This document shows positions 1 through 25,663 of a stretch of 25,663 nucleotides of DNA, in pieces. The first letter of the stretch is position 1, and each line of letters opens with the position of its first letter. The notes under the pieces are model-generated. The model was not told the origin of the DNA and did not search any database. It saw only the letters and a program-made list of their open reading frames with translations. Location: positions 1-25,663 of the forward strand of contig DASYFU010000175.1 in the NCBI GenBank assembly GCA_036498225.1, given 5' to 3'. Source of the DNA: Gaiellaceae bacterium (GTDB lineage Bacteria; Actinomycetota; Thermoleophilia; Gaiellales; Gaiellaceae). The position numbers and the translations under genes were made by a program.

Positions 1-321
1 ATCGTGGCGACGAGGGCCGGTGTCCGGGCTACCTCCCACGCCTTGCGGCGGGCCTTCGCCGTCGCCTTCCTGACAAGCAATCCGGGTGCGATCGAAGCAC
101 TGCAGGCTCTGATGAATCACCGCCGGATCGACACGACCGAGGTCTACCTGCGAGCGTTGAACCGCGCGAAGTCGATGGAGGCCGTGCGAGGCTTGTCGTG
201 GGGTGGAGCGGGGCACTTCGTGTTTCCGGTGCGAGAGGAAGCGGCACGAAAAAAGCCCCCGCTGAGCAGGGGCTTCTTCGAAGAGGCGCATACGGGATTC
301 GAACCCGTGCCGCCGCCGTGA
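1..321 (+). CDS. Tyrosine recombinase/integrase, C-terminal fragment (5' end outside window)
   Basis: HALRRAF (HxxR box) and LMNHRRIDTTEVY (H...catalytic Tyr box) in correct order and spacing; abuts a tRNA 3' end; hand-counted GC of 1-280 is about 66%, lower than downstream genes appear. Confidence 0.85.
   Translation: MVATRAGVRATSHALRRAFAVAFLTSNPGAIEALQALMNHRRIDTTEVYLRALNRAKSMEAVRGLSWGGAGHFVFPVREEAARKKPPLSRGFFEEAHTGFEPVPPP
249..278 (-). terminator. Intrinsic terminator downstream of tRNA-Glu (possibly bidirectional)
   Basis: AAGCCCC (253-259) / GGGGCTT (269-275) stem; A6 run at 249-254 is the U-tract on the minus strand; TTCTT follows the stem on plus. Confidence 0.75.
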
Positions 322-325
322 GAGG
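284..325. mobile_element. Probable att junction of an integrative element extending left of the window
   Basis: Integrase gene ends convergently inside the 3' half of the tRNA, the classic tRNA-targeted island geometry; the partner direct repeat is not in the window. Confidence 0.55.
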
Positions 326-356
326 GCGGTGTCCTAGGCCACTAGACGAATGCGCC
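284..356 (-). tRNA. tRNA-Glu (anticodon CTC), CCA not encoded
   Basis: Reverse complement folds into a cloverleaf: acceptor GGCGCAT/ATGCGCC, anticodon arm CCGCC-CTCTCAC-GGCGG, T arm ACGGG-TTCGAAT-CCCGT. Confidence 0.96.
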
Positions 357-370
357 GCGGGACGGCGGTC

Positions 371-382
371 AGTGTAGCGAGG
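371..382 (-). promoter_or_regulatory. Putative -10 region of tRNA-Glu promoter (CCTCGC-TACACT)
   Basis: TANNNT hexamer 14 nt upstream of the tRNA 5' end; 11/12 identical to the motif upstream of tRNA-Gln. Confidence 0.6.
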
Positions 383-393
383 CCTCGCCGTTC

Positions 394-894
394 CTAGGCT
401 CGCCGGGCGAGCACGACCGCTGCTCCGATGACGCCCACTGCGCTCGCTGCGCCGAGCACCGTCCACGTCAGCCCGGATCCGGCCGGCGCGGCCGAGAGGC
501 CGATAGCCAGCGCGGCGACGGCGAGCGAGGCGATCGCGAGCGCGCCGAGCGCGCCGGCGCGCGCCGCCACGACCGCGCGCTCCGCGGGAATGGCAAACCG
601 CTCGTCGATCGACCACGACCCGAGCTCCGCGGACAGGAACAATCCCACTGCCACGAGCGGCGCCGCCTCGTCGAGATGCCGGCCGCGCACGACGAGCGCG
701 ATGCCGTAGCCGACGGCCAGCAGGCCGACCGCCCACGGAATCATCTCGACGCTGGCGCGCACGAGCGCCCACAACAGGAACAGCGTGCCGACGGCGCCGA
801 TCCCGACCGTCGCTGCGATCGCCTCGTTCGAGCGCGCGAGCACGTACGCGAGGACTCCCGCGTACAGCGCGAGGGAAAGCGCGGCGAGCGCTAT
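394..894 (-). CDS. Multi-pass membrane hypothetical protein, last gene of MoxR/DUF58 operon (start uncertain: ATA 894, ATT 924, ATG 972 or GTG 843)
   Basis: About six hydrophobic segments, typical codon style, directly follows the DUF58 gene. Confidence 0.7.
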   Translation of the reverse strand: MALAALSLALYAGVLAYVLARSNEAIAATVGIGAVGTLFLLWALVRASVEMIPWAVGLLAVGYGIALVVRGRHLDEAAPLVAVGLFLSAELGSWSIDERFAIPAERAVVAARAGALGALAIASLAVAALAIGLSAAPAGSGLTWTVLGAASAVGVIGAAVVLARRA

Positions 895-2159
895 GCGCGC
901 GCGGGCCTTGCGTATCGCCTGAATCGCGCCACCTCCTCGAGCGGGACGTTCAATGGTTCGCCGTCGATCCATTCGACGACGGGGATCCCCGCCTGCTGAT
1001 AGCGCGCGCGCATCGCCTCGCGCGAAAGCCTCCACAGCCGGTACGACAGCCGTTCGAGCTCATCCGATCCATCGTCGACGAACGGCACCGGCGACACCTC
1101 GACGACGACGAGGTCGAAACCGCGCGCGCGGAGATCGAGTAGCGCGGGCGGCGTTCGCGGATCGAGCAGCGGCGTCAACGCGAGCACCAGCGCCTTCGGC
1201 GGGAGCGAGCGCGGCGGAAGCACGTCGACCCCGCGCGCCGCAAAGCTGAGGACGATGTCCATCTGCAGCAGCGAGTCGACGATGCGGTAGAGCTGGCGCG
1301 TTCCCGACGCCGGCAGCAGCCACGAGAGGAAGCCGCCGAAGCTGACGAGCCCGACGCGATCCTTCCGCTGCAGATAGCGGTGCGCGAGCGATGTCGCCGC
1401 GCGAACGGTCAGGTCGAGCGTGCCGCGGCCGCCGAGACGCGCGTCCGTGAACGTATCGAGGAAGAGGACGACGTCGGTGTTGCGCTCGGGATGCCGCTCG
1501 TTCACCCACAGTTCGCCGCGGCGGGCCGTCGCGCGCCAGTTGACGCGCCGCGGCCGATCACCCGCCGTCCACGCGCGAATGTCGGCGAACTCGATGCCGT
1601 CGCCCTTCGTGCGGGAGACCTGGTTGCCGACGAACACCTGCGTCTCGAGCGGCCCAAGCAGCGCGTGCAGCGCCTCGACGGTCGGGTAGACGCGCAACGG
1701 CGCGCTCCCGCCGAGTCGCGTCTCCCACGCGTAGAACCCGAGCCGGTCGCGGGCGCGCAGGAGCACCGGGCCGACGAGATAGGCGCCCCAACGGACGCAC
1801 CTGAGCGGGATGTCGATCGTTCGTGTGTCGCCGGGCGCTATCGCGACCGCACGCGGGTTGCGGCTCTCGGTCGCCAGCCCGGCGGGAAGCTCGAGCAGGA
1901 CGTCGATTTGTTCTGCAGCGTCTGCGCTCAGCTCGATCGTCGCGTCGACGATGTCCGACTCGAGCGCGCGCTCGCGATCGAGTGCGACGCGGCCGCGAAG
2001 CTGCGGCGTGCGGGCGAAGGCCGGCGCCGCGACCGCGGCGAGGGCGAAGGGAGCCGCGAGCGCCACGAGCTCGACCCGTCCGAGCGCGAGGCCCGCGAGG
2101 AGCGCGGCGGCGGCGATCGCCGCGTACGCGGGAAGCCGCGGCGACACATGCCTCGTCAC
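891..2159 (-). CDS. DUF58 domain protein (MoxR partner) with N-terminal TM anchor
   Basis: GDGIEFADIRAWTAGDRPRRVNWRATARRGELWVNE motif typical of DUF58; GTGA overlap with MoxR stop. Confidence 0.9.
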   Translation of the reverse strand: MTRHVSPRLPAYAAIAAAALLAGLALGRVELVALAAPFALAAVAAPAFARTPQLRGRVALDRERALESDIVDATIELSADAAEQIDVLLELPAGLATESRNPRAVAIAPGDTRTIDIPLRCVRWGAYLVGPVLLRARDRLGFYAWETRLGGSAPLRVYPTVEALHALLGPLETQVFVGNQVSRTKGDGIEFADIRAWTAGDRPRRVNWRATARRGELWVNERHPERNTDVVLFLDTFTDARLGGRGTLDLTVRAATSLAHRYLQRKDRVGLVSFGGFLSWLLPASGTRQLYRIVDSLLQMDIVLSFAARGVDVLPPRSLPPKALVLALTPLLDPRTPPALLDLRARGFDLVVVEVSPVPFVDDGSDELERLSYRLWRLSREAMRARYQQAGIPVVEWIDGEPLNVPLEEVARFRRYARPARA

Positions 2160-3124
2160 GTCGTTGCGCGGACGTCCTCGGCCGGCGGCGTCGGCACCGA
2201 GTCGAGCGCCTCGGCGACGACGTCCTCACCGCGGATCCGTTGCACCCACAGTTCCGGCCGAAGCATCAAGCGGTGCGCGAGCGCAGGCACTGCGACCGCC
2301 TTCACGTCCTCGGGCACGACGAAGTCGCGGCCCGAGATCGCCGCCTTCGCGCGCGACAGCTTCAACAGCGCAAGGCTGCCGCGCGGGCTCGCGCCGACGG
2401 CGAGCTGCCGCGATGCGCGCGTCGCCGCCACGACGTCCACGATGTAGCCCTCGATCGAATCGGAGACGTGCACGCCCTCGAGCGCCTGCTGCATCGCGAC
2501 GAGTGTCGGTGCGTCGACGACGGGCGACAGCTCGACCTCGTCCTCGCCGCGCTCGATGCGGCGGCCGAGCATCTCGATCTCGTCCTCGCGCGCGGGATAC
2601 CCGATGCCGGCTCGGACGAGGAAGCGGTCGAGCTGCGCCTCCGGGAGCGGATACGTCCCTTCGTACTCGATCGGGTTCTGCGTCGCGAGCACGATGAAGG
2701 GCGGCGCGAGCAGGCGCGTCTCTCCTTCGCTCGTCACCTGCCGCTCCTGCATCGCCTCGAGCAGCGCCGCCTGCGTCTTCGGCGGGGCGCGGTTGATCTC
2801 GTCGGCGAGGAGAAGGTTGGTGAAGATCGGGCCCGGCATGAACTCGAACTCCGCGCGACGCTGGTCGAAGACCGACGAGCCGGTCACGTCGGAGGGCATC
2901 AGGTCGGGCGTGAACTGGATACGCGCGAAGCCGAGCGACGTCGCGCGTGCGAACGAGCGCGCCGTGAGCGTCTTCGCGAGACCGGGATAGTCCTCGAGGA
3001 GGACGTGCCCGTCGCTGAGGATGGCGAGCAGGATGAGCTCGAGCGGCTCGCGCTTGCCGACGACGGCGCGCTCGACCTCGTCGAGGATGCGGGAGGCGTG
3101 GTCGCGGAGCTCGACGAGGTCCAT
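2156..3124 (-). CDS. moxR: MoxR-family AAA+ ATPase
   Basis: GHVLLEDYPGLAKT (Walker A variant), RIQFTPDLMPSDVTG, LLADEINRAPPKTQAALLEAMQE, ATQNPIEYEGTYPLPEAQLDRF; start ATG 3124 overlaps upstream TGA. Confidence 0.95.
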   Translation of the reverse strand: MDLVELRDHASRILDEVERAVVGKREPLELILLAILSDGHVLLEDYPGLAKTLTARSFARATSLGFARIQFTPDLMPSDVTGSSVFDQRRAEFEFMPGPIFTNLLLADEINRAPPKTQAALLEAMQERQVTSEGETRLLAPPFIVLATQNPIEYEGTYPLPEAQLDRFLVRAGIGYPAREDEIEMLGRRIERGEDEVELSPVVDAPTLVAMQQALEGVHVSDSIEGYIVDVVAATRASRQLAVGASPRGSLALLKLSRAKAAISGRDFVVPEDVKAVAVPALAHRLMLRPELWVQRIRGEDVVAEALDSVPTPPAEDVRATT

Positions 3125-3606
3125 CAGAGACTCTCGATGGTGTCGAGGACCTCTGCAACGCGGCGCAGCGGAAGACCTGGAGCCGTTCGGTCGTCGGGCG
3201 CCGCGCGGTCTGGACGGAGCAGCTCCCAGGTGTCGGCGTCGAGCGCCTCGCGTGGGTTCCGCACGCGTGCCGCGGCGATCTCGAGGAGCAGTGGCCGAAG
3301 GCGCGTGTGAAATTCCCCGGCGCTCGCGGCGCTCAGCGTGAGATCGCGCTCCACGCGGACGAGCTCCGCCGGTCGCACGCGCACGGACTTCCGCGGTGCG
3401 AGCGCACGCTCGAGCTCGGACGACGATCGCTCCCATTCCTCTTCGATCCGAGCCATGCGGGTGAGCTCGGCGAGTGTGATCGCGGTCAGCGCCAGCACGT
3501 AGGCGGCGAGGATCTCACGGACGGAGATGGGGCGGAGGCCGAGCGCGATCGCGAGGCCGATCGTGATGACGACGACCTTCCCGATCGGCAGCCGCGGGCG
3601 CTTCAC
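3124..3606 (-). CDS. Membrane-anchored hypothetical protein of MoxR/DUF58/DUF4129 clusters (160 aa)
   Basis: GTG 3606 overlaps upstream TGA; two TM segments then a helical domain ending LRRVAEVLDTIESL; stop overlaps moxR ATG. Confidence 0.75.
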   Translation of the reverse strand: MKRPRLPIGKVVVITIGLAIALGLRPISVREILAAYVLALTAITLAELTRMARIEEEWERSSSELERALAPRKSVRVRPAELVRVERDLTLSAASAGEFHTRLRPLLLEIAAARVRNPREALDADTWELLRPDRAAPDDRTAPGLPLRRVAEVLDTIESL

Positions 3607-4457
3607 GCCGCCGCCTCCGCCGGCGCACGCAACTCGTCGCGCACGGTCTCGAGCGCGGCGATCGCCTCGTCGCGCATCGCGACGTCCGGCTGGTGGTGGC
3701 TGAACTTCGCCCATTCGAAGAGATCGGTGAGCCGCGTCACGGCCGGGGCGCTCGCGTGCAACTCGTGCAGCGCGCGCGCCAGGTACTCGCTCGGCGCCTC
3801 GGATGGGCGGCGGGGAAGCCCGGAGACCGCGAGCGCACGCTCCATCCGCGCGTAGGCGGCGATGATGGCGCGACGGATGTCCGGCTCGTTGCGCAAATCG
3901 TCGAGCGACTCGTCGAGCGCGAGCGCGACGTCCTCGTGGGATCGGTAGCGCCACTCCTTCAACGGCTTTGTGGCCCGGGTCGCGATCGCTGCCACACCCG
4001 CTGCGGCCAGCAACGCCGCGACGATCGCGATCTCGTCCCACCGCAGGTGCGCGCCGCGGCGGCCCGCCGCGGACGGCTCGCGCGGTACGACGGCCGGCGG
4101 GGCTCCTGTCTTTGCGCCCCGGTCGGTCGGCGACGTGATGTGGAAGTGCAAGTGCGCATGGATGAGGAGCCACGCGACGAGCATGGCCGTCGCCAGCGAC
4201 ACGAGGAACTGCGTCAGGCCGAAGGCGGGTCTCTGCTTCCGCGGGCGCTTCCACTTCGCGCCGAGGAGGCTCCAGACGTAGATCGCCATGATCGCCAGCG
4301 CGAACAGGGCGATCGTCGTGAAGACGTAGTCGAAGAAGCTCGGGGTCGGGCCTGTCCCCCTCGAGCCGGTGAGCGGCCTGCCGTTGCTGGCGAGCGCGGC
4401 GACCGCGAGCAGGCCCGCGACCGCGAGCACGACGGGCACCATGCGGCGCGAGCCCAC
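3603..4457 (-). CDS. DUF4129 domain membrane protein (start GTG 4457 or ATG 4442)
   Basis: Three or four TM segments plus C-terminal RRAIIAAYARMERAL...PSEAPSEYL...LTDLFEWAKFSHH typical of DUF4129. Confidence 0.8.
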   Translation of the reverse strand: MGSRRMVPVVLAVAGLLAVAALASNGRPLTGSRGTGPTPSFFDYVFTTIALFALAIMAIYVWSLLGAKWKRPRKQRPAFGLTQFLVSLATAMLVAWLLIHAHLHFHITSPTDRGAKTGAPPAVVPREPSAAGRRGAHLRWDEIAIVAALLAAAGVAAIATRATKPLKEWRYRSHEDVALALDESLDDLRNEPDIRRAIIAAYARMERALAVSGLPRRPSEAPSEYLARALHELHASAPAVTRLTDLFEWAKFSHHQPDVAMRDEAIAALETVRDELRAPAEAAA

Positions 4458-4459
4458 TG

Positions 4460-4885
4460 TTACTTGAAGAGCCGGCGGAAGAAGAAGCCGATCCGCCGGT
4501 AGACGTTCATCGAGTGCTCGCGCTTCTCGATGGGCGCGAACGCCTTCCCCTCGAGCTCGCGCACATCTGCGCCGATCGACGCGCCCAGGCCGCCCTTCGA
4601 GTCGGGCTCGATCTGGGCGGTCGTCGCGGGCTCGAGGTACTCGCCGAGCGCTGTTGCCTGCTCGTGCGTGAGCGAGAGGTGCACCTCGCCCTCGAAAATC
4701 TGCGTGACCTGCTCGGCCGGCACGTAGCGCGGCTTGCCGAAGGCGCTCGTCGCGATCGCGAGCCCGTCGAAGATGTCGGCGTTGTCGTCGCCGGCGACCT
4801 CGTCCACCGCGCCGACCTCGGGCCCGTCGGCCGCGAAGACCTTCCAGCCGGGACGGATCATCAACCAGGAGACGGGATCGGGCAT
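4460..4885 (-). CDS. PRC-barrel-like (DUF2171-like) protein, 141 aa
   Basis: WLMIRPGWKVFAADGPEVGAVDEV...FDGLAI...RYVPAEQV pattern resembles PRC barrels; first gene of the minus-strand operon. Confidence 0.65.
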   Translation of the reverse strand: MPDPVSWLMIRPGWKVFAADGPEVGAVDEVAGDDNADIFDGLAIATSAFGKPRYVPAEQVTQIFEGEVHLSLTHEQATALGEYLEPATTAQIEPDSKGGLGASIGADVRELEGKAFAPIEKREHSMNVYRRIGFFFRRLFK

Positions 4886-4915
4886 CGCGCACCCAATCGT
4901 GACAGATCGCGGGCT

Positions 4916-4921
4916 TAGACT
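4916..4921 (+). promoter_or_regulatory. Putative -10 (TAGACT) of a leaderless transcript
   Basis: TANNNT followed by 7 nt then ATG 4929; no SD. Confidence 0.55.
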
Positions 4922-4928
4922 CCGGCCG

Positions 4929-5399
4929 ATGGACTCGAGCGTCAGCTGGCGCGTGCCGTCGCCCCGCCTCCTCGCGGTGCGGCGCGTGCAGGTTGCGGTC
5001 GTCACCGTCGCGGCGATCGTCGTCGCCGCCGTCCTCGGATCGCGAGGCGGTGCGGCAGTCGCCGCCGGTGGAGTGGCCGGAGCGCTCGTCCTCGGCATCG
5101 CCGCCGAGTGGTTCGTCAGGCGGCGGATCAAGGCCTGGGGCTACGCCGAACGGGAGGACGACCTGCTCGTGCGGCGCGGCGTCATGTTCTCGCGGCTTTC
5201 GGTCGTGCCGTACGGGCGCATGCAGTTCATCGACGTCACCGCGGGTCCCGTCGAGCGGTCATTCGGGCTCGCGACGGTGCGCATGCACACCGCCGCCGCC
5301 GCGAGCGACGCCCGCATTCCGGGGTTGCCGCATGACGAAGCAGCGCGCCTGCGCGACCGGCTGGCCGAGCTCGGCGAGGCGCAGGCCGCCGGGATATGA
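4929..5399 (+). CDS. Bacterial PH-domain membrane protein, YdbS-like
   Basis: Two TM helices then WGYAEREDDLLVRRGVMFSRLSVVPYGRMQFIDVTAGPVERSFGLATVRMHTAA, the bPH_2 signature. Confidence 0.88.
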   Translation: MDSSVSWRVPSPRLLAVRRVQVAVVTVAAIVVAAVLGSRGGAAVAAGGVAGALVLGIAAEWFVRRRIKAWGYAEREDDLLVRRGVMFSRLSVVPYGRMQFIDVTAGPVERSFGLATVRMHTAAAASDARIPGLPHDEAARLRDRLAELGEAQAAGI

Positions 5400-6685
5400 C
5401 CGAGCCGGACGGCTGGCGCCGTCTCCATCCGCTGTCGCCCGTCGTGCGCGGCGGCCGCGCGACGATCGCCATCGCGGTCATCCTCCTGCCGTCGGTCTTC
5501 GGCGCCCGCCGCTCGAGCAACACGGCGATCGAGCTCGGAGCCGTGGCGGTGATCGTCGGCCTCGGATTCGTGTCGTGGCTCGTCACGCGCTGGCGGGTCG
5601 ACGGCGACGACCTGCGCATCGAGACCGGGCTCATTCGGCGGCAGTCGCTTCGCTTTCCGCTTTCGCAGGTGCAGGCGATCGACGTCATTCGCCCCGGGCT
5701 CGCGCGGATATTCCGCGTCGCCGAGCTGCGGTTGCGCATGGGCGGTGCGACCGGAAAGACCGCCCGGCTTGCGTACCTGCACGAGCGCGAGGTCGAGCCC
5801 CTGCGCGACCGCCTGCTCGCGCTCGCCCGTGGGACTCCGCACGTCGACGAGGCGCAGGAGCTGCGCCGCGACGAGCGCGTGCTCGCGCCGGTTCCGACCG
5901 GCAGGCTGGTCGGGTCGATCCTCATCAGCGACGTCGGGATCCTGGCCGAGGCAGTGCTCGTCGGGCTCGTGCTCGGGATCGTGTTGGCGCCCTCCGCTGC
6001 CGCGGGCATCGCGAGCGGAGGCGCGGTCTGGATCCTTTCCGTCTTCCAGCTCGTCTGGCGTCGCTTCAACCAGGAGTACCGGCTCACCGTCGTCGAGATC
6101 GACGACGGCCTCGTGCTCCGCGGCGGGCTCGTCGGGCTCACGGCCGAGACGATCCGGCCGGGACGCGTCCAGGCGGTGCGCATGGTCGAGCCGATCGCGT
6201 GGCGTGCGCTCGGGTGGTGCCGTCTGGAAGTCGACCTCGCCGGTCGCCAGCGCGCGGAAGGCGAGGGGCGCGCGCAGCGGCGCTCGCTCCGTGCCGTGCT
6301 TCCCGTCGGAAGTCGCGCGGTCGCGGAGGAGCTGCTCGACCATCTCCTGCCTGATCGTCCGCGCGAGCAGACGCGGCCGCCGCGCCGCGCGGTGTGGAAG
6401 AGCCCGCTGCGCTACCGCATGCTCGCGTGGGGCCGCACGCCGACATGCGTCGCGACGACGAGCGGAAGGTTACGGCGGGCGACGAACTGGGTCGCGCTCG
6501 AGAAGGCGCAGAGCCTCCGCCGTGTGCAGGGCCCGCTTCAGCGCCGGCTGCGGCTCGCGAGCGTCCACGTCGACACGGCGGGCCGCAACGTGCACGCGGT
6601 CATCCGCGACCGTGACGTGGAGGAGGCGAACAATGCGCTCGTGGAGCTCGTTGCGTCGGCCGAGTCGGCTCGGCACGCGGCGTGA
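5396..6685 (+). CDS. Bacterial PH-domain membrane protein, YdbT-like (three PH repeats)
   Basis: WRRLHPLSP start; repeated RIETGL..R...PL..VQA/S motifs; ATGA coupling to the YdbS-like gene. Confidence 0.88.
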   Translation: MTEPDGWRRLHPLSPVVRGGRATIAIAVILLPSVFGARRSSNTAIELGAVAVIVGLGFVSWLVTRWRVDGDDLRIETGLIRRQSLRFPLSQVQAIDVIRPGLARIFRVAELRLRMGGATGKTARLAYLHEREVEPLRDRLLALARGTPHVDEAQELRRDERVLAPVPTGRLVGSILISDVGILAEAVLVGLVLGIVLAPSAAAGIASGGAVWILSVFQLVWRRFNQEYRLTVVEIDDGLVLRGGLVGLTAETIRPGRVQAVRMVEPIAWRALGWCRLEVDLAGRQRAEGEGRAQRRSLRAVLPVGSRAVAEELLDHLLPDRPREQTRPPRRAVWKSPLRYRMLAWGRTPTCVATTSGRLRRATNWVALEKAQSLRRVQGPLQRRLRLASVHVDTAGRNVHAVIRDRDVEEANNALVELVASAESARHAA

Positions 6686-6689
6686 GAAG

Positions 6690-6760
6690 CTGCGGGACAG
6701 GGATTCGAACCCCAACTTCCGGTTCCAGAGACCGGCGTCCTACCGTTAGACGATCCCGCA
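6690..6760 (-). tRNA. tRNA-Gln (anticodon CTG), CCA not encoded
   Basis: Cloverleaf: acceptor TGCGGGA/TCCCGCA with the U1-A72 pair typical of Gln, anticodon arm CCGGT-CTCTGGA-ACCGG, TTCGAAT T loop. Confidence 0.95.
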
Positions 6761-6774
6761 TCGGATCGCCTCGG

Positions 6775-6786
6775 ATTGTAGCGAGG
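6775..6786 (-). promoter_or_regulatory. Putative -10 region of tRNA-Gln promoter (CCTCGC-TACAAT)
   Basis: TACAAT 14 nt upstream of the tRNA 5' end. Confidence 0.65.
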
Positions 6787-7665
6787 TCAGACTTCGAGCC
6801 TGTACACGGGCACGAGCCGCCGCTCGGTCTCCGTGTCGATGTGCGCGACCACTTCGACGTACGGCTCCAGCCCGGAGCCGCGCAGCTTCGCGCGAAGGAG
6901 GCCGTCGACCTGGAAGAGCCCTGACGAGTTGTTCATCCGGATCTCGATCAGGATCGGTCGCTCCTCGCCGTCGGTGATCGTGACGTCCTCGATCGCCGCC
7001 GCCGAGAGCGAATGCATCGACACGCGCCCGCGCTCGAAGCCGATGCGGGATCGGCCCTTCGCCATGTCGAGCGCGTCGGCGACGCGCACGATGCCGGCGT
7101 CCGTCGTCAGTGGCTCGCCGTCGGCGCGGTGGCTGATGATCGCCTGCAGCACCTCGGAGACGACGACGGTGCGCTCGGGCTCGTCGTAGATGCCGGTCAG
7201 GAGCTCGCGCATCTTCGGCTCCGACAGGAACAGGCTGAAGTCCTCGTGGCCGTGGCGATGGATCGACATCCCGATGCAGTGCATGAGGGCGGCGAGCGTG
7301 ACGACCACTTCGGCGTCGTCGTTCGTCATGCCGTAGTCGCGCACCATCGCCGACTCCACGCCGTGCTTCGTCAGCTGCCGCAGGAGCTTCAGCGCGATGT
7401 TGGCGACGATCTGGACGTGCACCCACGAGTGGTCGTTGATCTCCATGCGCGCGACCGCGTTCACGTTCGACACGTGCCACCACGCCTTGACCTGCTTGTC
7501 CGCGTTTACGCGGTCGATGAGCGTCCGCAGCTTCCGGTTGCCGCGCACCGGCACGTTGATGCGCATGCGCTCGATCGCCTCGGCAGGGGTGAGCTGCGCC
7601 TCCCGTTCCGCCTCCACTGGGATGGGCTGGTCGATCCGCTCGGCGGTCTCCTTGTCGATCGCCAT
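6787..7665 (-). CDS. HD-superfamily metal-dependent hydrolase (COG3294-like) with HC in place of HD
   Basis: NDHSWVH ... LMHCIGMSIHRHGHE ... AIISH ... VRVADALDMAKGRSR pattern; ATG 7665. Confidence 0.8.
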   Translation of the reverse strand: MAIDKETAERIDQPIPVEAEREAQLTPAEAIERMRINVPVRGNRKLRTLIDRVNADKQVKAWWHVSNVNAVARMEINDHSWVHVQIVANIALKLLRQLTKHGVESAMVRDYGMTNDDAEVVVTLAALMHCIGMSIHRHGHEDFSLFLSEPKMRELLTGIYDEPERTVVVSEVLQAIISHRADGEPLTTDAGIVRVADALDMAKGRSRIGFERGRVSMHSLSAAAIEDVTITDGEERPILIEIRMNNSSGLFQVDGLLRAKLRGSGLEPYVEVVAHIDTETERRLVPVYRLEV

Positions 7666-7671
7666 GGATGC

Positions 7672-7677
7672 AGTCTG
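7672..7677 (-). promoter_or_regulatory. Putative -10 (CAGACT) of leaderless HD-protein transcript
   Basis: CANNNT-N6-ATG. Confidence 0.45.
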
Positions 7678-7699
7678 ACGCATGTGCCATACATCAGGC

Positions 7700-8980
7700 A
7701 TGCATCCTGAGCACCCCGTCCGCCTGGTCGTCCGGGACGACCTCCGCCGGAACAGGGCATCGGTCTTCTTCCGACTGATCCTCGCGATCCCGCACTTCAT
7801 CTGGATCTTCCTCTGGTCGATCGCGATGATCTTCGTCGCCATCGCGAACTGGCTGGTCACGCTCGTGACCGGCACGCCGAACGCGACGATGCACGGCTGG
7901 AGCTGCGCGTACGTCCGCTACTCGCTCCACCTCAACGCCTATCTGTACCTCGTCGGGAACCCGTACCCGGGCTTCATGGGCGAAGAGGGGGAATACCCGA
8001 TCGACGTGCGGCTGCCGGCACCGGCGCCGCAGCCTCGGTGGAAGACGTTCTTCCGCCTGTTCCTCGCCGTTCCGGCGCTCCTGCTCACCACGATGCTCGG
8101 CGGCGGAACCGGGTTCACCTACACGTCGAGGAGCGGCGGCTCGCGGTACTCGGGCTTCAGCGCGCGCGGGGCACTCGCTGCCGTGTGCGCGTTTCTCGGG
8201 TGGTTCGCGATCCTCGTGAAGGGCGAGATGCCGAAGGGCCTGCGCGACGCCTCCGCCTACGGCGTCGGCTACGGGGCGCAGACGGTCGCGTACCTCCTCT
8301 TCGTCACCGACCGGTACCCGGACGCCGATCCGACGGCGATGCTCGACGGCGTCGGGCGCCCGCCCGTTCACGTCGTTCGCGTGGTCGGCGACGCGGACGA
8401 TCTCCGCCTCTCGCGGGTGCTGGTGTTCTTCCGCCTCTTGCTTGCGATCCCCCACATCGTGTGGCTCGTTCTGTGGGGCGCCGCGACGATCATTGCGGTC
8501 ATCGCGAACTGGTTCGTGACGCTGTTCAGCGGGACGCCCGCACGTTCGCTGCACGCGTTCGTGTCGCGGTACGTGCGCTATCAGCTGCACGTGTACGCGT
8601 TCCTCTATCTCGCCGCGAATCCGTTCCCCGGCTTCACCGGCGCGCCCGGCAGCTACCCGCTCGACCTCGAGCTGCCCGGTCCGGCGCGACAGAACCGGTG
8701 GAAGACGGGGTTCCGGATCATCCTCGCCGTCCCGGCGTTCATCGTCAGCAGCGCCCTCGGTTACGGCCTCGGCGTCACCGCCTTCCTCACCTGGTTCGTC
8801 GGCCTCGCGCGCGGTTCAGCGCCGTGGGGGCTCCGCAACTTCGCCGCGTACGCGCTCCGCTATCAGGCGCAGGCGAACGCGTACGCCTCGCTCCTGACGG
8901 ACGCGTACCCGCACGCGAGCCCGCTCGAAGGTGCGCCGACACCGCAGCACGAGTTCGCCGAAGCAGCCGAAGCGACGTGA
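7700..8980 (+). CDS. DUF4389-like membrane protein with internal tandem duplication
   Basis: FFRLILAIPH...NWLVTLVTG...RY...AYLYL...YPGF module occurs twice; ATG 7700. Confidence 0.82.
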   Translation: MHPEHPVRLVVRDDLRRNRASVFFRLILAIPHFIWIFLWSIAMIFVAIANWLVTLVTGTPNATMHGWSCAYVRYSLHLNAYLYLVGNPYPGFMGEEGEYPIDVRLPAPAPQPRWKTFFRLFLAVPALLLTTMLGGGTGFTYTSRSGGSRYSGFSARGALAAVCAFLGWFAILVKGEMPKGLRDASAYGVGYGAQTVAYLLFVTDRYPDADPTAMLDGVGRPPVHVVRVVGDADDLRLSRVLVFFRLLLAIPHIVWLVLWGAATIIAVIANWFVTLFSGTPARSLHAFVSRYVRYQLHVYAFLYLAANPFPGFTGAPGSYPLDLELPGPARQNRWKTGFRIILAVPAFIVSSALGYGLGVTAFLTWFVGLARGSAPWGLRNFAAYALRYQAQANAYASLLTDAYPHASPLEGAPTPQHEFAEAAEAT

Positions 8981-10188
8981 CCGCCACTCGCGCGGCGCTT
9001 GCCGCCGCGCTCGCCGCAGCGTGGGCGGCTGCAGCATGGTTCCTGTGGCGCACGACCGTCCCTGCGTCGCTCCACCTTCCGCACGTCGACGAGCACCGCT
9101 TCTTCACCGCGGCGCAACTCCATGCGGCTGCGAGCTTCTCCACCGTCTCCGACCTGCTTTTCTGGGGCTCGACGCTCGCGCAAATCGCTGCGCTCGTCGC
9201 GTTTGCGCGCTGGGGAGCACGGTGGGCGCGCGAATCGGCCGCCGGCCCGCTCGGCACGGGGATGCTGCTCGGGATGCTCGGGTTCGCGCTCGTCTGGGCC
9301 GCCCAGCAGCCGCTCTCCGTCGTCGACCTCTGGTGGCAGCGCCGGCACGGGCTCTCGAGCGTCGGCTACGCATCGTTCGTCTTCGGGGACTGGTTCGCGC
9401 TCGGCGGCCAGTTCGTCTTCCTCTGCGTCGCGCTCGCGATCGTCATGGGCCTCGCGCGCCGCCTGCGGCGCAACTGGTGGCTGTTGGCCGCGCCCGCGTT
9501 CGTCGGGCTCGCGCTGCTGTTCGCGTTGGTCGACCCGTATCTCATCGGGACGCACCGCCTCGCCGACCAGAAGCTGCAGCTGATCGCCGCCCAGCTCGAG
9601 CGGAAGGAGGGCGTCGGTCACGTTCCGGTGGTAGTCGACCGAATTCACGACGTCACGTCGCTGCCGAACGCCGAAGCGGTGGGCATCGGGCCGACGAGGC
9701 GTGTCGTCCTCTTCGACACGCTCCTCGATGGCCGCTTCACGACGGGCGAGCTGAAGGTCGTCATGGCGCACGAGCTCGGGCACCTCGCGCGCAACCACAT
9801 CTGGAAGGACGTCGGGTGGTACGCGCTGTTCGCGTTCCCGGGCACGTTCCTGCTCGGCCTCTTCGCGCGGCGCCGCGGTGGGATGGGGGAGCCGGAGGCG
9901 ATTCCGCTTGCGCTCCTCGCGCTCGTCGTCCTTCAGCTGTTAGCGGTGCCTCTGCAGAACGCGATCAGCCGTCACATGGAGTCCGAGGCCGACTGGCGCG
10001 CGCTCGTCACGACGCGCGACCCGCGGGACGCGATCGGGCTCTTCCGCCGCTTCGTCCCCGCGACGCTCGATGAGCCGAACCCGTCGACGTGGGACTACAT
10101 CTGGGAGGAGAACCACCCCACCATCGTGCAGCGGATCGCGATGGCGGAGGCGTGGCAGGCCTACGTCCGGCGGCCCGGTCACGCTTGA
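8977..10188 (+). CDS. M48-family (STE24/HtpX-like) membrane zinc metallopeptidase
   Basis: VMAHELGH (HEXXH), downstream ISRHMESEAD (third ligand E) and ENHPTIVQRIA; GTGA overlap with upstream gene. Confidence 0.92.
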   Translation: MTATRAALAAALAAAWAAAAWFLWRTTVPASLHLPHVDEHRFFTAAQLHAAASFSTVSDLLFWGSTLAQIAALVAFARWGARWARESAAGPLGTGMLLGMLGFALVWAAQQPLSVVDLWWQRRHGLSSVGYASFVFGDWFALGGQFVFLCVALAIVMGLARRLRRNWWLLAAPAFVGLALLFALVDPYLIGTHRLADQKLQLIAAQLERKEGVGHVPVVVDRIHDVTSLPNAEAVGIGPTRRVVLFDTLLDGRFTTGELKVVMAHELGHLARNHIWKDVGWYALFAFPGTFLLGLFARRRGGMGEPEAIPLALLALVVLQLLAVPLQNAISRHMESEADWRALVTTRDPRDAIGLFRRFVPATLDEPNPSTWDYIWEENHPTIVQRIAMAEAWQAYVRRPGHA

Positions 10189-10191
10189 GCC

Positions 10192-10611
10192 ATGGAGACT
10201 GCGGCAGGCGCGTACGGCGGTCCCCGCGCGGGCTTCTGGCGGCGGTTCGCCGCCGCCCTCATCGACGGCATCATCGTCGGCGTCGTTGCCGGCATCCTCG
10301 AGGCGGCGCTGCACAGCACCGGCTACTTCATCGGCGTCGTCATCGGCGTCGCCTACTACGGGTGGCTCGAAGGCGGTGCCTCCGGCCAGACGCTCGGTAA
10401 GCGCGCCATGGGCATCCGCGTGTACGACCTGCGCGGCCGCGGGCCGATCGGTTTCGGTCGCGGCGTCGGCCGCTATTTCGCGCGCATCCTGTCCGCGATT
10501 CCGCTCTTCCTCGGCTACTTCTGGATGCTCTGGGACTCCGAGAAGCAGACCTGGCACGACAAGATCGTCGGCACCGTCGTCGTGCCGGTAGACGCGTATC
10601 CCATCGGCTAG
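10192..10611 (+). CDS. RDD family membrane protein
   Basis: AGFWRRFAAALID, GQTLGKRAMGIRV, KQTWHDKIVGTVVV. Confidence 0.92.
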   Translation: METAAGAYGGPRAGFWRRFAAALIDGIIVGVVAGILEAALHSTGYFIGVVIGVAYYGWLEGGASGQTLGKRAMGIRVYDLRGRGPIGFGRGVGRYFARILSAIPLFLGYFWMLWDSEKQTWHDKIVGTVVVPVDAYPIG

Positions 10612-12413
10612 GCGACGTCCGCGGCCCAGTCGCCGTAGAGCGACGTGTACAGGCCGCGGCGCGCGAGCAGCTGCTCGTGCGAGCCCTGCTCGACGATCAG
10701 GCCGTGCTCGAGGACGACGATCAGGTCGGCGTCGCGGATCGTCGACAGGCGATGCGCGATGACGAACGCCGTGCGCTCGGCGAGCAGGATGCGCAGGGCC
10801 TGCTCGATCTTCCGCTCGGTGCCGATGTCGACCGACGACGTCGCCTCGTCGAGGATGAGGATGCGCGGGTCGGCCAGCAGCGCGCGTGCGAAGGCGACGA
10901 GCTGCCGCTGGCCGAGGGACAGGCGCGAGCCGCGCTCGCCGAGCTGCGTCTCGTAGCCGTCCTCGAGCCGCAGGATGAAGTCGTGCGCGCCGACGAGCTG
11001 CGCCGCGCGGACGATCGCGTCCGCGTCCGCGCCGGGCTTCCCGAAGGCGATGTTCTCCGCGACGGTTCCTGCGAAGAGGAAGCCTTCCTGCGGGACGACG
11101 CCGAGCTGCGCGCGGAGCGACTGCTGGGTGACGTCGTTGAGGTCGAGGCCGTCGATCATGATCCGGCCGCCTGTCGGCTCGTAGAAGCGGGCGAGCAGCT
11201 TCGCGATCGTGGATTTGCCCGCACCGGTATGGCCGACGAGCGCGACCGTCGTTCCGGCGGGAACGTCGAGGTCGAGCCCGTGCAGCACCTCGTCCCCGCG
11301 GCCGTAGGCGAAGCGAACGCCCTCGAAACGGACGTTGCCCGCGATCGCCGGTAGGTCACCTGCGCCCGGCCGGTCCTCAACCTCGGGCCGCTGCTCGAGG
11401 ATGCCGATGATCTTGTCGAGCGCCGCGGTCGCCGAGAGGAACGTGTTGTAGAGCTGCGACAGCTGCTGCACCGGGTCGAAGAAGTTCTGCACGTAGAGCA
11501 TGAAGGCGAAGAGCGTGCCGAGTGAAATCGAGTGATTGAAGTACAGGTGGCCGCCATAGCCGAGCACCACGGCGAGCGCGACCGTCGACAGGAAGTCGAC
11601 GAACGGGAAGTACACGCCGTTCAGCACGACCGTCTGCATGTTCGACTCGCGGTAGCGCTTCGCGACCTCGCGGAAGTTCGCGTACGCGGCGTCCTCGCGC
11701 GTGAACGCCTGCACGACGCGCATGCCGGAGATGTCCTCGGCCAGCGTCGCCGTGACGAGGCCGAGCCGTTCGCGCACGTCTGCGTAGGCGCTCGCGGAGT
11801 GCTTGCGGAAGATCACGGTCGCGACGCTCATGAGCGGGATGACCGCGCACGTCGCGAGCGCGAGCCGCCAGTCGAGGATGAACAGCAGCACTGCGGTGCC
11901 GGCGAGCGTGAGCGTGCTCTGCACGAGCGTCGTCACGCCGTCGGTGACGAGCTGATCGATCGCCTCGACGTCGTTCGTGAGCCGGCTGATGATCACACCT
12001 GCGCGATTGCGCTCGTAGAAGCCGAGCGACAGGCGCTGCAGGTGCCCGAAGAGCTGCTTGCGCAGGTCGGCGAGGATCCGCTCGCCGACCCAGCCGGTGA
12101 GGTACGTCTCGACGTACGTCATTCCCCAGTTGGCGAGGCCTGCGGCGACGAAGATGACGACGACGATCTCGAGCTTCGCGCCGGTGTGGCCGTTGATCGC
12201 GTCGTCGAGCGCGTACTTCGCGAGGTACGGCGGCGCGAGCGCCGTCGCCGTCGCAGTCAGGAGCGAGATGACCGATAGCCCGGTGCGGCCGCGGTACGGC
12301 CGCGTCAGCCGCCAGAGCGTCCCGAACCGGCGCCTCGTCGTCCGCCAGGACCAATCCTCGACATCGGCGTCGCGCTCGCGCATCAGGCTGCTGCCGGGCT
12401 GGTGAACCCTCAT
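10608..12413 (-). CDS. ABC exporter subunit (TMD+NBD), heterodimer partner B
   Basis: Walker A GHTGAGKST, signature LSLGQ, Walker B ILILDEATSSVD, H-loop IAHRLST; ATGA coupling at 12410-12413. Confidence 0.93.
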   Translation of the reverse strand: MRVHQPGSSLMRERDADVEDWSWRTTRRRFGTLWRLTRPYRGRTGLSVISLLTATATALAPPYLAKYALDDAINGHTGAKLEIVVVIFVAAGLANWGMTYVETYLTGWVGERILADLRKQLFGHLQRLSLGFYERNRAGVIISRLTNDVEAIDQLVTDGVTTLVQSTLTLAGTAVLLFILDWRLALATCAVIPLMSVATVIFRKHSASAYADVRERLGLVTATLAEDISGMRVVQAFTREDAAYANFREVAKRYRESNMQTVVLNGVYFPFVDFLSTVALAVVLGYGGHLYFNHSISLGTLFAFMLYVQNFFDPVQQLSQLYNTFLSATAALDKIIGILEQRPEVEDRPGAGDLPAIAGNVRFEGVRFAYGRGDEVLHGLDLDVPAGTTVALVGHTGAGKSTIAKLLARFYEPTGGRIMIDGLDLNDVTQQSLRAQLGVVPQEGFLFAGTVAENIAFGKPGADADAIVRAAQLVGAHDFILRLEDGYETQLGERGSRLSLGQRQLVAFARALLADPRILILDEATSSVDIGTERKIEQALRILLAERTAFVIAHRLSTIRDADLIVVLEHGLIVEQGSHEQLLARRGLYTSLYGDWAADVA

Positions 12414-14194
12414 GCCACGTCCGCCCGCGCCTCGACTGCGTCCGCGAACTGCCGCTCGAGCAGGCCGTGCTCGTAAATCTCGCGGTAGACCGCGCTCGTG
12501 CCGACGAGCTCGTCGTGCGTCCCGCGCGCGGCGATGCGCCCGTCGGCGAGGACGACGATCTCGTCCGCGAGCGCGATCGTCGAGAGGCGGTGCGCAATGA
12601 TCAGCGTCGTCCGGCCCTCCATGGCGGTGCGGAGCCCGGTTCGGATCTGCGCTTCGGTCGACGCGTCGACCGACGCGGTCGCATCGTCGAGGATGAGGAC
12701 GCGCGGGTCGACCGCGAGCGCGCGCGCGATGGCGATCCGCTGGCGCTGGCCGCCTGAGAGCGTGATGCCGCGCTCGCCGATGACGGTGTCGTAGCCCTGC
12801 GGCAGCCGCTCGACGAACTCGTGCGCCTGCGCGAGCCGCGAGACGCGCTCGACCTCCCCGTCGGAGATGCCGGCGCTGCCGAACGCGATGTTCTCCCGGA
12901 CGGTGGCGGAGAAGAGGAACGGATCCTGTGCGATCACGCCGATCGCGCTGCGGAGCGAGGTGAGCGTCACGTCGCGGACGTCCTGGCCGTCCACGGTGAT
13001 GCGTCCGGCGGTCGCGTCGTAGAAGCGCGGGACGAGCGAGGTGAGCGTCGTCTTGCCCGAGCCCGTGTGGCCGATGAGCGCGACCGTCCGCCCCGCCGCG
13101 ATGTCGAGATCGATGTCCTGGAGTACGGGCCGGCCCGGCTGGTACTCGAACGAGACGTGCTCGAAGCGGACACGACCGGGGCCTGGCCCCAGACGTGTCG
13201 CGGCGGGACGATCGGCGATCTCCTCCGGCTCGTCGATCACCTGAAAGATGCGCTCGCCGGAGGCCGTCGCCCTCTGCGCCTGGCCGATCCACATGCCGAG
13301 CGAGCGCAACGGCGTGACGAGCATGCCGAGGTAGAGGAAGATCGCGCTGAAGCTGCCCGGCGTGAGGTCGCCGCGCGCGACCATGCGGGCGCCGACGAGC
13401 AGGACGAACGCCTGCGCGAGCAGTGGCACGAAGGAGATGAGCGGCACGTACGTCGCGCGCTGGCGGTTCGCCTTCAGCGTCTGGTCGAAGACGAGCTCCG
13501 ACCGGTACTCGAACTTGTCCTCCTCTGCCGGCTCCTGCGCGAAGGCCTTCACGACGTGGACGCCGACGATGTTCTCCTCCGCGACGGTGGCGACGTCGGC
13601 GAGGCGCTGCTGCACATCGCGCAGCGTCGGATGCGCAATGTGGCTGTACCGGTACGCGAGGACCACGAGCGGCGGCGTGATCGCGAGCGCGATGAGCGCG
13701 AGCTCCCACTGGAAGAAGAAGAGAACGACGGTCACCGAGACGACGGTGAGCACGTTCTGGAAGAAGAAGATGAGGCCGTACCCGAGGAAGAAGCGGACGC
13801 CCTGCAGGTCGACGGTCGCACGCGACATGAGCTGCCCGGTCTGATGGCGGTCGTAGAAGCCGTACGACAGACGGACGAGGCGCGCGTACAAGTGACTGCG
13901 CATGTCCATCTCGACGTCGAGCGCCTGCTTGCCCGAGAGGAGGCGCCGCCCGAGCATGAACGCGGCCCGGGCGAAGCCGAGGGCGACGATCTCGCCGACG
14001 GTCAGCCAGAGGCGATGGTGGTCGTGGTGGATGAGCGCGCCGTCGATGACATTGCGGCCCGTAAGCCAGACAAGCGCGATCTGCGCCGCCTGCGAGCCGA
14101 CGGCGAGGACGATGGAGATAGCGACGCCGACCCGGTAGGGACGGAGGAAGCCGAGCAGACGCACGAACGTCGCCCGGTACGGGACGGCACTCAC
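12410..14194 (-). CDS. ABC exporter subunit (TMD+NBD), heterodimer partner A
   Basis: Walker A GHTGSGKTT, signature LSGGQ, Walker B VLILDDATASVD, H-loop IAHRLST. Confidence 0.93.
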   Translation of the reverse strand: MSAVPYRATFVRLLGFLRPYRVGVAISIVLAVGSQAAQIALVWLTGRNVIDGALIHHDHHRLWLTVGEIVALGFARAAFMLGRRLLSGKQALDVEMDMRSHLYARLVRLSYGFYDRHQTGQLMSRATVDLQGVRFFLGYGLIFFFQNVLTVVSVTVVLFFFQWELALIALAITPPLVVLAYRYSHIAHPTLRDVQQRLADVATVAEENIVGVHVVKAFAQEPAEEDKFEYRSELVFDQTLKANRQRATYVPLISFVPLLAQAFVLLVGARMVARGDLTPGSFSAIFLYLGMLVTPLRSLGMWIGQAQRATASGERIFQVIDEPEEIADRPAATRLGPGPGRVRFEHVSFEYQPGRPVLQDIDLDIAAGRTVALIGHTGSGKTTLTSLVPRFYDATAGRITVDGQDVRDVTLTSLRSAIGVIAQDPFLFSATVRENIAFGSAGISDGEVERVSRLAQAHEFVERLPQGYDTVIGERGITLSGGQRQRIAIARALAVDPRVLILDDATASVDASTEAQIRTGLRTAMEGRTTLIIAHRLSTIALADEIVVLADGRIAARGTHDELVGTSAVYREIYEHGLLERQFADAVEARADVA

Positions 14195-14198
14195 CTTC

Positions 14199-14807
14199 TC
14201 AATGTAGACGCGAGAGCTCCTCTCGCACGAGCGTGAGCGCGCGCTCGAGCCGCACGCGATTCGCCGGAACGTTCGGCCAGCTGCTCGCTCCCGAGGGATG
14301 CGGCAGCGGGACGACGGGGACGCCGTCGAGCTCGTACCGCTCGCCGATGCACTCGGTCAGCGATGCGGGAAGGCCGAGGAGCTGCCGAAGCGCGAGGCCG
14401 CCCGCCGTGACGATCAGCCCTGGTCGGAGGAGCTCGAGCTCCCACGGGCGCCAGAACGCGCACAGCTCTTGCTCACGCGGTGACGGCGCGCGGTCGCCGC
14501 GGCCCGACGCGGCGCGACCGGGATAGCAGCGCGTCACCGATGCGCAGTAGAACGTCGCGTAGAACGCGTCCTCGTCCAGCTCGAGCCAGCGCCGCAGCGT
14601 CTGTCCGGCGCGACCGCGCCACGGCAAGCGTTCGTCGCCCTCGACGATGCCGGGCGCCTGGCCGTACAGGTACGCATGTTGCTGCGCGAACGGCGCGCGC
14701 ACCGGCAGCGACTCGAGCGGGAAACCGGCCTCCGTGCACGCGCGGCAGCCCGATAGGTCGCGGTGGAGCGATGCGATCGACCGATACGCTGTTTTTCGAG
14801 TGGTCAT
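14199..14807 (-). CDS. Uracil-DNA glycosylase superfamily protein (family 4/5-like, probable Fe-S)
   Basis: CRAC, GQAPG, RCYPG, ELC and LPHPSG motifs; ATG 14807 (alternative TTG 14840). Confidence 0.88.
   Translation of the reverse strand: MTTRKTAYRSIASLHRDLSGCRACTEAGFPLESLPVRAPFAQQHAYLYGQAPGIVEGDERLPWRGRAGQTLRRWLELDEDAFYATFYCASVTRCYPGRAASGRGDRAPSPREQELCAFWRPWELELLRPGLIVTAGGLALRQLLGLPASLTECIGERYELDGVPVVPLPHPSGASSWPNVPANRVRLERALTLVREELSRLH
14201..14206 (-). promoter_or_regulatory. Putative -10 (TACATT) of leaderless ABC-operon transcript
   Basis: TANNNT-N6-GTG, embedded in the last codons of the UDG-like gene. Confidence 0.6.
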
Positions 14808-15285
14808 GCGCGATCTCTTCTCGTTTCCGAATCCCGTCAACGAGACGTCCGCACGGCTCGTCGCGGGCGTCGTCGCCGTGCTCGCCGTCGCGGCGATCGC
14901 ATTCCAGCAGGGCTGGATCCTGCCCGTGCTCGCCTACGGCTTCGTCGCGCGCGCCCTGACCGGGCCGAAGCTCAGCCCGCTCGCGCTCGTGGCGACGCGC
15001 GTCGTCACGCCGAGGCTGCACGTCGTGCATCGGTTCTCGCCCGGGCCGGCGAAGCGCTTTGCGCAGACGATCGGCGCCGTCTTCACGACGACGGCCGCGC
15101 TCCTCTGGTACGTCGCCGCCCAGCACACGGCAGCGCTCGTCCTCGCGGGGGTCATCGCCGTGTTCGCGTCGCTCGAGTCCGGGCTCGGGCTCTGCGTCGG
15201 CTGCAAGGCGTTCTACCTCGGCATGCGCCTCGGGATCGTCCCGCCGAGCGTCTGCGAGGACTGCGCGCCCTTTATCTCGGCGTAG
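14806..15285 (+). CDS. DUF4395-like membrane protein
   Basis: LFSFPNPVNETSARLVAG, PAKRFAQTIG, LESGLGLCVGC, C-terminal CEDC. Confidence 0.85.
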   Translation: MRDLFSFPNPVNETSARLVAGVVAVLAVAAIAFQQGWILPVLAYGFVARALTGPKLSPLALVATRVVTPRLHVVHRFSPGPAKRFAQTIGAVFTTTAALLWYVAAQHTAALVLAGVIAVFASLESGLGLCVGCKAFYLGMRLGIVPPSVCEDCAPFISA

Positions 15286-15288
15286 TCT
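15283..15288 (+). promoter_or_regulatory. Putative -10 (TAGTCT) for leaderless formimidoyltransferase mRNA
   Basis: TANNNT-N6-GTG; the TAG is the DUF4395 stop codon. Confidence 0.6.
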
Positions 15289-15294
15289 CTGCGC

Positions 15295-16173
15295 GTGCTC
15301 CCGCTCGAGAGCGTCCCGAACTTCTCCGAAGGCCGCGATACCGCGGTGATCGCCGAAATCGGTGATGCGCTCGCGCGCTACGCACGGCTGCTGGACGTCC
15401 ATGCGGACGCCGACCACAACCGGTCGGTCTTCACCATCGTCGGCGACGAGGCCGCGATCGTCGATGCGCTTCTCGCCGGCATTGCGGTCGCGCAGGAGCG
15501 CATCGACCTCCGCGGGCACGAGGGAGTGCATCCCCGCATCGGCGCCGCCGACGTCGTCCCCGTGATCGCGATACGTCCCGAGGATGCCGAGCTCGCACGG
15601 GAGACAGCTCGGATCGCCGCCGAGCGCATCGGCAACGAGCTCGAGCTCCCGGTCTTCCTGTACGGCGAGGTCGGCGACGGACGCGCGCCCGCGTTCTTCC
15701 GTCGCGGCGGGACGGACGAGCTGCAACGCCGCATCGACGAAGGCGAGCTTGCGCCGGACTTCGGCCCGCCGCGGCTCGATCCGGCAGCGGGGGGCGTCAT
15801 CGTCGGCGCGCGCCGGCCGCTCATCGCCTTCAACGTCAACCTCGCGCACGCCGACGTCGATGCGGCGCGGGAGATCGCCCGCGTCGTGCGCGAGCGCGAC
15901 GGCGGCTTTCCCGGCGTTCGCGCGCTCGGGCTCGAACTGCCTCAGGCGGGCCACGCGCAGATCAGCATGAACGTCGAGGACTGGGAAGCGGCGGCGCTGC
16001 ACGACATCGTCGCTGCGATCGAGCGCGAGGCGGCCGCGCGTGGCGTCGAGCTCGCGGGCGCCGAGCTCGTCGGGCTCATGCCGGCGGGTGCGGCCGCCGC
16101 CGCGGCCGGCGCGCTGTTGCGCATCCAGGGCTTCGACGCGTCACACGTTCTCGAGCTGCGCCTGCTCGAGTAG
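15295..16173 (+). CDS. ftcd: Glutamate formimidoyltransferase (stand-alone FT domain)
   Basis: LESVPNFSEGRD, DADHNRSVFT, GVHPRIGAADVVP, GARRPLIAFNVNL, QISMN. Confidence 0.93.
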   Translation: MLPLESVPNFSEGRDTAVIAEIGDALARYARLLDVHADADHNRSVFTIVGDEAAIVDALLAGIAVAQERIDLRGHEGVHPRIGAADVVPVIAIRPEDAELARETARIAAERIGNELELPVFLYGEVGDGRAPAFFRRGGTDELQRRIDEGELAPDFGPPRLDPAAGGVIVGARRPLIAFNVNLAHADVDAAREIARVVRERDGGFPGVRALGLELPQAGHAQISMNVEDWEAAALHDIVAAIEREAAARGVELAGAELVGLMPAGAAAAAAGALLRIQGFDASHVLELRLLE

Positions 16174-16842
16174 CGCGCGACCGACGACGGCGCCCTCGAG
16201 GCCGAGCCCGGCGAGCGCACCCAGGTCCCCCTTGCTGCGGACGCCGCCGGCCGCCAGGACGGGGCCTCCGAAGCGGCGCGCGACACGCCCCATCAGCACG
16301 AGGTCGGGACCGGCGAGCGTCCCGTCCCGGTCGATCGCCGTGCAGAGGAGCCGCGCGACGCCCGCGGCGACGCACCGGTCGACCGCGTCGTCGACGGAGA
16401 GCCCGCTGCCGTGCTCCCAGCCGCGGACGCGCACCTCGCCGTCGCGGACGTCGACGGCGACGACGAGCCGGTCGCCGAGCGCGTCGACGTACGCCTCCGG
16501 GCCTTGCTCGAACGCGGCCGTCCCCACGATGACGCGCGCAGCCCCGGCGCCGAGGAGCGCGTACGCGTCGGCCGGGCTGCGCACGCCGCCGCCGAGCTGG
16601 AGCGGAACAGGGTCGATCGCGGCTGCGAGGCTGCGCGTCAGCTCGATCGGGGCGCCGCCGTCCCGAGCGGCATGGAGGACGACGACGTGGAGCAGGGGAG
16701 GGCGCGCCCGGGCAAAGCGCCGTGCGAGCTCCACGGGATCGCCGGCTTCACGCGCAACCGCGTCGAAGTCGCCCTTCTCGAGCCTGACGGCCCGGCCGTC
16801 GAGGACGTCCACGGCGGGTATGAGTTGAAAGCCTTGCTGCAC
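16141..16842 (-). CDS. hisA: ProFAR isomerase HisA
   Basis: LIPAVDVLDGRAVRLEKG, LQLGGGVR, RVIVGTAA, VAVD, TAIDRDGTLAGPD, AAGGV, VVGRAL. Confidence 0.92.
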   Translation of the reverse strand: MQQGFQLIPAVDVLDGRAVRLEKGDFDAVAREAGDPVELARRFARARPPLLHVVVLHAARDGGAPIELTRSLAAAIDPVPLQLGGGVRSPADAYALLGAGAARVIVGTAAFEQGPEAYVDALGDRLVVAVDVRDGEVRVRGWEHGSGLSVDDAVDRCVAAGVARLLCTAIDRDGTLAGPDLVLMGRVARRFGGPVLAAGGVRSKGDLGALAGLGLEGAVVGRALLEQAQLENV

Positions 16843-16862
16843 CGTGTTACCATGCTAACACG
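16843..16862. promoter_or_regulatory. 20-bp palindrome: probable HisR operator overlapping divergent leaderless promoters
   Basis: CGTGTTACCATGCTAACACG, 18/20 self-complementary; fills the whole gap between the two start codons. Confidence 0.8.
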
Positions 16863-17156
16863 ATGGAGCCACGACATTGGCCGACAAAGGAACATCGAGA
16901 CCTCTTCGAGACGGTCGCCTCGCTCCGGACGAAGGAGGAGGCGCAGCGCTTCCTCCGGGATCTCTGCACGCGGGCGGAGCTGGACGCGATGGCGCACCGC
17001 TGGCAGGTGGCGCGGCTCCTGGACGAGGGTCTGCCGTACCTGGAGGTGGCGCGCAAGGCGCACGCCTCGACGACGACGGTGACGCGCGTCGCGCAGTGGC
17101 TGCGCCGCGGCGAGGGCGGGTACCGGCTGGCGCTCCAGCGGCGGCGAAAATCCTGA
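16863..17156 (+). CDS. TrpR-like YerC/YecD family regulator (probable HisR)
   Basis: FLRDLCTRAELDAMAHRWQVARLL...YLEVARKAHASTTTVTRVAQWLRRGEGGY, the YerC/YecD signature; first gene of the his operon. Confidence 0.9.
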   Translation: MEPRHWPTKEHRDLFETVASLRTKEEAQRFLRDLCTRAELDAMAHRWQVARLLDEGLPYLEVARKAHASTTTVTRVAQWLRRGEGGYRLALQRRRKS

Positions 17157-17983
17157 AGATCGCCGTCCCCTCGAAGGGCCGCCTGCGCGATCCCGCGATC
17201 GCGCTCCTCGAGGACGCCGGCCTCGGCCCGGAGACGCCCGGCGACCGCGCGCTCGCGTTCCCGTGCCGGAACGCGCCGGTCGAGGCGCTCCTTGTGCGCG
17301 CGGACGACATCCCGGAGTACGTGCAGGACGGCGTCGTCGACTGTGGCATCACCGGCCTCGACATCGTGCGCGAACGCGGCGCGAACGTCACCGAGCTGCA
17401 GACGCTCGGCTTCGGGGCCTGCACCCTCGAGGTCGCCGTCCAGGAGGAGTCGGACGTCGGCGCGCCGGACCAGCTCGACGGCGCGCGCATCGCGACGAGC
17501 TTCCCCCGCCTCGCCCGCGAGCTCATGCCGGTCTCGATCGAGCTCGTCGACGTGCACGGCTCGGTCGAGCTCGCCCCGCGCCTGGGCCTCGCCGACGCGA
17601 TCGTCGACCTCGTCTCGAGCGGGAGCACCTTGCGCACGAACGGGCTGCGTTCGATCGGCGTGCTGCTCGCCTCGGAGGCCGTTCTCATCGGGCCGCCCGA
17701 GCCGCGGGACGACGCGGTGCAGCTCGCGGGCGTGTTCCGGAGCGTCGTCGACGCGCGCGCGACGCGCTATCTGATGTTGAACGCGCACGAGGATTCGCTG
17801 GAGGCGATCTGCGCGCTCGTGCCCGGCTCGCGCGCGCCGAGCGTGCTGCCGCTGTCGGAGCCGGGGATGGTGGCCGTGCACAGCCTCGTTCCGGCCGCGG
17901 ACATCTGGCGCTTGCTGCCCGAGCTCGAGGCCGCGGGTGCGTCGTCGATTCTTCTCGTCCCCGTCGAGCGCATGCTCGGATGA
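17153..17983 (+). CDS. hisG: ATP phosphoribosyltransferase, long form (start probably CTG 17153; alternative GTG 17096)
   Basis: LKIAVPSKGRL, VRADDIPEYVQDGVVDCGITGLD, GSVELAPRLGLADAIVDLVSSGSTLRTNGL, plus C-terminal regulatory domain. Confidence 0.94.
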   Translation: MKIAVPSKGRLRDPAIALLEDAGLGPETPGDRALAFPCRNAPVEALLVRADDIPEYVQDGVVDCGITGLDIVRERGANVTELQTLGFGACTLEVAVQEESDVGAPDQLDGARIATSFPRLARELMPVSIELVDVHGSVELAPRLGLADAIVDLVSSGSTLRTNGLRSIGVLLASEAVLIGPPEPRDDAVQLAGVFRSVVDARATRYLMLNAHEDSLEAICALVPGSRAPSVLPLSEPGMVAVHSLVPAADIWRLLPELEAAGASSILLVPVERMLG

Positions 17984-18954
17984 CGATCGTCGAAGACGTG
18001 AAGGCGCGCGGCGAGGAGGCCGTGCGCGAATGGGCGCTGCAGCTCGACGGCGTCGAGCCCGCGCGCGCGGAGCCGGACGGCGAGCTGCCCGAGGAAGCCA
18101 TCCTTGCACTCGCCGATCGCGTGCGCCGCTGGCACGAGGCGCAGCGGCCGGCCGACGTGCGGCTCGAGGTCGAGCCGGGCGTGCAGCTCGAACGCCGGTG
18201 GGTGCCGCTCGACTCCGTCGGCGTGTACGTGCCGCGCGGTCTCGTCTCGACGCTCGTCATGTGCGCGGTGCCTGCGCAGGTCGCAGGCGTGCGCCGGATC
18301 GTCGTGTGCACGCCGCCCGACGGCGCGGGCCTCGTCGCCCGCGCCGCGGAGCTGCTCGGGATCGACGAGGTCTGGGCGCTCGGCGGCCCGCAGGCGATCG
18401 GATACCTCGCGTACGTCGCGCGCGTGGACAAGATCGTCGGTCCCGGCGGCCCGTACGTGAACGACGCGAAGCTCGAGGTCGCGCGCGACGTCGCGATCGA
18501 CCTTCCCGCTGGTCCGTCCGAGGTGGTCGTCGTCCTCGGCGCGGGCGGCGACCGCCGGCTCGCGGAGCTCGAGCTCGCCGCGCAGGCCGAGCACGGCCAC
18601 GAGGCGGTCTGCCGCATCGTGGCCACGCTCGAGGAGGCTGAGGCGCTCGCGCCCGAGCATCTTGTGCTCCTCGGCGATGCCGAAGCACTTGCGCCGCGGG
18701 TCCGCAACGCCGGCGCGGTGTTCGTGGGCGAGTGGTCGCCCGTTCCGAGCGGCGATCTCGGAACAGGCGCCAATCACGTTCTCCCCACGGGCGGCTGGGC
18801 GCGCTCGGTCGGCGGCCTCGGCCTCGAGACGTTCATGAAGCCGATCACGATCCAGCGGCTGACGCAGGAGGGGCTCGAGCGCGTGCGGCCGACGGTCGAG
18901 GCGCTCGCCGCCGTCGAGGGACTGCCTGCGCACGCGGCAGCGGTGCGGCGATGA
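17980..18954 (+). CDS. hisD: Histidinol dehydrogenase, shortened (324 aa)
   Basis: VKARG, SVGVYVP, GGPQAI, DKIVGPG, IDLPAGPSEV, QAEHG, APEHL, GD..GANHVLPT, AHAAAV. Confidence 0.92.
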   Translation: MTIVEDVKARGEEAVREWALQLDGVEPARAEPDGELPEEAILALADRVRRWHEAQRPADVRLEVEPGVQLERRWVPLDSVGVYVPRGLVSTLVMCAVPAQVAGVRRIVVCTPPDGAGLVARAAELLGIDEVWALGGPQAIGYLAYVARVDKIVGPGGPYVNDAKLEVARDVAIDLPAGPSEVVVVLGAGGDRRLAELELAAQAEHGHEAVCRIVATLEEAEALAPEHLVLLGDAEALAPRVRNAGAVFVGEWSPVPSGDLGTGANHVLPTGGWARSVGGLGLETFMKPITIQRLTQEGLERVRPTVEALAAVEGLPAHAAAVRR

Positions 18955-20462
18955 GAGCGCTCGGCGCTGGGTTCCAGATGTACGGCTGGGCGCCGTCGAC
19001 GGCGGAGCTCGCGCACCGCGCAGGTCTCGATCCGGTCGAGATCCTGCGCTTCGACGGCAACGTGCCGGCGCTGCCGCTCCCGACGTCACGGCCGGCGGCG
19101 ATCGCATCTGCGCTCGCGCGCGTGAACGAGTATCCGCACGGCGGGTATCCCGACATCCATGAGGCGATCGCCGGGTACGCCGGCGTCGAGCCCGAGAACG
19201 TCGTGCTCGGCGCAGGCGCCGACGACCTGATCATGCTCGTCGCGCGCGCCTACGCGGGCGCGGGGGACACCGTCTCCGTTCCCGAGTCGCCGACGTATCC
19301 GCTCTTCCGCATCGCCGCCCAGCTCGCCGGCGCCGACGTGGGCGACGACGAGCCCGTGTTGACGTTTGCGTGTCGGCCGGCGAACCCGACCGGTGCGCTC
19401 GAGGCGATTCCCTCGGCGCGGCCGCTCGCCGTCGACGAGGCGTACTTCGAGTACGCCGACGACCCAGGTGCGGTCGGCCTGATCGACGACGACGTGGTCG
19501 TCATCCGAACGTTCTCGAAGCTCTTCGCCCTCGCGGGCGCACGCATTGGCTACGCGCTCGCCTCGCGCGAGGTCGCCGCGGAGCTGAACGCACGGCAAGC
19601 TCCTGCGCAGGTTTCGACGCTGTCGGTCGCGCTCGCGCTCGCGGCGCTCGCGTCGCCACCCGATGTCCGGCCGGTGATCGAGGAGCGAGAGCGACTTGCG
19701 ACCGAGCTGCGCACGCTCGGGTACGAGCCCGTCGCCTCCCGCGCGAACTTCGTCTACGTCCCGGTGGACGATCCCGAGTCGGTCGGCGACCGGCTGCTCG
19801 CGGCCGGCTGCGTCGTCCGCGTGTTCGAGAGCGCCGTGCGTATCTCGGTACGCGACCGCGAGGACGACGACGTGCTGCTCGCCGCGCTCGCAGGCGAGCC
19901 GCCGTCGCAGGGGCGTCGGAGTCGTCACGTGCGCTCGACCGTCGAGACGACGCTCCGCGTACGGCTCACGCTGGACGGCGCCAGCCGCGTGCGCGTCGCG
20001 ACAGGCTCAGGGTTGTACGACCACTTCTTCGAGCAGCTCGCATTCCACGCCGGCTTCGACCTCGTGCTCGAGGGCAGCGGCGATCTCGAGACGGGGGACC
20101 ATCACACGGCAGAGGACGCGGCCATCGCGCTCGGCGAGGCGTTCGACCTGGCGCTCGGCGACCGCAAGGGAATCGCGCGCTACGGCGACGCGGTCGTCGT
20201 CATGGACGACGCCCGCGCGAGCGCGGCCGTCGACCTGGGCGGCCGGCGCCACACGAGCATCGTGCTCGAGCACGACCCCGGGCTCGCGAAGCACACGCTC
20301 ACGAGCTTCGCCGACAACGCACGCATCGCACTGCACGTCGAGGCGACCGGCGACGACCCGCATCACGTCGCCGAGGCGGCGTTCAAGGCGACGGGGCGCG
20401 CGCTGCGCGCCGCGATCCGGAGTGAGGGCGACGTGCTCCCGTCGACGAAGGGCGTGATGTGA
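18951..20462 (+). CDS. hisC: Fused histidinol-phosphate aminotransferase / imidazoleglycerol-phosphate dehydratase (HisC-HisB), 503 aa
   Basis: N-terminal DEAY, NPTG and RTFSKLFALAGARIGY (PLP Lys); C-terminal (from about 19914) DHHTAED, HHVAEAAFKA and PSTKG; no stop codon between the domains. Confidence 0.92.
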   Translation: MRALGAGFQMYGWAPSTAELAHRAGLDPVEILRFDGNVPALPLPTSRPAAIASALARVNEYPHGGYPDIHEAIAGYAGVEPENVVLGAGADDLIMLVARAYAGAGDTVSVPESPTYPLFRIAAQLAGADVGDDEPVLTFACRPANPTGALEAIPSARPLAVDEAYFEYADDPGAVGLIDDDVVVIRTFSKLFALAGARIGYALASREVAAELNARQAPAQVSTLSVALALAALASPPDVRPVIEERERLATELRTLGYEPVASRANFVYVPVDDPESVGDRLLAAGCVVRVFESAVRISVRDREDDDVLLAALAGEPPSQGRRSRHVRSTVETTLRVRLTLDGASRVRVATGSGLYDHFFEQLAFHAGFDLVLEGSGDLETGDHHTAEDAAIALGEAFDLALGDRKGIARYGDAVVVMDDARASAAVDLGGRRHTSIVLEHDPGLAKHTLTSFADNARIALHVEATGDDPHHVAEAAFKATGRALRAAIRSEGDVLPSTKGVM

Positions 20463-20992
20463 CGACGGTCGCGATCGCGCGCTACGGCGCCGGCAACGTC
20501 CGCTCGGTCGAGCTCGGCGTGCGCCGGCTCGGCGCTGAGGTGATCGACGACCTCGAGGCCGCCGATCTCGCGGTGCTGCCCGGAGTCGGCTCGGCGCGGT
20601 CGGCGATGGAGGGCCTGGGCGCGTCGGCAGACATCCTCCGCGCACGCCACGAGGATGGGCGAGCGATTCTCGGCATCTGCCTCGGCCTCCAGCTCGCGCT
20701 CGACGAGAGCGAGGAGGACGGCGGCGTCGTGGGGCTCGGGCTCGTGCCAGGCCGCGCGGTGCGCCTCGAGGCCGAACGCGTCCCGCGCATCGGCTGGGCG
20801 CACGTCGAGCCGGGCGGCGAGGCGTACTGGTTCGCGCACTCGTACGAAGCCGTGACCGAGTCGACCGTGGCCACGAGCGAGGGCCACGCCGCCGTCGTCG
20901 AGCACGGCTCGTTCGTCGGCGTGCAGTTCCATCCCGAGAAGAGCGGCGCTGCAGGCAGCCGCTTTCTGGAGCAATGCCTCTCCCGCGTCTGA
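20459..20992 (+). CDS. hisH: IGP synthase glutamine amidotransferase subunit
   Basis: [21 protein letters not shown] (catalytic Cys), PRIGW, FAHSY, QFHPEKS. Confidence 0.95.
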
Positions 20993-21708
20993 TCCCGTGC
21001 CTCGACGTCGCCGGCGGGCGCGTCGTCAAGGGCGTGCGCTTCCGTCAGCTGCGCGATGTCGGCGACCCCGTCGAGCTCGGCGCGGCGTACTCCGACGGCG
21101 GCGCGGACGAACTCGTCTTCCTCGACATCTCTGCGACGGTGACGTCGACTGCGGCCGCAGCTGCCGTCGCGGCCCAGGTCGCCGAGCACGTGACCATCCC
21201 GTTCACGTTCGGCGGAGGGATCCGCACGGTCGACGACGCAACGTCGCTGCTCGAGGCGGGCGCCGACAAGATCAGCGTGAACTCGGCGGCGCTCGCACGG
21301 CCAGACTTGATCGAGGAGCTTGCGCGTGCTCTCGGCAGCCAGGCCGTTGTCGTCGCCATCGACACCGAGGGCGGGCGCGTCCGCTCGCATGCGGCGACGC
21401 GCGACGCCGCGCGCGACACCGTCGAATGGGCGAAGGAGTGCGAACAGCGCGGTGCAGGCGAGCTGCTCGTCACGTCGATCGATCGCGACGGCACGCAGGA
21501 CGGGTACGACCTCGAACAGCTCGCCGCGCTGAGCGACGCCGTCTCGCTTCCGGTCATCGCGTCGGGCGGTGCCGGCAGCGCGCACCATGTAGCGGACGCG
21601 CTCGAGGTGTCGCAGGCCGCGCTCCTCGCGTCCATCCTGCACGAGGATCCGGCCCGGCTCGTCTCGCTGCGCACGGAGCTGAAGGAGCTGGGCGTATGCC
21701 TCCGCTGA
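20974..21708 (+). CDS. hisF: IGP synthase cyclase subunit
   Basis: [68 protein letters not shown]. Confidence 0.96.
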
Positions 21709-22238
21709 AGGCCGCGATCGTGCAGGACGCGGACGACGGCCGCGTGCTCATGCTCGCGTGGATGGACGCTGAGGCGGAGCGCCTGACGCGCGAGACCGGC
21801 GAGGCGTGGTTCTGGAGCCGCTCGCGCGAAAAGCTGTGGCGCAAGGGCGAGACGTCCGGGAACGTCCTCCACGTCGAGGAGATCCGCGACGACTGCGACG
21901 GTGACGCGCTTCTCCTGCGTGTGCATCCCGACGGCCCCGCGTGCCACACCGGCTCGCGCTCGTGCTTCGCGCCGGCGCTGTGGCGGACGATCTCCGAGCG
22001 GAAGGCCGAGCGGCCCGACGGCTCGTACGTCGTCTCGCTCCTCGACGCCGGAATCGCGCGCTGCGCGCAGAAGGTGGGGGAGGAGGCGGTCGAGACCGGG
22101 ATCGCCGCCGTTGCCGGCGACCGCGAAGGTCTCGTCGCGGAGGCGGCCGATCTCGTATTCCACCTGTATGTACTGCTGGCGGCTGCGGACGTCGACCTCT
22201 CGGAGGTCGAGGACGAGCTGGCGCGCCGAGCGAAGTAG
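21696..22238 (+). CDS. hisIE: Bifunctional PR-AMP cyclohydrolase / PR-ATP pyrophosphatase
   Basis: [35 protein letters not shown], then KVGEEAVE and EAADLVFH; SD GAAGGAG upstream of ATG 21696. Confidence 0.95.
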
Positions 22239-22241
22239 ATT
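22236..22241 (+). promoter_or_regulatory. Putative -10 (TAGATT) for leaderless hutH mRNA
   Basis: TANNNT-N6-GTG; the TAG is the hisIE stop codon. Confidence 0.6.
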
Positions 22242-22247
22242 CTCCGT

Positions 22248-23762
22248 GTGCCTCCGGTCGCGCTCACCGGCGACGACCTGACCGTCGCCGACGTCTGGGA
22301 CGTCGCCGTCGAACGACGGCCCACCGAGCTCACCGATGCCGCGCGCGCCAGGATGCGCGCCGCCCGCGAGGTCGTCGAGCGCGCAGCGCACGGCGCCCGT
22401 GAGCACACGTACGGCGTCAACACGGGCTTCGGCCGCTTCGTCTCGCGCTCGATTCCCGAGGAGCTGACCGAGGAGTTGCAGCTGCGCCTCCTGCGCTCGC
22501 ACGCGTGCGGCGTGGGCGAGCCGTATCCGGACGAGATCGTGCGCGCAGCGATGCTCCTTCGTGCGAACACGCTCGCGAAGGGGAACTCCGGTGCGCGCGT
22601 CGAGACCGTCGAGCTCGTGCTCGCGTGCCTCGACCGCGGCGTCGTTCCGGTCGTGCCTGCGCGCGGAAGCGTCGGGGCATCCGGCGATCTCGCACCGCTC
22701 GCGCATCTCGCGCTTCCGCTCGTCGGCGAGGGCGAGGCGTTTATCGACGGTGAGCGCGTCCCGGGCCTCGAAGCGCTGACCCGCGTCGGGCTCGAGCCCG
22801 TGCAACTCGAGGCAAAGGAAGGGCTGTCGCTCATCAACGGGACGCAGTTCATGGCCGCGTACTGCGCGCTCGGTCTCGTGCGGGCGCGGCGGCTCGCGCA
22901 TGCCGCCGACGTCGCGTGCGCGCAGTCGCTCGAGGCACTGCAGGGATCGCGCACGTCGTTCCTGCCGGAGATCCACGCGCTCCGGCCTCTGCGCGGGCAG
23001 ACGGCGTCCGCCGCGCATGTGCTCGAGTTGCTCGACGGCTCCGCGATCATCGAATCGCACCGCTGGTGTGACAAGGTGCAGGACGCGTACTCGCTCCGTT
23101 GCGCGCCGCAGGTGCATGGCGCGTCGCGCGACCTGCTCGACTACATCGACTACACGATCTCGGTCGAGCTGAACGCCGCGACCGACAATCCGCTCGTCCT
23201 CGTCGAGGAAGACGCGCTCGTCTCGAACGGCAACTTCCACGGCCAGCCGCTCGCATTCGCGCTCGACGTCATGGCGATGGCCGTCGCCGAGCTCGCGTCG
23301 ATCTCGGAGCGTCGTGTCGAGCGCCTCGTGAACCCGAACCTGTCCGACGGCCTGCCCGCGTTCCTCACGAGCGAGGGCGGGCTCAACAGCGGGTTCATGA
23401 TTCCCCAGTACGTGGCCGCATCGCTCGTCTCCGAGAACAAGGTGCTCGCGCATCCGGCGTCGGTGGATTCGATCCCGACGAGCGCCGGGCAGGAGGATCA
23501 CGTGTCGATGGGCAACGCAGCTGGGCTGAAGGTGTGGCAGGTGCTCGCGAACTGCGAGAGCGCGCTCGCCATCGAGCTGCTCGCCGGCGCGCAGGGCGTC
23601 GAGTTCCTCGCGCCGCTCGAGCCCGGAGTCGGCGTGCGCGCTGCGCGTGCGTTCGTCCGGGAGCTCTCGCCGCGACTGAAGGACGACCGCTCTCTCGCTC
23701 CCGACATCGAAGCAGTGGCTGCGGCGATTCGCAACGGCTCGCTCGAGAAGGCCGTCGCGTGA
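22248..23762 (+). CDS. hutH: Histidine ammonia-lyase
   Basis: [32 protein letters not shown] (MIO-forming ASG), [33 protein letters not shown]. Confidence 0.97.
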
Positions 23763-25444
23763 GCGTGACCACATCGCGCGTCGAAGCGCTGTGCGGCGAC
23801 CTGTCGCGCATCCGCGCGCCGCGGGGGACGGAGCTGAACGCGCGCCAGTGGTCGACCGAGGCGCCGCTGCGCATGCTCCTGAACAACCTCGACGCCGAGG
23901 TGGCCGAGAAGCCGGAGGAGTTGATCGTCTACGGCGGCTCGGGAAAGGCCGCGCGCAATCACGACGCGTTGCGCGCGATCGTCGCGACGCTGCTCGAGCT
24001 CGCGCCCGACGAGACGCTGCTCGTCCAGTCGGGCAAGCCGGTCGGCGTCATGACGACGCACGAAGGCGCGCCGCGCGTGCTCATCGCGAACTCGCTGCTC
24101 GTTCCACGCTGGGCGACCTGGGACGAGTTCCGCCGCCTCGAGGCGCTCGGCCTGACGATGTTCGGGCAGATGACCGCGGGCTCGTGGATCTACATCGGGA
24201 CGCAGGGCATCCTGCAGGGGACGTATCAGACGTTCGCGGCCGCGGCGGAGAAGCACTTCGGCGAGCCGGATCTACGCGGGCGGACGATCCTGACGGCCGG
24301 CCTCGGCGGCATGGGCGGTGCGCAGCCGCTCGCGGGAACGATGGCGGGCGCGGCGATCCTGTGCGTCGAGGTCGATCCGCATCGCATCGAGCGTCGCCTC
24401 GAGACGCGCTACCTCGACGAGGCGACGGAGTCACTCGACGACGCGCTCGCGCGCGTTCGCGCCGCGGCCGCGGAGAAACGCGCGCTCTCGGTCGGCCTGC
24501 TCGGGAACGCCGCCGACGTCGTGCCTCGCCTCGCCGCGCGCGGTGAGCATTTCGACCTCGTCACCGACCAGACCGCCGCGCACGATCCGCTCAACGGCTA
24601 CGTCCCGCGCGGGCACTCGGTCGATGAGGCTGACGAGCTGCGCGCGTCCGATCCGGACGAGTACCTGCGCCTCGCGCGCGCGTCGATCGCAGCGCACGTC
24701 GAGGGGATGCTCGAGTACGTCCGGCGCGGTGCGTATGTTTTCGATTATGGCAACAACCTTCGAGGTGAGGCCCGTGAAGCCGGCGTAGAGGAGGCCTTCT
24801 CATACCCGGGCTTCGTCCCGGCCTATATCCGGCCGCTGTTCTGTCGCGGGATCGGGCCGTTTCGCTGGGCAGCGCTGTCCGGGGACCCGACCGACATCGC
24901 GGCGATCGACGCGGAACTGCGCGGGTTGTTCCCGGACGACGCGTTGCTCCAGCGCTGGCTCGAGCTCGCGCCCGGACGCGTCGCGTTCCAGGGGCTGCCC
25001 GCGCGGATCTGCTGGCTCGGCTACGGCGACCGCGCGAAAGCCGGTCTCGCGATCAACGAGCTCGTGCGGAGCGGCGCGGTGAGGGCGCCGGTGGTGATCG
25101 GGCGCGACCACCTGGACGCAGGATCCGTGGCGTCGCCGTATCGCGAGACCGAGGCGATGCGCGACGGCTCGGACGCGATCGCGGACTGGCCGATCCTGAA
25201 CGCGCTCGTCAACGTCGCCGCGGGAGCGACGTGGGTGAGCGTGCATCACGGCGGCGGGGTCGGGATCGGCAACGCGATCCATGCCGGGATGGTCGTCGTC
25301 GCGGATGGCACCGACGCGCAGGCGGAACGGCTCGAGCGCGTGCTGACCACCGACCCGGGCACGGGCGTGATGCGGCACGCCGACGCGGGTTATCCGGAGG
25401 CGATCGAGGCCGCTGAGGCGGGCGGCCTGAAGATCCCTTCGTGA
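23759..25444 (+). CDS. hutU: Urocanate hydratase
   Basis: [77 protein letters not shown]. Confidence 0.97.
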
Positions 25445-25663
25445 GGCTGCTCCTTCGCAATCTGGCCCAGCTCGCGACTCCGGCCGGCACGCATGCGCCA
25501 CTCCGTGGGGCGGCGCTCGGCGACGTCCAGGTGCTCGAGGACGCCTTCCTCCTGTGCAGCGGGGACATGATCGATGCCGTCGGGCGGATGAGCGCGTTGC
25601 GTGCGCTCGAGGACGACGTCGTCGAAGTCGACTGTCGCGGGCTGTGTGCGGTCCCCGGCCTCG
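25441..25663 (+). CDS. hutI: Probable imidazolonepropionase, N-terminal fragment (runs off window)
   Basis: GTGA coupling to hutU; reads [14 protein letters not shown]...LRG...[14 protein letters not shown], a typical amidohydrolase N-terminus just before the D-x-H-x-H motif. Confidence 0.82.

Follow-up and report, generated by a model that had tools for sequence, protein, structure and literature searches.

The window, a 25,663-nucleotide stretch that forms the whole of one contig of a fragmented Gaiellaceae MAG (455 contigs, 88.8% complete, 6.6% contamination), reveals a block of histidine biosynthesis genes (16141-22238) set inside a histidine utilization locus of the tetrahydrofolate (THF) type, flanked on the left by ftcD, which encodes the last hut step of that route, and on the right by hutH-hutU-hutI (Table 1). 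Pfam and NCBIfam profiles run over the window ORFs confirmed the gene content and order, in agreement with an earlier note on this DNA that had placed the his genes between the two parts of the hut locus.

Table 1. Genes and sequence elements of the his-hut region, with window coordinates
Feature	Coordinates	Strand	Evidence and remarks
DUF4395 gene	14647..15285	+	PF14340, 115 bits; left neighbour of ftcD, kept across genus (synteny in relatives)
ftcD hexamer, TAGTCT-N6-GTG	15283..15297	+	-10-like, 6 nt before ftcD start; leaderless-mRNA signature
ftcD, glutamate formimidoyltransferase	15295..16173	+	TIGR02024, 259 bits (cut-off 221); PF07837 and PF02971
hisA, ProFAR isomerase	16141..16842	-	TIGR00007, 182 bits (cut-off 229, not reached); still best family
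20-bp palindrome CGTGTTAccatgcTAACACG	16843..16862	.	Fills whole hisA/hisR intergenic gap; putative HisR operator
hisR, YerC/YecD TrpR-family regulator	16863..17156	+	PF01371, 81.9 bits; TIGR02531, 72.6 bits (cut-off 42.2)
hisG, long form with C-terminal regulatory domain	17096..17983	+	TIGR00070, 193 bits; HisG_C TIGR03455, 77.5 bits
hisD, compact, ~324 aa	17980..18954	+	TIGR00069, 318 bits; ATGA overlap with hisG
hisC-hisB (IGP dehydratase) fusion	18951..20462	+	Single open frame holding both domains
hisH	20459..20992	+	TIGR01855, 129 bits
hisF	20974..21708	+	TIGR00735, 278 bits; PF00977, 239 bits
hisIE, bifunctional	21696..22238	+	NF002747, 224 bits (cut-off 187); start ATG 21696, stop TAG 22236-22238
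hisIE-hutH joint	22236..22250	+	TAGATT (hisIE stop + ATT), CTCCGT, then GTG (hutH start)
hutH, histidine ammonia-lyase	22248..23762	+	PF00221, 636 bits; start GTG; single copy
hutU, urocanate hydratase	23759..25444	+	TIGR01228, 904 bits; GTGA overlap with hutH
hutI, imidazolonepropionase, 5' end only	25441..25663	+	Cut by contig end; GTGA overlap with hutU

The left edge of the his module is formed by hisA, which converges on ftcD with a 33-nt overlap of the two 3' ends and holds the same location in all his modules examined. Both the minus-strand orientation of hisA and the palindrome that separates it from hisR had been missed in the earlier note, whose account of the his block is further corrected by the finding that hisC and hisB are one open frame, with a junction that was stop-free by tblastn in genus members and a sister family. 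Alignment of the compact HisD with E. coli HisD (1K75) showed that the QAEHG, PEHL, NHVLPT and C-terminal His motifs are retained. The start of hisG is uncertain, with GTG 17096 and CTG 17153 as candidates. The hutU product fits the true urocanase model better than the thiourocanate models, which scored 701 and 677 bits. The hutI fragment gave no NCBIfam match and is 65-85% identical to the gene 3' of hutU in relatives; a full-length hutI copy with Amidohydro_1 and Amidohydro_3 domains lies on contig C133, and besides ftcD the genome encodes an FTCD_C-like cyclodeaminase domain. Neither the MAG nor the his-linked clade described below has more than one copy of the his genes, which therefore represent the housekeeping set needed for protein synthesis.

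The his operon is headed by hisR, a single-copy gene in the genome whose product matches the HisR of E. eligens (PDB 3G1C) with an E value of 6.9e-14. The earlier claim that no HutC or HutP is encoded here held for the window ORFs scanned, but it overlooked this TrpR/YerC-family gene, which puts a histidine regulator within the window after all. Its putative operator coincides in part with a -10-like hexamer on each strand (TACCAT and TAGCAT), and the scan of the hisA/hisR region returned a promoter-like site at 16825-16853. The palindrome is kept in linked as well as unlinked his modules, and the counterpart in a sister family, TTTTAgcatgcTAAAA, fits the published HisR consensus cacTTTAn6TAAAgtg (PMC9413887). 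No HisR-like site was found near hutH.

At the opposite end of the module, hisIE and hutH lie on the same strand with a gap of 9 nt, where the terminator scan returned no terminator-like site and the RNA fold of 22150-22350 was unremarkable (z -1.27), bearing out the hairpin-free junction reported previously. An Rfam search at the joint gave no match at E<=1, and no Shine-Dalgarno sequence precedes the hutH GTG. Fourteen of the 15 members of the his-linked clade share a terminator-less joint of 9-16 nt, while in G125, a basal member, two strong hairpins lie in a spacer of 185 nt that is followed by TAGAGT-N6-GTG; hairpins directly 3' of hisIE were also seen in several unlinked his modules. The persistence of the terminator-less joint in 14 of 15 lineages indicates that these organisms at the least tolerate read-through, and selection might even favour it.

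The distribution of the joint was resolved among 133 species genomes of the genus (uncultured soil Gaiellaceae, Actinomycetota), 15 of which carry it; one further genome has the left joint only. On the HutH tree the joint-bearing genomes group together as a single clade within the genus, with UFboot/SH-aLRT support of 99/98. The earlier note had proposed a synteny survey of relatives, which shows the joint to be fixed across at least 15 species of this clade and not confined to this assembly. The contig count and contamination level given above, together with contig C133, which holds a second hutU end, 81% identical, with a different downstream order, might raise the suspicion of a chimeric contig due to contamination of the MAG or of two populations wrongly joined. 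This artefact is rejected, and we assign it a negligible probability, since 14 other species genomes share the joint, some of them on 0.2-1.0 Mb contigs of long-read bins, and 21872-22430 is bridged by a contig assembled from a soil run of an independent study; the coherence of the clade on the HutH tree likewise speaks against it.

Gene order in relatives further clarifies the origin of the arrangement. The his module and hutH lie on different contigs in the 51 other hisIE-positive genomes of the genus (51/66), the sampled sister families likewise show no his-hut linkage, and ftcD stands upstream of hutH in the inspected same-genus genomes outside the his-linked clade and in two sister families, directly adjoining it in many inspected relatives. 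Because these relatives carry ftcD-hutHUI with the his module elsewhere, the his-hut cluster is, on this comparison of gene order, derived, the his genes having been inserted into a hut locus that is older. About half of the genus species show hut and no hisIE, so hut serves the use of external histidine. Moreover, hisD alone occupies the ftcD/hutH boundary in three genomes; the boundary was thus entered at least twice, once by hisD and once by the whole module, which hints at selection for linkage and not at neutral insertion.

Comparison of the sequences 5' of hutH revealed a motif, TAGAnT-N6/7-GTG, in 30 of the 32 distinct upstream regions of the genus. Five positions of the hexamer (T, A, G, A and the last T) do not vary among those 30 regions and reach 2 bits apiece, compared with under 1.2 bits for flanking positions; this -10-like hexamer spans -12 to -7 relative to the GTG start. 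The motif is seen whether the upstream neighbour is ftcD, hisD, hisIE or an unknown ORF, and it is present in one genome (G011) where the neighbour is an opposite-strand MFS transporter, behind which hutH must therefore start its own transcript. The TAG of the hexamer serves as the stop codon of the upstream gene, be it DUF4395, ftcD, hisD or hisIE; ahead of ftcD, the DUF4395 stop (15283-15285) is the first half of a hexamer that reads TAGTCT, TAGGCT or TAGGGT in the genus, with GATAAT-N7-ATG in a sister family. Neither a conserved -35 element nor an operator was found near hutH in the genus upstream regions, and no hut regulator was found near the gene. Given the genus-wide hexamer and its presence behind an opposite-strand neighbour, hutH is most likely transcribed from its own promoter exactly at the joint, although the hexamer could belong to another kind of cis-element. 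This simplest reading was omitted from the earlier note, which had offered a choice between an unknown block to read-through and a deliberate flux from synthesis to degradation.

The explanation that we favour, with somewhat better than even confidence and on the strength of sequence comparison, is that one insertion brought separate transcription units side by side and so made the supercluster a mosaic. The ancestral locus would have read DUF4395-ftcD-hutH-hutU-hutI, with ftcD and hutH under separate promoters, each a -10-like hexamer starting with TAG 6 nt 5' of a GTG and giving rise to a leaderless mRNA. A self-contained his module, with hisA on the minus strand followed by hisR-hisG-hisD-hisCB-hisH-hisF-hisIE on the plus strand, may then have entered at the ftcD/hutH boundary, which would be a permissive site as it lies between two hut transcription units. 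A terminator-bearing spacer 3' of hisIE would later have been lost in most descendants, so that the TAG that ends hisIE today also supplies the first three bases of the -10 hexamer of hutH.

In its present form, this mosaic would transcribe the his genes from the compact divergent hisA/hisR promoter pair, and HisR, to judge from its family membership, gene position and operator footprint, would bind the 20-bp palindrome and shut them down in the presence of ample histidine. From the conservation and spacing of the hutH motif, a leaderless hutH-hutU(-hutI) mRNA is predicted to arise from the promoter retained at the joint. As no terminator intervenes, transcripts from the his promoter could also continue into hut; in such RNA the hutH GTG would be internal and without a Shine-Dalgarno sequence, and hence probably poorly translated, at best by re-initiation 9 nt past the hisIE stop, which could render read-through transcripts productive. 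Feedback inhibition of HisG is established, and its regulatory domain was found in the present hisG; this long-form enzyme would further limit futile cycling.

The same geometry could be read as a jointly regulated his-hut unit that works as a histidine homeostat or an interference switch, with a single repressor setting synthesis against degradation. Under histidine scarcity HisR would leave the his promoter, polymerases crossing the joint would occlude the hutH promoter, and read-through transcripts would carry hutH as an internal cistron lacking a Shine-Dalgarno sequence; with ample histidine, the his genes would fall silent and the hutH promoter would be free to yield a well-translated leaderless mRNA. 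In a variant, low-level co-expression would act as an overflow valve. The short joint in 14 of 15 members, when several unlinked modules have hairpins after hisIE, fits such a switch, as do the overlap of the hutH hexamer with the hisIE stop, which read-through polymerases must therefore cross, the position of HisR and its operator at the head of the operon, the failure to find a separate hut regulator and the twofold recruitment of histidine genes to the boundary. We nevertheless regard the switch as unlikely: what speaks for it is geometry alone, G125 does well with two hairpins between hisIE and hutH, no HisR-like site lies near hutH, and lineages that have no his genes upstream, equivalent to more than 100 species, share the hutH motif, which therefore did not evolve for this purpose.

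Deliberate synthesis followed by degradation, as proposed in the earlier note, would make his and hut one co-transcribed pathway operon that carries PRPP through histidine as far as urocanate and formimino-THF, with either urocanate or one-carbon units as the goal. The shared strand, the 9-nt gap without a terminator and the occurrence of both ftcD and an FTCD_C-like cyclodeaminase domain in the genome are compatible with this scheme, but the his module carries its own HisR repressor and putative operator, a system typical of biosynthetic his operons, its HisG bears a feedback domain, and these are the only his genes of the genome and hence needed for protein synthesis. The putative hut promoter is, moreover, the same as in relatives without any his genes, the hut-only half of the genus points to external histidine, the relatives mark the arrangement as a derived insertion, and each one-carbon unit would cost many ATP. 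The claim is thus unsupported and, in our judgement, very improbable; the arrangement looks like two units set side by side and not like a designed make-and-burn pathway.

In Enterobacteria, Pseudomonas and Bacillus, his and hut are classically unlinked and oppositely regulated. The 51 of 66 hisIE-positive genus members with unlinked his and hut follow this separation, whereas here the two abut across 9 nt, and a literature search found no paper on a hisIE-hutH joint. THF-route hut operons (hutH-hutU-hutI with ftcD) are known from some Firmicutes and Bacteroidota, the usual routes running via HutG or HutF. As in those operons, all four genes are present here and adjacent in relatives; unlike them, the locus has no HutC, HutP or HutR regulator nearby, is split by a 6-kb biosynthetic module, and has apparent leaderless-type promoters at both ftcD and hutH. 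Leaderless units of Actinobacteria such as Mycobacterium, Streptomyces and Corynebacterium have a -10 TANNNT about 6-7 nt 5' of a transcription start at A/GTG. The hutH motif, with TAGAnT at -12 to -7 of a GTG whose use as transcription start is predicted, no Shine-Dalgarno and no conserved -35, resembles these units and differs from them in that the first three bases of the hexamer are the stop codon of the upstream gene.

His operons under HisR (YerC/TrpR-family) have been described in Firmicutes, some Proteobacteria, Synergistetes and Coriobacteriia (Ashniev et al. 2022, PMC9413887). The present operon shares with them a small TrpR-fold regulator as leading gene and, immediately upstream, a 20-bp palindrome with a TTA-N6-TAA core, the sister Gaiellales family having the published core TTTA-N6-TAAA. 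Among Actinobacteria, HisR was reported only in Coriobacteriales and Eggerthellales, where hisR is never clustered with his genes (PMC9413887). The system described here differs from those published in that it occurs in a new taxon with hisR at the head of the his operon, its half-site is GTGTTA and not cacTTTA, its putative operator makes up the entire gap between the divergent hisA and hisR, and its operon enters hutH without a terminator.

The window carries a his operon, putatively HisR-controlled, inside a tetrahydrofolate (THF)-type hut locus, and at the joint between hisIE and hutH the hisIE stop codon and a -10-like hexamer share bases. Genes were mapped by Pfam and NCBIfam scans together with inspection of start and stop codons, and HutH (PF00221, 636 bits), HutU (TIGR01228, 904 bits), FtcD (TIGR02024, 259 bits) and HutI of the THF (formimidoyltransferase) hut branch are all encoded, HutI in the window as a 74-aa fragment that is 65-85% identical to the gene after hutU in relatives. 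A full-length hutI copy with amidohydrolase domains lies on C133, another contig of the same metagenome-assembled genome (MAG). The window is a whole 25.7-kb contig of a 2.3-Mb MAG (455 contigs, 88.8% complete, 6.6% contamination), whose close relatives are uncultured Gaiellaceae (Gaiellales, Thermoleophilia, Actinomycetota) of soil and peat. His genes occur in one copy each in this MAG, and neither a second his copy nor a paralogous his pathway was found there. The earlier note's account of biosynthetic genes flanked by catabolic ones agrees with this map, but it had omitted the minus-strand hisA, the regulator gene hisR and the hisC-hisB fusion.

Features of the his-hut supercluster and its left neighbor, in window coordinates
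Feature	Position	Strand	Remark
DUF4395	14647-15285	+	
ftcD	15295-16173	+	
hisA	16141-16842	-	
hisR	16863-17156	+	YerC/TrpR family
hisG	17096 or 17153 to 17983	+	long form, regulatory domain present
hisD	17980-18954	+	compact form
hisC-hisB	18951-20462	+	fusion
hisH	20459-20992	+	
hisF	20974-21708	+	
hisIE	21696-22238	+	
hutH	22248-23762	+	
hutU	23759-25444	+	
hutI	25441 to contig end	+	5' end only

Several of these genes depart from familiar forms. HisC-HisB (HisB being the IGP dehydratase) is a single-frame fusion that also exists outside the window MAG: tblastn alignments pass through its junction uninterrupted by stops in other genus members as well as in a sister Gaiellales family. HisD is about 324 aa long, versus 434 in E. 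coli, with the same length across the genus; its N terminus is about 35 residues shorter and about 50 more are missing behind the QAEHG motif, while the catalytic and zinc motifs are retained. Relatives have ATGA over the hisR stop, whereas window positions 17150-17156 read ATCCTGA, leaving hisG without a canonical start there; it may begin at CTG 17153 or GTG 17096. Elsewhere in the window, a UDG-family gene is divergent from DUF4395 (14199-14933), and tRNA-Glu(CTC) (283-356) and tRNA-Gln(CTG) (6689-6760) lie on the minus strand.

At the joint, the hisIE stop TAG (22236-22238) is followed by the hutH start GTG at 22248. The claim that no terminator separates the two genes was borne out by a consensus scan of the joint, by the fold of 22150-22350, which is no better than that of shuffled sequence (MFE z -1.27), and by an Rfam search over 14000-25663 that gave no match at E<=1. 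A Rho-type C-rich tract was also considered, but over its first 100 nt hutH shows only a slight C bias (GC skew -0.16), which was uninformative. Moreover, hisIE and hutH share a reading frame (21696-23762), parted by TAG and three sense codons; read-through of the stop codon in this TAG-N9-GTG geometry would give a HisIE-HutH fusion, and the arrangement is probably incidental.

The distribution of the joint was investigated across the genus, each of whose 133 species representatives (denoted here by G-numbers) was searched for hisIE and hutH. hutH is present in 122 (26 of the 28 high-quality genomes) and hisIE in 66 (16 of 28), while hisIE abuts hutH in 15 of the 133, with gaps of 9-16 nt except for 185 nt in G125; G001 shows the left joint only. 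The synteny survey that the earlier note had called for therefore finds the joint well beyond a single assembly. Gene order is identical throughout the his-linked loci that were fetched, with ftcD absent from two members, and a maximum-likelihood tree of HutH groups the his-linked genomes into one clade (support 99/98) that is nested within the genus and splits basally into G125 plus G136 and the rest. Logan contigs of four DNA runs were short, one alone bridging the joint: a contig from an independent soil run that spans 21872-22430. Since the joint occurs in 15 genomes, within one HutH clade and on an independent bridging contig, it is genuine and of single origin; a chimeric assembly is ruled out by the same joint in other genomes and by the bridging contig, and an assembly artefact is thus excluded as its source. 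The literature yielded no description of a hisIE-hutH joint, nor anything relevant on histidine metabolism in Gaiellales.

Other inspected genus members and two sister families carry the order ABC-ABC (minus strand), DUF4395, ftcD, hutH, hutU, hutI. In their unlinked his modules, a minus-strand hisA is followed by hisR-hisG-(hisD)-hisCB-hisH-hisF-hisIE, the same internal order as in the linked form. The ftcD|hutH boundary takes five states across the genomes examined, namely direct adjacency (20-170 nt), an opposite-strand MFS transporter, two minus-strand ORFs of unknown kind (G002), hisD alone (G015, G019 and G084) and the entire his module. Given the ancestral order in relatives and this variable boundary, the supercluster is a derived insertion into a permissive ftcD|hutH site. 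In an empty-site comparison aimed at translocation, the sequences on either side of the unlinked G008 his module were found scattered in clade genomes.

A terminator-bearing spacer was probably lost after the insertion, because the basal G125 retains two strong hairpins (z -2.5) in its 185-nt spacer, ahead of TAGAGT-N6-GTG, and several unlinked his modules have hairpins directly after hisIE. The G125 spacer (locus 8706-8890) is the only long one in the clade and contains one hairpin followed by a U-rich stretch; in G125 and its sister G136, ftcD is missing left of hisA. Relocation of hisD alone takes two forms: in G015 and G084 it moved out of the his module into the ftcD|hutH gap, its ATG directly after the ftcD TAG (TAGATG), and in G019 it sits between ftcD and hutH behind a hairpin and its own TAGACT-N6-GTG, a duplicated promoter-plus-start cassette.

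By comparing the sequences upstream of hutH, we identified TAGAnT, 6 nt (7 in one) and GTG in 30 of 32 distinct genus sequences, the other two being near variants. The 30 carriers all have T, A, G, A and the final T, five positions of 2 bits apiece, and the flanks stay below 1.2 bits. The window copy consists of TAGATT (22236-22241), a 6-nt spacer and the GTG, placing the hexamer at -12 to -7 of the start-codon G, with no Shine-Dalgarno sequence; hutH thereby has the makings of a leaderless actinobacterial unit (a TANNNT -10 element 6-7 nt before A/GTG and no Shine-Dalgarno sequence), and we take TAGAnT-N6-GTG to have the geometry of such promoters. In the his-linked clade hisIE ends on the TAG of the hexamer, as ftcD or hisD does in other genomes, and the motif is independent of the upstream neighbor. 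In G011 this neighbor lies on the other strand, so hutH must begin its own transcript there. A single polycistronic his-hut operon would require a terminator-free joint, as is found except for the two hairpins of G125, and no promoter before hutH, yet the conserved -10-like hexamer argues for one. ftcD follows the same design (TAGTCT-N6-GTG in the window, its TAG being the DUF4395 stop; GATAAT-N7-ATG in a sister family), and because ftcD and hutH share it, the ancestral hut locus would already have comprised at least two units, ftcD and hutH onward. The insertion appears to have fallen between these units, leaving the candidate hutH promoter intact.

No HutC, HutP or HutR was found among the window ORFs scanned, in keeping with the earlier note on HutC and HutP, nor among the ORFs inspected in three relatives where ftcD and hutH are separated, nor in the hutU-hutI stretch on C133 of this incomplete MAG. 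Inserts in G002, G011, G069 and G100 encode ORFs of unknown kind or an MFS transporter. On C133, hutU and hutI are 3.2 kb apart, and the genes in this stretch, ordered as in G016, encode ApbE, a membrane protein resembling ferric reductases, a NuoF-like protein (FMN/4Fe-4S) and a ferredoxin, and no regulator. In both (C133 168-3393; G016 3600-6800) the hutU end is followed by these redox genes and then hutI, versus hutI right behind hutU in the window; the module recalls flavinylated reductases. The C133 hutU end is 81% identical to that of the window, and two related populations may be present in the bin.

The 97-aa ORF at the head of the plus-strand his genes is a YerC/YecD TrpR-family protein of the expected size of about 100 aa (PF01371, 81.9 bits against a cut-off of 27; TIGR02531, 72.6 against 42.2; PDB 3G1C, E 6.9e-14), and hisR heads the his modules examined wherever it was detected, a sister family included. 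Its position and kinship suggest that HisR would repress the his genes when histidine is high. By the conserved hexamer and its geometry, hutHU(I) would be transcribed separately, from a leaderless promoter at the joint. Polymerases that start at the his promoter could still run into hut. Such read-through mRNA would carry the hutH GTG internally, with no Shine-Dalgarno sequence before it, so hutH would probably be weakly translated, perhaps by re-initiation 9 nt downstream of the hisIE stop. The regulatory domain of HisG permits feedback inhibition, limiting futile cycling. The earlier interpretation is partly supported; the deliberate flux from PRPP through histidine to urocanate that it offered as one of two possibilities is unlikely, as the module has a biosynthetic-type repressor and a HisG feedback domain, is the cell's only his set, and adjoins a hut promoter that is the same in many relatives without detectable hisIE.

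Functional coupling, a less likely reading whereby read-through would interfere with the hutH promoter or serve as an overflow valve, fits two observations: 14 of 15 lineages have kept the terminator-less joint, and the ftcD|hutH boundary received his genes twice. Its furthest form, in which HisR alone would set synthesis and degradation oppositely through read-through at the hutH promoter, with no hut regulator, strikes us as improbable. With HisR off the DNA, his polymerases would cross the hutH -10 hexamer on the hisIE stop and occlude the promoter, so that hutH, well translated from its leaderless mRNA, would become an internal cistron with no Shine-Dalgarno sequence and poor translation; binding of HisR would leave the promoter free. 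Dropping the ancestral terminator, which G125 retains, would then be the adaptive step. Overall, we favor insertion of the his module at the ftcD|hutH boundary, with hutH keeping its own leaderless promoter.

This locus lies in a family with a patchy histidine pathway. About half of the genus lacks hisG and hisIE, 12 of the 28 high-quality genomes among them. A hisI search covered 301 Thermoleophilia genomes, with adjacency scored within the order; among the matches listed, a hisI domain was missing from 20 of the 52 Gaiellaceae genomes sampled, most of them high-quality and some single-contig, but was near-universal in most other sampled Thermoleophilia families. Such absence beside a common hutH suggests widespread histidine auxotrophy in Gaiellaceae alongside histidine scavenging and catabolism. 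To our knowledge, anabolic and catabolic genes of one amino acid rarely lie head to tail without a terminator. The joint is fixed in at least 15 species of an abundant, uncultured soil lineage, which makes it a natural experiment on whether anabolic/catabolic conflict is put up with or turned to use by cells, and by what means. The comparative data also provide testable regulatory parts for Gaiellales, where genetics barely exist: a putative HisR operator doubling as a 20-bp divergent promoter region, a recurrent leaderless promoter design with a stop codon within the -10, and an ftcD|hutH boundary that repeatedly takes cargo.

The candidate operator is the palindrome CGTGTTAccatgcTAACACG, whose 20 bp take up all of the space from the minus-strand hisA start (GTG, 16842) to the hisR start (ATG, 16863); it is unique in the window and conserved in linked and unlinked modules of the genus. 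It overlaps -10-like hexamers on both strands, and the sole plus-strand promoter-like hit of the scan falls there. No HisR-like operator lies near hutH or ftcD in the window within 3 mismatches, and MAG-wide there are two weak extra sites versus 12 expected by chance. The only one-mismatch copy in the MAG (contig C336, 2519-2536) lies at the purF stop, with an ORF of unknown kind and purM downstream, and is probably a chance occurrence. HisR is described as a histidine-responsive repressor of his operons whose gene often leads the operon with its site just upstream, with PDB 3G1C treated as E. eligens HisR and the operator as a 20-bp palindrome of consensus cacTTTAn6TAAAgtg (Ashniev et al. 2022, PMC9413887); for R. 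gnavus HisR there is EMSA with purified protein. A sister family has TTTTAgcatgcTAAAA in place of CGTGTTAccatgcTAACACG, and its TTTTA-N6-TAAAA fits the published core. Compared with that consensus, the window palindrome matches the 7+6+7 architecture and the TTA-N6-TAA core, but differs in the outer half-site (CGTGTTA).

What the first reader, a model, noticed from the sequence alone, without database searches (positions are those of the whole stretch)
16840..16865. The entire hisA/hisR intergenic region is one 20-bp palindrome: operator and bidirectional leaderless promoter
Seen: between the hisA GTG (16842, minus) and the regulator ATG (16863, plus) lie exactly 20 bp, CGTGTTACCATGCTAACACG, self-complementary at 18/20 positions. 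By symmetry each strand has a -10-like hexamer at the same distance from its start codon (CATGCT or CATGGT, N6 then start; alternatively TACCAT or TAGCAT, N9 then start), and there is no room for an SD. Known: HisR regulators of the YerC/YecD TrpR-like family have been linked to 20-bp palindromes with a TTA-N6-TAA core, and this site has that core. Inference: one repressor dimer on one site could switch off both arms of histidine biosynthesis, and any -35 elements would lie inside the opposite coding sequences. This is a near-minimal divergent control element.
Basis: partly seen in the sequence, partly recalled or inferred. Interest (0 to 1): 0.8.

Follow-up and report, generated by a model that had tools for sequence, protein, structure and literature searches.

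The report
HisR operator inside a two-way promoter
The 20 bases between hisA and the histidine operon of this soil actinobacterium (Gaiellaceae) are the conserved binding site of the known histidine repressor HisR, laid over two back-to-back promoters; it is a tidy new example of a known switch, not a new kind.

Summary
hisA (GTG 16842, minus) and a YerC/TrpR-like gene (ATG 16863, plus) are separated by exactly 20 bp, self-complementary at 18/20, and neither gene has an alternative start.

The regulator is a HisR-family protein. The site is a lineage variant (GTTA-N6-TAAC) of the published HisR motif (TTTA-N6-TAAA).

The palindrome is kept in 102 distinct hisA/hisR loci across Gaiellales. In 34 of 37 close relatives each start codon sits 10 or 7 nt from the palindrome centre, although the N-termini vary in length.

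About a quarter of long ORFs in this genome carry TANNNT 6-9 nt before the start codon. TACCAT and TAGCAT (N9) fit that pattern better than CATGCT and CATGGT.

Spacers of 15-25 bp occur in 28 of 210 divergent gene pairs here, so the compact layout is the organism's habit. Only the his spacer is a near-perfect palindrome.

hisG overlaps the hisR stop codon (CTGA), so hisR heads the operon.

No transcription start or binding data exist. Metatranscriptome contigs of relatives were inconclusive.

The scan has already found this arrangement on other DNA (at least 7 genomes). Verdict: new member of a known kind, modest interest.

The parts
16141..16842 (-). hisA (HisA/PriA-type isomerase), 233 aa, GTG start
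   Evidence: PF00977 E 3.5e-56. The start is forced by an in-frame TAG at 16857-16855. In 23 of 35 close relatives the start is at the same offset and the N-terminus has the same length.
16843..16862 (.). 20-bp palindrome, the predicted HisR operator; it is the whole intergenic spacer
   Evidence: 18/20 self-complementary. Unique in the assembly. Conserved in 102 distinct loci with consensus C[G/A]TGTTAnC[A/G]TGCTAACA[C/T]G. Matches the HisR TTA-N6-TAA core.
16845..16853 (+). Candidate extended -10 (TGT-TACCAT) of the hisR-operon promoter; 9 nt to ATG 16863. A start 7 nt after the hexamer would be A16860, giving a 3-nt leader.
   Evidence: Fits TANNNT. The N9 class holds 42 ORFs genome-wide. 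Relatives L048 and L058 place the ATG 6 nt after the same hexamer. The promoter scan pairs it with TTGAAA at 17 nt.
16852..16860 (-). Candidate extended -10 (TGT-TAGCAT) of the hisA promoter; 9 nt to GTG 16842
   Evidence: hisA appears in the genome-wide TANNNT-N9 list. It is one of only 6 of 249 such genes with TGN before the hexamer. Relatives such as L009 and L010 have the hisA ATG 6 nt after TAGCAT.
16849..16856 (.). Alternative -10 pair: CATGCT (+, 16851-16856) and CATGGT (-, 16854-16849), each 6 nt from its start codon
   Evidence: They keep A at -11 and T at -7 but not T at -12. CANNNT at N6 is enriched only about 12-fold, against about 70-fold for TANNNT at N9.
16825..16830 (+). -35-like TTGAAA inside hisA codons 5-6 (Phe-Gln)
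   Evidence: TTGAAA-17-TACCAT was one of 2 hits in 10.5 kb, with 0.2 expected. In relatives it moves with the hisA codons rather than with the -10, so its role is doubtful.
16863..17156 (+). hisR (YerC/YecD, TrpR fold), 97 aa, first cistron of the operon
   Evidence: PF01371 and TIGR02531 above cut-off; TrpR equivalog below cut-off. PDB 3frw, 3g1c and 3kor match at E 2e-15 to 3e-13 over the full length.
17153..17983 (+). hisG. Its conserved N-terminus (KIAVPSKGRL) begins right after a CTG that overlaps the hisR stop (CTGA), pointing to translational coupling.
   Evidence: All 24 relatives have NTGA at this junction (ATGA, GTGA, TTGA or CTGA). Pfam HisG is recorded.
17980..22238 (+). hisD, hisC-hisB fusion, hisH, hisF and hisIE, with overlapping or abutting frames
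   Evidence: Gene calls and Pfam families of the identical locus L001. Window coordinate = L001 coordinate + 6862.

Best explanation
The 20-bp spacer is the operator of HisR, a histidine-dependent TrpR-fold repressor. It is superimposed on two back-to-back promoters of the leaderless type that this Gaiellaceae genome uses for about a quarter of its genes.

On the top strand TGT-TACCAT drives hisR-hisG-hisD-hisCB-hisH-hisF-hisIE. On the bottom strand TGT-TAGCAT drives hisA. The two -10 boxes overlap by 2 bp (16852-16853). Transcription is predicted to start at, or 3 nt before, each start codon, and no Shine-Dalgarno sequence is present.

A single HisR dimer carrying histidine would cover both -10 boxes and both start points. 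It would therefore shut off hisA, the rest of the pathway and its own gene together. hisG is then translated by coupling to the hisR stop codon (CTGA).

Shown here: gene identities, forced start codons, the palindrome, its conservation and uniqueness, and the genome-wide promoter geometry.

Inferred: HisR binding, histidine as corepressor (by homology with R. gnavus HisR), the start points, and repression of both arms.
For: Family: PF01371 and TIGR02531 above cut-off, and full-length matches to solved HisR-type proteins, including the E. eligens protein named as HisR in the literature.

Motif: the published HisR consensus is a 20-bp palindrome with TTTA-N6-TAAA, and binding requires histidine. 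Relatives in genus g5 carry TTTTAGCATGCTAAAA, an exact match to that core.

Conservation: 102 distinct sites, with 14 positions kept in at least 94 of the 102, down to 47% HisR identity. The operator is kept even where start codons have moved 15-50 nt away, so it is more than a promoter.

Specificity: an exact TGTTA-N6-TAACA was found in 17 of 61 family genomes, and 14 of those 17 sites lie at hisA/hisR. The reversed control pattern hit 4 of 61.

Leaderless geometry: TANNNT ends 6, 7, 8 or 9 nt before the start in 130, 44, 33 and 42 of 1016 ORFs, with no -35 signal. In 34 of 37 close relatives both starts lie 10 or 7 nt from the centre. Of 36 scorable HisR starts, 33 lie at offset 10 while the HisR N-terminus ranges from -7 to +10 codons.

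Other points: other 15-25-bp divergent spacers in this genome are at most 12/17 to 12/23 self-complementary. NTGA coupling of hisR and hisG in all relatives makes hisR the first cistron. No T-box or His leader is present.
Against: No transcription start map and no binding assay exist for any Gaiellales HisR.

The canonical distance from the -10 to the start is 6-7 nt, but TACCAT and TAGCAT sit 9 nt from the start codons. Either a 3-nt leader or a stretched discriminator must be assumed.

Contigs from RNA libraries of relatives run across the palindrome (X24 record 12, X26 record 27). One ends about 25 nt upstream of the hisR ATG (X23 record 4). This may be DNA carry-over or an assembly break at the edge of conservation, but it would also fit start points inside the opposite gene.

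The outer TGT/ACA of the palindrome could be read as extended -10 elements, so part of the conservation may be due to the promoters.

Some of the acidic helix-2 residues reported as conserved in HisR are changed here (FLRD instead of FFED).
Confidence: 0.72

Rival explanations
1. The palindrome is only a symmetric bidirectional promoter, made of two overlapping extended -10 elements (TGTTACCAT and TGTTAGCAT). It is conserved for RNA polymerase, and no repressor binds it. The YerC-like protein acts elsewhere or not on DNA.
For: Both strands read TGN-TANNNT. In M. tuberculosis the extended -10 goes with the strongest promoters. Symmetric -10 regions that drive divergent transcription are widespread. 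This genome has many 17-, 20- and 23-bp divergent spacers.
Against: Genome-wide, only TAnnnT is conserved. TGN precedes it in 6 of 249 cases, and other short spacers are not palindromes. Here 14 positions are kept in at least 94 of 102 sites, which is typical of an operator. The site is kept where the starts have moved away. It matches the HisR consensus and always sits beside hisR.
Confidence: 0.12
2. Both genes are transcribed from promoters inside the opposite coding sequence. The palindrome then acts as an RNA hairpin abutting each start codon, giving translational control or a processing site.
For: As RNA the region folds at -8.5 kcal/mol (plus strand, z -1.3) and -12.5 kcal/mol (minus strand, z -2.3). 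Metatranscriptome contigs of relatives bridge the spacer.
Against: With no Shine-Dalgarno sequence, such leaders would have no way to recruit ribosomes. The fold z-scores are weak. Stem positions are invariant rather than covarying. The genome-wide pattern favours starts at the codon. The contigs may be DNA and cannot show RNA ends. No Rfam family matches.
Confidence: 0.08
3. The regulator binds the site but senses something other than histidine (for example PRPP, ATP, AICAR or charged tRNA), or it activates rather than represses.
For: Histidine-contact residues of HisR are unknown. Some helix-2 acidic residues differ here. Paralogues such as HisR2 have changed targets.
Against: The site covers both -10 boxes, a position that can only occlude RNA polymerase. 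The only tested HisR needs histidine. All target genes here are histidine biosynthesis genes.
Confidence: 0.08

Closest known systems
HisR (YerC) histidine repressor regulon, TrpR family (Leyn 2013; Ashniev et al. 2022, PMC9413887)
   Same: A protein under 100 aa that matches PF01371 and TIGR02531. A 20-bp palindromic operator with a TTA-N6-TAA core. The targets are the his operon and hisR itself. [quoted passage not shown]
   Different: The lineage: Gaiellales (Thermoleophilia) was not among the 22 Actinobacteria studied (Coriobacteriales and Eggerthellales), where hisR is never clustered with his genes. The half-site is GTGTTA rather than cacTTTA. hisA is split off and divergent. The operator is the whole intergenic region and coincides with both promoters. 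Binding has not been tested.
Bidirectional promoters with overlapping -10 elements (Warman et al., bioRxiv 10.1101/2020.01.31.928960; NAR 2026, PMC12825309), for example acrR/acrAB, which AcrR represses in both directions
   Same: Two divergent start points a few turns apart share one pseudo-symmetric -10 region, and one auto-repressor controls both directions.
   Different: The preferred spacing there is 18 bp (also 10 and 23). Here the predicted spacing is 15 or 21 bp, and the hexamers overlap by 2 bp rather than 5. Both transcripts would be leaderless, so the start codons themselves flank the promoter.
Leaderless divergent pairs in Mycobacterium tuberculosis, for example prpD and its regulator Rv1129c (Cortes et al. 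2013, PMC3898074)
   Same: A TANNNT -10 without a -35, leaderless mRNAs, and closely juxtaposed divergent promoters that include a regulator and its target.
   Different: Those starts were mapped experimentally; here they are inferred from sequence statistics. The regulator family and the pathway also differ.
E. coli TrpR and the trp operator
   Same: The same fold, an amino-acid corepressor, and a palindromic operator that overlaps the -10.
   Different: The window protein fails the TrpR equivalog model (28.2 bits against a cut-off of 67.25). The TrpR motif TGTAcTnGTnnACnAgTACA is different. The neighbouring genes are his, not trp.

Membership tests
HisR (YerC/YecD) regulators | Small TrpR-fold protein that matches PF01371 and the YerC/YecD model but not the TrpR equivalog | tested here: met
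   PF01371 81.9 bits; TIGR02531 72.6 bits (cut-off 42.2); TIGR01321 TrpR 28.2 bits (cut-off 67.25).
HisR (YerC/YecD) regulators | Conserved HTH with Tyr in place of TrpR Arg69 and an AST(A/T)T(I/V)(S/T)RV recognition helix; similarity to solved HisR-type proteins | tested here: met
   The sequence Y59...ASTTTVTRV aligns over its full length to 3frw, 3g1c (E. eligens HisR) and 3kor, E 1.8e-15 to 3.2e-13. These residues are invariant in 22 Gaiellales proteins.
HisR (YerC/YecD) regulators | 20-bp palindromic operator with a TTTA-N6-TAAA core upstream of his genes and/or hisR | tested here: met
   The window has GTTA-N6-TAAC within a 20-bp palindrome. Genus g5 relatives have TTTA-N6-TAAA. The site is conserved in 102 loci.
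HisR (YerC/YecD) regulators | Regulon made of histidine biosynthesis or transport genes | tested here: met
   The site lies between hisA and hisR-hisGD(CB)HF(IE). There is one site per genome, at this locus, in 14 of 17 site-bearing family genomes.
HisR (YerC/YecD) regulators | Histidine-dependent binding to the operator | not testable with these tools
   Shown only for R. gnavus HisR. It needs purified protein.
Leaderless mRNA | A -10 (TANNNT) placed so that transcription starts at the start codon, with no Shine-Dalgarno sequence | tested here: met
   TACCAT and TAGCAT lie 9 nt before the starts, and the spacer has no SD-like 4-mer. Genome-wide enrichment at 6-9 nt. Relatives have the start 6 nt after the same hexamers.
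Leaderless mRNA | Mapped 5' end at the start codon (5' UTR of about 0-5 nt) | tested here: inconclusive
   No RNA run holds this organism. Contigs from relatives' RNA libraries cross the spacer but cannot show RNA ends and may be DNA.
Bidirectional promoter (shared -10 symmetry) | Divergent start points 7-25 bp apart around overlapping -10 elements on opposite strands | tested here: inconclusive
   In sequence, the two TANNNT hexamers overlap by 2 bp, and the predicted starts are 15 bp (16845/16860) or 21 bp (16842/16863) apart. The start points are not mapped. The preferred 18-bp spacing is not met.
RNA-based his control (T-box, His leader attenuator) | A leader RNA that matches an Rfam family upstream of his genes | tested here: not met
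   No Rfam match at gathering score in the window, and none at E up to 1 in 16500-17300. There is no room for a leader.

The most novel reading that the evidence does not exclude
The operator, both extended -10 boxes and both translation starts form one co-evolving module of about 26 bp. RNA polymerase can sit on it in only one orientation at a time. hisA and the hisR-led operon would therefore compete for a single polymerase site as well as sharing one repressor.

The repressor gene is also the obligatory translational gateway of the pathway. Ribosomes would start on a leaderless hisR and reach hisG only by re-initiating at a non-canonical CTG that overlaps the hisR stop codon. This would tie repressor and enzyme output together.
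Probability: 0.2. Interest if true: 0.55.

Novelty: new member of a known kind. Interest (0 to 1): 0.33.

Why it matters
It extends the HisR histidine repressor to Gaiellales, an abundant and almost uncultured soil actinobacterial order. The 2022 survey reported HisR in Actinobacteria only for Coriobacteriales and Eggerthellales.

It is also a clean natural case in which an operator, two promoters and two translation starts share 20-26 bp. That makes it a convenient template for a minimal two-way histidine-responsive switch in high-GC hosts.

It does not reveal a new mechanism. The same arrangement has already been reported by this scan on other genomes.

Tried and rejected
RNA evidence. Neither search found an RNA run holding this DNA. 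Laying four soil and sediment metatranscriptome contig sets at 80% likeness gave only relatives' contigs. Some bridge the spacer and no start points are definable. I treat this as inconclusive.

A second HisR site in this genome. The only 1-mismatch match (C336:2519, at the 3' end of purF and before purM) is about what chance gives, roughly 0.5 expected. I rejected it as a regulon member.

A wider regulon in relatives. The genome G062 has three perfect TGTTACCATGGTAACA copies away from his genes, while its own hisA/hisR site has one mismatch. Two of the copies share longer flanks, so they look like a repeat. This remains unexplained and was not used.

The -35 element. TTGAAA at 17 nt is found in the window, but in relatives it travels with the hisA Phe-Gln/Ala codons, and the genome shows no -35 signal. 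I do not rely on it.

CATGCT/CATGGT as the -10 boxes. They remain possible but are less likely than TACCAT/TAGCAT.

RNA leader families. None were found.

Not run: structure prediction, complex prediction and the large protein searches. Sequence matches to solved HisR proteins already settle the family, and the complex tool cannot take DNA.

Full report
**Observation**

The window is a complete 25,663-bp contig (C175) of a 2.32-Mb, 455-contig, 70% GC metagenome-assembled genome.

At 16840-16865 the sequence reads CAC, then CGTGTTACCATGCTAACACG, then ATG. The minus-strand ORF 16141-16842 starts with GTG and encodes a HisA-type protein (PF00977, E 3.5e-56). The plus-strand ORF 16863-17156 encodes a 97-aa Trp_repressor-fold protein. 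It passes the YerC/YecD model TIGR02531 (72.6 bits, cut-off 42.2) and fails the TrpR equivalog (28.2 bits, cut-off 67.25).

Both starts are forced. An in-frame TAG lies at 16857-16855 upstream of hisA. An in-frame TGA lies at 16821-16823 upstream of the regulator, with no other start codon in between. The 20 bp between the two starts are self-complementary at 18/20, and the only non-pair is C16850/C16855.

Palindromes of this quality are not rare in such GC-rich DNA: 8 occur in the window against 7.1 expected. One with at least 10 A/T bases is rare, at 0.04 expected. The core GTGTTA-N6-TAACAC is unique in both the window and the assembly.

**Context**

Gene calls on an identical locus from another assembly give hisA, then the 20-bp spacer, then hisR-hisG-hisD-hisC/hisB fusion-hisH-hisF-hisIE. 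These are followed by hutH-hutU, and a formiminotransferase gene converges on hisA.

Record titles of the closest genomes name Gaiellaceae and Gaiellales (Thermoleophilia, Actinomycetota), from soil.

The hisR stop overlaps the first codon of the conserved HisG N-terminus as CTGA. All 24 relatives inspected have NTGA there (ATGA, GTGA, TTGA or CTGA). hisR is therefore the first, translationally coupled cistron of the operon.

**What the palindrome is**

The HisR literature (Ashniev et al. 2022, PMC9413887) describes YerC-type TrpR-family repressors. Their operators are 20-bp palindromes with consensus cacTTTAnnnnnnTAAAgtg. R. gnavus HisR binds DNA only with histidine.

The window protein aligns over its full length to the E. 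eligens HisR structure 3G1C and to two related structures (E 2e-15 to 3e-13). It shares the Tyr and the AST-T-V-T-RV recognition helix.

The window site is a variant of the motif (GTTA-N6-TAAC). Relatives in one family carry TTTTAGCATGCTAAAA, the exact published core.

I collected hisR loci from 24 relatives, 80 named genomes and 14 pattern hits, which gave 102 distinct sites between divergent hisA and hisR. The consensus is C[G/A]TGTTAnC[A/G]TGCTAACA[C/T]G. Fourteen positions are kept in at least 94 of the 102 sites, and HisR identity in the aligned set falls to 47%.

In a sample of 61 family genomes, TGTTA-N6-TAACA occurs in 17, almost always once. In 14 of those 17 it lies at hisA/hisR. The reversed control pattern hits 4 genomes.

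The operator is kept where the start codons lie 15-50 nt away. It is therefore under constraint beyond that of a promoter.

**Promoters and leaderless expression**

I took 1016 long, high-GC3 ORFs of the assembly and looked for a TANNNT hexamer before the first start codon. The hexamer ends 6 nt before the start in 130 ORFs, 7 nt in 44, 8 nt in 33 and 9 nt in 42. Together that is 249, or 25%. At internal in-frame ATG/GTG codons the frequency is 0.03-0.15%.

There is no -35 signal, and TGN precedes the hexamer in only 6 of the 249. This is the leaderless pattern known from other Actinobacteria (Cortes 2013, PMC3898074; Zheng 2011, PMC3160421, listed but not read).

TACCAT (top strand) and TAGCAT (bottom strand) fit TANNNT with 9 nt to each start codon. 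CATGCT and CATGGT, with 6 nt, lack the first T and belong to a much less enriched class.

Relatives argue for the former pair. Some have the hisR ATG (L048, L058) or the hisA ATG (L009, L010 and others) exactly 6 nt after the same hexamers, one codon closer.

Among 37 loci with at least 75% HisR identity, the offsets of the two starts from the palindrome centre (hisA, hisR) are (10,10) in 28, (7,10) in 4 and (10,7) in 2. Of the 36 of these loci in which a HisR start could be scored, 33 have it at offset 10, while the HisR N-terminus varies from -7 to +10 codons in 11 length classes. This anchoring is what a start point fixed by the promoter predicts.

The predicted start points are A16860 and the bottom-strand base at 16845 (3-nt leaders), or the start codons themselves.

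**How unusual is the compaction?**

It is not unusual for this organism. Of 210 divergent neighbour pairs, 28 have spacers of 15-25 bp, with peaks at 17, 20 and 23 bp.

The his spacer differs in being a near-perfect palindrome. The others reach at most 12/17 to 12/23 self-complementary positions. Closely juxtaposed divergent leaderless promoters and bidirectional promoters with overlapping -10 elements repressed in both directions by one auto-repressor (acrR/acrAB) are already known.

**Mechanism proposed**

A histidine-loaded HisR dimer on 16843-16862 covers both -10 boxes and both start points. It would repress hisA and the hisR-led operon together, including its own gene.

When histidine is low, RNA polymerase binds the shared region in one or the other orientation. 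hisR is then translated from a leaderless or 3-nt-leader mRNA, and hisG follows by coupling.

Binding, the effector and the start points are inferences.

**Evidence against, and rivals**

No RNA run holds this organism. Contigs from RNA libraries of relatives cross the palindrome, and one ends about 25 nt upstream of the hisR ATG. They may be DNA carry-over or assembly breaks at the edge of conservation, but they keep open start points inside the opposite gene.

As RNA the palindrome folds only moderately (-8.5 and -12.5 kcal/mol; z -1.3 and -2.3). No Rfam family matches.

A pure-promoter reading (two extended -10 elements) is possible for part of the conservation. It does not explain the invariance of the site, its uniqueness, its match to the HisR motif, or its persistence where starts have moved.

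**Comparison and novelty**

This is a member of the HisR system in a lineage not covered by the 2022 survey. That survey covered only Coriobacteriales and Eggerthellales among Actinobacteria, where hisR is never clustered with his genes. Here it is combined with this genome's usual compact bidirectional leaderless promoter.

Earlier notes of this scan report the same arrangement in at least seven other genomes, from Gaiellales and Chloroflexota, with the same conclusion.

Verdict: real, well supported by comparison, ordinary in mechanism, and a new member of a known kind.

Noticed in passing
window 17150-17190: hisG has no canonical start codon at its conserved N-terminus. The frame begins at a CTG that overlaps the hisR stop (CTGA). 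Eight loci in the genus, the window's among them, share CTGA, while other relatives have ATGA, GTGA or TTGA. The public gene call instead starts 30 nt downstream, at another CTG in this sequence.
   Followed up: partly
window 22236-22250: The hisIE stop codon TAG is the first half of TAGATT, which lies 6 nt before the hutH GTG. That is the genome's commonest leaderless promoter geometry, so hutH-hutU may have their own promoter rather than depend on read-through from the his operon.
   Followed up: partly
whole assembly G000: About 25% of long ORFs carry TANNNT (mostly TAGnnT) 6-9 nt before the start codon. Only 21% have an SD-like 4-mer. Divergent gene pairs cluster at spacers of 17, 20 and 23 bp.
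   Followed up: yes
L116:1501-1516, L129:2001-2016, L130:2001-2016 (genome G062): Three perfect TGTTACCATGGTAACA palindromes lie away from his genes, near argG, a Wzt-type ABC transporter gene and a biotin carboxylase gene. Two of them share longer flanks. The same genome's hisA/hisR site has one mismatch. They could be extra HisR targets, another regulator's sites or a repeat.
   Followed up: partly
G000 contig C336 2516-2535 (L131): A one-mismatch copy of the site (CGTGTAAAAGTCGTAACACC) overlaps the purF stop codon, upstream of an unknown ORF and purM. About 0.5 such matches are expected by chance.
   Followed up: partly
window 16859-17983: The hisG reading frame stays open across the whole of hisR in another frame (ORF 16877-17983, TTG). 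Length-based gene callers can therefore swallow the 97-aa regulator; my own greedy caller did.
   Followed up: no
L018 (genome G014): The hisR homologue of this relative is interrupted (one TGA, split into two matches). It may be a pseudogene or an assembly error. The palindrome and the hisA start are intact.
   Followed up: no
L019-L022 (genus g5): The operator (TTTTAGCATGCTAAAA) sits about 8 bp further from the hisR ATG (offset 18 against 10). TAAAAT-N9-ATG takes the place of TACCAT-N9-ATG. In L019 hisA has a 16-nt leader with a GGGGGAAG Shine-Dalgarno-like run, so it is not leaderless in that genome; the hisA side of L020-L022 was not worked out.
   Followed up: partly

What the first reader, a model, noticed from the sequence alone, without database searches (positions are those of the whole stretch)
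18951..20462. HisC-HisB(IGPD) fusion joining two consecutive pathway steps
Seen: one uninterrupted 503-aa frame holds an aminotransferase (DEAY, RTFSK) and, after the short linker LAGEPPSQG, a complete IGP dehydratase (HHxxED, HHxxEAxFKA, PSTKG). There is no relic stop or ATG at the junction. Known: IGPD makes imidazole acetol-phosphate, the substrate of HisC. The textbook his fusions are hisNB, hisIE, eukaryotic hisHF and HIS4; I do not recall this one among them. IGPD is a Mn-dependent 24-mer and HisC a dimer. Inference: the fusion could build a very large cage decorated with aminotransferase dimers and channel the intermediate.
Basis: partly seen in the sequence, partly recalled or inferred. 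Interest (0 to 1): 0.75.

Follow-up and report, generated by a model that had tools for sequence, protein, structure and literature searches.

The report
Fused HisC-IGPD histidine biosynthesis enzyme
One gene in this soil actinobacterium's histidine operon really does encode two consecutive pathway enzymes (the dehydratase IGPD and the aminotransferase HisC) as a single 503-residue protein; the fusion is genuine and conserved, but it is common in sequence databases across several phyla, though apparently never studied at the bench.

Summary
Window 18951-20462 (+) is one uninterrupted 503-codon frame: a HisC-type aminotransferase (aa 1-314), an 8-residue linker and a complete IGP dehydratase (aa 323-503).

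It is not an assembly artefact. Contigs from other soil metagenomes bridge the junction without indels. The same fusion, in the same operon (hisA | hisG-hisD-hisCB-hisH-hisF-hisIE), is present in 21 relatives I read through, at 39-72% identity. All catalytic motifs of both halves are invariant.

The fusion is not rare. At least 51 of the 150 best 50%-identity clusters are full HisC-IGPD fusions. Named examples come from Alpha- and Gammaproteobacteria (including cultured Steroidobacter denitrificans) and Planctomycetota. Larger relatives exist (HisC-HAD-IGPD, also in an amoeba; HisD-HisC-IGPD; HisD-HisC-HAD-IGPD).

Quick trees suggest several origins. This scan has already noted the architecture in at least 25 other genomes. 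No paper I could search describes it, and reviews of his fusions do not list hisC.

A HisC-type dimer is predicted, probably by likeness to solved HisC dimers. The decorated-cage and channelling idea remains untested inference.

Verdict: a real, conserved bifunctional enzyme; an uncharacterised variant of a known kind; moderate interest.

The parts
18951..20462 (+). hisCB: single ORF of 503 aa encoding the HisC-IGPD fusion (stop codon 20460-20462)
   Evidence: More than 120 database clusters of about 503 aa carry both Pfam domains at 71-91% identity and 100% coverage.
18951..19892 (+). HisC domain (aa 1-314), a short-type class-II aminotransferase. PLP lysine is K190 (codon 19518-19520); D162, N145 and R198 are also present.
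   Evidence: Pfam and NCBIfam. Fold matches solved and predicted HisC proteins. Catalytic motifs are invariant in alignment A1. The predicted dimer interface lies entirely within aa 10-228.
19893..19916 (+). Linker (aa 315-322, EPPSQGRR) between the last HisC helix and the first IGPD strand
   Evidence: AF2 model: helix 303-314, strand 323-329, pLDDT about 77-83. Linker length varies from 8 to about 25 residues among relatives.
19917..20459 (+). IGPD domain (aa 323-503). Candidate metal ligands are H358, H384, H385, E388, H448, H471, H472 and E475; the C-terminal PSTKG is present.
   Evidence: Pfam covers the full-length profile. It is 45-50% identical to solved IGPDs 6fwh and 4gqu. The listed residues are invariant in A1.
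16141..16842 (-). hisA, divergently transcribed
   Evidence: PF00977, 190 bits
16877..17983 (+). Open frame holding hisG (long form; HisG and HisG_C domains at aa 141-364; true start uncertain, probably near 17140)
   Evidence: Pfam
17980..18954 (+). hisD (324 aa, short form)
   Evidence: PF00815, 320 bits
20459..20992 (+). hisH
   Evidence: PF00117; conserved synteny
20974..21708 (+). hisF
   Evidence: PF00977, 239 bits
21696..22238 (+). hisIE fusion
   Evidence: PF01502 and PF01503

Best explanation
hisCB encodes a bifunctional enzyme for steps 6 and 7 of histidine biosynthesis. The C-terminal IGPD domain dehydrates imidazoleglycerol phosphate to imidazole acetol phosphate. The N-terminal PLP-dependent HisC domain transaminates that product to histidinol phosphate. 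The order HisC then IGPD mirrors the usual hisC-hisB gene order, so the fusion most simply arose when adjacent, translationally coupled genes lost their boundary. It has been kept throughout the window's order (Gaiellales-like Actinomycetota), where it is the operon's only hisC and hisB. Both domains presumably keep their native oligomers: a HisC dimer and a Mn-dependent IGPD oligomer whose N-termini face outward. The assured benefit is fixed 1:1 co-expression and proximity. True channelling is possible but unproven. Shown here: the gene, its conservation, the intact motifs, the operon context and the wide distribution. Inferred: both activities, the oligomeric state and any kinetic advantage.
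For: - The frame is uninterrupted and carries both Pfam domains.
- Independent metagenome contigs bridge the junction without indels.
- 20 relatives from four families of the order, plus G398, carry the same single frame in the same operon at 39-72% identity.
- 77 columns are invariant in A1, including the PLP Lys (K190), D162, the NPTG Asn and all His/Glu of both IGPD metal motifs.
- The IGPD half is 45-50% identical to solved IGPDs. The HisC half has the HisC fold, TM by hit 0.70-0.78.
- The only other IGPD-family gene in the genome lacks the metal ligands. Same-genus genomes without the fusion also lack hisA and hisF. The fusion is therefore tied to the working pathway.
- A homodimer through the HisC half is predicted: ipSAE 0.87, best control 0.00; the mark was reached by 21 of 30 solved homodimers and 0 of 23 monomers; runs share at least 86% of contacts; partner pLDDT at least 86. 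Solved HisC dimers exist, so this pass may only show likeness.
- The N-terminal sheet of IGPD forms the outer surface of the 24-mer (PMC10978614).
Against: - No enzymatic, expression or structural data exist for this or any HisC-IGPD fusion that I could find.
- Both halves score below the NCBIfam equivalog cut-offs: hisC 175.7 versus 276.55 bits, HisB 176.2 versus 231 bits.
- The HisC half is unusually short (about 315 aa) and its N-terminal NENP-type motif reads FDGN.
- A second HisC-like gene on contig C114 fits the hisC model better per residue.
- The window's clade lacks an 8-residue IGPD loop that other fusions keep, and the effect on assembly is unknown.
- An 8-residue linker may constrain forming HisC dimers and an IGPD 24-mer at the same time. 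This was not testable here.
Confidence: 0.85

Rival explanations
1. Decorated cage with channelling. The IGPD domains form the 24-mer core with 432 symmetry. The 24 HisC domains pair into 12 dimers on its surface, and imidazole acetol phosphate passes directly from one active site to the other.
For: The N-terminal sheet of IGPD lies on the outside of the 24-mer (PMC10978614). HisN-IGPD in E. coli is a precedent for an N-terminal fusion partner (from general knowledge). A HisC-type dimer is predicted in the fusion context (0.87 versus 0.00; 21 of 30 solved homodimers versus 0 of 23 monomers reached the mark; at least 86% of contacts shared; pLDDT at least 86; may reflect likeness to solved HisC dimers). 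The short linker holds the domains close, and the AF2 model has pTM 0.78. Fusions of this pair have arisen repeatedly.
Against: Nothing here tests a 24-mer, the geometry of 12 dimers on it, or kinetics. Repeated fusion is also expected simply because hisC and hisB are adjacent in many operons. In the predicted dimer no IGPD residue is in the interface. An 8-residue linker may be too short to satisfy both symmetries.
Confidence: 0.3
2. Only the IGPD half is catalytic. The HisC half would be a scaffold or have another activity (for example CobD-like), and the real HisC would be the paralog on contig C114.
For: The fused HisC half scores below the hisC equivalog cut-off and also matches CobD TIGR01140 at 138.6 bits. 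The C114 gene scores 210.9 bits over only 254 model positions. An earlier scan note reports a dead HisC domain fused to HisB in Brevundimonas (e1-5226398, not checked here).
Against: The PLP Lys, the Asp, the NPTG Asn and the phosphate-binding Arg are invariant over 20 fusions down to 39% identity. The best fold and sequence matches are HisC proteins. Same-genus genomes that lack the whole his operon still keep a 37-39% identical HisC-like gene, apparently the C114 type, so that paralog is not tied to histidine synthesis.
Confidence: 0.08
3. The fusion is an assembly or sequencing artefact: a lost stop codon or frameshift in a fragmented metagenome-assembled genome.
For: The genome is a MAG of 455 contigs with 6.6% contamination. 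One apparent fusion elsewhere (G350) has a run of N at its junction.
Against: More than 120 independent clusters have the same length and both domains. 21 relatives were read through without a stop. Contigs from other studies cross the junction without indels.
Confidence: 0.02

Closest known systems
HisNB, the bifunctional HisB of E. coli and Salmonella (histidinol-phosphatase fused to IGPD; NCBIfam NF003937)
   Same: IGPD is the C-terminal domain and carries another histidine-pathway enzyme on its N-terminus. The fusion came from neighbouring his genes. The window protein matches the IGPD part of NF003937 (profile positions 164-355).
   Different: The N-terminal partner here is a PLP aminotransferase (step 7, an obligate dimer), not a HAD phosphatase (step 8). 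No HAD domain is present. HisNB is characterised; this fusion is not.
Uncharacterised HisC-IGPD fusions of Proteobacteria and Planctomycetota (for example Steroidobacter denitrificans, which UniRef names 'Multifunctional fusion protein'; Robiginitomaculum PHR61060.1; Phycisphaerales NRA58372.1)
   Same: The domain order and content are the same (PF00155 then PF00475) with a short linker.
   Different: Those proteins are 535-605 aa with a full-size HisC. They are only 25-36% identical to the window's HisC half and 37-48% identical to its IGPD half. In the HisC tree the main group forms its own clade, 96 SH-aLRT. The window's form is the smallest seen, at 503 aa.
Stand-alone HisC (TIGR01141; for example T. 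maritima 1h1c, M. tuberculosis Rv1600 and Rv3772) and stand-alone IGPD (for example M. tuberculosis 4gqu, 6fwh)
   Same: Fold, catalytic motifs and a predicted HisC-type dimer are the same.
   Different: Here the two are covalently joined, and both halves are trimmed: HisC is about 315 aa and IGPD lacks an 8-residue loop.
Larger his multi-enzyme fusions: HIS4 (hisIE-hisD), HIS7 (hisHF) and the Acanthamoeba heptafunctional protein (PMC6029752)
   Same: All join several histidine-pathway steps on one polypeptide.
   Different: None of the published ones includes HisC or IGPD.

Membership tests
HisC, histidinol-phosphate aminotransferase (class-II aminotransferase; PF00155, TIGR01141) | Schiff-base lysine in the (S/T)-x-S-K motif, plus the PLP-binding Asp and the NPTG Asn | tested here: met
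   K190 (RTFSK), D162 (DEAY) and N145 (ANPTG) are present. K190 and D162 are invariant and N145 nearly so in 20 fusions.
HisC, histidinol-phosphate aminotransferase (class-II aminotransferase; PF00155, TIGR01141) | Score above the curated family cut-off | tested here: inconclusive
   Pfam PF00155 scores 94.3 bits, above its 19.7 cut-off. The NCBIfam equivalog TIGR01141 scores 175.7 bits, below its 276.55 cut-off. CobD TIGR01140 also hits at 138.6 bits.
HisC, histidinol-phosphate aminotransferase (class-II aminotransferase; PF00155, TIGR01141) | HisC fold and homodimer with a shared active site | tested here: met
   The top Foldseek hits are all HisC or close kin, TM by hit 0.70-0.78. A dimer is predicted through aa 10-228: score 0.87, best control 0.00; 21 of 30 solved homodimers versus 0 of 23 monomers reached the mark; at least 86% of contacts shared; pLDDT at least 86. 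This may reflect likeness to solved HisC dimers.
HisC, histidinol-phosphate aminotransferase (class-II aminotransferase; PF00155, TIGR01141) | Histidinol-phosphate / imidazole-acetol-phosphate transaminase activity | not testable with these tools
   Only operon context and motif conservation speak for it.
IGPD, imidazoleglycerol-phosphate dehydratase (PF00475) | Full-length match above the Pfam cut-off | tested here: met
   140.4 bits against a cut-off of 27, covering profile positions 1-144 of 144. The NCBIfam HisB equivalogs fall below their cut-offs (176.2 versus 231 bits).
IGPD, imidazoleglycerol-phosphate dehydratase (PF00475) | Two Mn-binding His/Glu motifs (D-x-H-H-x-x-E and H-H-x-x-E) plus the further His ligands and the C-terminal STKG | tested here: met
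   H358, H384, H385, E388, H448, H471, H472, E475 and S498-K500-G501 are invariant in A1. The assignment of these residues as ligands rests on my knowledge of solved IGPDs.
IGPD, imidazoleglycerol-phosphate dehydratase (PF00475) | Mn-dependent 24-mer with 432 symmetry | not testable with these tools
   The size limit of the complex predictor excludes it, and no model coordinates were available for docking.
HisNB-type bifunctional HisB (NF003937) | N-terminal HAD (DDDD) histidinol-phosphatase domain | tested here: not met
   No HAD domain is found. Only profile positions 164-355 of NF003937 match.
HisC-IGPD fusion architecture (PF00155 followed by PF00475 on one chain) | Both domains in one uninterrupted frame, in that order, in a his gene context | tested here: met
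   The architecture is shared with at least 51 of the top 150 representative clusters.

The most novel reading that the evidence does not exclude
The 503-residue protein is a minimal, self-assembling two-enzyme particle. An octahedral IGPD core would display 12 HisC dimers held by 8-residue tethers and hand imidazole acetol phosphate directly from dehydratase to aminotransferase. That would be a natural example of a symmetric cage scaffolding the next pathway enzyme, and it would explain why this gene pair has fused repeatedly in bacteria and in an amoeba.
Probability: 0.25. Interest if true: 0.6.

Novelty: new variant of a known kind. Interest (0 to 1): 0.4.

Why it matters
Histidine biosynthesis is the textbook model for pathway evolution by gene fusion. 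The published catalogue of fused his genes omits hisC (PMC1963479, PMC10138114).

- **Catalogue.** This fusion and its larger relatives carry up to four consecutive steps on one chain, so the catalogue is incomplete.
- **Structure.** It is a natural test case for how an obligate dimer and a 24-mer coexist on one polypeptide.
- **Kinetics.** It would show whether proximity alone improves flux through an unstable keto-phosphate intermediate.
- **Annotation.** These proteins are usually labelled only 'histidinol-phosphate transaminase' or only 'HisB'. Pathway reconstruction from MAGs can then wrongly score the other step as missing.

It is not a new kind of system, and the architecture is frequent in databases.

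Tried and rejected
- **Long frames in sister orders.** Long open frames (540-690 aa) around stand-alone IGPD genes in sister orders looked like further fusions. Translation showed Arg-rich out-of-frame readings of the upstream gene, and each IGPD has its own Met start.
- **G350.** This apparent fusion has a run of N at the junction and is not counted.
- **Other Actinomycetota.** Phylum-level matches spanning both halves contain stop codons, so they are adjacent genes and not fusions.
- **Literature.** Five full-text searches and readings of seven papers found no description of a natural hisC-hisB(IGPD) fusion. The library lacks most subscription journals, so this is not proof of absence.
- **Solved and reviewed structures.** Swiss-Prot AlphaFold and PDB fold searches returned only single-domain HisC hits. 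PDB sequence search likewise found no two-domain entry.
- **RNA evidence.** No RNA holder was listed among the sequencing runs, so expression was not assessed.
- **Source-like run X1.** No single Logan contig spans 19908-19952. The junction is bridged by runs X2 and X4 instead.
- **Internal translation start.** An internal start for a free IGPD (GGAG-N7-GTG, 19918-19931) was considered. The codon is not conserved as a start in relatives, so I did not adopt it, but it is not excluded.
- **HisR gene.** My Pfam scan of one frame (window 16867-17082) found nothing.
- **Geometry.** Docking HisC dimers onto an IGPD 24-mer could not be attempted, because model coordinates are not exposed and the complex predictor is limited to 1000 residues.
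Full report
**1. The observation**

Window 18951-20462 (+) is a single open frame of 503 codons. Pfam finds an Aminotran_1_2 domain covering roughly aa 20-313 and a full-length IGPD domain at aa 351-485. NCBIfam's best models are HisB/IGPD (176 bits) and hisC TIGR01141 (175.7 bits). Both lie below the strict equivalog cut-offs, so both halves are divergent.

The gene is translationally coupled on both sides. Its ATG overlaps the hisD stop (ATGA) and its stop overlaps the hisH GTG (GTGA).

**2. Not an artefact**

The genome is a fragmented MAG: 455 contigs, 88.8% complete, 6.6% contamination. Three lines of evidence rule out an artefact.

- A protein search returned more than 120 clusters of about 503 aa with both Pfam domains, 71-91% identical over 100% of the query. 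They come from JGI, ENA and NCBI assemblies, and several are named Gaiellaceae.
- Logan contigs from other soil metagenome studies cross the junction without any indel. X2 record 12 covers 19646-20207 and X4 record 27 covers 19764-19932.
- I extracted the homologous frame from 20 genomes of the same order plus one further actinobacterium (G398). All are uninterrupted.

**3. Context and distribution in the lineage**

The operon is hisA (divergent, 16141-16842) | hisG-hisD-hisCB-hisH-hisF-hisIE, followed by hutH. The same order, with hisC and IGPD in one frame, recurs in families f1, f2, f3 and f5 of the order at 39-72% identity.

- In the four f4 genomes searched (78-88% complete) the fusion was not found.
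- Elsewhere in the class, the sampled genomes have a stand-alone IGPD with its own Met. No HisC hit lies within about 2.5 kb upstream in the eight I inspected.
- In a 300-genome sample of the phylum, the only other true fusion was G398, at 54% identity with the same operon. The other spanning matches contain stops, or an N-run in G350.
- Five same-genus genomes (75-95% complete) lack the fusion. They also have no HisA/HisF match above cut-off. The fusion therefore travels with the working pathway, and some members of the genus appear to lack histidine synthesis.

**4. Are both halves functional?**

In a 20-sequence alignment reaching down to 39% identity (A1), 77 columns are invariant. They include:

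- D162, Y165 and K190 of HisC, with N145 nearly invariant;
- R186, T187, S189 and R198 of HisC;
- H358, H384, H385, E388, D389, H448, H471, H472 and E475 of IGPD;
- the C-terminal S-x-K-G of IGPD.

The IGPD half is 45-50% identical to solved IGPDs. An AlphaFold2 model has mean pLDDT 86.3 and pTM 0.78. The last HisC helix ends at residue 314 and the first IGPD strand starts at 323, so the linker is only 8 residues. The C-terminal 10 residues are of low confidence in the model.

Foldseek places aa 1-315 on HisC proteins in both Swiss-Prot models and the PDB. No reviewed or solved entry covers both halves.

The only other IGPD-family gene in the genome (contig C348, 172 aa) has lost most metal ligands. 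It cannot replace the fused IGPD.

A second HisC-like gene (C114, partial) fits the hisC model well. However, genomes that lack the his operon keep a 37-39% identical HisC-like gene, apparently of the same type. That paralog is therefore probably a general or aromatic aminotransferase.

**5. Oligomer**

Two copies of aa 4-503 are predicted to form a symmetric dimer through the HisC half only (interface aa 10-228).

- Score 0.87, best of three controls 0.00.
- The mark was reached by 21 of 30 proteins solved as homodimers and 0 of 23 solved as monomers.
- Runs share at least 86% of contacts; partner pLDDT is at least 86.

HisC dimers are solved, so this pass may only reflect likeness.

The plant IGPD cryo-EM paper states that the N-terminal sheet forms the external surface of the 24-mer (PMC10978614). 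An N-terminal partner would therefore sit outside, as the HAD domain does in HisNB. Whether 12 HisC dimers fit on a 24-mer with 8-residue tethers could not be tested.

**6. How common is the architecture?**

An exhaustive HMMER search of 1.84 billion cluster representatives gave 358 proteins at E <= 1e-30. Of the best 150, at least 51 are full-length HisC-IGPD fusions. Most are only 25-36% identical in the HisC half and 37-48% in the IGPD half.

Source names include Steroidobacter denitrificans (cultured; UniRef 'Multifunctional fusion protein'), Steroidobacteraceae, Rhodospirillales, Candidatus Puniceispirillum and Alphaproteobacteria. Cluster look-ups added Robiginitomaculum and Phycisphaerales.

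Larger relatives exist:

- HisC-HAD-IGPD (P0204, P0213, P0225, P0265); P0265 is from the amoeba Mastigamoeba balamuthi;
- HisD-HisC-IGPD (P0203, 1001 aa);
- HisD-HisC-HAD-IGPD (P0217, 1401 aa).

This scan had already noted HisC-IGPD fusions in at least 25 other genomes, with similar verdicts from follow-up agents.

**7. Origins**

Both trees are quick IQ-TREE runs (LG+C20, SH-aLRT support).

- **IGPD half.** The Gaiellales-type fusions form a clade (95) nested in a strongly supported group (99). That group also holds the Phycisphaerales-type fusions and several HAD-containing fusions. It does not hold the unfused IGPDs of sister Thermoleophilia and other Actinomycetota, which group together (87).
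- **HisC half.** The Gaiellales clade (99) is sister (85) to unfused actinobacterial HisC. It is separate from the main proteobacterial fusion clade (96) and from the Phycisphaerales group.

The two halves thus appear to have different histories, and the fusion as a class is polyphyletic.

Caveats: support is SH-aLRT only, the trees are midpoint-rooted, and no unfused sequences from other phyla were included. I treat 'several independent origins' as likely, not shown.

Stand-alone short HisC paralogs (L044-L046, 54-60% identical) nest inside the window's fusion subclade (99). They look like duplicates that lost the IGPD part.

**8. Literature**

[quoted passage not shown] The IGPD structural paper mentions only IGPD+HPP fusions. 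The Acanthamoeba heptafunctional protein lacks HisC and IGPD. Targeted term searches found nothing on a natural HisC-IGPD fusion.

**9. Verdict**

This is a real, conserved, very probably bifunctional enzyme for steps 6 and 7. It is a compact member of an uncharacterised but widespread fusion architecture.

Its implied rarity is wrong, and its cage and channelling mechanism remains an attractive but untested inference.

Noticed in passing
G000 contig C348; locus L002 1435-1953 (+): There is a second, 172-aa IGPD-family gene (Pfam 90 bits) that has lost most metal ligands: HHTAED reads AEAEVAEA, DH reads DS, and HH..E reads QH..D. It lies between murA and a RidA-like gene. Same-size, roughly 35% identical copies occur in many same-genus genomes, including those with no his operon, so it looks like a conserved IGPD-like pseudoenzyme with a role outside histidine synthesis.
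   Followed up: partly
Genomes G012, G002, G018, G113, G020 (same genus, 75-95% complete): No HisA/HisF match above cut-off and no fusion were found. Only the IGPD-like paralog and a distant HisC-like gene are present. Histidine biosynthesis may be present or absent among species of one genus.
   Followed up: partly
L044 3989-4942 (-), L045 3986-4936 (-), L046 3622-4581 (+): These are stand-alone short HisC paralogs (about 317 aa, 54-60% identical to the fused HisC half) away from any his gene. In the HisC tree they nest inside the window's fusion subclade, suggesting duplication with loss of the IGPD part. G015 carries both the fusion and this paralog.
   Followed up: partly
Proteins P0217 (1401 aa), P0203 (1001 aa), P0204/P0213/P0225/P0265 (760-860 aa): Larger his fusions exist in metagenomes: HisD-HisC-HAD-IGPD (four enzymes on one chain), HisD-HisC-IGPD and HisC-HAD-IGPD. 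The source names P0265 as from the amoeba Mastigamoeba balamuthi (EukProt).
   Followed up: partly
window 18951-20462 and 17980-18954: The proteins here are systematically trimmed. HisC is about 315 aa and lacks two segments that other fusions have. IGPD lacks an 8-residue loop after about aa 440 that most relatives keep. HisD is only 324 aa. The deletions are shared by the window's subclade.
   Followed up: partly
L009-L016 (sister orders of the class): In these genomes the IGPD gene has no hisC within about 2.5 kb upstream; the upstream frame looks like hisD but this was not checked. The long open frames there are high-GC chance frames, not fusions.
   Followed up: partly
window 19918-19931: GGAG followed 7 nt later by an in-frame GTG lies right at the start of the IGPD domain, so a free IGPD could in principle also be translated. 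The codon is not conserved as a start in relatives.
   Followed up: partly
G000 whole genome: No histidinol-phosphate phosphatase was identified. Only weak IMPase-family hits (49 bits, cut-off 275) and a weak PHP-family hit (43 bits, cut-off 90) were found in this 89%-complete MAG.
   Followed up: partly
window 22248-23762 (+): hutH (histidine ammonia-lyase, PF00221, 636 bits) starts 9 nt after the hisIE stop on the same strand. Biosynthetic and catabolic histidine genes are therefore contiguous.
   Followed up: no
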